In this document: in pieces, positions 1 through 64,000 of the stretch
Layout of the letters: every line of letters begins with the position of its first letter
How positions within the stretch are numbered: the stretch's first letter is position 1
Assembly: GCF_033153115.1 (NCBI RefSeq)
Contig: NW_026889753.1
Location: forward strand, 9,920,001-9,984,000
Origin: Saccostrea echinata
Taxonomy: Eukaryota
Direction: 5' to 3'
DNA length: 64,000 nucleotides
Translations under genes and position numbers: made by a program
The notes under the pieces: model-generated
What the model was told of the DNA's origin: nothing
What the model saw: the letters and a program-made list of their open reading frames with translations, nothing else
Database searches by the model: none

Positions 1-199
1 TGAAATTGTTTGCCTATGAAATAGCATACACACACTAAAGAGGACAAAAAGGATCATTTTCTCATACTTTAACAAAATTTTTCGATATGAGTGGGTCTTC
101 GCTCCATTTTTTTGAAAGTTGATCTTTTAAAAAAGTTTGCATAAAAATATACATTTTTTGGTTTACAAAAACATGGAGCAAAGACCCACTATACCTTAA

Positions 200-603
200 A
201 GGTACACTTTTATGACAAAGCATTCGCATCTTTCCGAGAAATACTTGAAGTCCATTAAGTCAAGGGTCATATCACAAACATGATTTAAATGCCACTATTC
301 GTCAGGAGCTGCGTGGCGTAGTGGTTAGCGTGTTAGTCTCAAAACAATATGATACTCCGGATTTTTATTGATAGGGGTTCGAATCCCACGAATACCATTT
401 TATTTTTTTTTTATAAAAGAATAATTTTTTCCGTGATCTTTTTTATCAGAAAAGTTTTGTTGATCATAATTTCATAAATTTCAATAATGAGAACTTTATT
501 TTAAATACTTAATTCACAAATTGAATATGATTTTATTAATATCTGAAGTTATAGGCATTCTGCACGCCTTGTTCACCCATCTTCTTTCTTATACTAGTAT
601 ACT
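200..603. mobile_element. Probable TTAA-flanked MITE carrying a tRNA-like segment
   Basis: TTAA at 196-199 and 604-607 with weak terminal inverted repeats (aggtacact / agtatact). Internal A-box TGGCGTAGTGG (~313) and B-box GGTTCGAATCC (~376). Confidence 0.4.
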
Positions 604-1107
604 TTAAGTATGACTCACAAATCGTATGCAATTGTTATTATGAGACAGGGCTTTCAATAAGGGGAGGTAAGAAGCCGTGTCAGTGAGTGATTGGAATTGT
701 CCCTTTAAATTTCATATAATTGGCAAATAAACTGTCGGAAATAATTATAAATCGGTCCCTTCAATTAAATTAATTCACCACTTCACTTCAATATTATTGA
801 AAACCTGTTGATAATAAATTCCTTAGATGTTTTTCCTTAATCTGGAGAATTGACTTTCTCGTTGACAGATGTATATACAGGTAGCAATCATTTAATACCT
901 ATAATTTGAATTATAGTTTAAAATATAGTTGGTATATGTTTACAATATAATTAAATTTAGAACATTTAAGTAAATAAAAAAAATTGCTGATTATTTGCTA
1001 ATACTTGACTGGATTATGTTATGGATATAAATAAATTAGACAATTAATCTAATAAACTATATTTTCTTCTTAGGTGTCCTTTCCTCATTTCATGTACATT
1101 TTAACTA

Positions 1108-1562
1108 TGTGGACAAACACCACCAAATGTTTTCCCATAGACTTCCATACAAAGTTGAGCCACTGTCACTGATTCATATATTCAATTTTGGGCAAATGAC
1201 TTTCTTGCCGTGAAAGTTCGAGATCTTGCAAACAAAAAATGCCAGAAAAAATATACCGTGCCGTTGCACTTTTACTTTCAAATTCCATTTGTTTACAACT
1301 AGGTGCGTTCAGCACCAAATAAAAAATCTCTAACCAAAGTGCACCTCTCCCTTCAGATTTTTACCTGTAACTCCTATATATCTTAAAGAAGCCTAAGTCT
1401 TGATATGAGATTTTTATCACCTTTATTTCACTTGTCAAATACATAACAAGTCTTTTCTCTTAATGACCAATCATGTGCCGTGTAGCATTTTCTTCTCCGC
1501 ACAACTTTGGATGTCCAAAATGTCTGCGCCCATGTATAAGGTTATGTAGGTGTTTTTCCGTG
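1108..1562. mobile_element. ~455 bp TA-flanked MITE (Tc1/mariner-like), copy 1
   Basis: Termini ggacaaacacc / ggtgtttttcc with TA on both sides. A second copy lies in inverted orientation at 9362-10516. Confidence 0.75.
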
Positions 1563-1664
1563 TATACCGAGGTATTGTTTACTTTCAGTTCAAAACGAAA
1601 GAAGAGTAAATGTAAAACCGGATTCTGATCCATATCAAAGGGTAAACTATAACTGGGTCACAAC

Positions 1665-2696
1665 TTCAGGAAAACTGGTTTGGTTTTGTTTACAGCCATA
1701 TTGCTTACCTTTTCGTCTTTACATCTTTAAACTTGATTGTTAAGAGTTTTACCTCATTATTTTGGAGCTATTTCAACATATTTAACTTTAAACACAACGC
1801 GAAGTCAAACACATGTTGCCGGTTCTCCATTTGTAAACAATCTATGTAACTTCCTGTATTGTGTATTCACATACCTTTGTAAAGTCCGCTCTGATTGGCT
1901 TATCGGCGATATGTGAATCCAATAGTTCTATTTGATATAAACTTATCGATTCATTGATTTTCTATTGTTCAATAAAGTATAAAAGGACAGTCTTGTCCTT
2001 TTCTTTTTGGAGTTGTCTGGCAGAACACTCCGTACAGGTACTGTTTTGAACAGCACCTAACTCTTTTTCTGCTACTTTCACTTTACAGTGTATTTTGATA
2101 ACTGAGTCATTGACTCATTCGGAATTTCTTTCCTAAAAAGTTTATTTTCTGAAATAAATTAAATTTCTTATTTGAAATAAATATTTTTGAATTATCTTCC
2201 TTCTTAAAATTATTTAGATATTTTTTGAACATTTTTTGACTTTAGGAGAGCCGAGCAATTATTTATTACAATTTATATCTGGAAAATATTTACATTTTCC
2301 AATTTATTTTGGTGCTTTTTGATAAAGTATTCATATTCATATTTTGAGTATATTTCTATATAAATATTTCATATTATACAATTTTTCCTTTCTGAGAGTT
2401 TCTCTTCTCAATTTTGTGTACATTATTCATATTTTTCCCTCATTTTGTTATTGCATCTTGTTATCATTTTTGTTATCACCTTTACCCATCAAAATCATTT
2501 TTGTTATATAAAATACTGAAATTTAAACCTGACTTATGTTGTTCTTCTCTGTCATAAGCACATCTAGTGATACGATTGTGGTATGTAAGAGAATCATTGC
2601 TCCTGCGCAAAGCTAAGGTATAATCTAGCACGGCCATACGTTTAATAGATTAGTTATCTTGGCTTGCGGGGGCATGAAACCCTCTTCCTTACTACA
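1665..2696 (+). repeat. 5' LTR (~1030 bp)
   Basis: Matches 8990-9361 + 10519-11016 + 12615-12755. Ends ...ctaca. Starts ttcagg versus tgtagg in the 3' copy. CCAAT boxes at ~1894 and ~1919, TATAAAA at 1978-1984. Confidence 0.92.
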
Positions 2697-2699
2697 TTT

Positions 2700-2717
2700 T
2701 GGTGCCGTGACCAGGAT
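2700..2717 (+). promoter_or_regulatory. Primer binding site, tRNA-His-like
   Basis: TGGTGCCGTGACCAGGAT immediately after the LTR end. It differs at 2 positions from TGGTGCCGTGACTCGGAT, the complement of the tRNA-His 3' end. Confidence 0.8.
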
Positions 2718-2729
2718 GTGCTTCTAATT

Positions 2730-4377
2730 ATGACAGGGAGACAACAAGAAATCAGAAAAATGTTCAGGGATGAACTCTTTGTTGATGGGTCTTTACTAGG
2801 TGCTTCAGGAGGGAAAGATTCAAGAAACAGTAAATCTCCTGAAATCCCCTGAAAAAGTCAAACAACAGAATGAAATATTTGAACTTACAGAAACCATTAA
2901 AAATTTGGAAAAGCGCTTACAAGATGCTTTGAAAAGTTCAGAAACTAGTAGAAAAGAAGAAAAGTATTCAGAAACAAAACCAAAAGAACACTTAGATTTT
3001 CATTATGAAGCAAAATATAAACCTTTTGAGTCTCATCTTCACAGTACACCAAAGTTCAGTGACTTCAATAGACCATTATTTTCAGAGTCAAGGGACGTTA
3101 GATCATCATATGATCCAAGGTTTGGGCTAACACAGTCTAGAAACAGAGACAGAGATGAAATGTTTGGTCAAAGAGTAGGGAACACTGGATCAGTATCTGA
3201 TCCATCCTTCTTAGACACATTTGGTAGAGTGGGGTATAGAAATGAAAACCAGGGCCCACGATTAGGGAATGCTGGATCTGCATTTGATCCAACCTTAAAT
3301 GTCTCCTCTCACTTGGGAAGATCTGGGTACACAAATCCAAGGCATGTCACATTTCAAGCTTCAAGCCCAGCATTCTATTTTACCCCAGGTCATACAAACA
3401 GCACACAGACAGATTTTCAATCCAACTGGTATCCCAGTTATTCTGTGCCTACACAAACATATCCACCTACCATGCACAAAGTAGTTGAACCAGACAAGTT
3501 TGACCCTAACACCACAGACTGGACAGACTACATGGCATATTTTGAACACATTGCACCCTGGAATAGGTGGAATGATATTGAGAAAGCACAACGCTTAATC
3601 ATGTGTGAGAGGGTCTGCACAAAAAGTGCTTAGTGAGTTAACATATCATCAGTGTACAGATTACACCACTCTCACACAAATACTCAACCAAAGATTCAAT
3701 CCACAAGAGAGAGAGAGATAGTTGCTCGTTGTGAGTTTAGAAATAGAAAAAGAGAGACAGGTGAGACAGTGGCACAATATTGGTATGCCCTTAAAAGGTT
3801 GGCACAGCGTGCTTTTCCCAAAGAGCCTAATTCTTCTCTAGAAATCCATGTTATCGTCCAATACCTTAATGGATTGGGACATCATGAACTAAAAAAACAC
3901 ATTACTTTTAAACATCCTCAAACCTTAGAGCAGGCCATTTCCTATGCCTCAGAGTTTGAAGCTATTGAAGGGCCTCTAGACAAAATCAGAAAGCCCATAT
4001 GTAGTCCTGAAACTGAAAATTGTGAAAAAGTTCTAGCATTTGAACAAAAGAGCAAGAAAGATGAAGAGACAGAGGATTTAGAGAGTATGTTTTCCAGACT
4101 GTTAGATGAAAAGTTGGAGAAATTATTTAAAGGGAAATTAGAGAGTGAGAGTTACAAGAACAAACCATTTCCTCAAATCCCAAATCAGTGCAAACCATTC
4201 AATAGAGAAAGAGAGAATGATGAGAGAAAATTTGTACGAAACATTGTGTGTGATTATTGTGGGAAAGTTGGCCATGTAGAAAGTAGGTATTACTTCAAAC
4301 AAAGGGATGAGGGTAAATCTCAGAAGAGTACAGAAAAAGTCAGTGCCCTCTCTCACGGTGAAAATTCGGAAAACTAG
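2730..4377 (+). pseudogene. gag: gag (frameshifted)
   Basis: ORFs 2800-3633 and 3652-4377 contain PDKFD...DW.DY..YFE, ETVAQY...L..LA..AFP and P.TLEQAI..A capsid-like motifs, plus a decayed CCHC knuckle CDYCGKVGHVESRY. Confidence 0.85.
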
Positions 4378-4391
4378 ACAGGGCTGGTCTT

Positions 4392-7300
4392 ATGACCGTG
4401 AGCTCAGCCCCTCAATTAGAAAATGAACAAGAAAATCGGTCATCTACACTCAGTGTGAATGATACAGTCAATGATGATAAACCTGCAGAACACAGGGTTA
4501 AAGTGTCAGTAGGCAATGCCTCTAAAGCTCTCTTGTATTTGAGGGTTAATGTTAAACAAAGACTTCTTAATATGTTAATAGACACGGGGAGCCCTTTTTC
4601 CAACATCACTAAAGAACTTTTTGAAATTATTGGTGTTGAGCCCAATAAAACAGATATCAATCTCACCTCTCCAGATGGAAGGGAGATAACTGTTCATGGA
4701 AAAATCAATGTTGATATGGAAATTATGGGAAAGAAAATTTGTCAAGAATTCATTGTTGCAAATTTAGACAATGTAAATATTTTGGGGATGGATTTCCTAA
4801 AATACATTAATGCATCAATCAACATAAAGAAGCAGGTTTTGAAAACATCTTTGGGCCAATTTAAGCTGTTTAAGAGTAACACAAACAGCAGTTTGACGAG
4901 ACTGTATCAGTTCCTCCTAAATCAGAATAGGTTTTTCAAGCATGGGTTGGGACTGATAGAACCTACTAAAAGCCTGTCAAGTAAGGGTCTTTTTCTGGCC
5001 AGGTCTATCTGTGACCCAAGTTTGGGGGCAGTGACTGTATCAGTCCTGAACATCAGAGAGAAGCCTGTAACCCTTGAAAGAGAGAGTATTGTTGGCACCA
5101 TAAGGAGTGTGAGTGAGATAATTAAAGATCCCAGTACATGCACAGATTCTCACACTGACAACTGCACAGACCAAGATTTTCCAGAACATTTAAAACCTCT
5201 GATAGATACAGTTCACCGAAGTTTGACCGAAGAACAACAACTCAGACTCAAACATCTCATTCTTAAATACAAGGACATTTTTCATGAACCTGGAGAAAAG
5301 TTAGGTCAGACCAACATAACAACACACAAAATCAAAACAGGTGAACATCCACCAATCAAAATGCCACTCAGAAGGTACCCAATGGTTCAATCTAATTAAA
5401 ATTAGATGTTCCGAATCCGCTACCGCTTCTCAAACATCTAACAACATCCCATTCGGGGTCACGTCAGAGCGACCTTTTGATTACCCAATGAAATCGCCGT
5501 CGTCGAAATCTTGGCTTATAGTTCGGATGCGTTTCTTTTTTTACTGCCAAACCTAAACGCCCGAGGAGTTTCGTAGTAAACAAAATATGCATGGTTGGTA
5601 AAGACCGTGCTATATGAATGTGACGTGCGGGATATATAGTAGTTTGTGCATTTTTGTTTGCGTTAATCAGGTAAGAATACCAGATTGGCGGACTATAATT
5701 CAATTTATACCAAAATTACTTTAATTCAACGTAAGACAGTCTACTGAGCATCAATAATGTAAAGATGTAGCCGTGAAACTAATTTTAGAATTGTATACAG
5801 AAGGTTGAATCTGATTGACCAAAATTTTTATGTTTATTCATATTTGAAAGGTCGCTCTGACGTGACCCCGAATGGGATGTTGTTAGATGTTTGAGAAGCG
5901 GTAGCGGATTCGGAATATCTAATTTTAATTAGATTGCCAATGGTTCAGAAACAAATCATAGACAAAGAAATTGATAAAATGTTAGAAGATAAAATTATTG
6001 AACCCAGCATTAGCCCATGGTCCGCAAACATATGTTTAGTTAAAAAGAAAGGTGGCACTCCAAGATTTTGCATAGATTTTAGAAAATTAAATTCTGTAAC
6101 ACAAAAAGATGCTTACCCTCTTCCTCGCATTGACGAGACATTAGATACCCTTTCAGGTCAAGCATGGTTTTGTACTCTTGAACTTGCCAGTGGCTATTGG
6201 CAGATCAAGATGAAATAAGAAATCAGAAAATTCATCTTATGAACTTTTAGCTCTACAGGAATCTGATTGTCATCTGGATTGTAATTCTGAACAAACCAAT
6301 CCGACATCAGATATCATTAAAAATCCTCCATAATCTGTAGATCAGTTCAGTAATGCTAAACATTTGGACTGTGATCAGTCTAGCAACCCTTTTAGCTTTT
6401 TCCCATTGGATTTCCATGAAAATCTTCACAATCATGATGAAGAGCCAAACTGGTTAGGTAGTTTTCAGGACAATGAAATTAAAGAGATGCAAAGAAATGA
6501 TTCCATCATTGGCCCTTTCATTGAATATAAATTACAACATCAAAATAAACCAATCAAATCAGAAATGTCAGGGTTTTCAAGAGAAACAAAAATTTTGTTT
6601 TCCCAGACTGAGTGGGACATACTTGAATTCCATAATGAAATCCTTTATCGCAAATACTATAGACAGGATTGTTTGCAAATGGTAGCCCCTACAAAAATTC
6701 AGAGAGACATTTTTGAAAATCTTCATGTTAAAAGGATTGCAGGCCAGTTTGGCATTGAAAGAACTGTTTCATCAATTAAACGTAGGTTTTATTGGCCTAG
6801 AATGGATGAATGTATGAAAAGATGGTGTGAGTCGTGTGACCTTTGTGCTAGATGTAAGCCAGGTCCCGGGGTTGGAAATTTCCCCCTTCAGCAATTTAAG
6901 GTGGGCGCCCCTTTGCAATGCATAGCAATAGATATTGTTGGATCATTACCTGAAACTGTCAATGGAAATTTATACATCATGGTAATAGGGAACTACTATA
7001 CCAAATGGAAAGAAGCCTTTCCAATCCGAGATCATACCGCCCTTACTGTTGCTGATAAATTAGTTACAGAATTCATAGTTCGTTTTGGTTGTCCAGATCA
7101 GATACATACAGACCAGGGGAGAGAATTTGAATCCCATCTTTTCAAACATGTTTGTAATCTTTTAGACATTGAAAAAACAAGAACTACCCCTTATCACCCT
7201 CAATCAGATGGTTTTGTAGAAAGATTCAACAGAATACTTCGACAAATGCTTAGAATTTTTGTTTCAGAAAATATTGACGACTGGGATGATTTACTCCCAT

Positions 7301-7953
7301 TTCTACTCATGGATTATCGTGCTACTGAACACAAGAGCAGTAAATATTCCCCAAATCTCTTGATGTTTGGCAGAGAAATAAACTGTCCGTTGGATGTAAT
7401 AGTAGGGAAGCCACCAAATGCTCCCAATGAAGAATGCCCTATTAAATATGTTGAGTGGTTGAAATATTCTCTTTTAAATGCTTTTGAAAAAGCAAATGTA
7501 AATTTAAAACAATCCGCAAAAAGACAGAAAACTGACCATGATAAAAACGCAAAATTTGGGGAAATTAGTGTGGGAAAATAGGTTTGGAGATGGTATCCTC
7601 CCAGTGCAAATGAAAAGTTAGGGTTAGGTTGGACAGGACCATATTTCATTATCGATAAAATTTCAGATTTGACATATAAAATTCAGAAATCCCCTAATTC
7701 AGAACCAATTTCAGCACACATAGACCATCTAAAACCGTATTTGGGTTTAACAACACCTTCAGCCTGGAATACCCATGACATTAGTGTGGAAGTTTCCACT
7801 CCAACATCAGAAACATCAGAACCAAATACAACTGTACACAATGACTCCTATTCTGACCCTCCTGAAATTGCACTTACCCCACAACAAACTACAGAATTAA
7901 GAAGTAGGGCAGGGCGACTAATAAAGCCAAAGCAAATATTTAGTCCATCTTAA
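4392..7953 (+). pseudogene. pol: pol remnants: aspartic protease, N-terminal RT, integrase; RT C-half and RNase H deleted
   Basis: Protease LIDTGS. RT motifs SPWSANICLVKKK, RFCIDFRKLN, YPLPRID and LASGYWQI. Integrase FYWP..CDLC, IAID, HTDQG and YHPQSDGFVE, followed by a GPY motif. No YxDD or RNase H between ~6218 and 6364. Confidence 0.9.
5388..5936. mobile_element. MITE with ~90 bp TIRs and 9 bp TSD (Mutator-like) inserted in pol
   Basis: TSD CCAATGGTT at 5379-5387 and 5937-5945. TIR caatctaattaaaattagat... Removing it restores RRYPMVQKQIID. Confidence 0.9.
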
Positions 7954-8123
7954 TTAAAGTTCATCATGTTCATGACTGTTTTAACTATGTTGGTTTTTAT
8001 TTTAATCATCACCTAGATACATGTATAATGGATTTGAACAATTTCCAAATACATGTTACATATGTATATAATTAATGTACTATGTCTAATGTCATTGAAT
8101 GTATCTTTATTTTTAAGTTATAG

Positions 8124-8710
8124 ATGGATGTATTACAGCTAGATGTTCCCATGGAGGAGATCCATACTTTGGATGATGATTTAAGACCAGAGTGGAATTC
8201 TGAGGGAATGACCTGCCCTGTGCCTAAGTGTTCCAATAGTAACAAATTTAATACCTTCAGGAGTTTCATGGCTCATTGGACGAAAGTGCATGTTTCCGTA
8301 AAAAACTTAATAAACGTTCTGAATGTAAAAAACTTATCCAAACAAAACATAAGAAGCAACATGAACGCCAACATTCTACAAAAATCGAATTTACTGTAAT
8401 TACCGTCCCTAACAAAGAATACATCGATTCAGAACTAATTCTTCCTCCAAAATTTTCCAAAATTCAAAACATGCCTGAATCTCCAAGAAAAATTGCACAA
8501 CGGAAAAGAAAATATGAAGCAGAGAAAGTCCTTGCAAACACAACCATTTTTTCCGAAAATTTAGATCCAGATTTCAACAATTCCAGAGACGAAAAGCTAT
8601 ATTTCCTTGAAACCAACAACAAAACAATTGTCACCTATCACAAAAACCCACGATGGTACAAAGATGCACCGGTGGAACCCCCAAGAACCAGGCAATCAAT
8701 AAGATATTAA
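8124..8710 (+). pseudogene. Accessory ORF3 of the Gypsy element: C2H2 zinc-finger protein (~195 aa if one A is restored at ~8300-8304)
   Basis: CPVPKC...F.....F..HW...H finger in ORF 8124-8399. Continues in ORF 8276-8710 with (R/C)SECKK...HERQH and a basic RKIAQRKRK stretch. Located between IN and the PPT. Confidence 0.7.
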
Positions 8711-8976
8711 ACATTATTAAGTTGAAGAGACTTTGATGTATTTGAAGTATATTGTTGTTATTTATATACCCATGCAAGTTTTATGATAATGATAATCACT
8801 CATTTTTCTTTTGTTGTAAATAAATACCCGAGTGATTCATGATATCAATTTGATGCAATATTTTTGTATGACTAATATGTAAATGACGTTGAATTTTTTA
8901 TCGGTCATTGTATCATGTATTGTATTTTTTCCTTTGGTGATTATTTAACACACAAATGTTTACACTTTTGTTCCCC

Positions 8977-8989
8977 AAGGAGGGAAGAG
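8977..8989 (+). promoter_or_regulatory. Polypurine tract
   Basis: aaggagggaagag immediately before the TG of the 3' LTR. Confidence 0.8.
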
Positions 8990-9361
8990 TGTAGGAAAAC
9001 TGGTTTTGTTTACAACCAAATTGCTTACCTTTTCATCTTTACATCTTTAAACTTGATTGTTAAGAGTTTTTATCTCATTAATTTGGTGCTATTTCAACAT
9101 TTTTAACTTTAAACACAACGCGAAGTCAAACACACGTTGCCGGTTCTCCATTTGTAAACAATCTATGTAACTTCCTGTGTTGTGTATTCACATACCTTTG
9201 TAAAGTCCGCTCTGATTGGCTAATCGGCATTATGTTAATCCAATAGTTCTGTTTGATATAAACTTATCGATTCATTGATTTTCTATTGTTCAATAAAGTA
9301 TAAAAGGACAGTCTTGTCCTTTTCTTTTTGGAGTTGTCTGGCAGAACACTCCGTACAGGTA

Positions 9362-10516
9362 CAGGAAAAACACCTCCATAACCTTATACATGGGCGCAGA
9401 CATTTTGGACACCCGAAGTTGTGCGGAGAAGAAAATGCTACGTGATTGGTCATTAAGAGAAAAGACTTGTTATGTATCTGACTTATCTCAGCGACATCCG
9501 TAGAGAATAAAAATTTTGGTCTGGTATCTCTACGGATCTCAGACCAGTATCACATAATCTCATTCGGGGTTTCGTTCCCGGAATTCGACCGCTTGTTTCG
9601 ATTACTACGGGCTGAAATGAATTAGCTGTCCGCTTCAAATTTTTGCTTTGGACATCCTTTTAATTCCCTATCACCATAAAACTTTCGTTTCTTACCTCTG
9701 AAAGATTTAAATCCATCAAAATATAAAGTTGTTGATTTTTCATACAATAAGCTATTCGTTTAAACCTCCGATGCTGAAGAGTTCCAGCAATATTCTGCTT
9801 CAAATACTTCGTACTATGGTTCATTTCTATAGGAAAAATTAGTAGAACGAAGTATTTGAAGCAGACTATTGCTGGAACTCTTCAGCATCGGAGGTTTAGA
9901 CGAATAGCTTATTGTATGAAAAATCAACAACTTTTATTACATGTTGATGGATTTAAACCTTTCAGAGGTAAGAAACGAAAGTTTTATGGTGATAGGGAAT
10001 TAAAAGGATGTCCAAAGCAAAATGTTGAAGCGGACAGCTAATTCATTTCAACCCGTATTAATCGAAACAAGCGGTCGAAGTACGGGCACGAAAACCCCGA
10101 ATGAGATTATGTGATACTGGTCTGAGATCCGTAGAGATATCAGACCAAAATTTTTATTCTCTACGGATCTCGCTGAGATTAGTATTTGACAAGTGAAATA
10201 AAGGTGATAAAAATCTCATATCAAGACTTAGGCTTTTTTGAGATATATAGGAGTTACAGGTAAAAGTTTGAAGGGAGGGGTGCACTTTGGTTAGAGATTT
10301 TTTATTTGGTGCTGAACGCACCTAGTTGTAAACAAATGGAATTTGAAAGTAAAAGTGCAACGGCACGGTATATTTTTTCTGGCATGTTTTGTTTTGCAAG
10401 ATCTCGAACTTTCACGGCAAGAAAGTCATTTGCCCAAAATTGAATATATGAATCAGTGACAGTGGCTCAACTTTGTATGGAAGTCTATGGGAAAACATTT
10501 GGTGGTGTTTGTCCTA
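9362..10516. mobile_element. TA-flanked MITE, copy 2 (inverted relative to 1108-1562)
   Basis: Reverse complement of 1108-1562. TA duplication at 9360-61 and 10517-18. Absent from the 5' LTR (empty site ggta|ctgtt). Confidence 0.85.
9483..10181. mobile_element. ~700 bp foldback/palindromic element with 9 bp TSD (MULE/Foldback-like)
   Basis: Arms ~9483-9815 and ~9843-10181 are near-perfect reverse complements. Flanked by gtatctgac / gtatttgac. Confidence 0.85.
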
Positions 10517-11016
10517 TACTGTTTCAGCACCTAACTCTTTTTCTGCTACTTTCACTTTACAGTGTATTTTGATAACTGAGTCATTGACTCATTCGGAATT
10601 TCTTTCCTAAAAAGTTTATTTTCTGAAATAAATTAAATTTCTTATTTGGAATAAATATTTTTGAATTATCTTTCCTCTAAAAATTATTTAGATATTTTTT
10701 GAACATTTTTTGACTTTAGGAGAGCCGGGAAATTATTTATTACAATTTATATCTGGAAAATATTTACATTTTCCAATTTATTTTGGTGCTTTTTGATAAA
10801 GTATTCATATTTTGAGAATAATATTATACAATTTTTTCCTTTCTGAGAGTTTCTTTTCTCAGTTTCGTGTACATTATTCATATTTTCCCCTCATTTTTGT
10901 CATTTTTGTTATTGCATCTTGTTATCATTTTTGTTATCATCTTTACACATCAAAATCATTTTTGTTATATAAAATACTGAAATTTAAACTTGACTTATGT
11001 TGTTCTTCTCTGTCAT

Positions 11017-12603
11017 GGTTAAATGATTATCTTACTAGTCGATCACAACAGCTTAAAATAAAATCATCAAGTTCTTCAGTGGGAAGAACCAAAGCAAGAG
11101 TTCCCCAGGGTTCTGTTCTTGGACCTTTACTTTTTCTAGTTTATATAAATGATCTGCCATGTGGACTCTTGGGTCTCTCTAGACTATTTGCAGATGACAC
11201 ATCTGTGTCAAACTCCTCTAAAAACTTGCAGGACTTAGAAAGATTTACTAATTATGATTTAGAAAAAATTAACGAATGGTCAAAAAACTGGCTTGTAAAA
11301 TTTAATCCTGATAAGACTAAAATATTAATATTTGGTTGTCAAGAAGATGAAGTATCCAATCTACGGTTCAAGTTTGACAATCAAGAAATAGTTCCATCTT
11401 CTACTCACTGTCATCTTGGACTTACGTTTTCAAATTCTGGCAAATGGACAAATCACATCGATAACATTATTAAAAAGACTTCAAAAGAAATTGCTGTTCT
11501 TCGTAAATTAAAATTATCATTGAATCGTGATTTTTTTAACTAAGATGTATATTACATTTATTAGGCCACTATTTGAATATGCATCAGAAGTATGGGATAA
11601 CATTTCCGCAGCTGACTGTGATAGGCTGGAGAAATTACAATTAGAAGCTGCGCGTATTGTCACTGGTCTCCCTATTTATGCTCCTCGTAAGTCTCTGTAT
11701 TTCGAAACAGGATGGGAAACACTTGCTTATAGACGAGAAAAGAGAAAATTATGTTTAATGAATAAAATAAAATATGGCCTCGCGCCAGACTATTTATTAA
11801 ATCTATTACTTCCTGATGTCTCATAAACTACCCATTATGATTTACGTAATCGCAATAATATTTCTATTCCCCAATGTAAAACAAACTTATTAAAAAATTC
11901 GTTCATTCCATCTACAATATCAGTATGGAATGCTTTACCTACAGAGATTAGAAACCTTGATACTGTAAATGCTTTCAAAAAAAAGACTCTTTGAAGGTGA
12001 ATCTCCCCAAAAGTATTTTTCTTATGGTGATAAAAAAACAAACTCAATTTTAACAAGAATGAGACACAATGTAAGCATCCTTAAGTCAGATTTATTTAAG
12101 GTTAGGCTTTCAGATAACACTCAGTGTTCTTGTGGACATATTAATGAAAACACTGAACACTTCTTCCTGTACTGTAAAAATTATGCTGAAATTAGAACAG
12201 AATTATTTCACACCGTATAAAATAACAAAGGAGCAATAGACCTTGACATAATTCTATTTGGAGACCCAAATTTGGGTCAACAAAATAATATCAACATTGT
12301 TAAAGCCGTACATAAATATATTAAAAAATCGAAAAGATTTTTATGAATAACCAGCGTAACCATTCTGTATCTTTTACAACCCCTCCTTCTTTCTTCGATT
12401 CTCTCTTTGCACTCCCATTCCCTTCCTTTCTTATTTCTCTGCACCCTTTTCTTTCTTCTTTATTTTTTTGTATTGTATATTTGTTGCTTGTACATCACGT
12501 GTATATAATTTTATTTTGTTTGTGTTGGAGAGGACAATCTAAGTTGGTATAACTTGTGTCCAATCCCATTGATTGTGTTCAATAAAATATGTTTAAATAA
12601 AAA
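11017..12603 (+). mobile_element. 5'-truncated CR1/L2-group LINE (RT C-terminal part and 3' UTR)
   Basis: VPQGSVLGPLLFLVYINDL and LFADD motifs, frameshifted downstream ORFs, AATAAA plus A-rich tail. 11 bp TSD TTCTCTGTCAT at 11006-11016 and 12604-12614. Confidence 0.9.
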
Positions 12604-12767
12604 TTCTCTGTCATAAGCACATCTAGTGATACGATTGTGGTATGTAAGAGAATCATTGCTCCTGCGCAAAGCTAAGGTATAATCTAGCACGGCCATACGT
12701 TTAATAGATTAGTTATCTGGGCTTGCGGGGACGTGAAACCCTCTTCCTTACTACACAACAAAGAATC

Positions 12768-14467
12768 ATGCTTTTTAGAATCCTCTTTGGAATTGCATTG
12801 GCAGTGTCAGCTGCTTTTATTTCAAAAATGATGTAAGTATAATATATATAAGATTTTTCTTTATTTTTGTACAAATATTCTCATAATATCTCTCCAAATC
12901 ATTACGGTGTTGAGCAGCACAGTAGCAGTATATAAGTGTATCTTACTTCATTTTAATAATGAACATTTTCGGAATCTCAGACACCCGACAACCCGGCAGT
13001 CCGGACTTCGGACTTTTGACTTAAGGGAACGTGTCAAATAGTAATTTGAATTATACGTATATATTTTATTGAACTCGATAATCACATTTCGTTCTTATTT
13101 GTATGAGTTATACATTGTGTACACAAATACTTAGGAAGGGGGCAGGCGGCGTGTCTCCACTTTTCGGAGAATACTTTTTTGATCCCTTTCCCGAAAGCTT
13201 GTTTCATTTTACAAATTAATAACACCAAATTCCGAACGACAAATAGATAAACAGAAATCTCCAGAAGCAAAGAAAATTTTATAAACTTGTGTATCTTTAT
13301 ATTAATAATTGTATGACCATGATGACACTGAGCGCACAATCTGTAAACTGAAAATAGAATAAAATTTTGTCAAAGCAGTTTATGGCGTCACTCGAGAAAA
13401 AAGATTATGTAATATTGTTTCAGAAATTGTTTGTAGACATACAAAAAGTTCCTTGTCAGAGTAAACAGAGCATGCTACAACATTACCGGTGTAATTATGT
13501 ACAACATACCACCAGTACAACTCTTTTCATACTCGACGTATTAGGCGCAGAGAAGAAAACCTAAGCATAAGGCTTTAAAATGACACCCGATTTTACATCT
13601 CTAATGCACAATCACGTTCCCTCCTAAACATAATATATCAACTCAATATTATATTCTCATTGGAAAAGCCAGCTACATTATAGGGAGATCTGGTATCTGT
13701 GGCCACCTTGAGGCTTCCAGTGGGTACAGGGAAGAGCCTTGGTGGGGTCCAGAAATTATAAGCTTCTAGATTCTGGGAATTTGAGAGACAGACTTTTTAA
13801 TACAAAACGCATTAATTTGAATGGTGTTTTTGTAATAAAGATTTTGTATTTATATCATGACCAAGATAATAATTATGGAAGAAATTATATGAACACTATG
13901 TATTAATGTCATATGTATGCATACGAGTTCATGTTCAACAAAGAAATTACTTAATTTACATATACTAAAATTATTTAATATTTTGCACTTAATATGTCTC
14001 AATTTTTTTTATATCATCTTTAAAAGATGAAGGGGAATCTTTAATAATTGTTTCTTTTCATTTTGAGATTAAAATCGACGAGTAGAATCAACCCGAGCAA
14101 TATACGAGTACATTTGTATTTTTTAAATCGAATTTGGCATTTTTTATGCGTAGTTCTTGAGGAAGCCAAATATAAATTATAGCATATATGAAAACGTTTT
14201 ATCAATATTTTGTTGTTGATGTATCCTATTTATTATTAAAAAAAAAAAAGAAGAAAAGGTTAGTTTCTATATCATTTTAAATGAACCTAAGTCTAAAAAG
14301 TGTTGAAAAAAAAAAGTTTTCCATATGTACTCGAAAAAAACCCCGAAATTTTTGAACGACTTCATAATACAGAACAAGTTCTTGATAATTCTTAAAATAT
14401 CGTTTATATGGATATGTCTACATACCTCTCGCTTTTCACCTATTTTAACTTTTTACATTGCTTATCT

Positions 14468-14501
<34 letters not shown>

Positions 14502-17500
14502 AAAATCAAATGATAGGGTGCGTTACAAGCCCCATATCCCCCTTTTGGATCCGCAACTGAAATATCATGCATAGATACATATTAATTATTTTCAATTCAT
14601 GCAGTGATTTGTTTGTGAGATTCACTATATCGATTTTTTAAAATTTTTTTATTAATCTTGGTAATGATGATGTATTTTATTGTTGTCTTCATTCATTTCT
14701 AACAGATATCAGAGATTCTCAGTACAGCAAACATGCTGTGTGTGAAAACGTTTCTATACTCTCCCCAAAAGTTAGCTTTGGTTTTCAAGTCCTCTGTCAG
14801 TAGTACGATGTCAGGTGTCTGATATTCCGAAAATGTTCAATACCATTTACAATCTAAGAGGACTTTGCAAATAACTTTACGGTTAACCGTGTAAATATTG
14901 CATGCACAATAGACTCAATTATGCCATACGATTTCTTTTAGTATTAAGTACTTACCAGTACATTCTGTTTTTTGATTTTTCCCAGCTTGTTCATGGACTA
15001 TCACAAAACCCTGTGGAATCATAGACCAGGGAAATGTCATATTGTGGAAGGGATAGGTATCAGAAAAGATGATTGACACACTCAATCTTATATAAGAGCA
15101 TTCATTAAAGCAAACACTGTAGGCATTGTACTTTCTTGATTAACATTTTTTCTATATAATATACTGTAGAATCTTTATATCCATTCTACATAAGTCTTTT
15201 GAGCATGTTTTTGTGCTTACAGAGTATGGTTCTGAGGATATGCAGACCATAAAGTCTGGATTAACCTTCATCACCTCTGTAAGTTTCATTCGAATGTGAA
15301 ACAAAATTGCTATATACATCCTTAATATATATACAATGTAGCTGGGGATTTATTGATTGATTGTATGTTGTTTTACGTCCCATCCCATTCGAGAATTTTT
15401 CTCTCATATAGAGACGTCTCAAATTTAGACCTTTACTGGGCACTCAGGGCTTTTGAGCTGTGAGGGTTCTGTATCGTGCCAACGCCTTCCGTAACACGGG
15501 ACCTCGGTTTTAAGGTCTCATCCGAAAGACCCGGCTGCTACTTTCACTTCTAGTGTCGTTTGCTTGGCGGAGGAACAGTCACTACCTTTGTTTATGTCTT
15601 ATATTTGACGCCAGACAGGGATCGAAAATCGAACCCGGGGTTCCCGATAAAGAGCCCCCTACCACAAGGCTACCGCGACCGGTTTATAGCTGGGGGTATC
15701 TGTCTATCTTTCTCTCTCTCTCTCTCTCTCTATACATATATTTATATATAATTTTTAAAGGGGATAAATGCAGTAGCTTTAGCAGGCCGAGGATATCAGG
15801 AATATTACAAGAAACACAATGTGAGAGGGAGAATTATGTTGTTTAACATGGAGAAACCAGAGGATGGGGTTAAAGAATTGATGATTATTGGAAACAAGTT
15901 CAGTTATGACGACTTCTATCCTCATGGAATCAGTGTGTTAGAGGACAAAGGTAGCTTTAAAAATATGTACATGATAAACCTATGACCAATGCATATATAC
16001 TGATACCTTATAGATATTTATTGTATAAAATATCTATTTACTTATCACATGCATAGATTATCACTGCTTGCCACAGATCAGATTTTAAGGTACTTGTTTA
16101 GATTAGATTTACACATTACTTACACATAGAAAATAATAATAATAATAATAATGATAAATTTTCTGGATGAGATAACTCTAATAATTTACACAGAAAGTTA
16201 ATTAAAGATTTTTGTCCATATGTTTCATTTATTTCATTTTTGTTTTTCTTATTATCTTTTAAACTCATTTTGTAAGAATTATCTTAGTTGAATATGTACT
16301 GAAAATAGCAGCTATCCCTCTACCATACATCAAATATTTAAAAAAAAAATTTTTGTAACTTTACAGATAGGCAGAATACAATTTCGTAATTATCTTCTAA
16401 TCCAAACTTTATTTATTTCTCTGAATTCTGTATTTGCCCATTACTTCAGATAAAGTGTTGCTGTTTGTTGTGGTTCATCGGAATGAACAAGATACAGTGG
16501 AGAAATTTGAATTTCTAGAGAAAACCTTAGAACTGAAGCATCTAAAAACTTACGCAGGAACTTTAGCTCACACGTATGTTTATAAATAACGTTTATCTCA
16601 ACATTATTATTCAATACAGCTCATTGCAATTCACTATAAATAAACGCTCCTGGACTATTTTAGGTTGATCTTGGGTTAATCTGCATTCTGTTTTAGACTC
16701 AATGATGTGGTAGCAACAGGACCAGATACATTTTATACAACAGATTATGCGTATTATCGTGATTCTAGACATACCTTAGAAGTCGTTTTGGGGCTTCACT
16801 TTGGACATATTTTGTTCCACAATGGCAACGATTTTATCATTGCTTCAGAACCAACATATACGGCAAATGGAATTGCTCTCTCCAAGAATGGAAAGTAAGT
16901 GTAGATAGAAACCCTTTTTGAATATTTTTATTTTGTTTTGAAAAGAAAGTGAAGCTCTTGTATTATTTTTTCCTTTAATAGATTCGTGTATGTCGCTAGT
17001 GGTAGTAAAAAAATGATGGTATATAAAAGAGAGTCGAATCACAAACTTACTAAAGTCAATGTAAGTGAAAAAAGTAATCATAACTGTCGTTTTATAAAAC
17101 ATGACGTTTGATCTTTGTTCATACCAACCTTGTTTTTTAATGCAAACATGGCATTTCATGACATGGGTTTATTCATCATATGATTAATTTAGTTGACAAA
17201 ACTTTTACTTAATTCAGTACAATACTAGTAAAATACAGCTAAAAGAGGATAAATTTAGTTTAAAATTTCATTTTACTATGTGTTTAGGAAATTTCACTCC
17301 ATACCGCCCCAGACAACTTAGTGGTGGATCCAAAAACTGGAGATGTCTTGCTGGGCTGCCACCCAATACTATATAAAACTACTAAGCATCTAAATAACCC
17401 AGATGAACCAGCAGCTTCGCAGGTAAGACGTGGCCCTGATCATAATTGAAAATTAATTATCCCACTTTGGTAGAGGGCTCGCTCCGTGATCGGAAGGTCG

Positions 17501-19122
17501 TGGATTCAAACACCGGCTGCGACTGACCTAAGTCGATAAAGTATTGGTAGCAACTGTTCCTTCGCTAGTTGCTCGGAACTTTGAAGTGAAAGTTGCTGGT
17601 CTTTCGGATGAGATTTTAAAAACCGTGATCTTAAGTCACGGCAGGCGTTGGCACAATAAAGATCCCTCACTGCTCAATGGAACTAGGTGCCGAGTAAATG
17701 TGTATATTTGAAGCCCTTCGCCACTATATGGTGACGTCTTTAAATGAGTGAATAATTCTCGAAAGAAACGTAAAACAACATACAATCAATCATTCAATTA
17801 TCCCACCTCTGATGTTTTTAGAGAGCCGTGTTTTCTCTGCTCATAATTTGTATTGTTTCAATGGACTTTGATTACTGTTCTCTTCATACTTCATTCTACA
17901 AGATCTAATGAAATACAGTTGAACTTCGTTATCTCGAACACCGATATCTCGAGAACAAGGAATATGTCGAAGTGATTTAATTTGGCTGTCCCAACCAGTT
18001 TTTTTTCTTCATGTTTTTACAATCGTTATACTGAATCCTCGGATACATCGAAGTTCAGTCTGGGTCCTCTCGAGTTTTGCAATAGGTAATAGTCTACCTA
18101 AGGATTTTTCGATGTACAGCTGTCGTTGAAATTCTTTTCTGTTTAGATAAAATTAATGATAATTTAAAATGTTTCTACATATAAATAGATTTTCTCAAGA
18201 ATCATAAAAATATTATAGTTTTTAAAACGCGACCATGAATTTTACTAATATTGACTGTATTGAGGATATACATGTAGTTCTCACATATTTTTATTTCAAA
18301 GTTGCTCAGATTTATTATCAATTTCTAAATATTTGAAAAGAAATACCGAAGAAAAAGTTAAGCATATACTGAAAATGTTAAGTACTTTATAATATTTTTG
18401 CTAGTCTGACGAACTTCCTAGAATTCAAATAGTTACTTCTCCAGCAATTTTACAATTATATGTTTGTTTCTTTATTGCTTCGTGTACCTTCGAGAATTCC
18501 TCACTCATGTTAGTCCGCCACCAAGTGCCGATGGAATTAAACCTGTATTCAGCACTTATGGCTACTGAGCAATAAGGGATCTTTTTCGTGCCATAACTTA
18601 CTGCGACACAGGGCATCGGTTTATTTGGCCTCATCCTACGGATCGTCTCCATTTTATACAATGGATTTGAACCCGAAGGTAGGAAGGATCCATACCTTAT
18701 TCCGCGACCCTAGAACGAAATGCTCTCTTTCTGCGCCAAGGGGACTAGCCTAAAACTTAAGGAATAGTATAAGTGTCTAAGTCTGTTCATTGTTAAGATC
18801 TTTATGTTAGGAAACTCTTTTTTAAATTTCATAAATAGAAGACTCAGCAAAAATTGTCAATTTTTATGGAAAAATCTAAATTAAACTTGAAGCTTAATCT
18901 ATAGGTTTTAAGCATTTATGACTTGTCTCATTGTGAACTTTTTTACTGTAGGTGCTGATGTTACACATGGATAACAGTGGTACTAATATGACAAGTGTAA
19001 CGGAACTGTTCTCAGATGACCTTGAACTATATGCTTCGAGTGTAGCTACATTGTACAAGAATCGTATGTTAATTGGTACAGTGTGTCACAAAATGATGTA
19101 CTGTGAAGTTAATTCATTATAA
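12768..19122 (+). CDS. PON: Serum paraoxonase/arylesterase (PON)-like lactonase, 9 exons, 362 aa, intact
   Basis: Exons 12768-12832, 14986-15056, 15223-15278, 15761-15950, 16450-16573, 16697-16894, 16982-17060, 17288-17422 and 18952-19122. All introns are GT-AG with matching phases. N-terminal hydrophobic anchor; motifs GSED, PHGIS, VVVH, LNDV, ANGI, PDNL, GCHP and IGTV...YC. Confidence 0.93.
12961..14838. mobile_element. ~1.9 kb TIR element in PON intron 1
   Basis: ~30 bp terminal inverted repeats gaacattttcggaatctcagacacccgaca / tgtcaggtgtctgatattccgaaaatgttc. Confidence 0.6.
15348..15686 (-). mobile_element. tRNA-derived SINE (probably Meta-domain type)
   Basis: B-box and (TTGA)n-type tail. 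TSD tagctgggg. Shares its body with the 40353 and 54088 copies. Confidence 0.75.
17466..17795 (+). mobile_element. tRNA-derived SINE
   Basis: TSD aattatcccac; gatccctcactgctcaatgg core; (CAAT)n tail. Confidence 0.75.
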
Positions 19123-21819
19123 AGAATATATTAAAGTCAAACTCTCCTTATGCGTAATTTAGGAAATACATCTAGCTATAGATACCTGTATTCCTATTTG
19201 TCAGTGATAGTTATTTTACACAGAGTTATAGAATGTTAAGTAATAACTGTTTTCTTTATTTAATATTAAAATCTTTATGTAAAGGTGTAAGAATACCTAC
19301 CAGAAAGTGAAAAATAGAAAGGAAATCATTATAGATTTGTATTTTTTTTCTTTTAATTTGTTTTCACAAATATGTGCCGAGCACAACAACTTTGTTGCTA
19401 TTGCACGCAATTTACTTATATAAATCCTGTCTTCATCTGTTTAAGTTAAAAAACAGTAAATACTAGTAACTGAAAGCTTTAAATGTTTCATTTTCATAAT
19501 ATTTCATAAAATGTCTATTATTAATTTTTTCCGGGCCGTAGCTTAAGAAACCTTTGACATTAACATTTTAAACCTGAACAGATGATATTGAGAAAGAGCG
19601 CATGCCTCCAGAATTTTTGACTCATTTATGAAGCTAAAGTCAAACTTTTTCATCGTGTAATCCAGGCCATAACATCAGTTTCCTCTGACTCTAGGACTTC
19701 AAACTTAGAACATGGAAAGATGGCATTCAGACAAGATGCAATATACCAAAATTTCTGATCATGACCTAGACCTATTTCTTTAGTCAAGATCAAATAACGG
19801 AAAATGTCCAATAAGGAAAATGTCTTAACCTGAGAACTCTTTGACATTAAGATTTCCAACTTGCAACTTAAAATGACGATTAAGATAAAATGCTCCAACC
19901 CCAAAAGGTGAATTATAACCTGTAACTACAGAATATAAAACTTTATCATATAGTTACTGGTGTTTTCAGTAATATACAATATTCGACATCAGTATTAAGT
20001 CTATTTGATCTGTCCTTGATATTAACCTTATAATACTTTTGCACACTTCAATGCTCATTTTAAGAAAGCCAAACCTTGAAGTGGAGACACGTTTAAGAGC
20101 CCTCTATACATTGCACACTAAAGAATTCTGATTTTATGGTATTTTTATGCAGATAGAGTTATCTGGCCTTTGATTAAGAATAAAATAAATTGAAATGGAC
20201 AGTTTATTACTTAATTTGTGATCAAATCAAGCATTTATAACATTTTAATAGGCCAAGATGAATAGATTGAACACTTCATTTGCAGGCATTTTGCCGACTT
20301 AAGTAAACGACAATGGTTTCTGTTCATCAGTACTTCATTGTCTTTGAACATTTTTCCTGGGGGTAAGTGCAAGGTACTCTGTTGAAAATGTGAAAGATAA
20401 GCTCATTATTTAAACCTTAACACACTATAATTTTCTCAGTGTCCCAAAAATATTTTCCTCTGGTGTATAGAGGGTCCTTAATAACTATATCCACTAGTTT
20501 TAGATAGATTTCTTTGAAACCTTATTTTTGGAATATTAAAAAAAGTTACGAAAATTTTACTGTTCCTGAGATTGTTCATAGGCATTTATATATAAGTATT
20601 TTTATTTCTTCTACCATTTTTAGAAGATGTTCAAATTGCAATATTATGCCAAAAATGACGTACTTATGGAACATGACACCGTTCCCCCAAAATATATGGT
20701 CCAGATTTAATTATGGAAAGGATTTTAAATTGAGATCAAAGTGACTTTCTTTTGGGTCGTGAAGTTATCCTCTTAACATGCATCAACAGAAAGGACTTGG
20801 TGGTCCACAATTTCACAATGTACATGATATGAATCGGACTTGATATTACTATGTAGAACTATAGGCTTCCAAAATGAGGTCACAATGACTATTTTTTTCA
20901 GAACATACTGTAATCACTAAAATGCAAAATTATGATAATTCTAATTCTCACATCGTGCTAGATAAGAATGGAAACCACCTCACTATGGATAGTTACAGAA
21001 TTCCAAAATAAAGCATCACCTTCCCTCAAAATGCATTAACAAACATGGTGTGATGACTCTACGTCTTATACTGTGCAAGTTTTGATCCAGACAAGATATT
21101 ACCATAAATGAGCATTAAATTCAAAAATATAATCACTACACCTACATTTGGGTATGCACAAAATCTAGATGCTGCAACAAATACGATTTGATTGTCCTTG
21201 GCTTCTCAGAGAGCAAGATATTACCAGGTCATGATTTAACCACTTATAGCCAAAACATTCATAAATTATTTTTGGCGACCTACAGTTGTACTTCTGGAGT
21301 CAACACATCATCCTCTCAACAAGCATCAACTTACCAGGTTGGCTGCTTGATCTAGACCTCAAAGTATTCAAGATATAATCAGGACACGATTTGACCATGT
21401 CTATAGCTATCAAATCCCAAAATGAGGTCACTGTGATTTACTGTGGGTTTTGATAAACTTCCCTTACCCTTACCCTAACATGCATCAACTGAAAAGGTTT
21501 AATGAACCAAGGACTCGCAGTATGCAAGGTATAATGATTTGTTTATTGATGGCCAAAAAATTAAAAAAAATCCACTATGAGGTCACGGTCACAGCGATAC
21601 TGGGATTGAAACACATGTACATCTTTCCCCACGATGCATCAATTGACCATTTTTGATGACTCGATTTAGGCCTCATGATGTGTAAGTTGTGATCTACACA
21701 TGATTTGATTATGTAAAAGTCCAAAAGGAGGACACCACGACTTACTTTTGGGTTACGACACACCTTCCAACCAATATGTATCAACAGAAAAAGTTTAATG
21801 GTCGTAGTCCACATAATTT

Positions 21820-22560
21820 AAATGATGAAATATGGAGATAACGAACAATAAGCAAGCTCAAAAGTCCATTGAAACAATACCAATCGGGAAAACACTGACC
21901 TTTAAAAACATCAGAGGTGGGATCGAGTGCCATGGAGGAGTGAGCATCGCCTGTTGACCGGTCGCACTCGCCGTGTGCTCCTTATCATGATCGAGCAAAC
22001 TGAAAAATCCATGGGCAATTCAGTTTGTAAATAATGGCCTAACAATTGAAAAACGTCATTCAACATTCGACATAATGATAAATCATTGTATTTGCTGACA
22101 AGGTCATTGTGTCGACCATAGAACTTACGAAATGATGACTTTAAACGTGACTGTTGATAGCCTTGTTTCATCGCCTCGTTTTAGAAATTGTTCGTGCCCA
22201 TAGCATGCTCTTGCGTATCGAATCAACTGGGAGACATAAACTCCATGTGCAGGTGATAAGATAAATTCCGCTTCATATGAATACAAAAATATGTCCGCTA
22301 ATTAATAAGGGGGCGCAATTGGTACCCATGCAAATTCTAAGATTGTTGGAAGACTTTGTCTCCAAAAACTACAAAGATATTGACAATCAGAAACTCAAGC
22401 ATCTTTTTAATGTCAACTTCAAAGTACTTGTGTGTACAATCAGAATGTTTTTAACAAAAAAAAAATTGCAAATGACCATTGACAAGGTAAGTAAATTTAC
22501 GAGTTCTATTTTTATTGAAAAAGCCGCTGTCTATGATATCAAAAAGCCTGGACTTTAATT
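21820..22560 (-). mobile_element. Penelope-like retroelement 3' fragment
   Basis: The minus strand encodes PAHGVYVSQLIRYARAC and LKSSFRKFYGRH, followed by a 3' UTR also present at ~55555-55745. Confidence 0.7.
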
Positions 22561-23048
22561 TATCGTGGATATAACCTAGGCATGAATAAAAGCTAACAGA
22601 CGGACACTCAAACTGTTAAGCCATGTCAAAAAGTTCAAGTAAATAAATATAAAACAAGCTGAAACTGATAACAGAAAATGTCGATGCTTGAAATGAATGT
22701 GAATATTGAACGGTGCGTTAAGACCGCGGATCATTAACTGGCAAAACTGGAAATATGCAGCTTACGTCATTTCAATCTGTTACAGTCAAAACATTTAATG
22801 ATTAGACAATGAAATGGGCGGTGTAAACTCCTCCTAAGCAGCAGATCCCACCTCTGTTTTCGTAGAGGCCCTGTTCACTTTGCTTATATATGAACTTTTG
22901 AGAATGATCACTGCTCATTCACATTTCATAAAAATCATAAGCTTGAAACATGTGAGGAAATTGTCTGGATCATTTCTTAAAGGTAAAAAGATTGATACTC
23001 ATTAAACCATTATGGCCCATGGGCCTCATAAATTGAGTGAAATGCAAG

Positions 23049-23393
23049 TATTGGACTTTTGCGAGGAGCGCCGACTTTTACAGTTGACGGCTTACTTTTA
23101 CACTAGGACAATGAACGGAAGCTCTTCTACGATATAAATATTTAGGTCAACATTTAATTAAACGAAAATACGGGTTATTTCAAAGCACAAATAAATTGCC
23201 CTTGAAGAAAACGACAAACACCCTACCCTTAACTTCCGGCCTTCACATGTTAGTGCCCCTAACACCATATCTATGACCACTAGAAATATTTTCCCATCTA
23301 TTATCAATTCTGTACCTCCATACATGATACAGGTTTAAATGTCAAAGTAAACAGTCAACTGTAAAAGTCAGTTCTTTTCGCAAAAGTCCAATA
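23049..23393. mobile_element. MITE with ~40 bp TIRs
   Basis: tattggacttttgcga...ttttacagttgac / gtcaactgtaaaag...tcgcaaaagtccaata. Confidence 0.7.
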
Positions 23394-24306
23394 TTAGAAG
23401 ATATATACTTTTAAACTCAAGAGTTGTACATTACTTCAACCATTTTCACATAGGAATCATACATGGAATTACATGTACCACTGTATATGTTTCTTAAAAT
23501 TAGAACAAACACTTGTTTGTTGATTTAGGACCACTTTATTTTTCAATGAATATTAATGTGCATATGAATAAGTAAAAACTGACTTTTACAATCCCTGATT
23601 TTCATTAAGCATTCCTCTCCCCAATAACTACAAAATACTGAAAACAAAATTCAATTCCATATGTAATTTACACCTAAATACAAACACAATTTTTCAATGG
23701 CTGACAAAAGTTGAAATATAAGCAGACTTTCTTTTCTCAAAATTCACTATATTATTTTTGTATATGGCACAGATATAAAGTTCTAATATATATATTTTAA
23801 AAATAAAGGTATAATCATGCACGAAAAACAACCATTACAAGAATTTGATTTATTGTCTGCTAGAATTACAATCTCATAACCTGGTAATCTTTACCATATA
23901 ATGTAGGTTATTATTCCCTATCTTTTTACTAAAAGCAGGACCATTTCTTTTCATTAAAAAACTTTGCCAAACACAGAAACATAAAAATGAACAGACATGA
24001 AACCCTTCACCTTCTTTAAATGTATTGTCCATCAATATCAATCACAACAATATTTCAAAACACAGATATCTTCTGTGATATGGAAAAAATTCATAAAAGT
24101 TTGCACTACATGTAATTAGTAAAAACATTAGTATTGCCTAGATCAATTTTACTATGACTTAACAATAATTCATTATGAAAAAAAGTTTTTTTTCTTATTT
24201 TGGTGAATCAAGAAAAAAAAACACTATTCCTTTTCTAACATTTTATTTTTGAGGTCCTGTCCTATCTCCCAGCCTGCTGTTAGTGAAGTCACTAGATGTG
24301 CTCAGA

Positions 24307-27300
24307 TCAGCGGGGCTGTTGGATTATATGAGGCTTCTGGACTGGGCGATTCTCATGAGTTGGTAATGGTTTCTGATGATAACTCTTCACAGCCTCTGGG
24401 GGGAAGTCCTTGTCTCCCTATAATAATTAAACACAAAAATGCTAATTGTGATTTCCAGAGCTCATTATTAAGTAAATTCTCATTTTTCCCCCCATTCTGT
24501 TTCAGCTACAATTTTTTATTATGTAAAAAATACTGATTAAATTACATGAGAAACTAGAATGTAGTCGGGCAGTTACTATGATTAGTAAGCCAGTTCAGAC
24601 ATGCATCCTACACATACAAACCTTGGTTACAGCTCCAGACAGAAGAATAGATTGGTGGTGTTTATCAGCACTTACATCACTGAAAATAAGATGATTACAC
24701 TTACATCACTGAAAATAAGATGATTACATGCAGTATGTAAGGTGAATCTCTAACAGCCCAATCATTGTACTCACCCAAAAATTATTTATCATTGTACTAT
24801 TAAACAAATACTAAAATGAATATATCAAATAAATCTGAAATCAAGGGTTTTATTTCAATTCTTTAACAAATAAAATCTCCATTTAAAGCTACAAATATGC
24901 GGCTATGTTAAGGCTGTCCGAAGGCTAAATATGCATTAGAAATATGCTATTATATTTTGAGCTAGATTTTGATTCCAATTTATAATCTATGTATATATGT
25001 GCAGTAAATTTTTGAAGAGAGTTTAATAAGGTATTGTGAAAAAGCAAATTTGTGATGTCACATGACTGTGTTGATCACATGACAGACACTTATAAATTTT
25101 CCCAATTGTTGCACAAAAATCCCATCAGCACAAGTGAAAAACAAAATTATTGAGAACAGTTTGTTACATAAGTCAATTAAACATATTCTTGGGTATATAT
25201 AAAGTGCTGGGGGCAAGTCTGAGTTTTACTTCTTAAGAAAATATTTTACGAGAAATTCAACTTACCCACATACAAGGGGGCATTTTCCACTCTTCATCGC
25301 AATTTACACAAAATAGGATACATTACATACGATCCCCCAGCAAAATTCAGTTAGAGGACATACTTCTCTAGTAGATTCACACAGAACATCTTCAGTTTAT
25401 CTTTATTAATCACTTGTGCCAGTCTAATATACATGCATGGTTTATAAATTCTAACTCTGTCTACAGATGTGTAAGGGGGAGCGTTTCATATTCAGTTTTT
25501 TGTTATTGTTTGAATACGTACATTATCAGAAAGAGAAAAGAATAAAGATATTGTATTGCAAATAATAACCATCATAACAGCACATAGAAACTTTAACCAA
25601 CAATTCAGACACCTGATTTAAACATCAACGTCGAAATTAAATCTACATGCCAGGGAAGGAATGTAAAAGTTATGACACTTTCCCCGTCATGACTGCTTAA
25701 GTTTGCAGTGACTTGACGTCATATTCTATAATGACGTCATATCTTGGTAGTTCAGAGAAGTAATAATGGCTGGTACACTGTGATATTCATTGGAGAGCCT
25801 TATCCTAGCCGCGTAGGGCTTTTCATAAACATTAACACTTAGAAATTTAATCAGCTGTTACATGTCAATTGCTGATAAATGAATGAACTAAATCTTACAC
25901 TGTTCCGAATTCTTCAGCCTGTTCCTGCTTTTCCTCCCTTGATTGATGAGAATCACTTTTATCTGGCTGCTTGTGTTGTACGATTCGCATTCCCCCAGCC
26001 TTAACTGAAAATTAAACAATATAGATAAAGTTGTAAATGTCACCATTTTTAAAAACCACACTGGTCAGCATTTCAACATTTTTCTTTCTTTTCATTCTTA
26101 AATGTGTCTTCGTATTAATAACAAGTGGCTTACTCTGAATCAACTATCAGCTAGAAAGGATGACTGCACTTAAGGACATGCAAAATTTGTGACAAAATAA
26201 ACTTTCAAAACAAGCATTTTTCTTTTCATTGCAAAAATGGTCAACATCCAATCTACAACTTTTTGCAATTACGTTTAATAAAAGTGTGTATTTGCGAAGT
26301 TCGAATCTGTTTTCAAAGGCAGGGATAATAACAATTTCTTGAATCTCCATACGCTAATGAGGACGCCCACTTTTTTACTGACTTTATACACAGTCAGCGC
26401 ATGTTTGTCTATTGTTCTACGTTTAACAGTAGTTGTATATTTGCATAAATAATAATGTATCAAAAGGAGGTTAATAGACAAACATGCGCTCATGGTTAAA
26501 AAGGGAAAAAACTGCTTCTTCTTACATTCGCTCTCTGTGTTGTAACCAAGGATTGTGACATGTTGAATATTATTATTCACCACGTGATTTCTTACCTCAG
26601 GTAACTGTGAATACTTAATTCCGTCACGTGACTTGTAAGGTAGCATGTTTTGTGCTAACTAGGACATTGTGTTCTAACACGTTAAGTCATCTGGCATTGA
26701 CATAAAATCTGCTTTAATTACATTGACATGCTCATATTGTTAATTTCGTTTTGAAACCTTTGTCAGAAGTGTATTTGTGCCATACAGAATGGAGAGGGAG
26801 ATCGGAAAGAGTGATCACGTTTTTTTTTCCAAACATGTCATTGTTATTTATCAAGTCTAATTTTAGACCCATTCTTACAATGTTAGCACCACCTCTCATG
26901 CATATCTAATGTTCATTCAAGGGCAGGTAAATGTAAATTCACTATATTTGGAAAACAGTAAGGACAAAAAACATTGAATCATTTCATTGTATCACAGTCT
27001 AAAATCATTTTAAGATTTAAATTTGGTTCCAAATTGAAAGGATTCTTTTAAATTAATAAACATACAACAGTGAAATAAGGTTTAGATATAAAAGCAACAG
27101 AAGCAACCAAAAAGACCCCAAAACAGGCATTAAGTGCAGTCATCCTTTGAATTTTCTTGTACCTTTATTCACGAAAATAAATGCTTTTACAGTACTCCTA
27201 TTATTCTTTCCTCTTGTACTCAATGACATAGTTATTTGTATTAGGCCTATGACACACTCTTCTATTTAATGGTCTTTTCAAAGCACACAAACATATGAGG

Positions 27301-30300
27301 AACAGTGATTGAACAAAGCCTGAAGTTGTGTATAAAGTAGCTACAGAGCTGTAGCTCTCTGGGTGAGAAAATTAGGACAGATAAACCAGAGAGCTATAAA
27401 TTGAAGCATATTAAAATCTTTTTATTTATGGCACTGATTTTTTGCACACTTTGGGTATAACTTCTTGCATTATATGCAATCCCCAGCTCAAAGCAAAGTA
27501 CTTGTTAATTAACCATATATTTTACCCCCTAATATTGTTACTTTATCTACCTTCAAGCTAAAACATGGATGACCCAACATAGATATCAGAATGTGAATTT
27601 TTTGAAGCTGACATTCCAGGCCATACTGGGCTGTTTTGAACTGTTTTGAACTTAATAAAGTAAAGAGATTAGAAGTAAAATATATGGTTAATAAACAGAT
27701 GTCATTCTTTTGGTGGGGGATGCATATAATACAAAAAATAATACTTGAAGCTTTGAACCAAAAAAGTGGTGCCGTAAATTGAAGGTTTTTAACAATGCTT
27801 GGATCAGCAGAGCTGTATGGTTTGTCTGTCCAAATTTTCTCAACCAGAGAGCTACAGCTCTACAGCTTTGAAGGTATGTACATGCAGCTAAGAGATACCT
27901 ACTAGATGGTTTTAATTATAGAAATTGCACAAGCAAGCTACTTAACAAGTATATACTGGTGTCTCATAATATTGCAGTACTTATTTCTTTTGCGTAAAAA
28001 AGTTACTCCAAATTCATACATTAACTTTTCATCAAATACTATTCATAAACCTTTCAATGGCCTAACTTTTTAGTGGCTAATTATTTTCTAAGCTTTCTTC
28101 GTTTACTTTGTAGTCTATTTTTAAGACAGGAAGTCTTGTTTACCCCCTACTGTGGAGAGTCTTATTTTATCGCAGTATTGAAAAACATGGAGGCTTGACA
28201 CTGTCACAAAGTACAATTTTTATTTTTTAATTTATGATGTAAATCTACATAAAAACTTAACAATAATACAAACTTAAGGCTTTCAAAATATGAACTATAT
28301 TATGGATTTTTATATTCAATAGTCTAAATTAAATAAAAACGTGAATGGAAATCTGAAAAATTTTGTATTATTTGAAAAAATATTTTTCCAACAGGTGTTC
28401 CATACTTTTTAACCATCACTAAAGTCAACATTCAGACGACAGACAGATAGTCTGTCAACAAAAAGGATATGAACTATGTATCCTAATTTTTGGAAAATAT
28501 CGCGATACAATGGAACCCGTGATATAAGGAGAATTAAGGATATATGTTGATGCAAGCATTAAATTTGGGCAACATATCCTAAAAAAAATGCATCCACATA
28601 TTCAAAGATGTTAAAAAAAAAATATAGTGATATTCTTATTTGTTGCATTATTTGACTCCGCAGAAACAAATGAAAACGTTAACACAAGAAATAACCATGC
28701 ACACTTTAATATAAGTTTTATAACATGTCATAAACCAGTCTAGACGAACTCCAAAAACAGCGTTTCTCGAAGTAAGAAATTGAAACTGAAAAAGACTCTG
28801 AAAAAAGAGTCCGCGCATGCGCACACGCACAAAAAATCGTGATTTTTTGGCAAATATGATGGGTCTACAAAAACTGTCTGTGCAAAGTTTTGGAAAGTAT
28901 GGCAATTACGCCAGTACTCAGAAATGCTAAATAAGAGACTTTGGGAGAGATCGTATTTGTCTGATTTTTTATTTTATTTGCAAAAAAAGAGATATTTACT
29001 TTCAAAGTTGACGTTTGAAGTCAGGTCAATTACAGAGAAAATGATACGTTTGAGAAGTAAATATGCATAATAAAAGGGATATATATGCAAAATGGGATAA
29101 TATATATTGTAACTGTTAAAAACTTGACTGAATTTTACACATAAATTAGCATTCAGGTATTTTTATTTGTGTACGACATATGAATTGAACGCTTAAGTTC
29201 TTACTATTGTTATTTACCAATTTTTTATCACATACGAACAGATATTATTATGAAAACATTTTTTAAAACTATTGGCTATCAATATGAAATCTTTAAAAAC
29301 CACTCTTCTAGAAATTAAGGTCACAACATGTCTTCTAAAAATGAACCTGTGAATATCTCTGCTCCGTTGTGAAAAATACGCATTTTCTAATTAAAATAAA
29401 TACAAGTTGGGTGTCAAAGCACCTATATTGTAGGAACAACATAAAATTTAAATCAAGGAGACAATAAATCAAATAAGAAAATAATTCTTACCGGCAGTAT
29501 TGAATTCAATGTCGTATATCCAATTTACTACTATGCAAGAGTTTGAATCAATAAATAAGTCAATACCCAAAAAATAATTTTCCATTCAACAAAAATTAAA
29601 ATAAAGTCACAATGCACTAAATACAGCCATCATGCACCTGTATATTTGGAGAAAGCGAACGACAATCCATCGTTTGTTTACATCGGACGCCATTTTGCCG
29701 CATTGCATGATGGAGCCAAAGACTTTGTTTTCGGAGTTCACGCTGTTTTTAGAGTTTGTCTAGACTGTAAACTACCCTACCACATGACGAAGTTCCCTTT
29801 TGATAAAACATCAAAACGATTTCTAGACAATATAAAAATCTTGACATATTATTGAAAATAACACTTTTTTTTTAAAAAAAATTCATGTTGTTTACATTAA
29901 TTTAAGTTGCCAATATTGCACCCATTCATCTCTCCAGTCTTAAATTCAAAGGTTTACATGTGGGTGGGCAGGTGATAGAAGAAGCGACCTAAATTCCATA
30001 ACATTATTTCTCTGATAGAATCAAGGTAAAAAGAGAAATGTACAGATAACTTGTGTAACCTTGATTTGATGGGAAGGGGTACATTTTTTAAAATATATAT
30101 TTAGATCTAATACTTCCTTTTTAAACTAATTTTATTCATATCAAAAAAAAGTTGCACCATTCACAAGTATGCCTCCATGACACTGCCACCCACCCAAGCA
30201 CAGTGTATAAACATATACTCTCATGTGCATAACACCATGCGGCATGCCACACTACTGCGTAATACGGATCGTTGACCCGAGCAGCTGTTCACTAAGAAAC

Positions 30301-30422
30301 CTTATAAGGAACCCTTGCGATAAAACTTTTTGAAAAAAAAGATGCTGAATTTAATTTTCTTTTATCTTACCAGCAGGAGGATGTCCTGCTAACAAATCAC
30401 TTTCTTCTTGCGCGTCTGACAT
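24307..30422 (-). CDS. DAP: Death-associated protein 1 (DAP1/DAP family), 4 exons, 108 aa
   Basis: Exons 30371-30422, 25899-26004, 24622-24679 and 24307-24417 with phases 1, 2, 0. The protein MSDAQEESDLLAGHPPAVKAGGMRIVQHK...LSGAVTKGDKDFPPEAVKSYHQKP...HIIQQPR matches the DAP1 signature motifs. Confidence 0.95.
27343..27862. mobile_element. MITE with inverted termini in DAP intron 1
   Basis: agagctgtagctctctgggtgagaaaattaggacagataaacca versus tggtttgtctgtccaaattttctcaaccagagagctacagctct. Confidence 0.6.
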
Positions 30423-30836
30423 TTCTGTTATCTGTAAGATTCAAAACTGCTTTCTTCTCGAAATCTCTATCACACTAGTTGTTTACGTGTGTCGTTCCCT
30501 TTTGTACGGTGACACCTTTCAGTCACACAAAAGGCACAGATATTGTCAGGGCTGAGAAATGGTTTGTAGCAACACGATTTAGCCTCAATATAAACTTTAA
30601 TTGCACGGATATCGCATAAATTTTGCTCATATTTTTGTGCATAATATTTAATATGCCTCAAATACAATATATTCTAGAAAATCTGGGAATAGAAAAAGCA
30701 GAATTTTCATTTATTTTTAGTCTTTTAGTGTCACCATACTTGCACCACAAAACATACCGAACCCGAACTTAAAAAAATTTTCTACTCTTCAAGTAGGGGA
30801 GGTAAATAAATCTTATACAAGAAAACACAGCCAGAG
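30423..30836. promoter_or_regulatory. Putative bidirectional promoter and 5' UTRs of DAP and the C19orf25-like gene
   Basis: Divergent start codons are only ~415 bp apart. Confidence 0.6.
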
Positions 30837-31793
30837 ATGCTGGGGTTTTTCAAATCAAAATCAAAATCAGTAACGATTCCTGATCGGCCTGTTCCACCTT
30901 CATTTGAACAAATAAAAGAAGACGTGGACACGGCTCCTGACAGTGACATTATGTTTTGTACACGTTCACGTAAGTTTATATCATGCATTTATGTCTTGAA
31001 CATTTCATTGCATACTGTCCAAATACTTATTGACTTGTAAATGACAATTTCTTAAAACTAGTTTTATATATCGAGACCTGATAGCAGAGACATAAATAAT
31101 TAATATATTGCCTGATAGAGATCGAACTTAGTATTTTCTCAGATTTTTTAGGCAACAGACATTGTAAATTCATAATCAACTTTTCAATATTGCAATATGG
31201 GCATACATGTTTCAAAGCCACTTCTTAGTTCTGCATTACAACTACAAATTGTATTTATTTTTGAACTGAAAATTAAAGTAGGAAGGTCCAGTAGTAAAAA
31301 AAAAATTAGAATCTCGTAATTTTTATTAATCAAGTTACATGTACCTCCTATAGATAAGCAATATTATAATTATATAAACACTGTCTGCTATGTAATCATA
31401 AAATTTATAATAATTTATGTTATCCTGCAATGTATATCATTAGAAGTGTAGATTTAGATTACAATGATGTATATCTTTGGAATTACAGGTTCAGGTAGTG
31501 ATTCATCAGAGGAGTATTTTGATGCCCTTTCTGAGTTTGACACTTCTGGGGATGAGGACATGGAGGCGGAACAGGAACATGTATACGATCAGGCTGTAGA
31601 ACTGTTACAGGTGCACCAAAGACTTACTACTGCACCCCAGACTCTGGAGGCAGAGTTAGACAAACTGAGGACTCTGGGACAGGAAGTGTCTGAAGCCGTG
31701 GAGGAAATCAGACAGATGTCAAAACCTGTCCCTCATCAATCAGAAGATTCCAGCATCTCAGGTCAACAGAAAAAGACAAAAATTAAATCATAA
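30837..31793 (+). CDS. C19orf25: UPF0449 protein, C19orf25 homolog, 2 exons, ~145 aa
   Basis: Exons 30837-30969 and 31489-31793 (phase 1). IPDRPVPPSFEQIKEDVDTAPDSDIMF resembles the C19orf25 LPTRPAPPTVEQILEDV..A...DPVF motif. C-terminal coiled coil. Confidence 0.85.
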
Positions 31794-32117
31794 GCTTCTG
31801 TATGTTAAATGATACAAAAAACAATTGTATGTGAGATAAGTATATGATTTGTTAAAAGATTCCAATGTTCACATTATACACAATTATATACAATATGGTA
31901 GATGGTTTCTCCCGTGTTCATTATTCTGTATTGGAATTATGTGTGCAGTCATGTGAACTTACTTGTTGCTCTAAAACCCACATAGAAAGATGAATACTTT
32001 TGTGTATTTATACCTGTAAAAGTTTTATTGATGATGAACATTATGCAGAATCTTTTTTTTTGTAATTACATAATTTAGTATATATTTAAGTTAAAATAAT
32101 ATGGATCTCTTATTCAA

Positions 32118-32431
32118 AGCAATATGAGCTGCATTTTTTGAGAAATCTATTTTGATGTTAAAATGTGCTGTTATGATAAATCTGTATGTAATTTAATCCT
32201 TTATGATCAATTTAAAGTATTAATTTTTTTCAGAAGAAAGATTTCTGTACAATAAAATGTATAGTATTATATAAGAAATCAATATTGTACAGGATAACAT
32301 TAATGTAACTTTTCTTCAATCAGACCTTATAAATAGTTATGAACAACAGAAGTTTACAAAAGTTCTTTTTTTCTGTCATTGAAATAGTTAATTACAATAT
32401 TTCTAAGATCAAAGTTGCAGCTCATATTGCT
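32118..32431. mobile_element. TTAA-type MITE (Kolobok/piggyBac-like), copy 1
   Basis: TIR agcaatatgagctgca. Homologous to 34353-34689. Confidence 0.8.
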
Positions 32432-32826
32432 TTAACATCCCAGAGAGTTGTCAACCAAATCATAAGATCATAATAGAAAGTATTGTAATTGAATCATAAT
32501 TAGAAAATACACATGTACATGTATTATAGTACATATACACAATATAAGTATTATAAGTTTTAAGTGCTGCATATGCTGTATATCCTCTTGGTGAACTAGA
32601 CAAGGATCCGCATTTCCTTGAAAATCTTGAATATTTTCTGTAATTTAAGGTTAAAATAAATATCCTGGAAAATTCTTATTACAAACAGGATGTACAAAAA
32701 TATCTTGCCTTTGAACAAGTGAAAAAAGTATTTAAAAAATTAAAGGGCTATTGTAAGTAATGGTTTATTCAATTTTCATCTGTGAAATATATGTACATGT
32801 ATTACAAATATGATCGTAGTATTTAA

Positions 32827-33251
32827 AGGGGCCTGGACACAGCTGCATTGTTTACATTTTTAATATCTATGTTTCTTCAAAAGTAAAACCAGTTAAATGA
32901 ATTGATCTTAAGTGAAAATTCTAAAAGTTCAATGACAAAGACATTCTTCTTTACATCACGTCGAAAATCTGTTTTTTGTAAACAAGGCACGAGCTCTGTT
33001 ATTGTGAATATTTACGTTTCACCGGTGTGTTCAATTTGTTAAACTCTGCACGCATCATTGAGCACGGACTGACAATATTGGCGAGTTGGCATTTCTACTA
33101 CAATTTTTTTAGTTTATAATTTTAATACTTTCATAAATACACAACAAAATTTCTACTTTTCTTGAGTATTAAGGATAAAGTTTACTTTATGAAAGTGCAA
33201 CATGATATTATACATGAGAAAATTTAACTTCAAATCTGTGTCCAAGCCCCT
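32827..33251. mobile_element. TTAA-flanked MITE
   Basis: TTAA-aggggcctggacac ... gtgtccaagcccct-TTAA. Confidence 0.75.
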
Positions 33252-34352
33252 TTAAAGTACACATATATAACCAAGCGGAGAAGGAAGACGCAGGTTTTAT
33301 AAATTTATTAGGAAAATGAAAAAGCAATGGCAGATGTGAAATATGTACAAACAAATAATACAATATCATAATAACAGAGACTTTGATATTAATACACTGA
33401 AACAAGATACTTTAATTTCCTATTCACTTCATAAATAAGAAAATTAAAGTTGTCTTAACCCAAAAGTGGTATTTTCATGGTTTAAAAACGTTTCTTTCAA
33501 AAATATGGAAAATACTTAAGCTTATCACTTGGACTTAATAAATAAATTACAAAAAATTTAATAAAAGAAAATTTACCTTTCAAGTGGTGACAACGGGCAG
33601 CTGGTAATTTGTAAGAGTAGAGTTAAATTTCCCGCACTGACAGGAATGAGCCCCTGCCTCAGTATTTATAGAAGGAAACTTACTGGCCAATGAAATTTTA
33701 TGAGTAGAATTCATGAATGAATACCAAAACACGAATTGGCTACTAGCAAATATTGCATATAGTAAATAATGGCTCAGCTAGTTCTTAAGAAAAAATAGAA
33801 AAAAATATTTTAAATAAATATCACTCTGCCACACATAAAATATTGGCACCCAGCCATGAAGACATATAACACATAAACAATTTGTTTTGCTCATTTTTGA
33901 AATATTGGTTTATATTTTCAACACAATGAGATTCAAAAATCATTAAAGATATTCATTTATGCATGAAATATGATTTAATACTGCATCCCTTATACATGTA
34001 TCAAAGTTGCTTTTTAAAAATATAGCATGCTTTTATCATTTAAACAGTGTTATTTGTTGTAGGAAATGAACCTTAGTCTTGATGTACAACTCGCTATCAT
34101 CCACCCACATAACAAATGTAGCTTCATTTGATATGAATTATGGATAAAATACTATGTCATGTATGTAGAAGTATTATTTAACCACAAACATACCAATATT
34201 AAAACGTCTTTAGGCATAATGAAGAAGGTGAAGACTTTGTGTTTTGTAGTAAGGGACAAAATGATAGATTTTTTATAAAACGATAACATCTACAAGAAGA
34301 GCACTATGCAAATTTTATTTTATACAAGTATTATTAAATAGAAACAGTTTAA

Positions 34353-34689
34353 AGCAATATGAGCTGCATTTTTAAAAATCTTATTTTGCTTTAAAATATA
34401 CTGTTTTGATGAAATTTAAACTTTCATGATCAATTAGGCAAAATAAAGTATTAATTATGTTTCAGAAGATCGATTTCTGAATAACGGAATGTATAGTATT
34501 ATATAAGAACCCAATAATGTACAGGACGACAATAATGTAATTTTGCTTCAATTAAAGCTTATAAATAGTTCTTCCATCGCAAATATGAACAACAGAAGTT
34601 TATAAATGTTCTTTTTTTCTGTCATTGGATTAGTTAATTACAATATTGAACGAAAAATTTCTGACATCAAACTTGCAGCTCATATTGCT
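34353..34689. mobile_element. TTAA-type MITE, copy 2, in the 3' flank of TLR-A
   Basis: TTAA TSD at 34349-52 and 34690-93. The paralogous site at ~55810 is empty. Confidence 0.85.
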
Positions 34690-34816
34690 TTAACAAGCGA
34701 GCTCTGAGAAAAAAAGTATGACTACTAATGTTCCTGACAAAACACCACTTATACACTTTAACATATTCTTTGAAAATCCTGTATATTTTTGCTAGAAATT
34801 TGAAATGTCTTTTTAA

Positions 34817-36886
34817 TTAATATTTGATTGCGGATATCACTCTATTCCAAAACATTTCCTTCCCCGATTTTTCATTGGTCCACTCTATGAAGGTGGTTGT
34901 CTTCAGCAGAACATGTAAAGAGTTGGTCATATTTTTTGTAAGGATATTTTCCAAAATAATTACAATAACCATCTCCTTTTCCTTATTTATTGTTCGCAAC
35001 TGTGCCAGCATGGTTTCGAATCGACACCAATGGCTCTGTGCAAAGCTGTTAGACAAAATGATAAGAATCTTTCGGCTTCTATGCATGGTGTCGGTTATAT
35101 TATCTACGATAAGTTTTCCCACTTGGAAATCTCTGTCATGTAGACAAAGTTTGAATTTTGCTTCCTTCTCTAGTTTTGGTACAATTTCTGAAATAACCCA
35201 TACTCTATCATTAGAATTATAAGCTACAAAAACATCGAAGGCAAATTCATCGCCTCCTAATATTTCATAACCTCGTCTTTTGGCACGCAAGAGGTATAAA
35301 TAGTACTTAATATGCCAGCGTTTTTGGTATAATACACACGAAACTATAACGATGACAATCACTGCAAAGGATACCGATACAGCCACCAGAATATATGGAT
35401 TGAAAGGGTGACAAAATTGGAAACTTAGATGGAAATCAGCGAGATTCCGTCCTTTCCATTCCTGTGGGAGATTGCATACATACTCTTTTGGCCAACCGAG
35501 AAGCTGATGTGAATGATGTTGAATCCACCCTCGAAACCAAACTAGATTACATGTACACAAGAAGGGATTTCCTTTCAAGCCAATTTGTTCAATATGATCT
35601 GGAAGGTTTGTTTTAGTCAAAGTAGTTATCAGATTGTAATCTAAAAGAAGAGTCTTCAAATTTACTGATGTCGATGAAAATATCCCCAAGTGGGATTCAT
35701 TTATAAAACAGTTTTGTAAGGAAAGCTTTTTCAGGTTTGGCATGATGGTGAAGAGGGTTTTCGGGAAGGTTGATACAGCGGTACCTTTTAATGTAAGTTC
35801 CTGAAGTTTCGTGAGAGGCCGAAAAAGCTTGAACAATTTCCAGTCTAGGTTATGTGACGCGTTAAGCTGTATCCCAGTCATATCTAGTATTTTCAAATTA
35901 CGACAATGTTGGAAAATATTTACAGCATGACTGATAATATTCATTTTGTTTGCCATGTATAAAAACGTCAAAGAAGAACTATTGAAAGAATATTCATTAA
36001 CTGTTACATCCGGTGCAAGGTTTTCGAGTGACAAATATTGAAGATTAGGTAAGCCATTTATGAAGTTCTTAACGATGGTCTGAATTTTGTTATATCCAAG
36101 CGTTAGATTTCGAAGATTTGGCAAGCATTCTTTCATGAAATTTCTTTTCTTTATGACGGATATTAGATTATCACTCAGGTGAAGAACTTTAAGCTTCGGG
36201 AAACTTGGTTTGCCACTAAAGCAGAATTTTGGAACTAATAGTAATTTGTTTTTCCTCAGATTCAGAACTTCCATATTCGGCATCACTCTCTTGAATTCAA
36301 CAAATGAAATTTCGTTGTTCGTCAATGAAATCAGTTGCATCTGTTGGGGTAACGACAACAAGTTTCCACTGAAATTGTAAAGCACATTGTCGTCTAAGTA
36401 AATTCGTCTTAATTTTTTCAACTGTACAAAAAAGTCATCTGACATATTAGCCATATGCAGCTGTGTGAGATAGAGTTCCTGTATGACCCCAGTCTGTAAT
36501 CCATGAACTACTTTCTTAAGTTTCTTTGCATGTAAATTGTTGTCACTAAGGTCCAGGGATAGTAGGTGAGGAAGTTTCCGGAAAGCACGTTTATTCACTT
36601 GATTAATGCTGTTCCTTCTTAAGACAAGTTTGGTAAGGTGTAGATGGGATATATTATCGAAAACGTTATCTCTCATGTGGTGCAGAGAATTACGACTAAA
36701 TGTGAGAGAGGTGATATTTCTAGGAAGAGGAGGAATGTAATCCAGTTGTTTGCCATGTCCCTCACAGATTGCTTCGTTCTTCTGACACACACAAACATCA
36801 GGACATGAAATATTCCCCAGTATGGACAAAAAACTCACTGGTAGAAGATGTAATAAAAACAGACAAAACTTCGCATTCAAACGCAT
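34817..36886 (-). CDS. TLR: Toll-like receptor A (single exon, single-cysteine-cluster type), 689 aa
   Basis: Signal peptide, LRRNT CPDVCVC, many LxxLxLxxN repeats, LRRCT NPFLCTC, a TM helix, and a TIR domain (FDVFVAY, LHDRDFQVG, FW). Confidence 0.95.
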   Translation of the reverse strand: MRLNAKFCLFLLHLLPVSFLSILGNISCPDVCVCQKNEAICEGHGKQLDYIPPLPRNITSLTFSRNSLHHMRDNVFDNISHLHLTKLVLRRNSINQVNKRAFRKLPHLLSLDLSDNNLHAKKLKKVVHGLQTGVIQELYLTQLHMANMSDDFFVQLKKLRRIYLDDNVLYNFSGNLLSLPQQMQLISLTNNEISFVEFKRVMPNMEVLNLRKNKLLLVPKFCFSGKPSFPKLKVLHLSDNLISVIKKRNFMKECLPNLRNLTLGYNKIQTIVKNFINGLPNLQYLSLENLAPDVTVNEYSFNSSSLTFLYMANKMNIISHAVNIFQHCRNLKILDMTGIQLNASHNLDWKLFKLFRPLTKLQELTLKGTAVSTFPKTLFTIMPNLKKLSLQNCFINESHLGIFSSTSVNLKTLLLDYNLITTLTKTNLPDHIEQIGLKGNPFLCTCNLVWFRGWIQHHSHQLLGWPKEYVCNLPQEWKGRNLADFHLSFQFCHPFNPYILVAVSVSFAVIVIVIVSCVLYQKRWHIKYYLYLLRAKRRGYEILGGDEFAFDVFVAYNSNDRVWVISEIVPKLEKEAKFKLCLHDRDFQVGKLIVDNITDTMHRSRKILIILSNSFAQSHWCRFETMLAQLRTINKEKEMVIVIILENILTKNMTNSLHVLLKTTTFIEWTNEKSGKEMFWNRVISAIKY

Positions 36887-37446
36887 CTTGAAGTAAGCTA
36901 ATACGTTGACAAAACATTTTCTAAATACTTTTTATCAGGAAATATTTTTGCGTAGTCTTAAGTATTTTCCGGGTCTTGCATACAGCTTTATTACTATTAT
37001 TATTTTTGCGACAATATCTTTAAAATATATTTGACATACTTATAAAGATCATTAAATTCATATTGTATACATATATGCATTTCTAAAAATAATCATTATA
37101 TGAGAACATTTTTTTGGAAAATTATAGAAACATTTCAGATCATTTTTTTCTTAGTTGTATGTCATTGTGAATCAAATTGTAATTTGATGGCGAAAATGAA
37201 TCTGCTTCAAAATACAAGTAGGTCTTTTCCTGTTTTTCCCCTTTGTCTATTCTTTTACGTAAGTACTGAGCTTAAGGAAAACGTGAAGGAGGGCTTTTCA
37301 TATTATGTAAGGATATTCTATCAAGTGACAATCCTTCAAAAAAAAAAATGTAAACTTGTATAAAAGAGATATGTACGAAGTGATTTGCAATGTATAAGAT
37401 TTCGTAAGTGTCAAGAGGTGAGGACGTTACCAGGAAACAGGTTGAT

Positions 37447-37575
37447 NNNNNNNNNNNNNNNNNNNNNNNNNNNNNNNNNNNNNNNNNNNNNNNNNNNNNN
37501 NNNNNNNNNNNNNNNNNNNNNNNNNNNNNNNNNNNNNNNNNNNNNNNNNNNNNNNNNNNNNNNNNNNNNNNNNNN
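37447..37575. other. Assembly gap
   Basis: Run of N. Confidence 1.
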
Positions 37576-37930
37576 TATAGTGTCCTTGAAAAAATGCATA
37601 TTGGGCGAGGCGTAAGCATCTTTTTATGATTAACGAAATTCAAATTAGTGTCGGATGGCATAAATTTCACAATAAGCGAGTTTATTGGTCTTTAGAGACG
37701 ACAAGAAAGAGTTAGGAGATGGATAAAATATACAGATTGGCTATAGAATATGTATAGAATAAGGGAATGAAATGTAGTTGATTGACCAATGCTGGAGAGC
37801 GGCGAAATACATCCCCAAAGTGCGAGGAAAATCTTGCGCCTTAAGTTGCACCATATTTGCAAAACGGTATCTGAAGAGTTAGTGTCAAAAACTAAAATAT
37901 AAAACCATAACGCTACAGTTCTGCATCTAC

Positions 37931-38253
37931 TATTTTTATTAGTCCCCTACCGGTGAAACCGGAGGGGACTATAGGTTTCCTCTGAGTCTGTCCGTCCGTC
38001 TGTCTGTCTGTCCCTCTGTCTGTCTGTCATTCTGTCCCACTTGGTTTTCCGCACTTTTTTCCTAAGCCTGCAGATATTGAGCTGATTTTTGGTATGTGAG
38101 TGTATCTTGATGAGTTACAGATCAAGTTTGCATTTCGTCCCGCTTCATTAATTTTTGACAGAATTATGGCATTTTCAATTCTTAACGGGAACCAGATTAC
38201 ACTTGCCGGTAGGGGACTAGTATTGCTAATGCAATACTCTCAGAATGCTTGTT
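37931..38253 (+). mobile_element. Helentron-associated (HINE/pearl-like) non-autonomous element
   Basis: T-run start, subterminal IR agtcccctaccgg / ccggtaggggact, (GTCY)n microsatellite, and a 3' stem-loop gtattgc-taat-gcaatac. Confidence 0.7.
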
Positions 38254-38428
38254 GAAAAGGCATTTGTCAATGATGTCAAAAATCCTGGACTTAATTTATA
38301 TTTGGGAATGATTGTTTAAAGCATGAACAGGCTTACGTTTTAATGCTCTTGATTGTGGTAGAATTTTTCGAAAAAAATTCCTTGAGTTTAATAGTACATC
38401 TATTCACATCTGATTAATATCACTTCTC

Positions 38429-39644
38429 TACGGAAGCCCATTTAGGACCTATCAAAAAATATTTTAGAATTCGATATAACGAATTGTTGAATTTGTTATA
38501 ACAAAGAGCTAGGTTCACTTTATGCATAAAATGGCCCTGTTCTTATATCAATTACTTGATTATCACTTTCTGCCCCATGTCATATATCAAAATAAAGTAG
38601 AGACTTAGCACTCTCATCTCCTATAACAAGATTTCTTTTGGAGAATTCGGGTATTGGAAAACAGGCTTTGTGAAAATGCAATGTTCTTGAATTTTGCAGA
38701 AAACAGGCATATTTGACTACATTCAGCAAATAATTAAAATAAGAGCACAGTCCTCGATCCAAAAATTTAAATATGTTTTATGATCTTAAGAAACAGACCT
38801 TTCATTATGTAATTGCATATTTTGGATCAGAGGTTGTGCTCTATATGAAATATTGAAAAAATACTCCAACTTTTGGCCATTTTTAAAGGAATTTACAGGA
38901 TATGATAAAAATGACGCATTTTATGACGTCATAATGCATTGACTAGAAAGAAAATTACGTCATGTTCAATAGATAAACGGTCACCAAGGGTCCAAGTAAT
39001 AAATTCTGCATTTTCAACCAAAACTGAGCAGTTTCGATTTTTCAGAAATTCTCAGGGCCAAAAAAGGCCCTAAGTGGCTCTTGCTCTTTAATTCGTTATA
39101 ACAGTTTATTTGAATTCGTTATAACGAATTTAATCTGTTATAACAAATTTGTTGAATTCATTATAACGAATTCAAAAATTGGTTATAACGAATTAAATTC
39201 GTTTAAACAAATTCTAAAATTTGTTATAACAAATTAAATTCGTTTAAACGAATTCTAAAATTTGTTATAACAAATTAAATTCGTTTGAACGAATTCTAAA
39301 ATTTGTTACAACGAATTAAATTCGTTTAATCAAATTCAGGGCCTGTACAATCAGGACCTGTAGAAAAATATAAATTTAATTCGTTATAACAAATTAAAGA
39401 ATTCATTTTAACGAATTAAATTCGTTATAACAAGTTTTAGAATTCATTATAACGAATTTAATTCGTTATAACAAAATTTTCAATTCGTTATAACGAATTC
39501 AACAAATTTGTTATAACAGATTAAATTCGTTATAACGAATTCAAAGAAACTGTTATAACGAATTAAATTCGTTATAACAAATTTGACAATTCGTTAAATC
39601 GAATTCAAAAATATTTTTTGATAGGTCCTAAATGGGCTTCCGTA
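38429..39644. mobile_element. IS3EU-like MITE filled with palindromic minisatellite, with a nested insert at ~38505-39087
   Basis: TACGG...CCGTA termini, 6 bp TSD CTTCTC, and internal aattcgttataacgaatt units. Confidence 0.7.
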
Positions 39645-39722
39645 CTTCTCGAATGTGTTGTTATACACTACTGAAGTTTCTCCTTTACTGCTGTTAATAA
39701 TTTTGTGATGAGTAAAGAATGA

Positions 39723-40343
39723 TATGGAAGCCCATTTAGGACCTATCAAAAATATTTTTGAATTCGATATAACGAATTGTTGAAATTGATGTAACGAATT
39801 AAATTCGCTATATCAGTTTCTTTGAATTCGTTATAACAATTTAATTTGTTATAACAACTTTGTTGAATTTGTTATAACGAATTCCAAAAATTGTTATGAC
39901 GAATTAAACTCGATTTAACGAATTTTAAAACTTGTTATAACGAATTAAATTCGTAAAAACGAATTCTTTAATACGTTATTATGAATTAAATTCGTTTTAA
40001 TAAATTGGACAATTCGTTACAATGAATTCATTTATATTTTACTATAGACCATAATTGTTGAATTTGAATAAACGGATTTAATTCGTTAAAACACATTTTA
40101 CAATTTGTTTAAACGAATTTAATTTGTTGTAACAAATTAAATAAATTGTTAAAACGAAGTTAATCTGTTTTAACTAATTTTTGAATTCTCTATAACGAAT
40201 TCAACAAATTTGTTGTAACAAATTTAAATTCGTTATATAATGAACTCAAAAAATTGTTATAACGATTTTAATTCGTCATAACAAATTCGACAATTCGTCC
40301 TATCGAATTAAAAAAAAAGATAGGTCCTAAATGGGCTTCCGTA
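39723..40343. mobile_element. Second, more diverged copy of the same palindromic-minisatellite MITE
   Basis: TATGGAAGCCCATTTAGGACCTATC ... GATAGGTCCTAAATGGGCTTCCGTA. Confidence 0.75.
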
Positions 40344-40352
40344 GAAAAATAC

Positions 40353-40650
40353 TTGATTGATTGATTGATTGATTGTATTTTGTTTTACGTCCCTCTCGAG
40401 AATTTTTCACTCATACGGAGACGCCACCACTTGCCGGTGGAGAGCTGCAAATTTTGTCCCATACTCGGCACTTACGGCCATTGAGCAGTGAGGGATCTTT
40501 TTCGTGCCAGTACCTACTGCGACACGGGACCTCGGTTTATACGGTCTCATCCGAAGGACCGGTCTCCACGTCCCACAATGGGATTCGAACCCGCGACGTA
40601 CTTCGCGACTCTAGAGCAGACGCTCTAACCACTGCGCCACTCGGGCGACG
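40353..40650 (-). mobile_element. tRNA-derived SINE
   Basis: Reverse complement of the 54088 family. A and B boxes; (TGAT)n tail. Confidence 0.8.
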
Positions 40651-42058
40651 AAAGAGGCTTGAAGAACTCGTTATAATATCTTTGTTTGTAAGTATTACGG
40701 CGCGCTTCTAGCGCCTCGGGAATTGCTCTGGAATGCCTTACGCGCAGCAACACCTATGTCCTTCGTCCTTTGGATGATTCCTTTTTGACCCTTAAAAAAC
40801 GACAAGATTGAAGTTCAATACAGTTTATTGTCTCGTGTCCAGAACGTAAGTGAACAATATATTACAACAATATAAAGATTGATTAATTTACAAGTATTAA
40901 GATAATTGATAAATAGTAAGATATAAAATATAAAATATTATTTAAATTACCAAGTAACTTAAAATGATAATATAGAAACACTAAAACAATACAGTGGGCC
41001 GCCATTATGGTGACGACCATGTTGAAAACTTACTTCCGGTTACATTTCCGGTACTAAAACATTACAAAGAGTTATGGGGTCCGATTCATTTTTACACAAG
41101 TGAAATAGAATAAAATGTAATAATAGAAGAAGTTTAAACTCCATTTTAATCGTATACTTAACTTAAATAATACGTTGAAGTATAATAATTATTTTCAGAC
41201 TTAATTAAGTTTAAAAGGAATAATTAACTCATAATGTGATGTCCTTTTAGTAAATTTTACAATAAATACGTTTAATCCTAGATTTAATTCACAATTAGTA
41301 ATTCAAAGTGTTAATTCAGAATGAAACTAGATTCTTAATAAAAATGCTAAATATTCTTCGTCAAAATGGAATAATGAACATTTCAATACTGACCTTAAAT
41401 TACGCAAAGGTTCAATACAGTTTATATTCTCGTGCCCAGAGTGTAAGTGACGGGAGAGAGACGAGAGAACAAACTTAAACCTCGAACCTGTCCTTGGAGA
41501 GGTCACTCAAAGGGGGTTAATCATATTTAATTACCATTGTCATTAATATATTAATAAATTAAATCAATATCCCTAACGGAGCCTCGCATGGAAACCGTCC
41601 CTTATTACCTAGAGTTTAATTCAACTTGCCGAAGAGTTTCCCACTTTTTCTGGCATCTATTGTTACGAGTCATTCCTGCAGTGAAAGTAAATTAGCTCAA
41701 ATACCTACGTACTGACGGATGAATAGATAAACAAGCAAATATTTATATTACAAATTAACTTTACCATTTGATAATTGCCAATATGTGAGAATGTATTATT
41801 CTAAAATAAAATGTAACATATTTTTGATCAAAAAATTTAAGGAAACTTACATGTATGCGTGAATGTTAATCCGAACAAGCGTAATTTATTTATTTAGAAG
41901 GCACACTTAATTCCATAAATTTCCTATTCTCGAAATCATAAACTTTTAAATAAAACTTACCTATAATTTAGTTATAAAAATAAAATAATGAAGTTTAAAA
42001 AAATATTGATAATTATTGATTATATATTAAAATTATGAAATTAAAATAAAATTACGAG

Positions 42059-43726
42059 GTGTATTTGTGCGTCTAACACTGAGTTTTCCTCTTATTGTTG
42101 AACTCAGTTTCATGAAACCTTAAAGACACCGACACCAACAATTTTTGAATTTTATATAGACTTAGCAAGGAATATCCTTTACATGAGTTTGAGATGTTTT
42201 ATTGAGCGAATGGGGACATTTTAGCGACATGTATATGACAAGATTAAAGAAGTGAAATATTATTATTTCTAAGTGAATTTAATCATGGCGACATAGATAT
42301 TGCGCTTCATATCTACGAGAATTTGGTTACAGAGAAGGGAAAAATATCGGTTTCATGAGTTTTTGATATGAGCCACTGCATGTGTTACACAACAATGGTC
42401 GTAAATTGCATCATATATGTTATACATTGTAGAATAAGTGTTAATACATATAAACAGAATAGAATTAAGAGATTAACTTTGTCATTTCTGATTGTCCCTT
42501 GGATGGGAAAAGACTGTGTAGAATTCATAAAATTTATCACATTTGCAAAAATACACGAAAAGTTTTTATAACAATTTACACATTTAGTCCGAAAAGTTAA
42601 CTTACAAAGAATTTATTATATTAAGGCCGAAAAAGTAATATTTTACATCGTTACAGATGCTCCGACTTCGCGTAAAACACGTCCTCTTGTTTTGAATTTT
42701 AGTTAATAAATTGTCTCTTCTTGGTTTTTCCTGATGTCTATACGTTGTTGAAATTGTCGTTTATTTTCCACAAACATGACAAAAGATTATCTCTTTCGTC
42801 CTCCAATATTTGGATGGTCTGTAGCTGGGCATTGTTTTCTTCCCTTAACTGTTTGGTTGTTTTCTCAGCTTCTGCCTGAATTTGCATTACATACTGATTA
42901 TGTTCCTTACCAATCTTGTTAAATTTCTTCTGCAATAAATCCATAATCACTCTAACACGGCGCGCGTTGTCTTCCAGTTTGCGAATTTCCTCACGATAGA
43001 TGTTAACATTAGAATTGTTAGACTGTTCTTGCATCTTCTTTTTCATGACCATGTTTTCATTTTGAAGTTTTTTGATTTCAGCTTTTGTTAATTTTTTTGT
43101 TAATTTGCAATTGGCCGTTAAACCCCTATTCTCTTTATTTGCATTGCATATTTGAATTTTAAGATTTTTTCAGCTCAGTTCGTAGAGCACACAAATTATC
43201 ACATAATGAACGAAACTGACTGTCCCGAAGAGAACTGAATGGCAATTCTCGCAGAATTCGTTTGTTTGCGAGATACCTGCACAGTCGTTTCATGTCTCGC
43301 ACCTTTTCCCTGCTAGCAACTGTCCATTGTCGTCACTATTTGGGTTTGTTTCTTTAATCTGTGTGAAGCACATCCTGGAATAATGTCCAATTTTCTGACA
43401 TCGATAGCACTTCTGGTTAAACGTAAGGATGCAAGTTTCTGCACCATCCGCACACTAGATGCTGACTTGAAGGGAAGGTGAACTTCTTCCGTCTCCACTG
43501 TGGCCGGAAAGAATATTCTATTGCTGTACCTAACACGTCTGCTTCACTCGCTTTTTCGCTTTTTAGAGGTCCAGGATCAGACTACTACAGAATAGCAGTC
43601 CCGGAGGTCGTTGCCATTCAATTTCTCCAACGAAATATTGCAGTATGAATTTGTGCGTCTTATACTATTTCTGGACCAATCCTGAGTTTTCCTCTTATTG
43701 TTGAACCCAGATTCATAACTCCAACA
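42059..43726 (-). mobile_element. Degenerate non-autonomous element with short direct repeats, a CCHC zinc knuckle and a coiled coil
   Basis: Direct repeat ctgagttttcctcttattgttgaac at ~42079 and ~43682. Minus-strand CYRCQKIGHYSRMC at ~43368-43410, LPFSSLRDSQFR at ~43210-43245, and coiled-coil ORF 42738-43052. Confidence 0.5.
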
Positions 43727-43728
43727 AG

Positions 43729-43730
<2 letters not shown>

Positions 43731-43803
<73 letters not shown>
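43731..43803. repeat. (TA)n microsatellite
   Basis: About 36 TA units. Confidence 0.95.
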
Positions 43804-43805
<2 letters not shown>

Positions 43806-43996
43806 AGTGCACGAGCAAATTCAATTAGAAACCCAGTGAAAGGTATAAGTTGTGATGAAGATATTAAAACACTGGAAACGAGCGGTGATTAACAATCAAA
43901 TTACTTTTTCAATATTTTTCCTAATAACCAAGCAAGCAAGCATACTTTTCCCAAGACATTTTAGAGTCAATATGAAAACAGAGAACAATCATTTGA

Positions 43997-46114
43997 TTAA
44001 GATTTAACGGCGGCGACTAATCTGTTCCAAAACATTTCTTTCCCTGATTTTTCGTTGGTCCACTCTATGAAAGTGATTGTTTTCAGAAGAACATGTAAGG
44101 AATTGGTCATGTTTTTTGTGAGGATGTTCTCTAAAATAACCACAATCACGGTCTCCTTTCCATTATTTATTAACCTTAGTTGCGCCAACATAGTTTCGAA
44201 CCGACACCAATGGCTCTGTGCAAAGCTGTTAGAGAGAATGATCAGGACTTTTCGACTTCTATGCATGGTATCGGTGATATTGTCTACAATTAGTTTACCC
44301 ACTTGGAAATCTCTGTCATGCAAGCAGAGTTTTAAGTTTTCTTCTTTTTCAAGTTTTGGTATCAGTTCTGAAATAACCCATATTCTGTCATTTGAATTGT
44401 AGGCCAGGAAAACGTCATATGCAAATTCATCTCCAGCTAGGATTTCATAACCACGTCTTTTGGCACGTAAGAGATACAAATAGTATTTAATGTGCCAGCG
44501 TTTTTGGTAAAATAAGCAAGACAAACAAGTGATGAATGTTCCTCCAAACGAAATGGAAATAGCCAATATGATGTATGGACTGAGGGGATGACAAAATAAA
44601 TAACTTAAATGAAAGTCTGCTAAACGTCTTCCCCTCCATTCTTGTGGAAGATGACATTTGTAACCAGAGGGCCATCGCAAAAGTTGTTGTGAATTGTGTC
44701 CGATCCAATCTCGAAACCAAACTAGATCGCAAGTGCACATGAAAGGATTTTTTCTCAAACTAATGTTTTTAATTTCGTTAGGAATATTTGACTCGTTTAT
44801 GGTCGTTATCAAATTGTGATCTAAATTGAGGACTTCTAGAGCTGATGATTTAAATATTTCTAAGTGTGATTCATTGAAAAAACAATTTTGTAAGTTGATA
44901 GACGTCAAATTTGGCATGATAGAGAATAAGGCCTTTGGGAAAGTTGACAGAGATGTGCTCTTTAAGGTTAGACTTGTAAGCTTGGTAAGAGGTCTAAGGA
45001 GATCAAGAACTTTTCTGTCTTGATCACGAGTAACGCTAAACTGTATTCCAGTCATATCTAGTATCTTCAAACTACGAGAATGGTTAAAAATATTCTTATT
45101 GTGCTTCAAAATCTTGAATTTATTTGCCATATATAGGGTCTTCAGAGAGGTACTATTAAAGGAGAGGTCACTAAATGTTACCGAATGATCTAAATTTGCG
45201 ACTGATAAGTACTGCAATGTAGATAAATCTGCAATCAGGTTTTCAGGTACAAATTTGATTTTGTTATGTCCCAGCTTCAGACTCTTGAGGTTTGGCAAGC
45301 ACTGTCCATGGAAGTTTTTTCTAGTTACATCATATAAAAAGTTGTCACTAAGATCAAGGACTTTAAGTAATGGAAAACTTGGACGTTGCTTATGCGGAAG
45401 ACAAAATTTTGGGACTTCCGTTAATTTGTTTTCCTTCAAAATAAGAATTTCCAAGTTTGGCATCACTTTCTTAAATTTAACAATTGAAATGCGGTTGTTT
45501 TTTAAAGAAATCTTTTTCATTGATTTAGGTAAAGAATATAAATTTCCACTGAAGTTATGAATTAAATTGTCATCCAAGTGCAATCTCTGCAAAGTTTTTA
45601 TATCTGAGAATGAGTGGTCTGATATATTAGCCAAGAGCATTTTAGTAAGATAAATATCTTGTATTGCACTGTCTTTTAATCCATAAACCACTCTCCTAAT
45701 TTCTGAGGCATTTAGATTTGTGTTTTTACTCAGGTCAAGAAAGTGTAAACGAGGAAGCTCCCGAAAAGCGTTTTTATCGACTTCATGAATCCGGTTGTCT
45801 CGCAAAATAAGTTTCGTTATGTTAAGTTTGGATACGTTGTAAAACGTGTCATTTCTCAAACGAGGTAAAAAATTTCCACAGAATCTTAGAGTTATGATGT
45901 TTGCTGGAAGAGGAGGAATGTGCTGCAATCCTTTCCCACGATGCACACATGCTGCTTCATTGTTCCGACACGCACACAACTTCGGACACGCAATATTTTC
46001 TTGCACCGACGCAACTTCAGTTTGTAATGATATAAGATTGATAAGAATTAGGGTCCTGACCATTTTGAAATTAAAACAATCTAAAATTCCTTTTAGTCTT
46101 AGCAGTGACTGCAT
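43997..46114 (-). CDS. TLR: Toll-like receptor B (single exon), up to 705 aa; likely start at 46063 (MVRTLILI...)
   Basis: LRRNT CPKLCAC, LRRs, LRRCT NPFMCTC, a TM helix, and a TIR domain nearly identical to TLR-A. Confidence 0.95.
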   Translation of the reverse strand: MQSLLRLKGILDCFNFKMVRTLILINLISLQTEVASVQENIACPKLCACRNNEAACVHRGKGLQHIPPLPANIITLRFCGNFLPRLRNDTFYNVSKLNITKLILRDNRIHEVDKNAFRELPRLHFLDLSKNTNLNASEIRRVVYGLKDSAIQDIYLTKMLLANISDHSFSDIKTLQRLHLDDNLIHNFSGNLYSLPKSMKKISLKNNRISIVKFKKVMPNLEILILKENKLTEVPKFCLPHKQRPSFPLLKVLDLSDNFLYDVTRKNFHGQCLPNLKSLKLGHNKIKFVPENLIADLSTLQYLSVANLDHSVTFSDLSFNSTSLKTLYMANKFKILKHNKNIFNHSRSLKILDMTGIQFSVTRDQDRKVLDLLRPLTKLTSLTLKSTSLSTFPKALFSIMPNLTSINLQNCFFNESHLEIFKSSALEVLNLDHNLITTINESNIPNEIKNISLRKNPFMCTCDLVWFRDWIGHNSQQLLRWPSGYKCHLPQEWRGRRLADFHLSYLFCHPLSPYIILAISISFGGTFITCLSCLFYQKRWHIKYYLYLLRAKRRGYEILAGDEFAYDVFLAYNSNDRIWVISELIPKLEKEENLKLCLHDRDFQVGKLIVDNITDTMHRSRKVLIILSNSFAQSHWCRFETMLAQLRLINNGKETVIVVILENILTKNMTNSLHVLLKTITFIEWTNEKSGKEMFWNRLVAAVKS

Positions 46115-47239
46115 AGTATTTTAATATTTTTTTCGCAGGGAAAAAACCTATATCATTAGAGATCGTTTAGTTTTGTAAGCCGATTGTTTCTTTCATATGC
46201 TATAAGTATACAGATTTTAATGGTCAAGAGTGAACATATTCATCACCTTTTCAATTATCAACTTCACAAGCACGATTTGTTTACAGGAAGTTCAAATCGT
46301 ATAAATCGTTGTATTGATAATCCTCCAATACATGAAAGTTGAAAGTAAACAAGGGCTCTCTATTTCAGAACTGATATTGGCAAAATTATGAAAAAAATGT
46401 TATTGAATCTTAATGCCATGTCTTTATATACACTTGAACAAGGAGTGCTTCCTTAAACTGAAACGACAGTTCTCTACCCCTTGTATAGTTATATTAATTA
46501 ATCAACCACTTTTACTAAGCTGTTTTGAACACATGTATAGACTTTACTCATATCTTTAATACTTAAATTCTACATCTCAAAAAAAAACTTTCCGTCAATA
46601 TTTTAATTTTTTCCTGTGTTACAAGATTTTTTTTATAGTACTTCCAAATGAGAATTGATAAATATATATTATATGTTCCGTGATTTGGCTTTTAACGACA
46701 TGAAGTAAAAATACATCACGTATGTAAAAATGATAATTTTTCAAGAAACTAATTTCGACGCCCTGTCAAGAAAACGTGCTTTACATTAACATGCTGTTGG
46801 ATAAAGATTTCAAGTATACATATATTTATTATCGAAACACATGTCTAAGAAAAACTAATCGTAAAAAGCCACGTTTATGTTTCCCATTATTGTTGTAAAT
46901 GGTCTTTCGATTTGTTCAAACTGTTCAAACTTTGTTTTACTTCTGTATACACTATACTAGCTTGTAAAATTTCTTTTATGCCTTTGCTCTGTCCGTCCGT
47001 CTGTTCGTTAGCTGTCTGTCTGTCTGTTTATCCACAGAAAACTTTAACCTGCCCCTAAGGTTTGATTGGCTCGAGCTATGGCTTTCATGTTTAATAAGCC
47101 TATTCCTTGTGACAAGACCTTTCCTTGGGTACCAGCATATTTTGACTCCTGTGCCTGAAGTTCACCCACTTTTGCAAAATATAACCAAACTTAACCTTGG
47201 CCGTAACATGTGAAAGATTGATCCTTTCCCTATGGATAT

Positions 47240-48861
47240 AATGACAATGTCAATAGTGTTAGAAATCTTTCCAGTTCACAGTGTAAATGTGATAGGACTT
47301 TTTAACCATACACAGAGACGTTTGCGTAGTCATGGGCATCGGTCTTACAATAAAACCTTTAATACACGATGTCTCTTTTGATTCATTACTACCTTACGTA
47401 AATCAACAGTTAGGTCTACATCATATTCGCACCAAACTTTACTCTGTTCCTTTGAAACTTTTAAATAGTCTTCTTGAAAAAGTCAAGGAAAGTCCATTTT
47501 TTGATTCCTCGACACCAGAATATAGGCTCGGATCTGTGATTATGGATATTGCAAATCATAGGCTTTTTACCCACGTTTTACTGAAGAAAATGCAGCTAAA
47601 ACAATCCGTTTTTCCTGAACTTCAATATGCCAACAAAGGAATTGACGTAGTTAATATAAGTAATATTCTTAATTACAAAAGGGTCCAGTCTTGTATTCCA
47701 CCATATTTCAAGTTAAAGACTACACCTTGTATTTCCTACAAATATACATCGACTATTGCGTCCAAACTTTTTAATTACAAGAAAACTTTACAAGGCCTGG
47801 ATATCGAATATCTGAAACATAATCCTCCATCGTGTTTATGTTCTTCTTCACCCTATAACTATAGTATTGCTGGACACGTCATTACTGGTGACGTAAATAT
47901 AGTAAATAATGAGGACCTTCGATCACTTATTTTAAAAGGTCCTAAATATAGGGAACCCCGATCCTTCAATTGGCGTCGGAATTTCATAAATATTATGGAT
48001 TCTGTAGAGGATTACGCCAGGCGATGGGCCAGACATGAAAAAGAAGACCTTGACACTTTGTCAGAATGGATTAAATGTATCAGATGTATGTTAAAATCGC
48101 GCATTAAAAGATTGAGAGGCAATGTGAGAACCATCTATCCTTCTGTATTCAATAATCCAGAAATGAAAAAAGAATTAGATAGATTACATGATCAGTACGT
48201 ACTGGTCCCTGCAGACAAAGCAGGTAACAACATTGTCTTTGTTTGTAAGGCTCATTATATATTAAATGTATTTTAGAGGAACTTGGATTTAATTCTTCAA
48301 GTGGTAATCCAACTTATACTCATAGTTCCCTTTCTAAGGAAGACATTCTTCAAAATCATATGTCAGTTTTGAATATTTTTCATATTCCAAAAAACCAAAA
48401 TGAATTTGAATTACCATATCTATATTGGATTCCGAAACTTCATGAAAATCCTTACAAACAAAGATACATAACGGGTTCCAGTAAATGTTCTACCAAGTCT
48501 CTTTCTTTACTCCTCACAAAGATATTAACAGTAGTAAAGGAGAAACTTCAAGAGTACTGTGCAACAATATATTTGAGAAGTGGTGTAAATCAGATGTGGA
48601 TACTGAAAAATTCCAAGGAACTTTTGGAACATTTGAAATCAGAAAATTTTACCAAAATCAAAAACATAAAAACTTACGACTTTTCAACTTTATATACAAC
48701 TATTCCCCACGATAAATTAAAGTCCAGACTTTCTGACATCGATGACAGCTGCTTTTTCAATAAAAATGGAACTCGTAAATTTACTTACCTTATCATTGGT
48801 CATTTGCAAATTATTTTGTTTAAAAAACATTCTGATTGTACACACAAGTACTCTGAAGTTA
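47240..48861 (+). mobile_element. Penelope-like retroelement RT fragment (frameshifted, 3' truncated)
   Basis: Motifs KGPKYREP, VPADKAGNN, LPYLYWIPKLH and YDFSTLYTTIPH. Confidence 0.8.
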
Positions 48862-49766
48862 TCTCCATATTTCATTAGAGTGTTAAGCTGTATCCAAACT
48901 GTTGACAGAATATTTATTACCTATTACACCCGGTGCTAGATTTTCGATTGAGATTTATTGAACATTAGATAAGCCATTTTAAGGTTCCGACCTGAGTTTT
49001 GTTACATTCGAGCGCCAGATATAGAAGCTTTAGAAAGCATTCTATCAAGAAATTTCTTATAAGATTATCAAGATCTAGGAAATTTGGCTTGCAACTTTAG
49101 CAAAATTTTGGAACTAAAAGTAATTTGTATTTTCTTAAATTAAGAACTCCCATATTCGACATCACTCTTTTGATCTGACAAATACAAATGAAATTTCGTT
49201 TTGTTTTTTTTAACGTTTCTTTCGAGAATTTTTCACTGAAATTTCGCTGTTTGTCAATAAAAGCAATTGCATCTGTTCAAGCAACAATAACAATTCTCTC
49301 CTGAAATTGTAAAGGACATTTTAATCCAAGAAAAATATGTCGTAATCTGCAGGAAAAAGTCATCCGGCATATCATCTATGTGGAAAGGAGTGAGATATAC
49401 TTCTCTGAAAAAATCACTTTGTAATTTATGTATCACTTTTTAAATTTCCTTGCAAGCAGCAATTAGCTCTCCTTTAACGTCCAGAGATAGTAAATGAGGA
49501 AGCTTCCGGAAAACAAATTTATTCACTTGACCAAGTAATATGGTTCTTTCTCAAGACAGGGTTTGTCAGTTGTAGATTGGATATATTCTGACAAATATTT
49601 TCTCTCATGTGGATAAGAAAATTAAGCATAATCGTTTGCCTCATAATCTGCTCTGTTATTCTGAAGCACACAAACACTAGGATATGAAATATTTCCAAGT
49701 ATTGACGAAAACCTCATTTGTAGAAATAACAGAGAGTAGAGCCTAATACGTGTATCTATGTGCATT
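48862..49766 (-). pseudogene. Old TLR pseudogene (N-terminal LRR part only)
   Basis: Colinear nucleotide similarity to TLR-A ~35860-36886 (e.g. ccatattcgacatcactct, ccagagatagtaaatgaggaagcttccggaa, atgaaatatttccaagtat) with stops and indels. Small SINE-tail insert at ~49200. Confidence 0.75.
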
Positions 49767-51028
49767 TTAAATTATGAAGTTTTAAGTTGGGTTTATATTA
49801 TTTCAACAAAAACAAATTAAGCTTGTAAACTTTATACACGGAAAATGTTTTTCCTTAATATATATAAGCACATGTACTTTCCATGTATTCTCCTTCGTGT
49901 TTTTGGGAAGTCTCTTCCGCGACAATAATTTTTAATTTTTTAGTACAGTTATACAATTAGTTTGAATAAAATTCAATTTTTACAAATAAGTTTTTGAGTA
50001 AACGTATGCGAGATCATTGGGATGTTAAATCAAATTTTATTTGTCTGCATTTTTGCAGAAATCAAATTTCATAAAATGTGGCATACCTATAAATTTTCAT
50101 CAAACACATTTCTGGTCACTACGGCCAGTTGCATAACTAAACATATGTATGTTGGTTAAAGATATCATTCGAAATGTGCTTTAAAAATCATTAAAATGAC
50201 AAATGTACAATGTGCATCAATAACGGAGGATTATGGTTTTTTTAGTGGGGGGGGGGGGGCAGCCTTTAAAGAATACTTTAATATCAACTTTAGTGTCCTT
50301 ATACTTAGATTCAGAATGATTTTTGACAAAATAATTTTGTTGATGACCATTCACAAAATTTACGAGTTTATTTTTTATTTCGGAAGCTGTTATAAAATGT
50401 TTGATAAGTGTTTATATCTTAAAGTTTTCAAAATTATTTTTGAAGTATTTTAGTATCCACTTTTGATTTACACCACTTCAATTCTTGAATATCTTGTAGT
50501 ACAATACTTCGAAGTTTCCCCTTCATAGCAAAAAATATTTTGGCGAGATCAAAAACATTTATTGGACCCTGCAATGCAATCTTTGTTCGGAGGGATTTTG
50601 AATATGAATTCAGTATAAGTATAGAAAATCAAATTAATTTCTAATGACTTGAATGTTAAATGTATTTAAAACTGCATTGTGGTTTTAAAGAATTTCATCC
50701 TTTAAAAGGGAAATGTGAGTAAAGGTAGGATTATCAGATGTTGAAATAAAAAAGCAAGTTCTTCTAATAACAGTCGTAATAAAGAGTTTTACAAAGACTA
50801 TTATTGTAACAAGCTTTGTTAGCTAGAACAAAAACATAATTTTCATGTAGTCTTTCAAATTCTTTTATCACTTGCAGTCTATTGAAAACGGAAGGGTTGT
50901 AAGTTCGCATTTTGTCCTTTATTTTTTAATGCAATTCTTTAATGCATGGATGAATGAGAAAAAATGACCAGACATATTTATCAACTTGCACTAAAACACT
51001 AAAACACAGACAATGATTAATTTCTAAG

Positions 51029-51935
51029 CAGGGTTGGCAAAAAACTGGGAAATACTCATATTTCCCAGGACGGTAGGAAATACTGGGAATTACTGGAATT
51101 TCCCGGGAAATACTGGGAAATAAGAAATAGCTACATATTTCATTCATATTGACATGTAGTACACCTTATTGGCTAAGATATCTACCTCAGGTATCACTGT
51201 CCCTGATTTAAAAAATTCTGGTTTCCAAGTAATTCACTTTATATAATCATAACACAGCATACTCATATAGCAGTCATGAGTGTCATTTGTTTCATGCTTC
51301 AGTCAGATGTAGTGTATAAATGTCCATGAAAAGAACCCAAAGATGGATTTTTTATGTAACTAAAGAAGGATCTAAGAAAATTCTTAAATGTAGAGTATGT
51401 TAGAAATATGAAATTTAAGAAGAAGCCTTTCAGTTCTACTCAAGTTAATTATCTCTCAAAACATGAGCAAAGAACTGTCCAGATCAATTTGTTAAAACAA
51501 TATGATTAATTGTAATAACTTCAGTGTTTACAGAAGGATTAAAACAAGTTTTTTGTTCTTGGATTTCTAATTAATGAACTTAATAATTTTACAAAACTGA
51601 AAAGAAACTTGAATTGGAAAACTTCAGTTTTATACAGCCAGCTAGGGAAATATTTCAGAATGTTTATGGGTAAGGGACCTGGAGTAGTGATACATTCTGA
51701 GAAAAATATGTTAATTTGAGACATTTTCCATATTATTCATCTTCTGTTTTCATGTTTATTTTGTTTTTTAAATTTTGCATAAGATTGAATGAATTAGACG
51801 ATTAAAAAATTAAATTTTGCATTTCCCAGTATTTCCCAATATTTCCCAGTTTAGAGAAAATTTATAGTATTTCCCAGGACGGGAAATACCGGTATTTACC
51901 ACTGGTAATTCCCACCACTGGTATTTCCAACCCTG
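51029..51935. mobile_element. hAT-like non-autonomous element
   Basis: CAGGGTTGG...CCAACCCTG termini, 8 bp TSD tttctaag / tttcttag, and subterminal actgggaa repeats. Confidence 0.8.
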
Positions 51936-53940
51936 TTTCTTAGCCTTAGCATGTCTTATATTTTATATCTACCTACTAAATATCTCATTTAGTGTATCTC
52001 ATCACAAAAAAGTATTGCCCAAAAATAATGCCAAAACGTCAGGGGTACAACACTTTTTTGTGATAAATTAAAAATATATTACTTTTTAATGATCTGTGAA
52101 ATAAAAAAAATAATAGTTTATATTGAAAATTAAGACTTTCCGATAAAATTTAAAGCATAAAAATTTAGACTGTAGTAACTTTTGCTTGATCAAGTTATGA
52201 TAATGGGTTATTCTGAACAAATGTTATACTATGTACAATACTAGGACCGCAACAGGAAAATGTAATGTTGTAAAATTGATCTGAAAAGAAAAAAATGTAT
52301 AACAAATAATTCAAAATAAAAATTTCAAAGAATAAAACAACTGCTACAATATTTAAAAGTTCAAAATATTATATGAATCAAAAGCAGCATTAATGAGAGT
52401 CAAGTATCTGTGCATACAAGTTCGTGTCTGGGGTGCAACGTTTGATCTTATGTTTTTGCTCCACAACATGGAAAAACTTTTATCAGTATATGATTCTTTG
52501 CTTTCTATTTGAAAAAAATTAAGGCAAAGGTTTTTTTCTTTTTCATTAATTTAAATCTATGAATTATAGGACCTCCCTACGTTCCCGATCCATATCTCTA
52601 CAGTCAGGAATACAACACATTTTCAAAGTTCAATAATGAAATATAAAACTTCTATTTATTCTTATCAGCATTCTTTGATTAATAGTGATCTATATTTGAA
52701 TAATATATATTAATATTTGCAAGTTCTTGGGTCATAAGTGCAACAAAAATGTTAGCTTTATTGATGATCGAATTTGAATAAACAAAAGAAAAATTAATGA
52801 ATAGAATGTTTCTTGTTGACCTCAATTGCTAACAGTGTTTGTCCCATAAAAAATATAATGTAAATATACTTTATCTTTTAAATATATTTAAGCTTTTCTT
52901 TTTTACATTAATAGGAAATAATTCAAGGTGTAATGCCAAGTTTAAAACATGTATGCAATTTAACCTGAATATATTAGGCCTATAAATATTGTACTTTTTT
53001 TCAACATGATTTTTGCCAAAACGTTATGATTTTTGTGTTCTATGGATTTTATTGTAAATTTTACTGCAGTCAGGAGTGCCACAAAATTATTAATGTACAT
53101 CATCTATCTTTTAAGAAAAAATTTAAATATTGCAAAAAATATTTGATGCGTAGAGTTTAAATCAGTACGTCTATCAACAAATTACAGACATTTTTACAAT
53201 ATTTAACAGTCAATTCACAGAAATATTTCCTAACTAAACATATATTTTTAAATATATATAACCTATTCATATTGTAAAGCCAAGTATATATGAAAAACGT
53301 GTCATAATTGAAACATGAATGTCAAAATGATAAACTGCCAAACTTTGAATGAATTATTGTGTGTTATAATTTTAAAGCAATGTTTTTAAATGTAAGAAGT
53401 GCAATAAATTAAGATGAAATAGGATCACCTCTAAATGTAGTATTTAGGAAAACTTGACATGTATTCTATTCTATTCTTTCTTTCTTTCTTTTTTTTTTAA
53501 CTTATTATTTTTTTTGTTTGCTTAGATTTAAAAAAATGGACAAGAACTGATTTTTGGATACTTATTGTATTATATTTCTTTTAAATTTAAACTTTTAAAA
53601 TTAGAATTGGGACAATAAATGTAAAATATTAACCAAAAAGTCATTGAAGGTTTAGATCTAATTATTTATATTTTTGACACAAGTCTGAAGGATAAAAAAA
53701 TGTAATTTCTTTTGATTGTGTATTTTAAATAGTCTTTATGGATGTAGTAATATTTTTTTCTAATGAAGTTCTCCTGATAAAAATTCAGTAGAATGTATAA
53801 ACAGTATTGTTTTATAATTGATTGATTCTGTAATGGATAAATAACGAGATGGTTTAAATAGTTTTGAATAGTTTAGAGAAAACATTCACTCCGAGGGACG
53901 AAGATTTACCGGTCGACGGATTATTATCTCCAATGGATTT

Positions 53941-54047
53941 TTGAGGACTAACCCTAATCTTTCCGGTGGGTTCGAGGACTAACCCATATTTCTCATGTGG
54001 GTTCGAGGACTAACCCTAATCTCTCGGCTGGATTCGAGGATTAATCC
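53941..54047. repeat. 31 bp minisatellite, ~3.5 copies
   Basis: ggttcgaggactaaccctaatct... units. Confidence 0.8.
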
Positions 54048-54087
54048 AGCTTTATATCAGGGAGAGAAAATGTTAAATAGAGTGAAT

Positions 54088-54387
54088 GTCGCCCGCATGG
54101 CGCAGTGGTTAGAGCGTCTGCTCTGGAGTCGCGGGGTAAATAGCTGATCCTTACGTCGCGGGTTCGAATACACTGCGGGACGTGGACACGAGTCCTTCGG
54201 AGGAGACCGTATAAGCCGTGGTCCAGTGTCGCAGTAGGTGTTGGCACGAAAAAGATCCCTCACTGCTCAATGGCCCCGAGCAGTATAGGTGTAAATTTGC
54301 GGCCTTCCACCAGCAAGTGGTGGTGTCTCCATTTGTGTAGAAAATTCTCGAGAAGGGCGTTATTAAACAACAAACAAACATCCAAAC
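54088..54387 (+). mobile_element. Full-length tRNA-derived SINE
   Basis: A-box TGGCGCAGTGG, B-box GGTTCGAATAC, (AAAC)n tail, and TSD aatagagtgaatg. Confidence 0.85.
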
Positions 54388-55936
54388 AATAGAGTGAATG
54401 AGACCTGTCCATCAATGTTATCATGAAAAATGGAATGCGGAGTGGTAGTCAACTTTCAAATTTTGTTTTGAGTTATAAAGGAAACCGAACGGGTGCCAAC
54501 TGTTGACTCGTCGACCTTTGCTTTAAGTCGACTGTCGACTTCAATTAGGTGTCGAACTGTCGACCTTTATTTTGAGGAATAACAGTTTACCAATCAGGTG
54601 TCAACCGTCGACAGTTGTGATAACAATACAGTTTGTCAAATTTTCAACCAATTATGGAAAAAAATTTCCTGTGGACTATTTTTAAAAGCATTTATTTGAA
54701 GTAAAAAGGCAAAACACTTCTCTTTTTTCTTTATTAAAGGGAACTATTTCCTTTCTTATTTTATATTTGAAAGACGTTACGGATCTTTTTTTCCGTATAA
54801 CCTAGTTGAACGTATCCAACCAGTGCTAGTTGGATCGGTAAAATATACAATTTTTGTTTGTTTGTTGTTAAACGTCCCTCTCGAGAATTTTTCACTCACA
54901 TGGAGACGTAAAATATACGTAGACTAATAACAGTTGGCCATTGGTGGAAATACTGAAGGAGAGATCTCAAAAAAAATCCAAATGATCTAGATTTGTGATT
55001 TGTAAAAACTGCAATATAAATCTATCTGCCTTTATGTTTTCAGGTATGGTTTTGATTTGATTTGTTATGCCCAGGCTTAACTTTATGAAATACATGTAGT
55101 TTCTAGTTAAAGATCGTTTTTCAGACCAAGAACTTCAAGTAGTGGAGAATTTTAATATCGATTATGACAACATTTCGAGAAGTATGTTAATTTAATTTAC
55201 TTAACAACAATGATTTTCGAGTTTGACATGACAACTTTTTGAAACTGAACAAATGAAATACTGTTATCTTTCAAAGAAGTCTTTTTTAATGCTTAAGGTA
55301 ACGAAAATAAATTGTCGCTCGATCACATTGTCTTCTAAGTTCAAACAACCAAAGGTTTTTAAAGAGAAGGATATATCGTCTGTTATATAAGCCACGTAAA
55401 TTTTAGATTTGAGATTAATTTCTCGTATCACATTGTCTAAAAATTCATAAACAATTCTTATTAATTATTTCTACAACATTTAATCTTGTGTTTGTACTAT
55501 GTCACAAGCTTGTAGATAAGAAAGCTCCTGAAAAGCATGTTCATCTACTTCATGGGTGAAAAAGTTGAAAATAACGAACAGTGATCGATCTAAAAAAAAT
55601 CTATAAACAATACAAATCTGTTAACAGGACATACAACACCGAACCTTAGAAATCCCAGAGGTGGGATCAGGTGCCTAGAAGGAGTAAACATCCTCTGTTA
55701 ACCGGACACATCCGTCATGAGCCCTAAGTATTGATCACGTAGATAATATCTCCAAGAAGAGAACTGTATAAATTTATTTCAAACAAGGATTATTATTAAA
55801 TAGAAACAGTTTAACAGGCGAGCTCTGAGAAAAAAGTATGACTACTAATGTTCCTGACAAAACACCACTTATACACTTTAACATATTCTTTGAAAATCCT
55901 GTATAATTTTGCTAAAAATTGGAAATGTCTTTTTAA

Positions 55937-58013
55937 TTAATATTTGATTGCGGATATCACTCTATTCCAAAACATTTCCTTCCCCAATTTTTCATTGGTC
56001 CACTCTATGAAGGTGGTTGTCTTCAGCAGAACATGTAAAGAGTTGGTCATATTTTTTGTAAGGATATTTTCCAAAATAATTACAATGACCATCTCCTTTT
56101 CCTTATTTATTGTTCGCAACTGTGCCAGCATGGTTTCGAATCGACACCAATGGCTCTGTGCAAAGCTGTTAGACAAAATGATGAGAATCTTTCGGCTTCT
56201 ATGCATGGTGTCGGTTATATTATCTACGATAAGTTTTCCCACTTGGAAATCTCTGTCATGTAGACAAAGTTTGAATTTTTCTTCTTTCTCTAGTTTTGGT
56301 ACAATTTCTGAAATAACCCATACTCTATCAATAGAATTATAAGCTACAAAAACATCGTAGGCAAATTCATCGCCTCCTAATATTTCATAACCTCGTCTTT
56401 TGGCACGCAAGAGGTATAAATAGTACTTGATATGCCAGCGTTTTTGGTATAATACACACGAAACTATAACGATGACAATCACTGCAAATGATACCGATAT
56501 AGCCACCAGAATATATGGATTGAAAGGGTGACAAAATTGGAAACTTAGATGGAAATCAGCGAGATTCCGTCCTTTCCATTCCTGTGGGAGATTGCATACA
56601 TACTCTTTTGGCCAACCGAGAAGCTGATGTGAATGATGTTGAACCCACCCTCGAAAGCAAACTAGATTACATGTGCACAAGAAGGGATTTCCTTTCAAGC
56701 CAATTTGTTCAATATGATCTGGAAGGTTTGTTTTAGTCAAAGTAGTTATCAGATTGTAATCTAAAAGAAGAGTCTTCAAATTTACTGATGTCGATGAAAA
56801 TATCCCCAAGTGGGATTCATTTATAAAACAATTTTGTGCGGAAAGCTTTCTCAGGTTTGGCATGATGGTGAAGAGGGTTTTTGGGAAGGTTGATACAGCG
56901 GTACCTTTTAATGTAAGTTCCTGAAGTTTCGTGAGAGGCCGAAAAAGCTTGAACAATTTCCTGTCTAGGTTATGTGACGCGTTAAGCGTATCCCAGTCAT
57001 ATCTAGTATTTTCAAATTACGACAATGTTGGAAAATATTTACAGCATGACTGATAATATTCATTTTGTTTGCCATGTATAAAAACGTCAAAGAAGAACTA
57101 TTGAAAGAATATTCATTAACTGTTACATCCGGTGCAAGGTTTTCGACTGACAAATATTGAAGATTAGGTAAGCCATTTATGAAGTTCTTAACGATGGTCT
57201 GAATTTTGTTATATCCAAGCGTTAGATTTCGAAGATTTGGCAAGCATTCTTTCATGAAATTTCTTTTCTTTATGACGGATATTAGATTATCACTCAGGTG
57301 AAGAACTTTAAGCTTCGGGAAACTTGGTTTGCCACTAAAGCAGAATTTTGGAACTAATAGTAATTTGTTTCTCCTCAGATTCAGAACTTCCATATTCGGC
57401 ATCACTCTCTTGAATTCAACAAATGAAATTTCGTTGTTCGTCAATGAAATCAGTTGCATCTGTTGGGGGTAACGACAACAAGTTTCCACTGAAATTGTAA
57501 AGCACATTGTCGTCTAAGTAAATTCGTCTTAAAGTTTTCAACTGTACGAAAAAGTCCTCTGACATATTAGCCATATGCAGCTGTGTGAGATAGAGTTCCT
57601 GTATAGTTCCATTCTGTAATCCATTAACTACTTTCTTAAGTTTCTTTGCATGTAATTTGTTGCCACTAAGGTCCAGGGATAGTAGGTGAGGAAGTTCCCC
57701 GAAAGCACATTTATCCACTTGATGAATGCTGTTTCTTCTTAAGACAAGTTTGGTAAGGTGTAGATGGGATATATTCTCGAAAACGTTATCTCTCATGTGG
57801 GGCAGAAAATTACGACTAAATGTGAGAGAGGTGATGTTTCTAGGAAGAGGAGGAATGTAATCCAGTTGTTTGCCATGTCCCTCACAGACTGCTTCGTTAT
57901 TCTGACAAACACAAACATCAGGACATGAAATATTCCCCAGTATGGACGAAGGACGAAAAACTCTCTGGTAGAAGATGTAATAAAATCAGACAAAACTTCG
58001 CATTCAAACGCAT
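55937..58013 (-). pseudogene. TLR: Near-identical duplicate of TLR-A with three frameshifts
   Basis: Aligns end to end with 34817-36886. Carries a +7 bp duplication (ggacgaa, ~57944-57957), a +1 G at ~57465, and a -1 at ~56987. Confidence 0.85.
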
Positions 58014-58584
58014 CTTTTAGTATCAATTTTCAAGTAAGCTAATACGTTGACAAAAACATTTTTTAAATACTTTTTACAGGAAATATTTTTGCATAGTCTT
58101 AAGTATTTTCCGGGTCTTGCATACAGCTTTATTTTTTTTCGCGACAATATCTTTAAAATATATTTGATATACTTACATGTATAAGGATCATTAAATTCAT
58201 AATGTATATATATATGCATTTGTAAAAATAATAATTATATGAGAACAATTTTTTGGAAAATTATAGAACATTGAATCAATTTTTTTCTTATTTGTATGTA
58301 ATTGTCAATCAAATCGTAATTTGATGGCGGAAATGAATCTGCATCAAAATACATGTTCTTTTCCTGTTTTTCCCTTTGTCTATACTTTTACCTAAGTAGG
58401 TGTATATACACATTAAGGAAAACATGAAGGACTTTTCAGATTATGTAAGGATATTCTTTCAGATGACAATCCTTCAAAAAAAAATTGTGAATCTATGCAA
58501 AACTGATAGACAAAGTGATTTGCAATGTATAAGATTTCTTTAAGTGTCAAGAGGTGAAGACGTGACCAGATCACACAAATTGAT

Positions 58585-58585
<1 letters not shown>

Positions 58586-58645
<60 letters not shown>
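58586..58645. repeat. (CT)n(TA)n compound microsatellite
   Basis: Seen directly in the sequence. Confidence 0.95.
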
Positions 58646-58646
<1 letters not shown>

Positions 58647-59484
58647 AGGGATGGCAATTTGTAACATGATCCAATCTGAAAATGAAAAAGTATAGTGTAC
58701 ACATCCTCACTACGTCAGGTGTTCTAAGTCATCTCGTGACCGGGGAACCCCTGAACGTGACAAACTCCTTCTGTTTTTTTCGGGCCACATTTTATCTTGA
58801 GAAACACCATTCGAATTTGGGCTTTCATAAGTTAACATGTTTGCGTTGTGCCACCTTAAGGCTTGATGGGATTGGTCGAGGGCTAAGAAAAACAAGATTT
58901 TTAATTTCCTCTGAAGATGTGGTTGCAAAATCAAATGTAGTTTGTCAGGGGCTCCACGAGGGGACCCAGGCCCCTGATGATTGTGAGGATATTAAATATA
59001 ATGCAAAGTGAAGAATTCAGATTTTAATATTTTTTAATGATCCGAATAGGCTGATTAATATGTAGACTTTTTCTATGCGTGTATCGAAAATTTGTCCTTC
59101 AGTACAAACGGTGCTGCATTACATTGTATGAGAGATTGTATTGTGGGGGGGGGGGGGGGGCGGTATCGCGAGAACAAAAATAGAATCATCTGATGATGTA
59201 GACATTCACGTGACCTAAAGAATAAAATGTCGAGTATTTTAGGAAGAAATCCTTCGGAAAATTTCACATTTTTCCAATTCGAGATATCGTTCTTGGTCAA
59301 GAATACCAGTCACCGTATCAGTCATTTTGAAGGTTTCACAATGCAATTTAAGAGAGAACTAATGAATATCTGATTAACTGGACGAATATGGCTTTAAGTA
59401 CACAGAATTTGAAGTAAAGTGTTACAGATACATTTTTTTTTAAATGAAAGTGAATTTGATCCTTGAAGGGCAATGAATTTGATA

Positions 59485-60115
59485 GTTAGCTCTACTGGTC
59501 AGGGACAAGAATAGCTTATACATTGGTATGAGGTCCGTCGTCCGTCTGTCTAGCTGTCTGTCTGTCCGTCTGTTAACAATATTTCAAATTCGCTACTCCT
59601 CCTCCTACACTTCAAGTCCAGTTTCAACAATACTTGGTACACAAGTAGTCTACATTGATTCTACATAATTCTATTTAATGGTTTTTGAAACGCTACTCCT
59701 CTTAGAGTTTTGGTTCAATTTCAATAAGTCTTGATACATACGTAGATTACTAGTATACTAGGGCACATAATTCTGTATATCAGCTTTTGATTTTCTACCA
59801 ATGATATTGCCATGGTTACTAGAAATATAATTTTTTTTATAATTCTTTTATCGCAAATGGTGTTGCCGTGGTTACTTAAAATAGAACTTTATTTGAAAGT
59901 CTTTCAAACCGCTACCCCTTCTTCTGTTTTGTTCAATTTTCAATAAAACTTGGTACACATATAGGTTATGCTAAGATAAGTCAATCGGTTATTGATTTCT
60001 ACAAACGGTGTTGTCATGGTTACTAAAAATAAAACTCTTTGAATTCTTTTTAAACGCCTCCTCCTACACTTCTCGTCTAATTAGACTTTTTATACAAATA
60101 GACTTTACTTAGATG
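59485..60115 (+). mobile_element. Helentron-like element with tandem repeat array; the array resumes at ~63100-64000
   Basis: ttagct start, (GTCC/GTCT)n, and recurring gctactcctcc...ttcaat...cttggtacaca and gttgccatggttact units. Confidence 0.55.
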
Positions 60116-60119
60116 CATC

Positions 60120-63070
60120 TTTTATGAATACCATGACAGTGTACATTCCTGACTATGACTATTATGGCATAACTGTTTTGTTGCAAAGACGAAAATGTAA
60201 TTTTGCGAATAATTTTCTTCTTTACATTAATTTAATTAACTGAAGTTTTTTGTCTTAGTTTTAATTAAGTTCTTTTGTAAAACAGGGTCCAGGAGTGTTA
60301 CTAGGAAACTGAAAAAAATATGAAAGATCTGCAGAATTTCCAGGGAAGATGTTTTGTTTATTTATAAAGACTTGAAGCACAAAAGGCAAATTAATGGACG
60401 ATCTGGACGAACAGATATCGAATCTGCAGCCTTAGCACATAAGTCCTCGAAGCGCTTCATGGCCACCGGATTTAGTAACGCAGTGGATAGGCTTTGACGT
60501 CATGGCTATTAAATCTGACCAAGGAGGAGGGCGATATTGAGAATGTAATCGTTGATCACCGAGTCAGACAAAAAAATTGAGACATTTTAAAGAATTTGTT
60601 GGAAAAAATTTGCAAATGTAAATGAGAAGAATTTTCGTTAATCGAGATATGAATTAAAGTACTGTATTCAATCCCCATGAAATCAGTCAAGTTTTATCTG
60701 ATTATACTGCAGTTTTTGTACACTATGTTACATCTGTATATTTTCCCGTGTCAATGCCGTCAGGTTGTTTTTCAGTCATAAATTACCTCAGTTATCCTTA
60801 CCAACATGCAATCGAAACAAATAAGAATGGCAATCATGAACCAGATGGAAGAGTGCTATAGAAGCTTCTACCCATATTTTTGAATTAATTACCATCAAAA
60901 ACCAGACAGAACTTGCCACGAACCCATGGAAGCAATGACTGGACACTTGGTGATCTCCAGAAAGCTTTACAATATGAGCTGTCCTAAAGCCGGGTTAAAC
61001 ACTGATGCAGAACGGTATCCTAGTGATTCGACATTCCAAAGAGCAGCAAATTTTAATACAAAGGAAGGCAGAACCAAATAACATCAAATCTGGGGCAGCA
61101 TTAGTTGAATCCACACTTTTTAAAAGTTATGTCCCTTGGCCTCCATCTTGGAGAAAAAGCCATAATCCTCACAGTGGCCTTTGTAGATCTAGTTTTCTGG
61201 TTTGCAATTTTTGTCATTTGGACTGGACTGGAAAATATATCTTTGCATCTTGTATATTGATTCCCCCGGGCCCAGGATGGGGCTATCCATAAGTTGAAAG
61301 AAAAAAATTAAACACAGTGAATATATCTGAACACGCTCAAATGTTTGGTAGCAGAAAGAGAGGAAATGTCGTTTCTATCCCTTTTGACCCTTTGGTTGAC
61401 TCGCAAAGGCTTTTACAAAGTGTGGTTGGACTATTTTCCAGCCCAAGTTTGAAACCCGAGATGCATGCGAGCATCAAATTAGATCTTGACATGTATACCT
61501 CTGTAGCAATTCACACCTGTAGATAGAAAATTTTCAAAAACGCAAACATTTACTTGTATTTTCCTTTGTCAATAGTTTTCATAGTAATTTATATTATTTG
61601 ACACCAAAGAAGGAAAGTAACAGAGAGAAAATTTACAGAAACAAGTGGATAGCTTAACAATTAGCCTTAGTGATGGTTAAAGCTGATAAACACAATTAAA
61701 GGCTACAACCTGATGGTCTAGAGAAAAGAAGGCAAATCGAAAAGCACCAGAAAAAACGTGATTCACGGAGGATAGACTCAAAAGTCTAGATATAAGTGTT
61801 ACTGAATTTCATTTTAGGCACAAGAAGATCAAATTTAGAGTCCAATGGTCATAAACTTTGCAGTCATAAGAATCAGATCCGAAAGATTGAAGAAGAGGAG
61901 CTCGACAAAAAAAATCAGAAAATTACTGAAGAGAGATGAAAAGAGGTGGAATTCCTGAGGACAGAAGGCTAGAATAAATCACCTTTTTGACTGTGGCGAG
62001 TCAGCGAGAGGTAGCACCAAGACCAAATCGGAGAAAGTGAGCAGAAACTGCTGAAGGAGGGTTTATGGACAACGCGTCAGGGAGAACCCCTCCCGACTTT
62101 AAACAGTGATAGTGAGACCAGTCACACGTAGACAATCTACCAAGTAAAGGACATAACTGGTATGTTATCTCTCTTATCGTTACTGGACGACCTGAATCAT
62201 GTTCCAATGATCTCAAAAACGCTAATCAAATGAGAAAATAATAAATTCAAACTACCAGTCATCAGTGGACTTGACTTCGGAACTATTGGTGTATCTATTA
62301 ATTTTGTGCAAATGATATTGTGTCCTGCGGAGGATGTCATAAATCTTTAACAAGGTTGAGTGAGTACCATCGTAATCTCGGGAATAAAGAGATGTCCAGA
62401 TTTGTGATACTTGCCCAAGAATGAAGTGGAGACTGGGAATAATAACGGAACATTTGGAATGCCGAATCACTTGTCTCCTTCCGCAAATATTAGAACTAGC
62501 AATGGTCATACTACTTCAAGACCCATATCAAAGTTATATCCACTTAAACTGTTGTAAATAATTTTACAGCTAAATTTACAAAGTGCATATATATCTGTTA
62601 ATTATGTTCAAGAACATTGCGCCAAACGGAGGATGTTATGAAAACCATAACAATATACATTCCTGATTATGAAGTCATATTCGTAATGACATTATAATAG
62701 TGATGCATGATGTCATTTTGTATTGTGTATTTGTTACTATGTTGATACCCGTGTTAGTTAAGAGAAAGAGTTTGTACAGTAAGATGTTTAGAGCTTCAGT
62801 CTCCTCAGAGGCTTCTGTTTTTTTAAGATGGCTTTCTTCATTGTAACAATTTATTGCAAGAATGTTTGGGATATATGAGAAATCATGTTCCCCAGGTTGG
62901 AGCCCGTAGGGAATATGATTTTTCATACCTAAATAACTTCATATCTCCCAAATATTTAAGCAATCAATGTATATTCCTTCTATCTTCTTTTAAAACTTCA
63001 ATAAATCATTGTGAAGTAATATATTATGGAGTGACATATATAAATTTCCTTGCGAGCCGATTATTAATTG
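60120..63070 (+). mobile_element. Heavily degraded BEL/Pao LTR retrotransposon
   Basis: LTR-start similarity (ttatgaataccatgacagtgtacattcctgac at ~60122 versus tgttatgaaaaccataacaatatacattcctga at 62634). The C-terminal integrase remnant RTSNGHTTSRPISKLYPL (~62493-62547) is typical of BEL/Pao. Confidence 0.55.
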
Positions 63071-64000
63071 GAGAATAGATTTATAAGTAGGAGAATAGAT
63101 CTATAACACTGCTATTTTCTCAATGTAAATAAAAAAATCATTTATTTTGATTTTGAAGAACAGTGTTGCTATTTTACTAAAAATAGAAACTGTTAAATCC
63201 TTTCAAAAGGCTACTTATTCTACAGTTTTTGTCTGCTTTCAAAAAAAATTCTATATGTAAATTACACTCAACTACAAAATTTTGTGTATCGGATTTTGAT
63301 GTTGAAGAATGATGTTGCCATGGTTACCAAAACAAAAATTCCAATAAAACTTTTCCCCGAAAAATGCTATCCCTCTTTCAGTTTTGTTCTGATTTCCAAA
63401 AAAGCTATACAATTAGATTTAATTCTCACAAGTGCTTGAGGACTGGACCCCCCCCCCCCCCCCCCCGATATGGACCTCCGGACCTTTTTGACTTTTTTCT
63501 CATAAATTATCTTTCAATGACATATTTGTGATATAATTTATATCAACAATTCGAAAAATTACCTAAAACAATCATTTCATAAAATCTACCCCACTCTCTC
63601 TATATAAATCAACAAGGGTTAATTTATATATATAGGGTAGGGTAGTAATATTTTTATAAAATGTTTGTTTAAGTCAATTTTCCGAATTGATGATATAGAG
63701 ATTATATCACAAATGTGTCATCCATATATAATTTATGAGAAAAAGGTCGAACAGGCCCGGGGGTCTATATCGGGGGCTGGGGTCCTGTCCTCGAGCACCT
63801 GTGTTAATTCCGATACAATTCTCTTTATTGGTTTCTCATTTTCACAGAAGTAATGGTATAGGTACTAAAAAGAAAAAAATATATATATATGAATTTCTTT
63901 CAAAATGGTACTTCTCCTACAGTTTTGGTCCAATTTCAATAAAACTTGATACGCAAGTAGATTACTCAAAAGTAAATAATTCTTTTCTTTTTAGTTTTTT

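What the first reader, a model, noticed from the sequence alone, without database searches (positions are those of the whole stretch)
1580..12770. 11 kb retrotransposon inserted 12 bp upstream of the ATG of a still-intact PON gene
Seen: the CAAC TSD reconstructs the empty site ...aactgggtcaCAACaaagaatcATG, so the native leader (Inr-like TCAGTT at ~1585) is displaced by 11 kb. The insertion is old (diverged LTRs, four later nested insertions), yet all 9 PON exons and splice sites are intact. The LTR end supplies a pyrimidine tract (ccctcttccttactac) just before AAG at 12761-63, and the native leader has a donor-like G|GTAAAC at 1642. Inference: the element may be spliced out as a new 5' UTR intron, or the LTR may now act as the promoter. 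A sense LINE poly(A) signal at ~12581-12601 would work against simple read-through.
Basis: partly seen in the sequence, partly recalled or inferred. Interest (0 to 1): 0.7.

Follow-up and report, generated by a model that had tools for sequence, protein, structure and literature searches.

The report
Jumping gene beside oyster paraoxonase start
An 11-kb dead retrotransposon sits 12 bases before the start codon of one intact paraoxonase gene copy in a rock oyster; one RNA-like contig shows the gene still using its upstream leader, but it cannot tell whether the element is spliced out or simply absent from that animal, so this is probably an ordinary insertion with one open question.

Summary
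The anatomy is real. A decayed Gypsy element (1665-12755, 4-bp duplication CAAC, LTRs 3.3% diverged, four nested elements) ends 12 bp before the ATG of an intact 9-exon paraoxonase. The protein is identical to Saccostrea echinata XP_061169886.1, one of at least four paralogues.

The proposed 1641-to-12764 junction was seen in 0 of 4 laid runs. One contig in 1 of 4 runs joins 1566-1605 to 12767 and runs into exon 2. So the upstream leader is real, and the cut falls before a GT at 1606. But the window has AT, not AG, at the other end, and letters between the two pieces are not excluded. That animal's haplotype therefore probably differs, and it may or may not carry the element.

The proposed acceptor is weaker than all 8 real ones, and the skipped span holds 21 better-looking acceptors and 18 AATAAA.

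Best reading (0.45): a polymorphic insertion buffered by other haplotypes and paralogues. Splice-out from the occupied allele stays open (0.3).

The parts
1108..1562 (-). Tc1/mariner-like MITE (TA-flanked; class label from recalled criteria), sister copy of the one nested in the 3' LTR; holds TATAA at 1535
   Evidence: self-BLAST 97.9% and 90% pieces; K2P 0.018 and 0.044; junction with the leader also bridged by a 157-nt contig in X5
1566..1605 (+). PON leader segment found joined to exon 1 in an RNA-like contig; no ATG
   Evidence: joint 1605 to 12767, side 40, depth 16.7, run X1; ATG scan
1661..1664 (+). left target-site duplication CAAC
1665..2696 (+). 5' LTR (begins TT, ends CA; TATA-like 1978, AATAAA 1971)
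2700..2715 (+). primer-binding site starting TGG (tRNA-His-like, assignment recalled)
   Evidence: sequence
2800..4377 (+). gag region, in two frames
   Evidence: (Ty3_capsid E=0.005, below the curated cutoff)
4362..7953 (+). broken pol: protease, RT start, about 0.9-kb deletion over RT/RNase H, integrase
5388..5936 (.). MITE with 90-bp TIRs and 9-bp TSD (Mutator-like by those features), inside pol
   Evidence: many similar contigs in 3 of 4 runs
8124..8710 (+). extra ORF after pol, two C2H2-like motifs, frameshifted in this copy; T-rich acceptor at 8117
8977..8989 (+). polypurine tract
   Evidence: sequence
8990..12755 (+). 3' LTR (TG...CA), split by later insertions; only 12604-12755 touches the gene
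9364..10515 (+). Tc1-like MITE inserted at TA, carrying a foldback element at 9481-10183
11017..12603 (+). 5'-truncated sense LINE, 11-bp TSD, AATAAA at 12581 and 12596
   Evidence: (RVT_1 E=1e-11)
12756..12767 (+). right TSD CAAC plus 8 host bases; weak AAG at 12761-63; observed join falls before 12767
12768..19122 (+). PON coding exons 12768-12832, 14986-15056, 15223-15278, 15761-15950, 16450-16573, 16697-16894, 16982-17060, 17288-17422, 18952-19122
   Evidence: identical to XP_061169886.1; PF01731

Best explanation
A Gypsy element integrated in sense orientation into the roughly 100-bp host leader of one paralogue of a PON family, then decayed (shown). The gene is transcribed in the species from the upstream position, giving an mRNA whose leader is 1566-1605 (shown by one contig). 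Most likely the insertion is a presence/absence polymorphism. The mRNA seen would then come from a haplotype with a different leader structure and no element, while the occupied allele gives little full-length mRNA, because read-through splices into internal acceptors such as 8117 and ends at LTR or LINE poly(A) signals (inferred). The coding exons stay intact through recombination with working haplotypes, and the loss is buffered by paralogues (inferred).
For: The X1 join ends before 12767, where the window reads AT, so X1 probably differs from the window at that spot. The AG at 12762-63 is A-rich at -4..-12 (0.56 against 0.11-0.33 in 8 of 8 real acceptors) and T-poor (0.31 against 0.44-0.75). 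21 of 643 AG sites inside the element match the context of all 8 real acceptors, and the skipped span holds 18 AATAAA. The 8117 acceptor is used in a contig of a family copy. At least four PON genes lie on one contig. Four other oyster species are 3-14% hemizygous, and Gypsy elements made 1,982 of 17,215 unique insertions in one population set (bioRxiv 10.64898/2026.02.10.705023, passages; Saccostrea not included).
Against: No empty-site joint (1664 to 12760) in any of 4 runs, though only 2 of 4 show exon 1. The X1 cut lies right before GT, which a random break would do about 5% of the time. With the element removed the skipped part would be only 63-66 nt with T 0.19 at the acceptor, a poor intron next to the gene's shortest of 87 nt. 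LTR divergence (3.3%) exceeds SNP heterozygosity of other oysters (0.6-1.3%), so the allele may be common or fixed. An unbroken CDS after neutral decay has probability about 0.01-0.33 at the central date. P0002 shows no excess of private changes (4, against 3-4 in its three nearest relatives).
Confidence: 0.45

Rival explanations
1. The element is spliced out of the occupied allele as an 11.2-kb 5' UTR intron. The host GT at 1606 is the donor, the LTR end supplies the pyrimidine tract and branch point, and an AG just before the start is the acceptor (12762-63 in the window; a small variant in X1). Exon 1's strong downstream donor helps define it.
For: Join 1605 to 12767 starts at GT and is the only exon-1 contig in X1 (depth arithmetic 2.93 matches). 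The pre-insertion interval is too short and T-poor to be a normal intron. Age, intact CDS and normal branch length. Pyrimidine share at -5..-20 is 0.69 with the LTR against 0.44 without. Branch-like CTTAC at 12747. Paralogue isoform P0012 starts at the Met at the end of exon 1, which hints at upstream non-coding exons in this family (inference).
Against: The skipped span ends AT in the window, so an unseen polymorphism is needed. Weak donor (3.4) and acceptor; 21 competing acceptors and 18 AATAAA in sense orientation. One contig in 1 of 4 runs, letters between the pieces 'not known', and no evidence that X1 carries the element. X4 shows exon 1 without this joint.
Confidence: 0.3
2. The occupied allele is transcribed from a new start in the last 150 bp of the LTR or the LINE tail.
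For: X4's exon-1 contig has no listed joint and no listed 5' loose end, which would fit a start on window sequence between about 12622 and 12800. Only one ATG lies in 12604-12767.
Against: The LTR TATA-like box (9299) is cut off by 3.4 kb and 51 ATGs. The loose-end and piece tables are truncated (81 and 361 rows not shown), and a graph branch with a paralogue sharing the first 14 codons (P0011) would explain X4 equally well. Contigs cannot show starts.
Confidence: 0.1
3. The first reader's junction, donor 1642 to acceptor 12763, is the main route.
For: Both dinucleotides exist; the 1642 donor scores 5.3, within the 2.6-10.8 range of the gene's 8 real donors.
Against: Seen in 0 of 4 runs; rank 32 of 556 GT sites; it would leave the ATG-stop at 1610 in the leader.
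Confidence: 0.05
4. The occupied allele is fixed and silent, a young pseudogene that has not yet decayed, and the contigs come from a near-identical paralogue.
For: If indels are ignored, P(intact) is 0.22-0.49. Likeness was set to 90, which could admit paralogues.
Against: No other letters are listed on exon 1 or the leader piece (130 rows not shown). The contig fits to 12832 and its loose end is this gene's exon 2 start, which differs from P0011.
Confidence: 0.07

Closest known systems
Ty3/Gypsy LTR retrotransposons of bivalves (PMC6238403, passages; nearest pol relatives 50-54% identical in the integrase region, including Pinctada and Mytilus proteins)
   Same: LTRs, PBS, PPT, 4-bp TSD, gag then protease-RT-integrase order
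   Different: dead copy with a pol deletion and nested elements; carries an extra two-finger ORF; clade not determined
Drosophila vermilion 412 insertion (Fridell, Pret, Searles 1990: title seen in the reference lists of PMC4691828 and PMC2586383; one discussion passage of PMC4691828; paper itself not read)
   Same: an LTR retrotransposon in an exon that can be spliced out of the pre-mRNA; an upstream 5' splice site protects the RNA
   Different: that insertion is antisense and its splicing is shown; here it is sense, millions of years old by a borrowed rate, and splicing from the occupied allele is not shown
LTR-derived introners (PMC12130899, passages: about 12% of classified introners; a Copia family in P. 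virgatum whose full and solo-LTR copies form introns)
   Same: an LTR element that may be removed as an intron
   Different: introners are families making many introns; here there is one locus, and both candidate splice sites lie in host DNA
Serum paraoxonase/arylesterase (PON1-like, PF01731)
   Same: Pfam match; E=3e-59 to PON1 structures; conserved calcium-ligand and histidine positions
   Different: one of at least four S. echinata paralogues, sister to the S. cucullata protein P0003 (98/97 support); activity untested

Membership tests
Ty3/Gypsy LTR retrotransposon | two direct LTRs | tested here: met
   999 aligned columns, K2P 0.033
Ty3/Gypsy LTR retrotransposon | TG...CA LTR termini | tested here: inconclusive
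   3' LTR is TG...CA; 5' LTR starts TT and ends CA
Ty3/Gypsy LTR retrotransposon | 4-6-bp target-site duplication | tested here: met
   CAAC on both sides
Ty3/Gypsy LTR retrotransposon | PBS and PPT | tested here: met
   TGG-starting PBS at 2700, purine run 8977-8989; tRNA identity recalled
Ty3/Gypsy LTR retrotransposon | pol order protease, RT, (RNase H), integrase | tested here: met
   the RNase H region is deleted in this copy
named mollusc Gypsy clade (C-clade, MolGy etc.) | placement in an RT/RNase H tree | not tested
   most of RT/RNase H is missing and no reference set was at hand
Introner / TE-created intron | element removed from mRNA of an allele that carries it | tested here: inconclusive
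   one contig skips it, carrier status unknown
Introner / TE-created intron | canonical splice ends at or next to the element ends | tested here: not met
   observed ends GT..AT, with the donor 59 nt outside the element
Introner / TE-created intron | many family copies acting as introns | not testable with these tools
   no whole genome held
PON1-like paraoxonase | Arylesterase domain, homology to solved PON1 | tested here: met
   PF01731 49 bits against cutoff 21; PDB E=3e-59
PON1-like paraoxonase | calcium ligands, His dyad, terminal cysteine pair | tested here: met
   E50, D51, H119, H137, N171, D172, N226, D270, N271, C39, C357 invariant in 9 of 9 oyster proteins and aligned to the PON1 chain; their roles are recalled
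PON1-like paraoxonase | lactonase/arylesterase activity | not testable with these tools
   needs an assay

The most novel reading that the evidence does not exclude
The insertion is common or fixed and has become an 11.2-kb 5' UTR intron. A host GT at 1606 pairs with an acceptor made usable by the LTR end, later insertions in the 3' LTR may have weakened its poly(A) site, and the core promoter may come from the MITE just upstream (TATAA 31 nt before the contig start). The gene's 5' end would then be rebuilt by two unrelated transposons.
Probability: 0.22. Interest if true: 0.5.

Novelty: new member of a known kind. Interest (0 to 1): 0.25.

Why it matters
If polymorphic, it is one more TE allele in a highly hemizygous oyster genome, with a possible dosage effect on one of several PON paralogues: ordinary. 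If it is spliced out of a common allele, it would be a dated natural case of intron gain from a full-length sense Gypsy element in a mollusc. That is testable with one PCR and one cDNA experiment, and it adds an example to a known mechanism rather than a new one.

Tried and rejected
(1) Whole-genome search for family copies and paralogue leaders: no genome held. (2) PON loci in JGI metagenome contigs: 0 of 135 and 0 of 183 pattern matches confirmed. (3) Sequencing runs: no RNA holder listed on record; the RNA/DNA labels are guesses. (4) X5 and X9 show no listed exon-1 contig; uncovered parts are no evidence. (5) Contigs on the LTR and the internal region carry many differences and look like other family copies, so they do not genotype this site. 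(6) The X4 contig start cannot be fixed: depth allows 12622 to about 12800. (7) Assembly artefact rejected: exact TSD, complete element anatomy. (8) 1606-1660 as a repeat fragment: no second copy in the window. (9) Earlier scan findings: none. (10) Literature searches listed no paper on this locus; the library lacks most subscription papers, and no supplements were read.

Full report
Identity. Nine exons at 12768-19122 with 8 of 8 GT-AG introns give a 362-residue protein. It is identical at 362 of 362 positions to XP_061169886.1, a PON1-like protein of Saccostrea echinata. At least three more PON genes lie on a contig of the same length. The protein matches PF01731 and solved PON1 (E=3e-59), and it keeps the calcium-ligand, histidine and cysteine positions (roles recalled). 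It is sister to the S. cucullata protein P0003, with terminal branches 0.07 and 0.11. It has 4 private changes at otherwise invariant columns, against 3-4 in its three nearest relatives, so there is no sign of decay.

The element. 1665-12755 (11,091 bp) is flanked by an exact CAAC duplication and ends 12 bases before the ATG. It has two LTRs, a PBS, a PPT, and gag followed by protease-RT-integrase in Gypsy order. It is dead: frames are broken and about 0.9 kb of RT/RNase H is missing relative to P0014. Four elements are nested in it; only those confined to the 3' LTR must postdate integration. LTR divergence is 0.033 (0.021-0.045). That is 2.4-5.1 million years at the 4.4e-9 insect/mollusc average quoted in PMC12130899 (passage), a borrowed rate that could be off severalfold.

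About 1108-1562 is an inverted sister copy of the MITE nested in the 3' LTR. Only about 96 bp of non-TE DNA lies between it and the Gypsy element, so the 'native' promoter was already next to a transposon. A 157-nt contig in run X5 bridges this MITE and the leader up to 1623.

The proposed signals. The 1642 donor ranks 32 of 556 GT sites in 1563-12755 (matrix recalled). The AG at 12762-63 has a pyrimidine share equal to most real acceptors at -5..-20 (0.69), but its last bases are A-rich and it is T-poor compared with 8 of 8 real ones. Inside the element, 21 of 643 AG sites match all real-acceptor criteria. The span holds 18 AATAAA, and 51 ATGs separate the 3' LTR's TATA-like box from the PON start. 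One internal acceptor, 8117, is used in a contig from a family copy.

Transcript evidence. Nine runs hold 0.08-0.19 of the gene's words and none is on record as RNA. I laid 4 of 9, from four samples, on 1000-14400; all are contigs. Exon 1 with a loose end into exon 2 is listed in 2 of 4 (X1, X4). In X1 one contig (depth 16.7) joins 1566-1605 to 12767-12832, and depth arithmetic shows it is the only exon-1 contig there. No differences are listed on these pieces, but 130 rows are hidden. The skipped span starts GT and ends AT, and the tool marks the letters between as not known. It is absent from the table that lists up to 40 such letters, so I infer either none or more than 40. Either way the X1 haplotype probably differs from the window just before the start codon. 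The 1641-to-12764 junction and the empty-site junction were each seen in 0 of 4 runs. X4 shows no joint to the leader and cannot be interpreted.

Weighing. The leader is real and lies upstream. A cut before GT (about 5% by chance) suggests splicing, yet the pre-insertion interval of 63-66 nt would be a poor intron, which is the best argument that the 11-kb version is what is spliced. The allele's age against oyster SNP heterozygosity of 0.6-1.3% (other genera) points the same way. So does an intact CDS, with P about 0.01, 0.06 or 0.33 under neutral decay depending on the indel rate assumed. Against it stand the missing AG, the weak sites, the sense orientation with many competing acceptors and poly(A) signals, the single contig, and the high rate of TE presence/absence variation in oysters. 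In a polymorphic population, recombination can keep exons 2-6 kb away intact regardless.

Comparison. Splicing of retrotransposons out of exons is known (vermilion 412; title and one passage seen), and LTR elements make up about 12% of classified introners. This locus fails the introner test on splice-end position and is inconclusive on removal. It is a new instance of a known kind of event. My eight answered searches listed no paper on this locus, and earlier scan notes held nothing.

Verdict. Interest 0.25.

Noticed in passing
window 8124-8710 (+): Extra ORF downstream of pol encoding a conserved protein of about 200 aa with two C2H2-like motifs, frameshifted here. 13 of 24 candidates were homologues, all unnamed Logan contigs at 49-71% identity, with no Pfam family. 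A family contig joins 7931 to 8118 (GC..AG), 6 nt before its ATG, which suggests a spliced accessory gene of this Gypsy family.
   Followed up: partly
window 1535-1566: TATAA inside the upstream MITE lies 31 nt before the start of the X1 contig; possibly a MITE-supplied core promoter, but contigs cannot show starts.
   Followed up: partly
window 1108-1562 and 9364-10515: Two 96-98% identical copies of one MITE 8 kb apart in opposite orientation; local hopping or simply an abundant family.
   Followed up: partly
window 34817-36931 (-), 43997-46120 (-), 55937-57985 (-): Three single-exon LRR-transmembrane-TIR (Toll-like receptor-like, by eye) genes; the third is a near-identical but frameshifted copy of the first.
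   Followed up: no
window 38455-40340: Two arrays of about 41-bp repeats arranged as inverted blocks, foldback-like.
   Followed up: no
window 47296-48878 (+): Broken RT-like ORFs, Penelope-like by eye.
   Followed up: no
window 37447-37575: 129-N assembly gap.
   Followed up: no

Follow-up and report, generated by a model that had tools for sequence, protein, structure and literature searches.

The element described here lies within a 64,000-nucleotide stretch of the Saccostrea echinata genome (hereafter, the window), in which positions 1665 to 12755 are occupied by a decayed copy of a Ty3/Gypsy LTR retrotransposon. Its assignment rests on the presence of two LTRs, a target site duplication (TSD), a PBS and a polypurine tract (PPT), and on the order of the Pfam domains in its pol, which is the Gypsy order of protease, RT and integrase. 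All of its features are on the plus strand. The two 4-bp copies of the TSD (CAAC) match each other and are located at 1661-1664 and 12756-12759. The 5′ LTR (1665-2696; about 1030 nt) contains a TATA-like box near 1978 and precedes a PBS (2700-2717) that begins TGGTGCC and is presumably of the tRNA-His type; an identical PBS start is carried by L041, L048, L057, L058, L080 and L082. The gag gene (2730-4377), evident from ORFs and a weak Ty3_capsid match, is broken by frameshifts. The pol gene (4362-7953; PR-RT-[RH]-IN) is interrupted by an insertion (approximately 5390-5936) and a stop (7579-7581), and has lost about 1 kb at 6212/6213. Downstream are a third open reading frame, ORF3 (8124-8710), a PPT (8977-8989), and a 3′ LTR (8990-12755) that is interrupted twice by inserted DNA, at about 9363-10516 and 11017-12603.

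Several other mobile or repetitive sequences are found in the window. The insertion in the RT region (5388-5936) is a non-coding, MITE-like sequence of about 550 bp with 90-nt TIRs that are 99% complementary and a short flanking direct repeat. The first insertion in the 3′ LTR (9363-10516) has nested inverted repeats, and one of its ends also occurs upstream in inverted form at 1111-1442. The second (11017-12603) is a LINE-like RT fragment with an 11-bp direct repeat on each side. Farther downstream, three single-exon ORFs of about 700 aa with leucine-rich repeats are clustered on the minus strand (34820-36931, 44000-46120 and 55940-57985, the third split over frames) and appear by eye to be Toll-like-receptor-like. 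Tandem arrays of a 41-bp unit in both orientations (39086-40338) are typical of a repeat-bearing DNA element, and adjacent ORFs of 326 and 209 aa (47296-48875) resemble, again by eye, a retroelement RT remnant.

ORF3 encodes an acidic N-terminus, two C2H2 fingers, an N..Y[IV]DP motif and a basic helix, and is damaged in the window copy by a frameshift at the A-run at 8300-8305 and by a substituted finger-2 Cys. The first-pass annotation had proposed that this frame is an accessory gene of a Gypsy lineage, and its description of the region proved accurate. A branch-like CTAAT (8086-8090) and a T-rich tract lead to a TAG (8121-8123) directly before the ATG at 8124, and the stop is at 8708-8710. 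The single-base repair that it proposed is likewise borne out, as the frames at 8124-8399 (91 aa) and 8252-8710 (152 aa) meet at 8300-8305 and a sister copy has a natural ORF of 197 aa. This sister (G000:C16; L002/L041), which is 94% identical in DNA to the window copy, was found among the 10 matches of a DNA search of the genome. It has an open pol of 1352 aa, followed by the natural ORF3 upstream of the PPT. The Arg thought to mark a decayed first Cys of finger 2 in the window copy is indeed matched by Cys in the sister. Pieces of the sister LTRs are 99.6% and 100% identical, as in a young copy, and its gag is frameshifted, so that the sister may have moved in trans. A frameshift in a GA-repeat of gag (about 3706-3719 in the window) is common to the window copy and the sister; L043 is in frame there. 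The natural 197-aa ORF3 of the sister (P0001) was used as the basis for all protein work.

Within one Gypsy clade, ORF3 constitutes a conserved accessory gene that is under purifying selection. The window and sister copies differ by 24 synonymous and 13 non-synonymous changes over 193 codons, and the resulting dN/dS of 0.13 (p 3e-9), as judged from codon substitutions, rules out a reading frame that is open by chance. Values of 0.10-0.20 were obtained for five informative pairs with measurable dS, and the frame is open in elements whose LTRs are 99.3-100% identical (L048, L055, L058 and L084). Intact copies between integrase and the PPT with dN/dS below 1, which had been suggested as a check of the proposal, therefore exist.

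The distribution of ORF3 also argues against a one-off capture, which is ruled out by its clade-wide presence under purifying selection. A search of the genome with P0001 gave 56 matches among 102 candidates, most at about 30% identity. An integrase query, for which 150 of 2360 candidates were scored, was supplemented with 80 further elements (44 closer and 36 more distant) that were all profile-scanned for ORF3. In a quick integrase tree of 97 rows, which excludes rows whose integrase match is short or has multiple stops, the form of ORF3 found in the window (type A) is present in 52 of the 61 elements of a single clade (SH-aLRT 100), and all 52 carriers fall inside this clade. Seven of the nine members that lack it come from one family and carry, or align like, a common decayed cassette at the ORF3 site. 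Another has a decayed cassette of its own, and the last (L140) is unexplained. Near-identical elements are also found in segmental or head-to-tail tandem repeats (L064, L066, L101 and L103, at a spacing of about 50 kb on G000:C9; L114/L115; L159).

Beyond this genome, 511 representatives match the ORF3 profile at E≤1e-10, and 90 of the best 150 matches are single-module proteins of 110-235 aa. Relatives are recorded under Magallana gigas, Pecten maximus and Sinanodonta woodiana (oyster, scallop and mussel), and some annotated mollusc ‘C2H2 genes’ (e.g., UniRef K1QAJ3 and K1QA12) may be transposon cargo. We found no description of ORF3 in a literature search whose scope did not extend to Repbase reports, subscription journals or supplements, which may annotate the ORF. 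The words ‘zinc’ and ‘ORF3’ are absent from the main text of a survey of mollusc LTR elements (PMC6238403), as are ‘zinc finger’, ‘C2H2’ and ‘BTB’ from the accessible text of a paper on metazoan errantiviruses (PMC13524379). Likewise, ORF3 is not described in the accessible portions of four other papers (PMC8220671, PMC10547256, PMC13547354 and PMC12477816).

The anatomy predicted for the ORF3 product is that of a nuclear nucleic-acid-binding protein and is unlike that of env. In an alignment of 15 ORF3 sequences, E12, G28, C31, C36, C65, C68 and P103 are invariant, and H51, W52, H80, H84 and N97 are nearly so. Among the zinc ligands, the four Cys are invariant, three His are near-invariant and the fourth His is less well kept, and the C-x2-4-C-x~12-H-x3-5-H spacing that identifies C2H2 fingers is conserved. 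Six of the 15 members match zf-C2H2 in Pfam, but weakly (best E 5e-4). The TGEKP-type linker that is canonical in Kruppel arrays is absent between the fingers of the aligned sequences. AlphaFold predicts a block at pLDDT 90-96 (residues 21-110) in which both finger helices are present, an extra strand beyond the fingers, and a helix (residues 123-141) that spans the basic RKRK stretch. The top structural neighbors of this model in VIA-align are all weak and are mostly DNA-bound C2H2 arrays (best Z 3.9); the two-finger peptide of Tramtrack aligns with Z 3.7 and rmsd 3.3 over 60 residues. No match was obtained at Z≥5 with VIA-align or at E≤0.001 with Foldseek, and the ESM Atlas returned unnamed clusters at 0.93, with recognition below threshold, that provide a lead only.

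Both fingers could be parsed in 78 of 99 ORF3 sequences, and position -1 of the finger-2 helix is R or K in 41 of these and position +6 is R in 34, as in DNA-binding fingers. Residues 1-22 carry a net charge of -4 to -11 in each of the 17 natural sequences. By hydropathy, none of these 17 has a membrane- or signal-like stretch (best 19-residue Kyte-Doolittle mean ≤0.98), and the value of 0.38 for the window copy agrees with the earlier view that the protein lacks a signal peptide or TM segment and is not env. No fusion-protein family of the F or gB type is among the matches listed for the 15 members, which cover 25 of 40 Pfam families, and ORF3 also departs from such proteins in its length and its predicted fold.

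How ORF3 is expressed is less clearly indicated. The spacer between pol and ORF3 contains 10-11 ATGs in the family of the window element, so ribosome scanning through it would be unlikely. With one element taken per family, 9 of 16 lineages have an acceptor-like site no more than 14 nt from the ORF3 ATG, compared with 71 of 466 control ATGs from the same non-coding DNA (p 2e-4, by a criterion set post hoc). Seven of the 16 lineages fail this criterion. Four of 24 listed sequencing runs were mapped to the sister element; the two that were raw poly(A) data each yielded 15 reads over 7.9 kb, with no junction. Donors at 2038 and 2618, both of which are within the 5′ LTR (1665-2696), had been proposed to feed ORF3, and this claim found no backing, as there were zero joins from them in the four runs, at very low depth.

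One contig on the sister copy skips 176 nt with GC..AG ends, and joins the last pol codons to an AAG that is six bases before the ATG. The equivalent segment of the window is a putative intron at 7932-8117 that contains the spacer ATGs and ends within a region (8086-8123) comprising the branch-like CTAAT, a pyrimidine tract and tandem AGs. The one join seen thus ends at the AAG (8115-8117) and not at the TAG (8121-8123). This join removes all 10 spacer ATGs and leaves pol out of frame with ORF3. GC..AG ends would arise by random deletion with a probability of about 0.005, and an acceptor-like end with a probability of 0.0007; the spacer is kept in all five copies that have both sides. Regardless, the join comes from a single contig whose RNA status is a guess, its GC donor is weak, and it is suggestive only. 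It could instead be a genomic deletion.

The donor at the end of pol is not conserved in other families. Only five of the 16 LTRs scanned have a donor-like motif no more than 110 nt from the likely promoter TATA box, and this count, made without a control, is not taken as support. What had seemed to be a conserved TATA within integrase is confined to the family of the window element, where it coincides with Tyr-Lys codons. In most copies of family B, the motif TTTCAGATAAGT is conserved about 20 nt after the pol stop (e.g., at oriented position 7345 of L055); it could represent either a further acceptor or a non-canonical donor. Overall, the reading of ORF3 as an accessory gene of a Gypsy lineage stands with respect to a lineage-wide, non-env C2H2 gene that is under purifying selection and has an acceptor-like site, but not with respect to splicing from the LTR donors. 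That the product is a transcription factor would be a prediction from its anatomy and from the copies that have moved without it.

ORF3 sequences behave as swappable cassettes because divergent versions sit in near-identical backbones in three families. When five full-length copies of family B are aligned to L055, identity per 200-nt segment is 92-100% in gag and pol, is for the most part 90-100% in the LTRs, and drops to 33-52% in ORF3. The cassette borders are near the start and stop codons. Six ORF3 groups emerge from clustering in family B (one is a broken copy and one a closer variant), and families C and D have two each. Members of different groups match at 93-99% in integrase DNA and at only 35-76% in ORF3 protein. 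Family B includes at least four deep types. Synonymous sites are saturated between deep types that have an integrase dS of 0.02-0.04, and non-synonymous divergence of ORF3 is far lower. ORF3 dS is at least three times that of integrase in 9 of 10 pairs, of which seven were chosen for differing ORF3 type; two of the three same-type pairs show this excess (0.23 vs 0.07 for the window copy and L041, and 0.23 vs 0.06 for L084 and L106). The simplest reading of these comparisons is that the ORF3 types would be old alleles that balancing selection maintains and template switching transfers from one backbone to another. The synonymous divergence might also stem from selection that acts on the RNA sequence.

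Co-variation of the LTRs with ORF3 type is mixed. In family B, a single LTR promoter region is common to at least four ORF3 types and there is no LTR co-variation, which disfavors a simple code that relates fingers to LTRs. In family C, a promoter-proximal LTR segment exists in two types, such that all seven aligned copies with type-1 ORF3 have type 1 and the single copy with type-2 ORF3 carries type 2. This linkage hinges on one type-2 copy and could reflect physical proximity. An 8/9-mer count, a method that short or degenerate motifs would escape, yielded neither ORF3-type-specific k-mers in the LTRs nor tandem motifs.

Some copies move without the gene. Three elements with different flanks (L107, L108 and L110), in which gag (446 aa) and pol (1306-1310 aa) are both open and the LTRs are 99.7-100% identical, nonetheless possess only a common decayed cassette of about 210 nt. 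The cassette is 90-99% alike among six copies, and its longest open stretch is 58 codons. These young copies were still inserted, and therefore ORF3 is dispensable in cis. The loss of a strongly selected gene from moving copies is what a trans-acting product predicts, and plain dispensability fits equally well. None of the collected ORF3s significantly matches the decayed cassette of family C, the best blastn E value being 0.27.

In sister clades, the same site is occupied by other ORFs, which we designated types B to E by eye and which cluster on the integrase tree. Type B ORFs have an MxxTKxTP start, two fingers, an acidic middle and TQT-like motifs, and six of seven have an acceptor. Type C combines fingers with a long tail, and type D has a BTB_2 domain that exceeds the Pfam cut-off in L147, L161 and L174 (three of 21 scanned ORFs). 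All 10 elements of types B to D that were checked are full-length with LTRs that are 99.1-100% identical and the ORF inside. The kinship of these ORFs to type A is limited to the fingers (probability 50 for the type B protein tested). The TQT-like motifs occur in the type B ORF3s of L142, L146, L149, L150, L157 and L158, and we take them to resemble sites for the dynein light chain LC8, as in the zinc-finger factor ASCIZ. The BTB_2 domains are of the KCTD type and are located in the third ORF of Gypsy elements (L147:4437-5018, L161:4314-5234 and L174:2875-3951), of which L147 and L161 were checked as young.

Type A modules also occur in giant proteins of 1000-4700 aa that contain up to 21 copies of the module without the acidic N-terminus. 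Several of their genes are on long contigs, two in S. woodiana have neighboring locus tags, and contigs are shared by three, which suggests host gene clusters. Tandem modules are present in P0012, P0013, P0014, P0017, P0019 and P0023, and the module order is common to P0012-P0014, as in orthologous host genes. No giant multi-module gene was found in the S. echinata genome, where 26 matches from 60 scored candidates exhibit zero tandem clustering. The module tree does not settle the direction of transfer between elements and giant proteins. The ORF3 module is a possible source of otherwise unexplained giant repeat proteins.

We favor, with a probability of roughly 0.45, the explanation that the ORF3 product acts in trans as an activator or anti-silencer of the transcription of its own element. 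The protein would be made from a spliced subgenomic RNA that lacks the ATG-rich spacer. It would then enter the nucleus, bind element DNA and switch on or de-silence transcription, much as is done by foamy-virus Tas or plant VANC. It is reasonable to speculate that the fingers bind nucleic acid and that the acidic N-terminus recruits host machinery. The versions of ORF3 might be old alleles that frequency-dependent selection preserves while elements and host silencing are in conflict, and they could be exchanged through template switching during reverse transcription.

Other functions deserve consideration. It seems unlikely that ORF3 is instead a protein-binding antagonist, whose fingers would grip a host restriction or small-RNA-pathway protein and whose flanks would route this target to inactivation or degradation, like Bet or Vif. 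Such a role would account for fast allelic turnover under constraint, which is typical of host-facing proteins, and would be in keeping with the conserved HW in finger 1, with the extra strand that the model places beyond the fingers, and with the occurrence of BTB_2, a domain known from Cullin-3 adaptors, at the same site in sister clades (3/21 scanned ORFs). However, finger 2 retains basic residues at base-contact positions, and the BTB types represent different ORFs, whose resemblance to type A is weak and limited to the fingers. Competition or copy-number control among elements, whereby each version represses or excludes elements of its own type like phage immunity types and rare types are favored, is a good deal less probable. 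The coexistence of at least four deep types in family B, the cassette borders near the start and stop codons, and null copies that could be escapers would all be explained, but family B has no type-specific cis sequence outside the cassette, and an acidic amphipathic N-terminus is a better fit to activation than to repression. We hold it to be just as improbable that ORF3 binds element RNA in a Rev- or Tat-like manner to promote export or elongation of the genomic transcript. C2H2 fingers can bind RNA, a target within the cassette would travel along with it and so explain the sharp borders, and a target just downstream of the TATA box would suit the differing LTR segment of family C, which is mostly downstream of that box. 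Against this idea, null copies without the cassette have retrotransposed.

The proximity of ORF3 to integrase raises the prospect of an integration-targeting tether that replaces a chromodomain, either as an integrase partner or as a spliced Pol fusion, and two gene models do fuse integrase to the module (P0080, which is Pecten maximus XP_033728208, and P0136). This role is nonetheless very unlikely. The fused records may be prediction artefacts, the only join seen has pol out of frame with ORF3, and ORF3 is a separate frame behind a stop in every element examined. Where the integrase end is intact, about 90-990 nt separate the pol stop from ORF3, and a chromovirus-type in-frame domain is absent. 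Finally, that ORF3 is a captured host fragment carried as a passive passenger is most improbable. The presence of the same module in tandem in giant proteins on long contigs and the mobility of null copies would be compatible with a passenger, but the selection tests on ORF3 have largely refuted this reading, given the dN/dS of 0.10-0.20, the clade-wide presence of the gene, and frames that have stayed open even where synonymous divergence is saturated.

Textbook accounts present the simple LTR retrotransposons of animals as gag and pol, to which env is the chief addition. A C2H2 accessory gene that is clade-wide and comes in deep allelic cassettes would provide animal retrotransposons with regulators of their own and a visible arms-race locus. 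Moreover, several ORF3 types and null alleles on a near-identical backbone constitute natural controls in one genome, because of which the manner in which animal LTR elements counter silencing becomes directly testable. A much broader proposal, which we consider rather doubtful as a whole, is that mollusc Gypsy elements are ‘complex’ retrotransposons, among which a broad superclade has a swappable 3′ regulator slot that can hold two-finger, finger-plus-TQT or finger-plus-BTB proteins. Each element would have its own sequence-specific activator or anti-silencer, balancing selection would maintain the alleles, as it does for self-incompatibility alleles or the immunity types of phages, and hosts would have domesticated the module as counter-defense arrays of 10-21 copies.

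Additional non-env ORFs are known from the LTR retrotransposons of other lineages, including the GDSL and DEDDy ORF3s of bdelloid rotifers (PMC5408684) and the aORFs of plants (PMC7264820). As far as the accessible text of these reports indicates, the extra ORFs are similarly family-wide, sense-oriented and located between pol and the 3′ LTR, and expected to derive from a spliced message. The mollusc cargo differs in being a tandem C2H2 module with deep interchangeable alleles, and the words ‘zinc’ and ‘finger’ occur zero times in the main text of the rotifer paper. Errantivirus env, as presented in the accessible text of PMC13524379, is also placed after integrase with an acceptor before its start. 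In contrast, the mollusc ORF3 has no signal peptide or TM segment by hydropathy, encodes 150-330 aa and has no fusion-protein family among its listed Pfam matches.

Foamy-virus Tas, described in the accessible part of PMC8670036 as a DNA-binding activator made from an internal promoter, is likewise a small regulatory gene at the 3′ end, and the join seen for ORF3 begins within the final part of pol, as would be expected of an internal transcript. However, the ORF3 element has no env and no Pfam match to the Tas family, its activator and internal promoter are putative, and the TATA-like site in integrase is not conserved. VANC proteins are anti-silencing factors of plant VANDAL DNA transposons that target tandem repeats (PMC5735166, accessible text). 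They share with ORF3 an origin in transposable elements, rapid diversification between related elements and, by our inference, action in trans. They differ in belonging to DNA transposons, homology to them was not seen, and the ORF3 elements have no tandem target repeats by a simple 8/9-mer count. Tandem C2H2 arrays of hosts, which repress transposable elements according to the accessible text of PMC10547256, also place fingers in the conflict between transposable elements and hosts, and giant proteins with 10-21 exact ORF3 modules recall such arrays. ORF3 itself is unlike them in that it is borne by the element, has two fingers without the canonical linker, and retains an acidic N-terminus that is missing from the giant-protein modules. 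ORF3 belongs to none of Tas, VANC or env, and beyond the first-pass annotation the analysis adds swappable cassettes, null copies, sister ORF3 types and giant repeat proteins.
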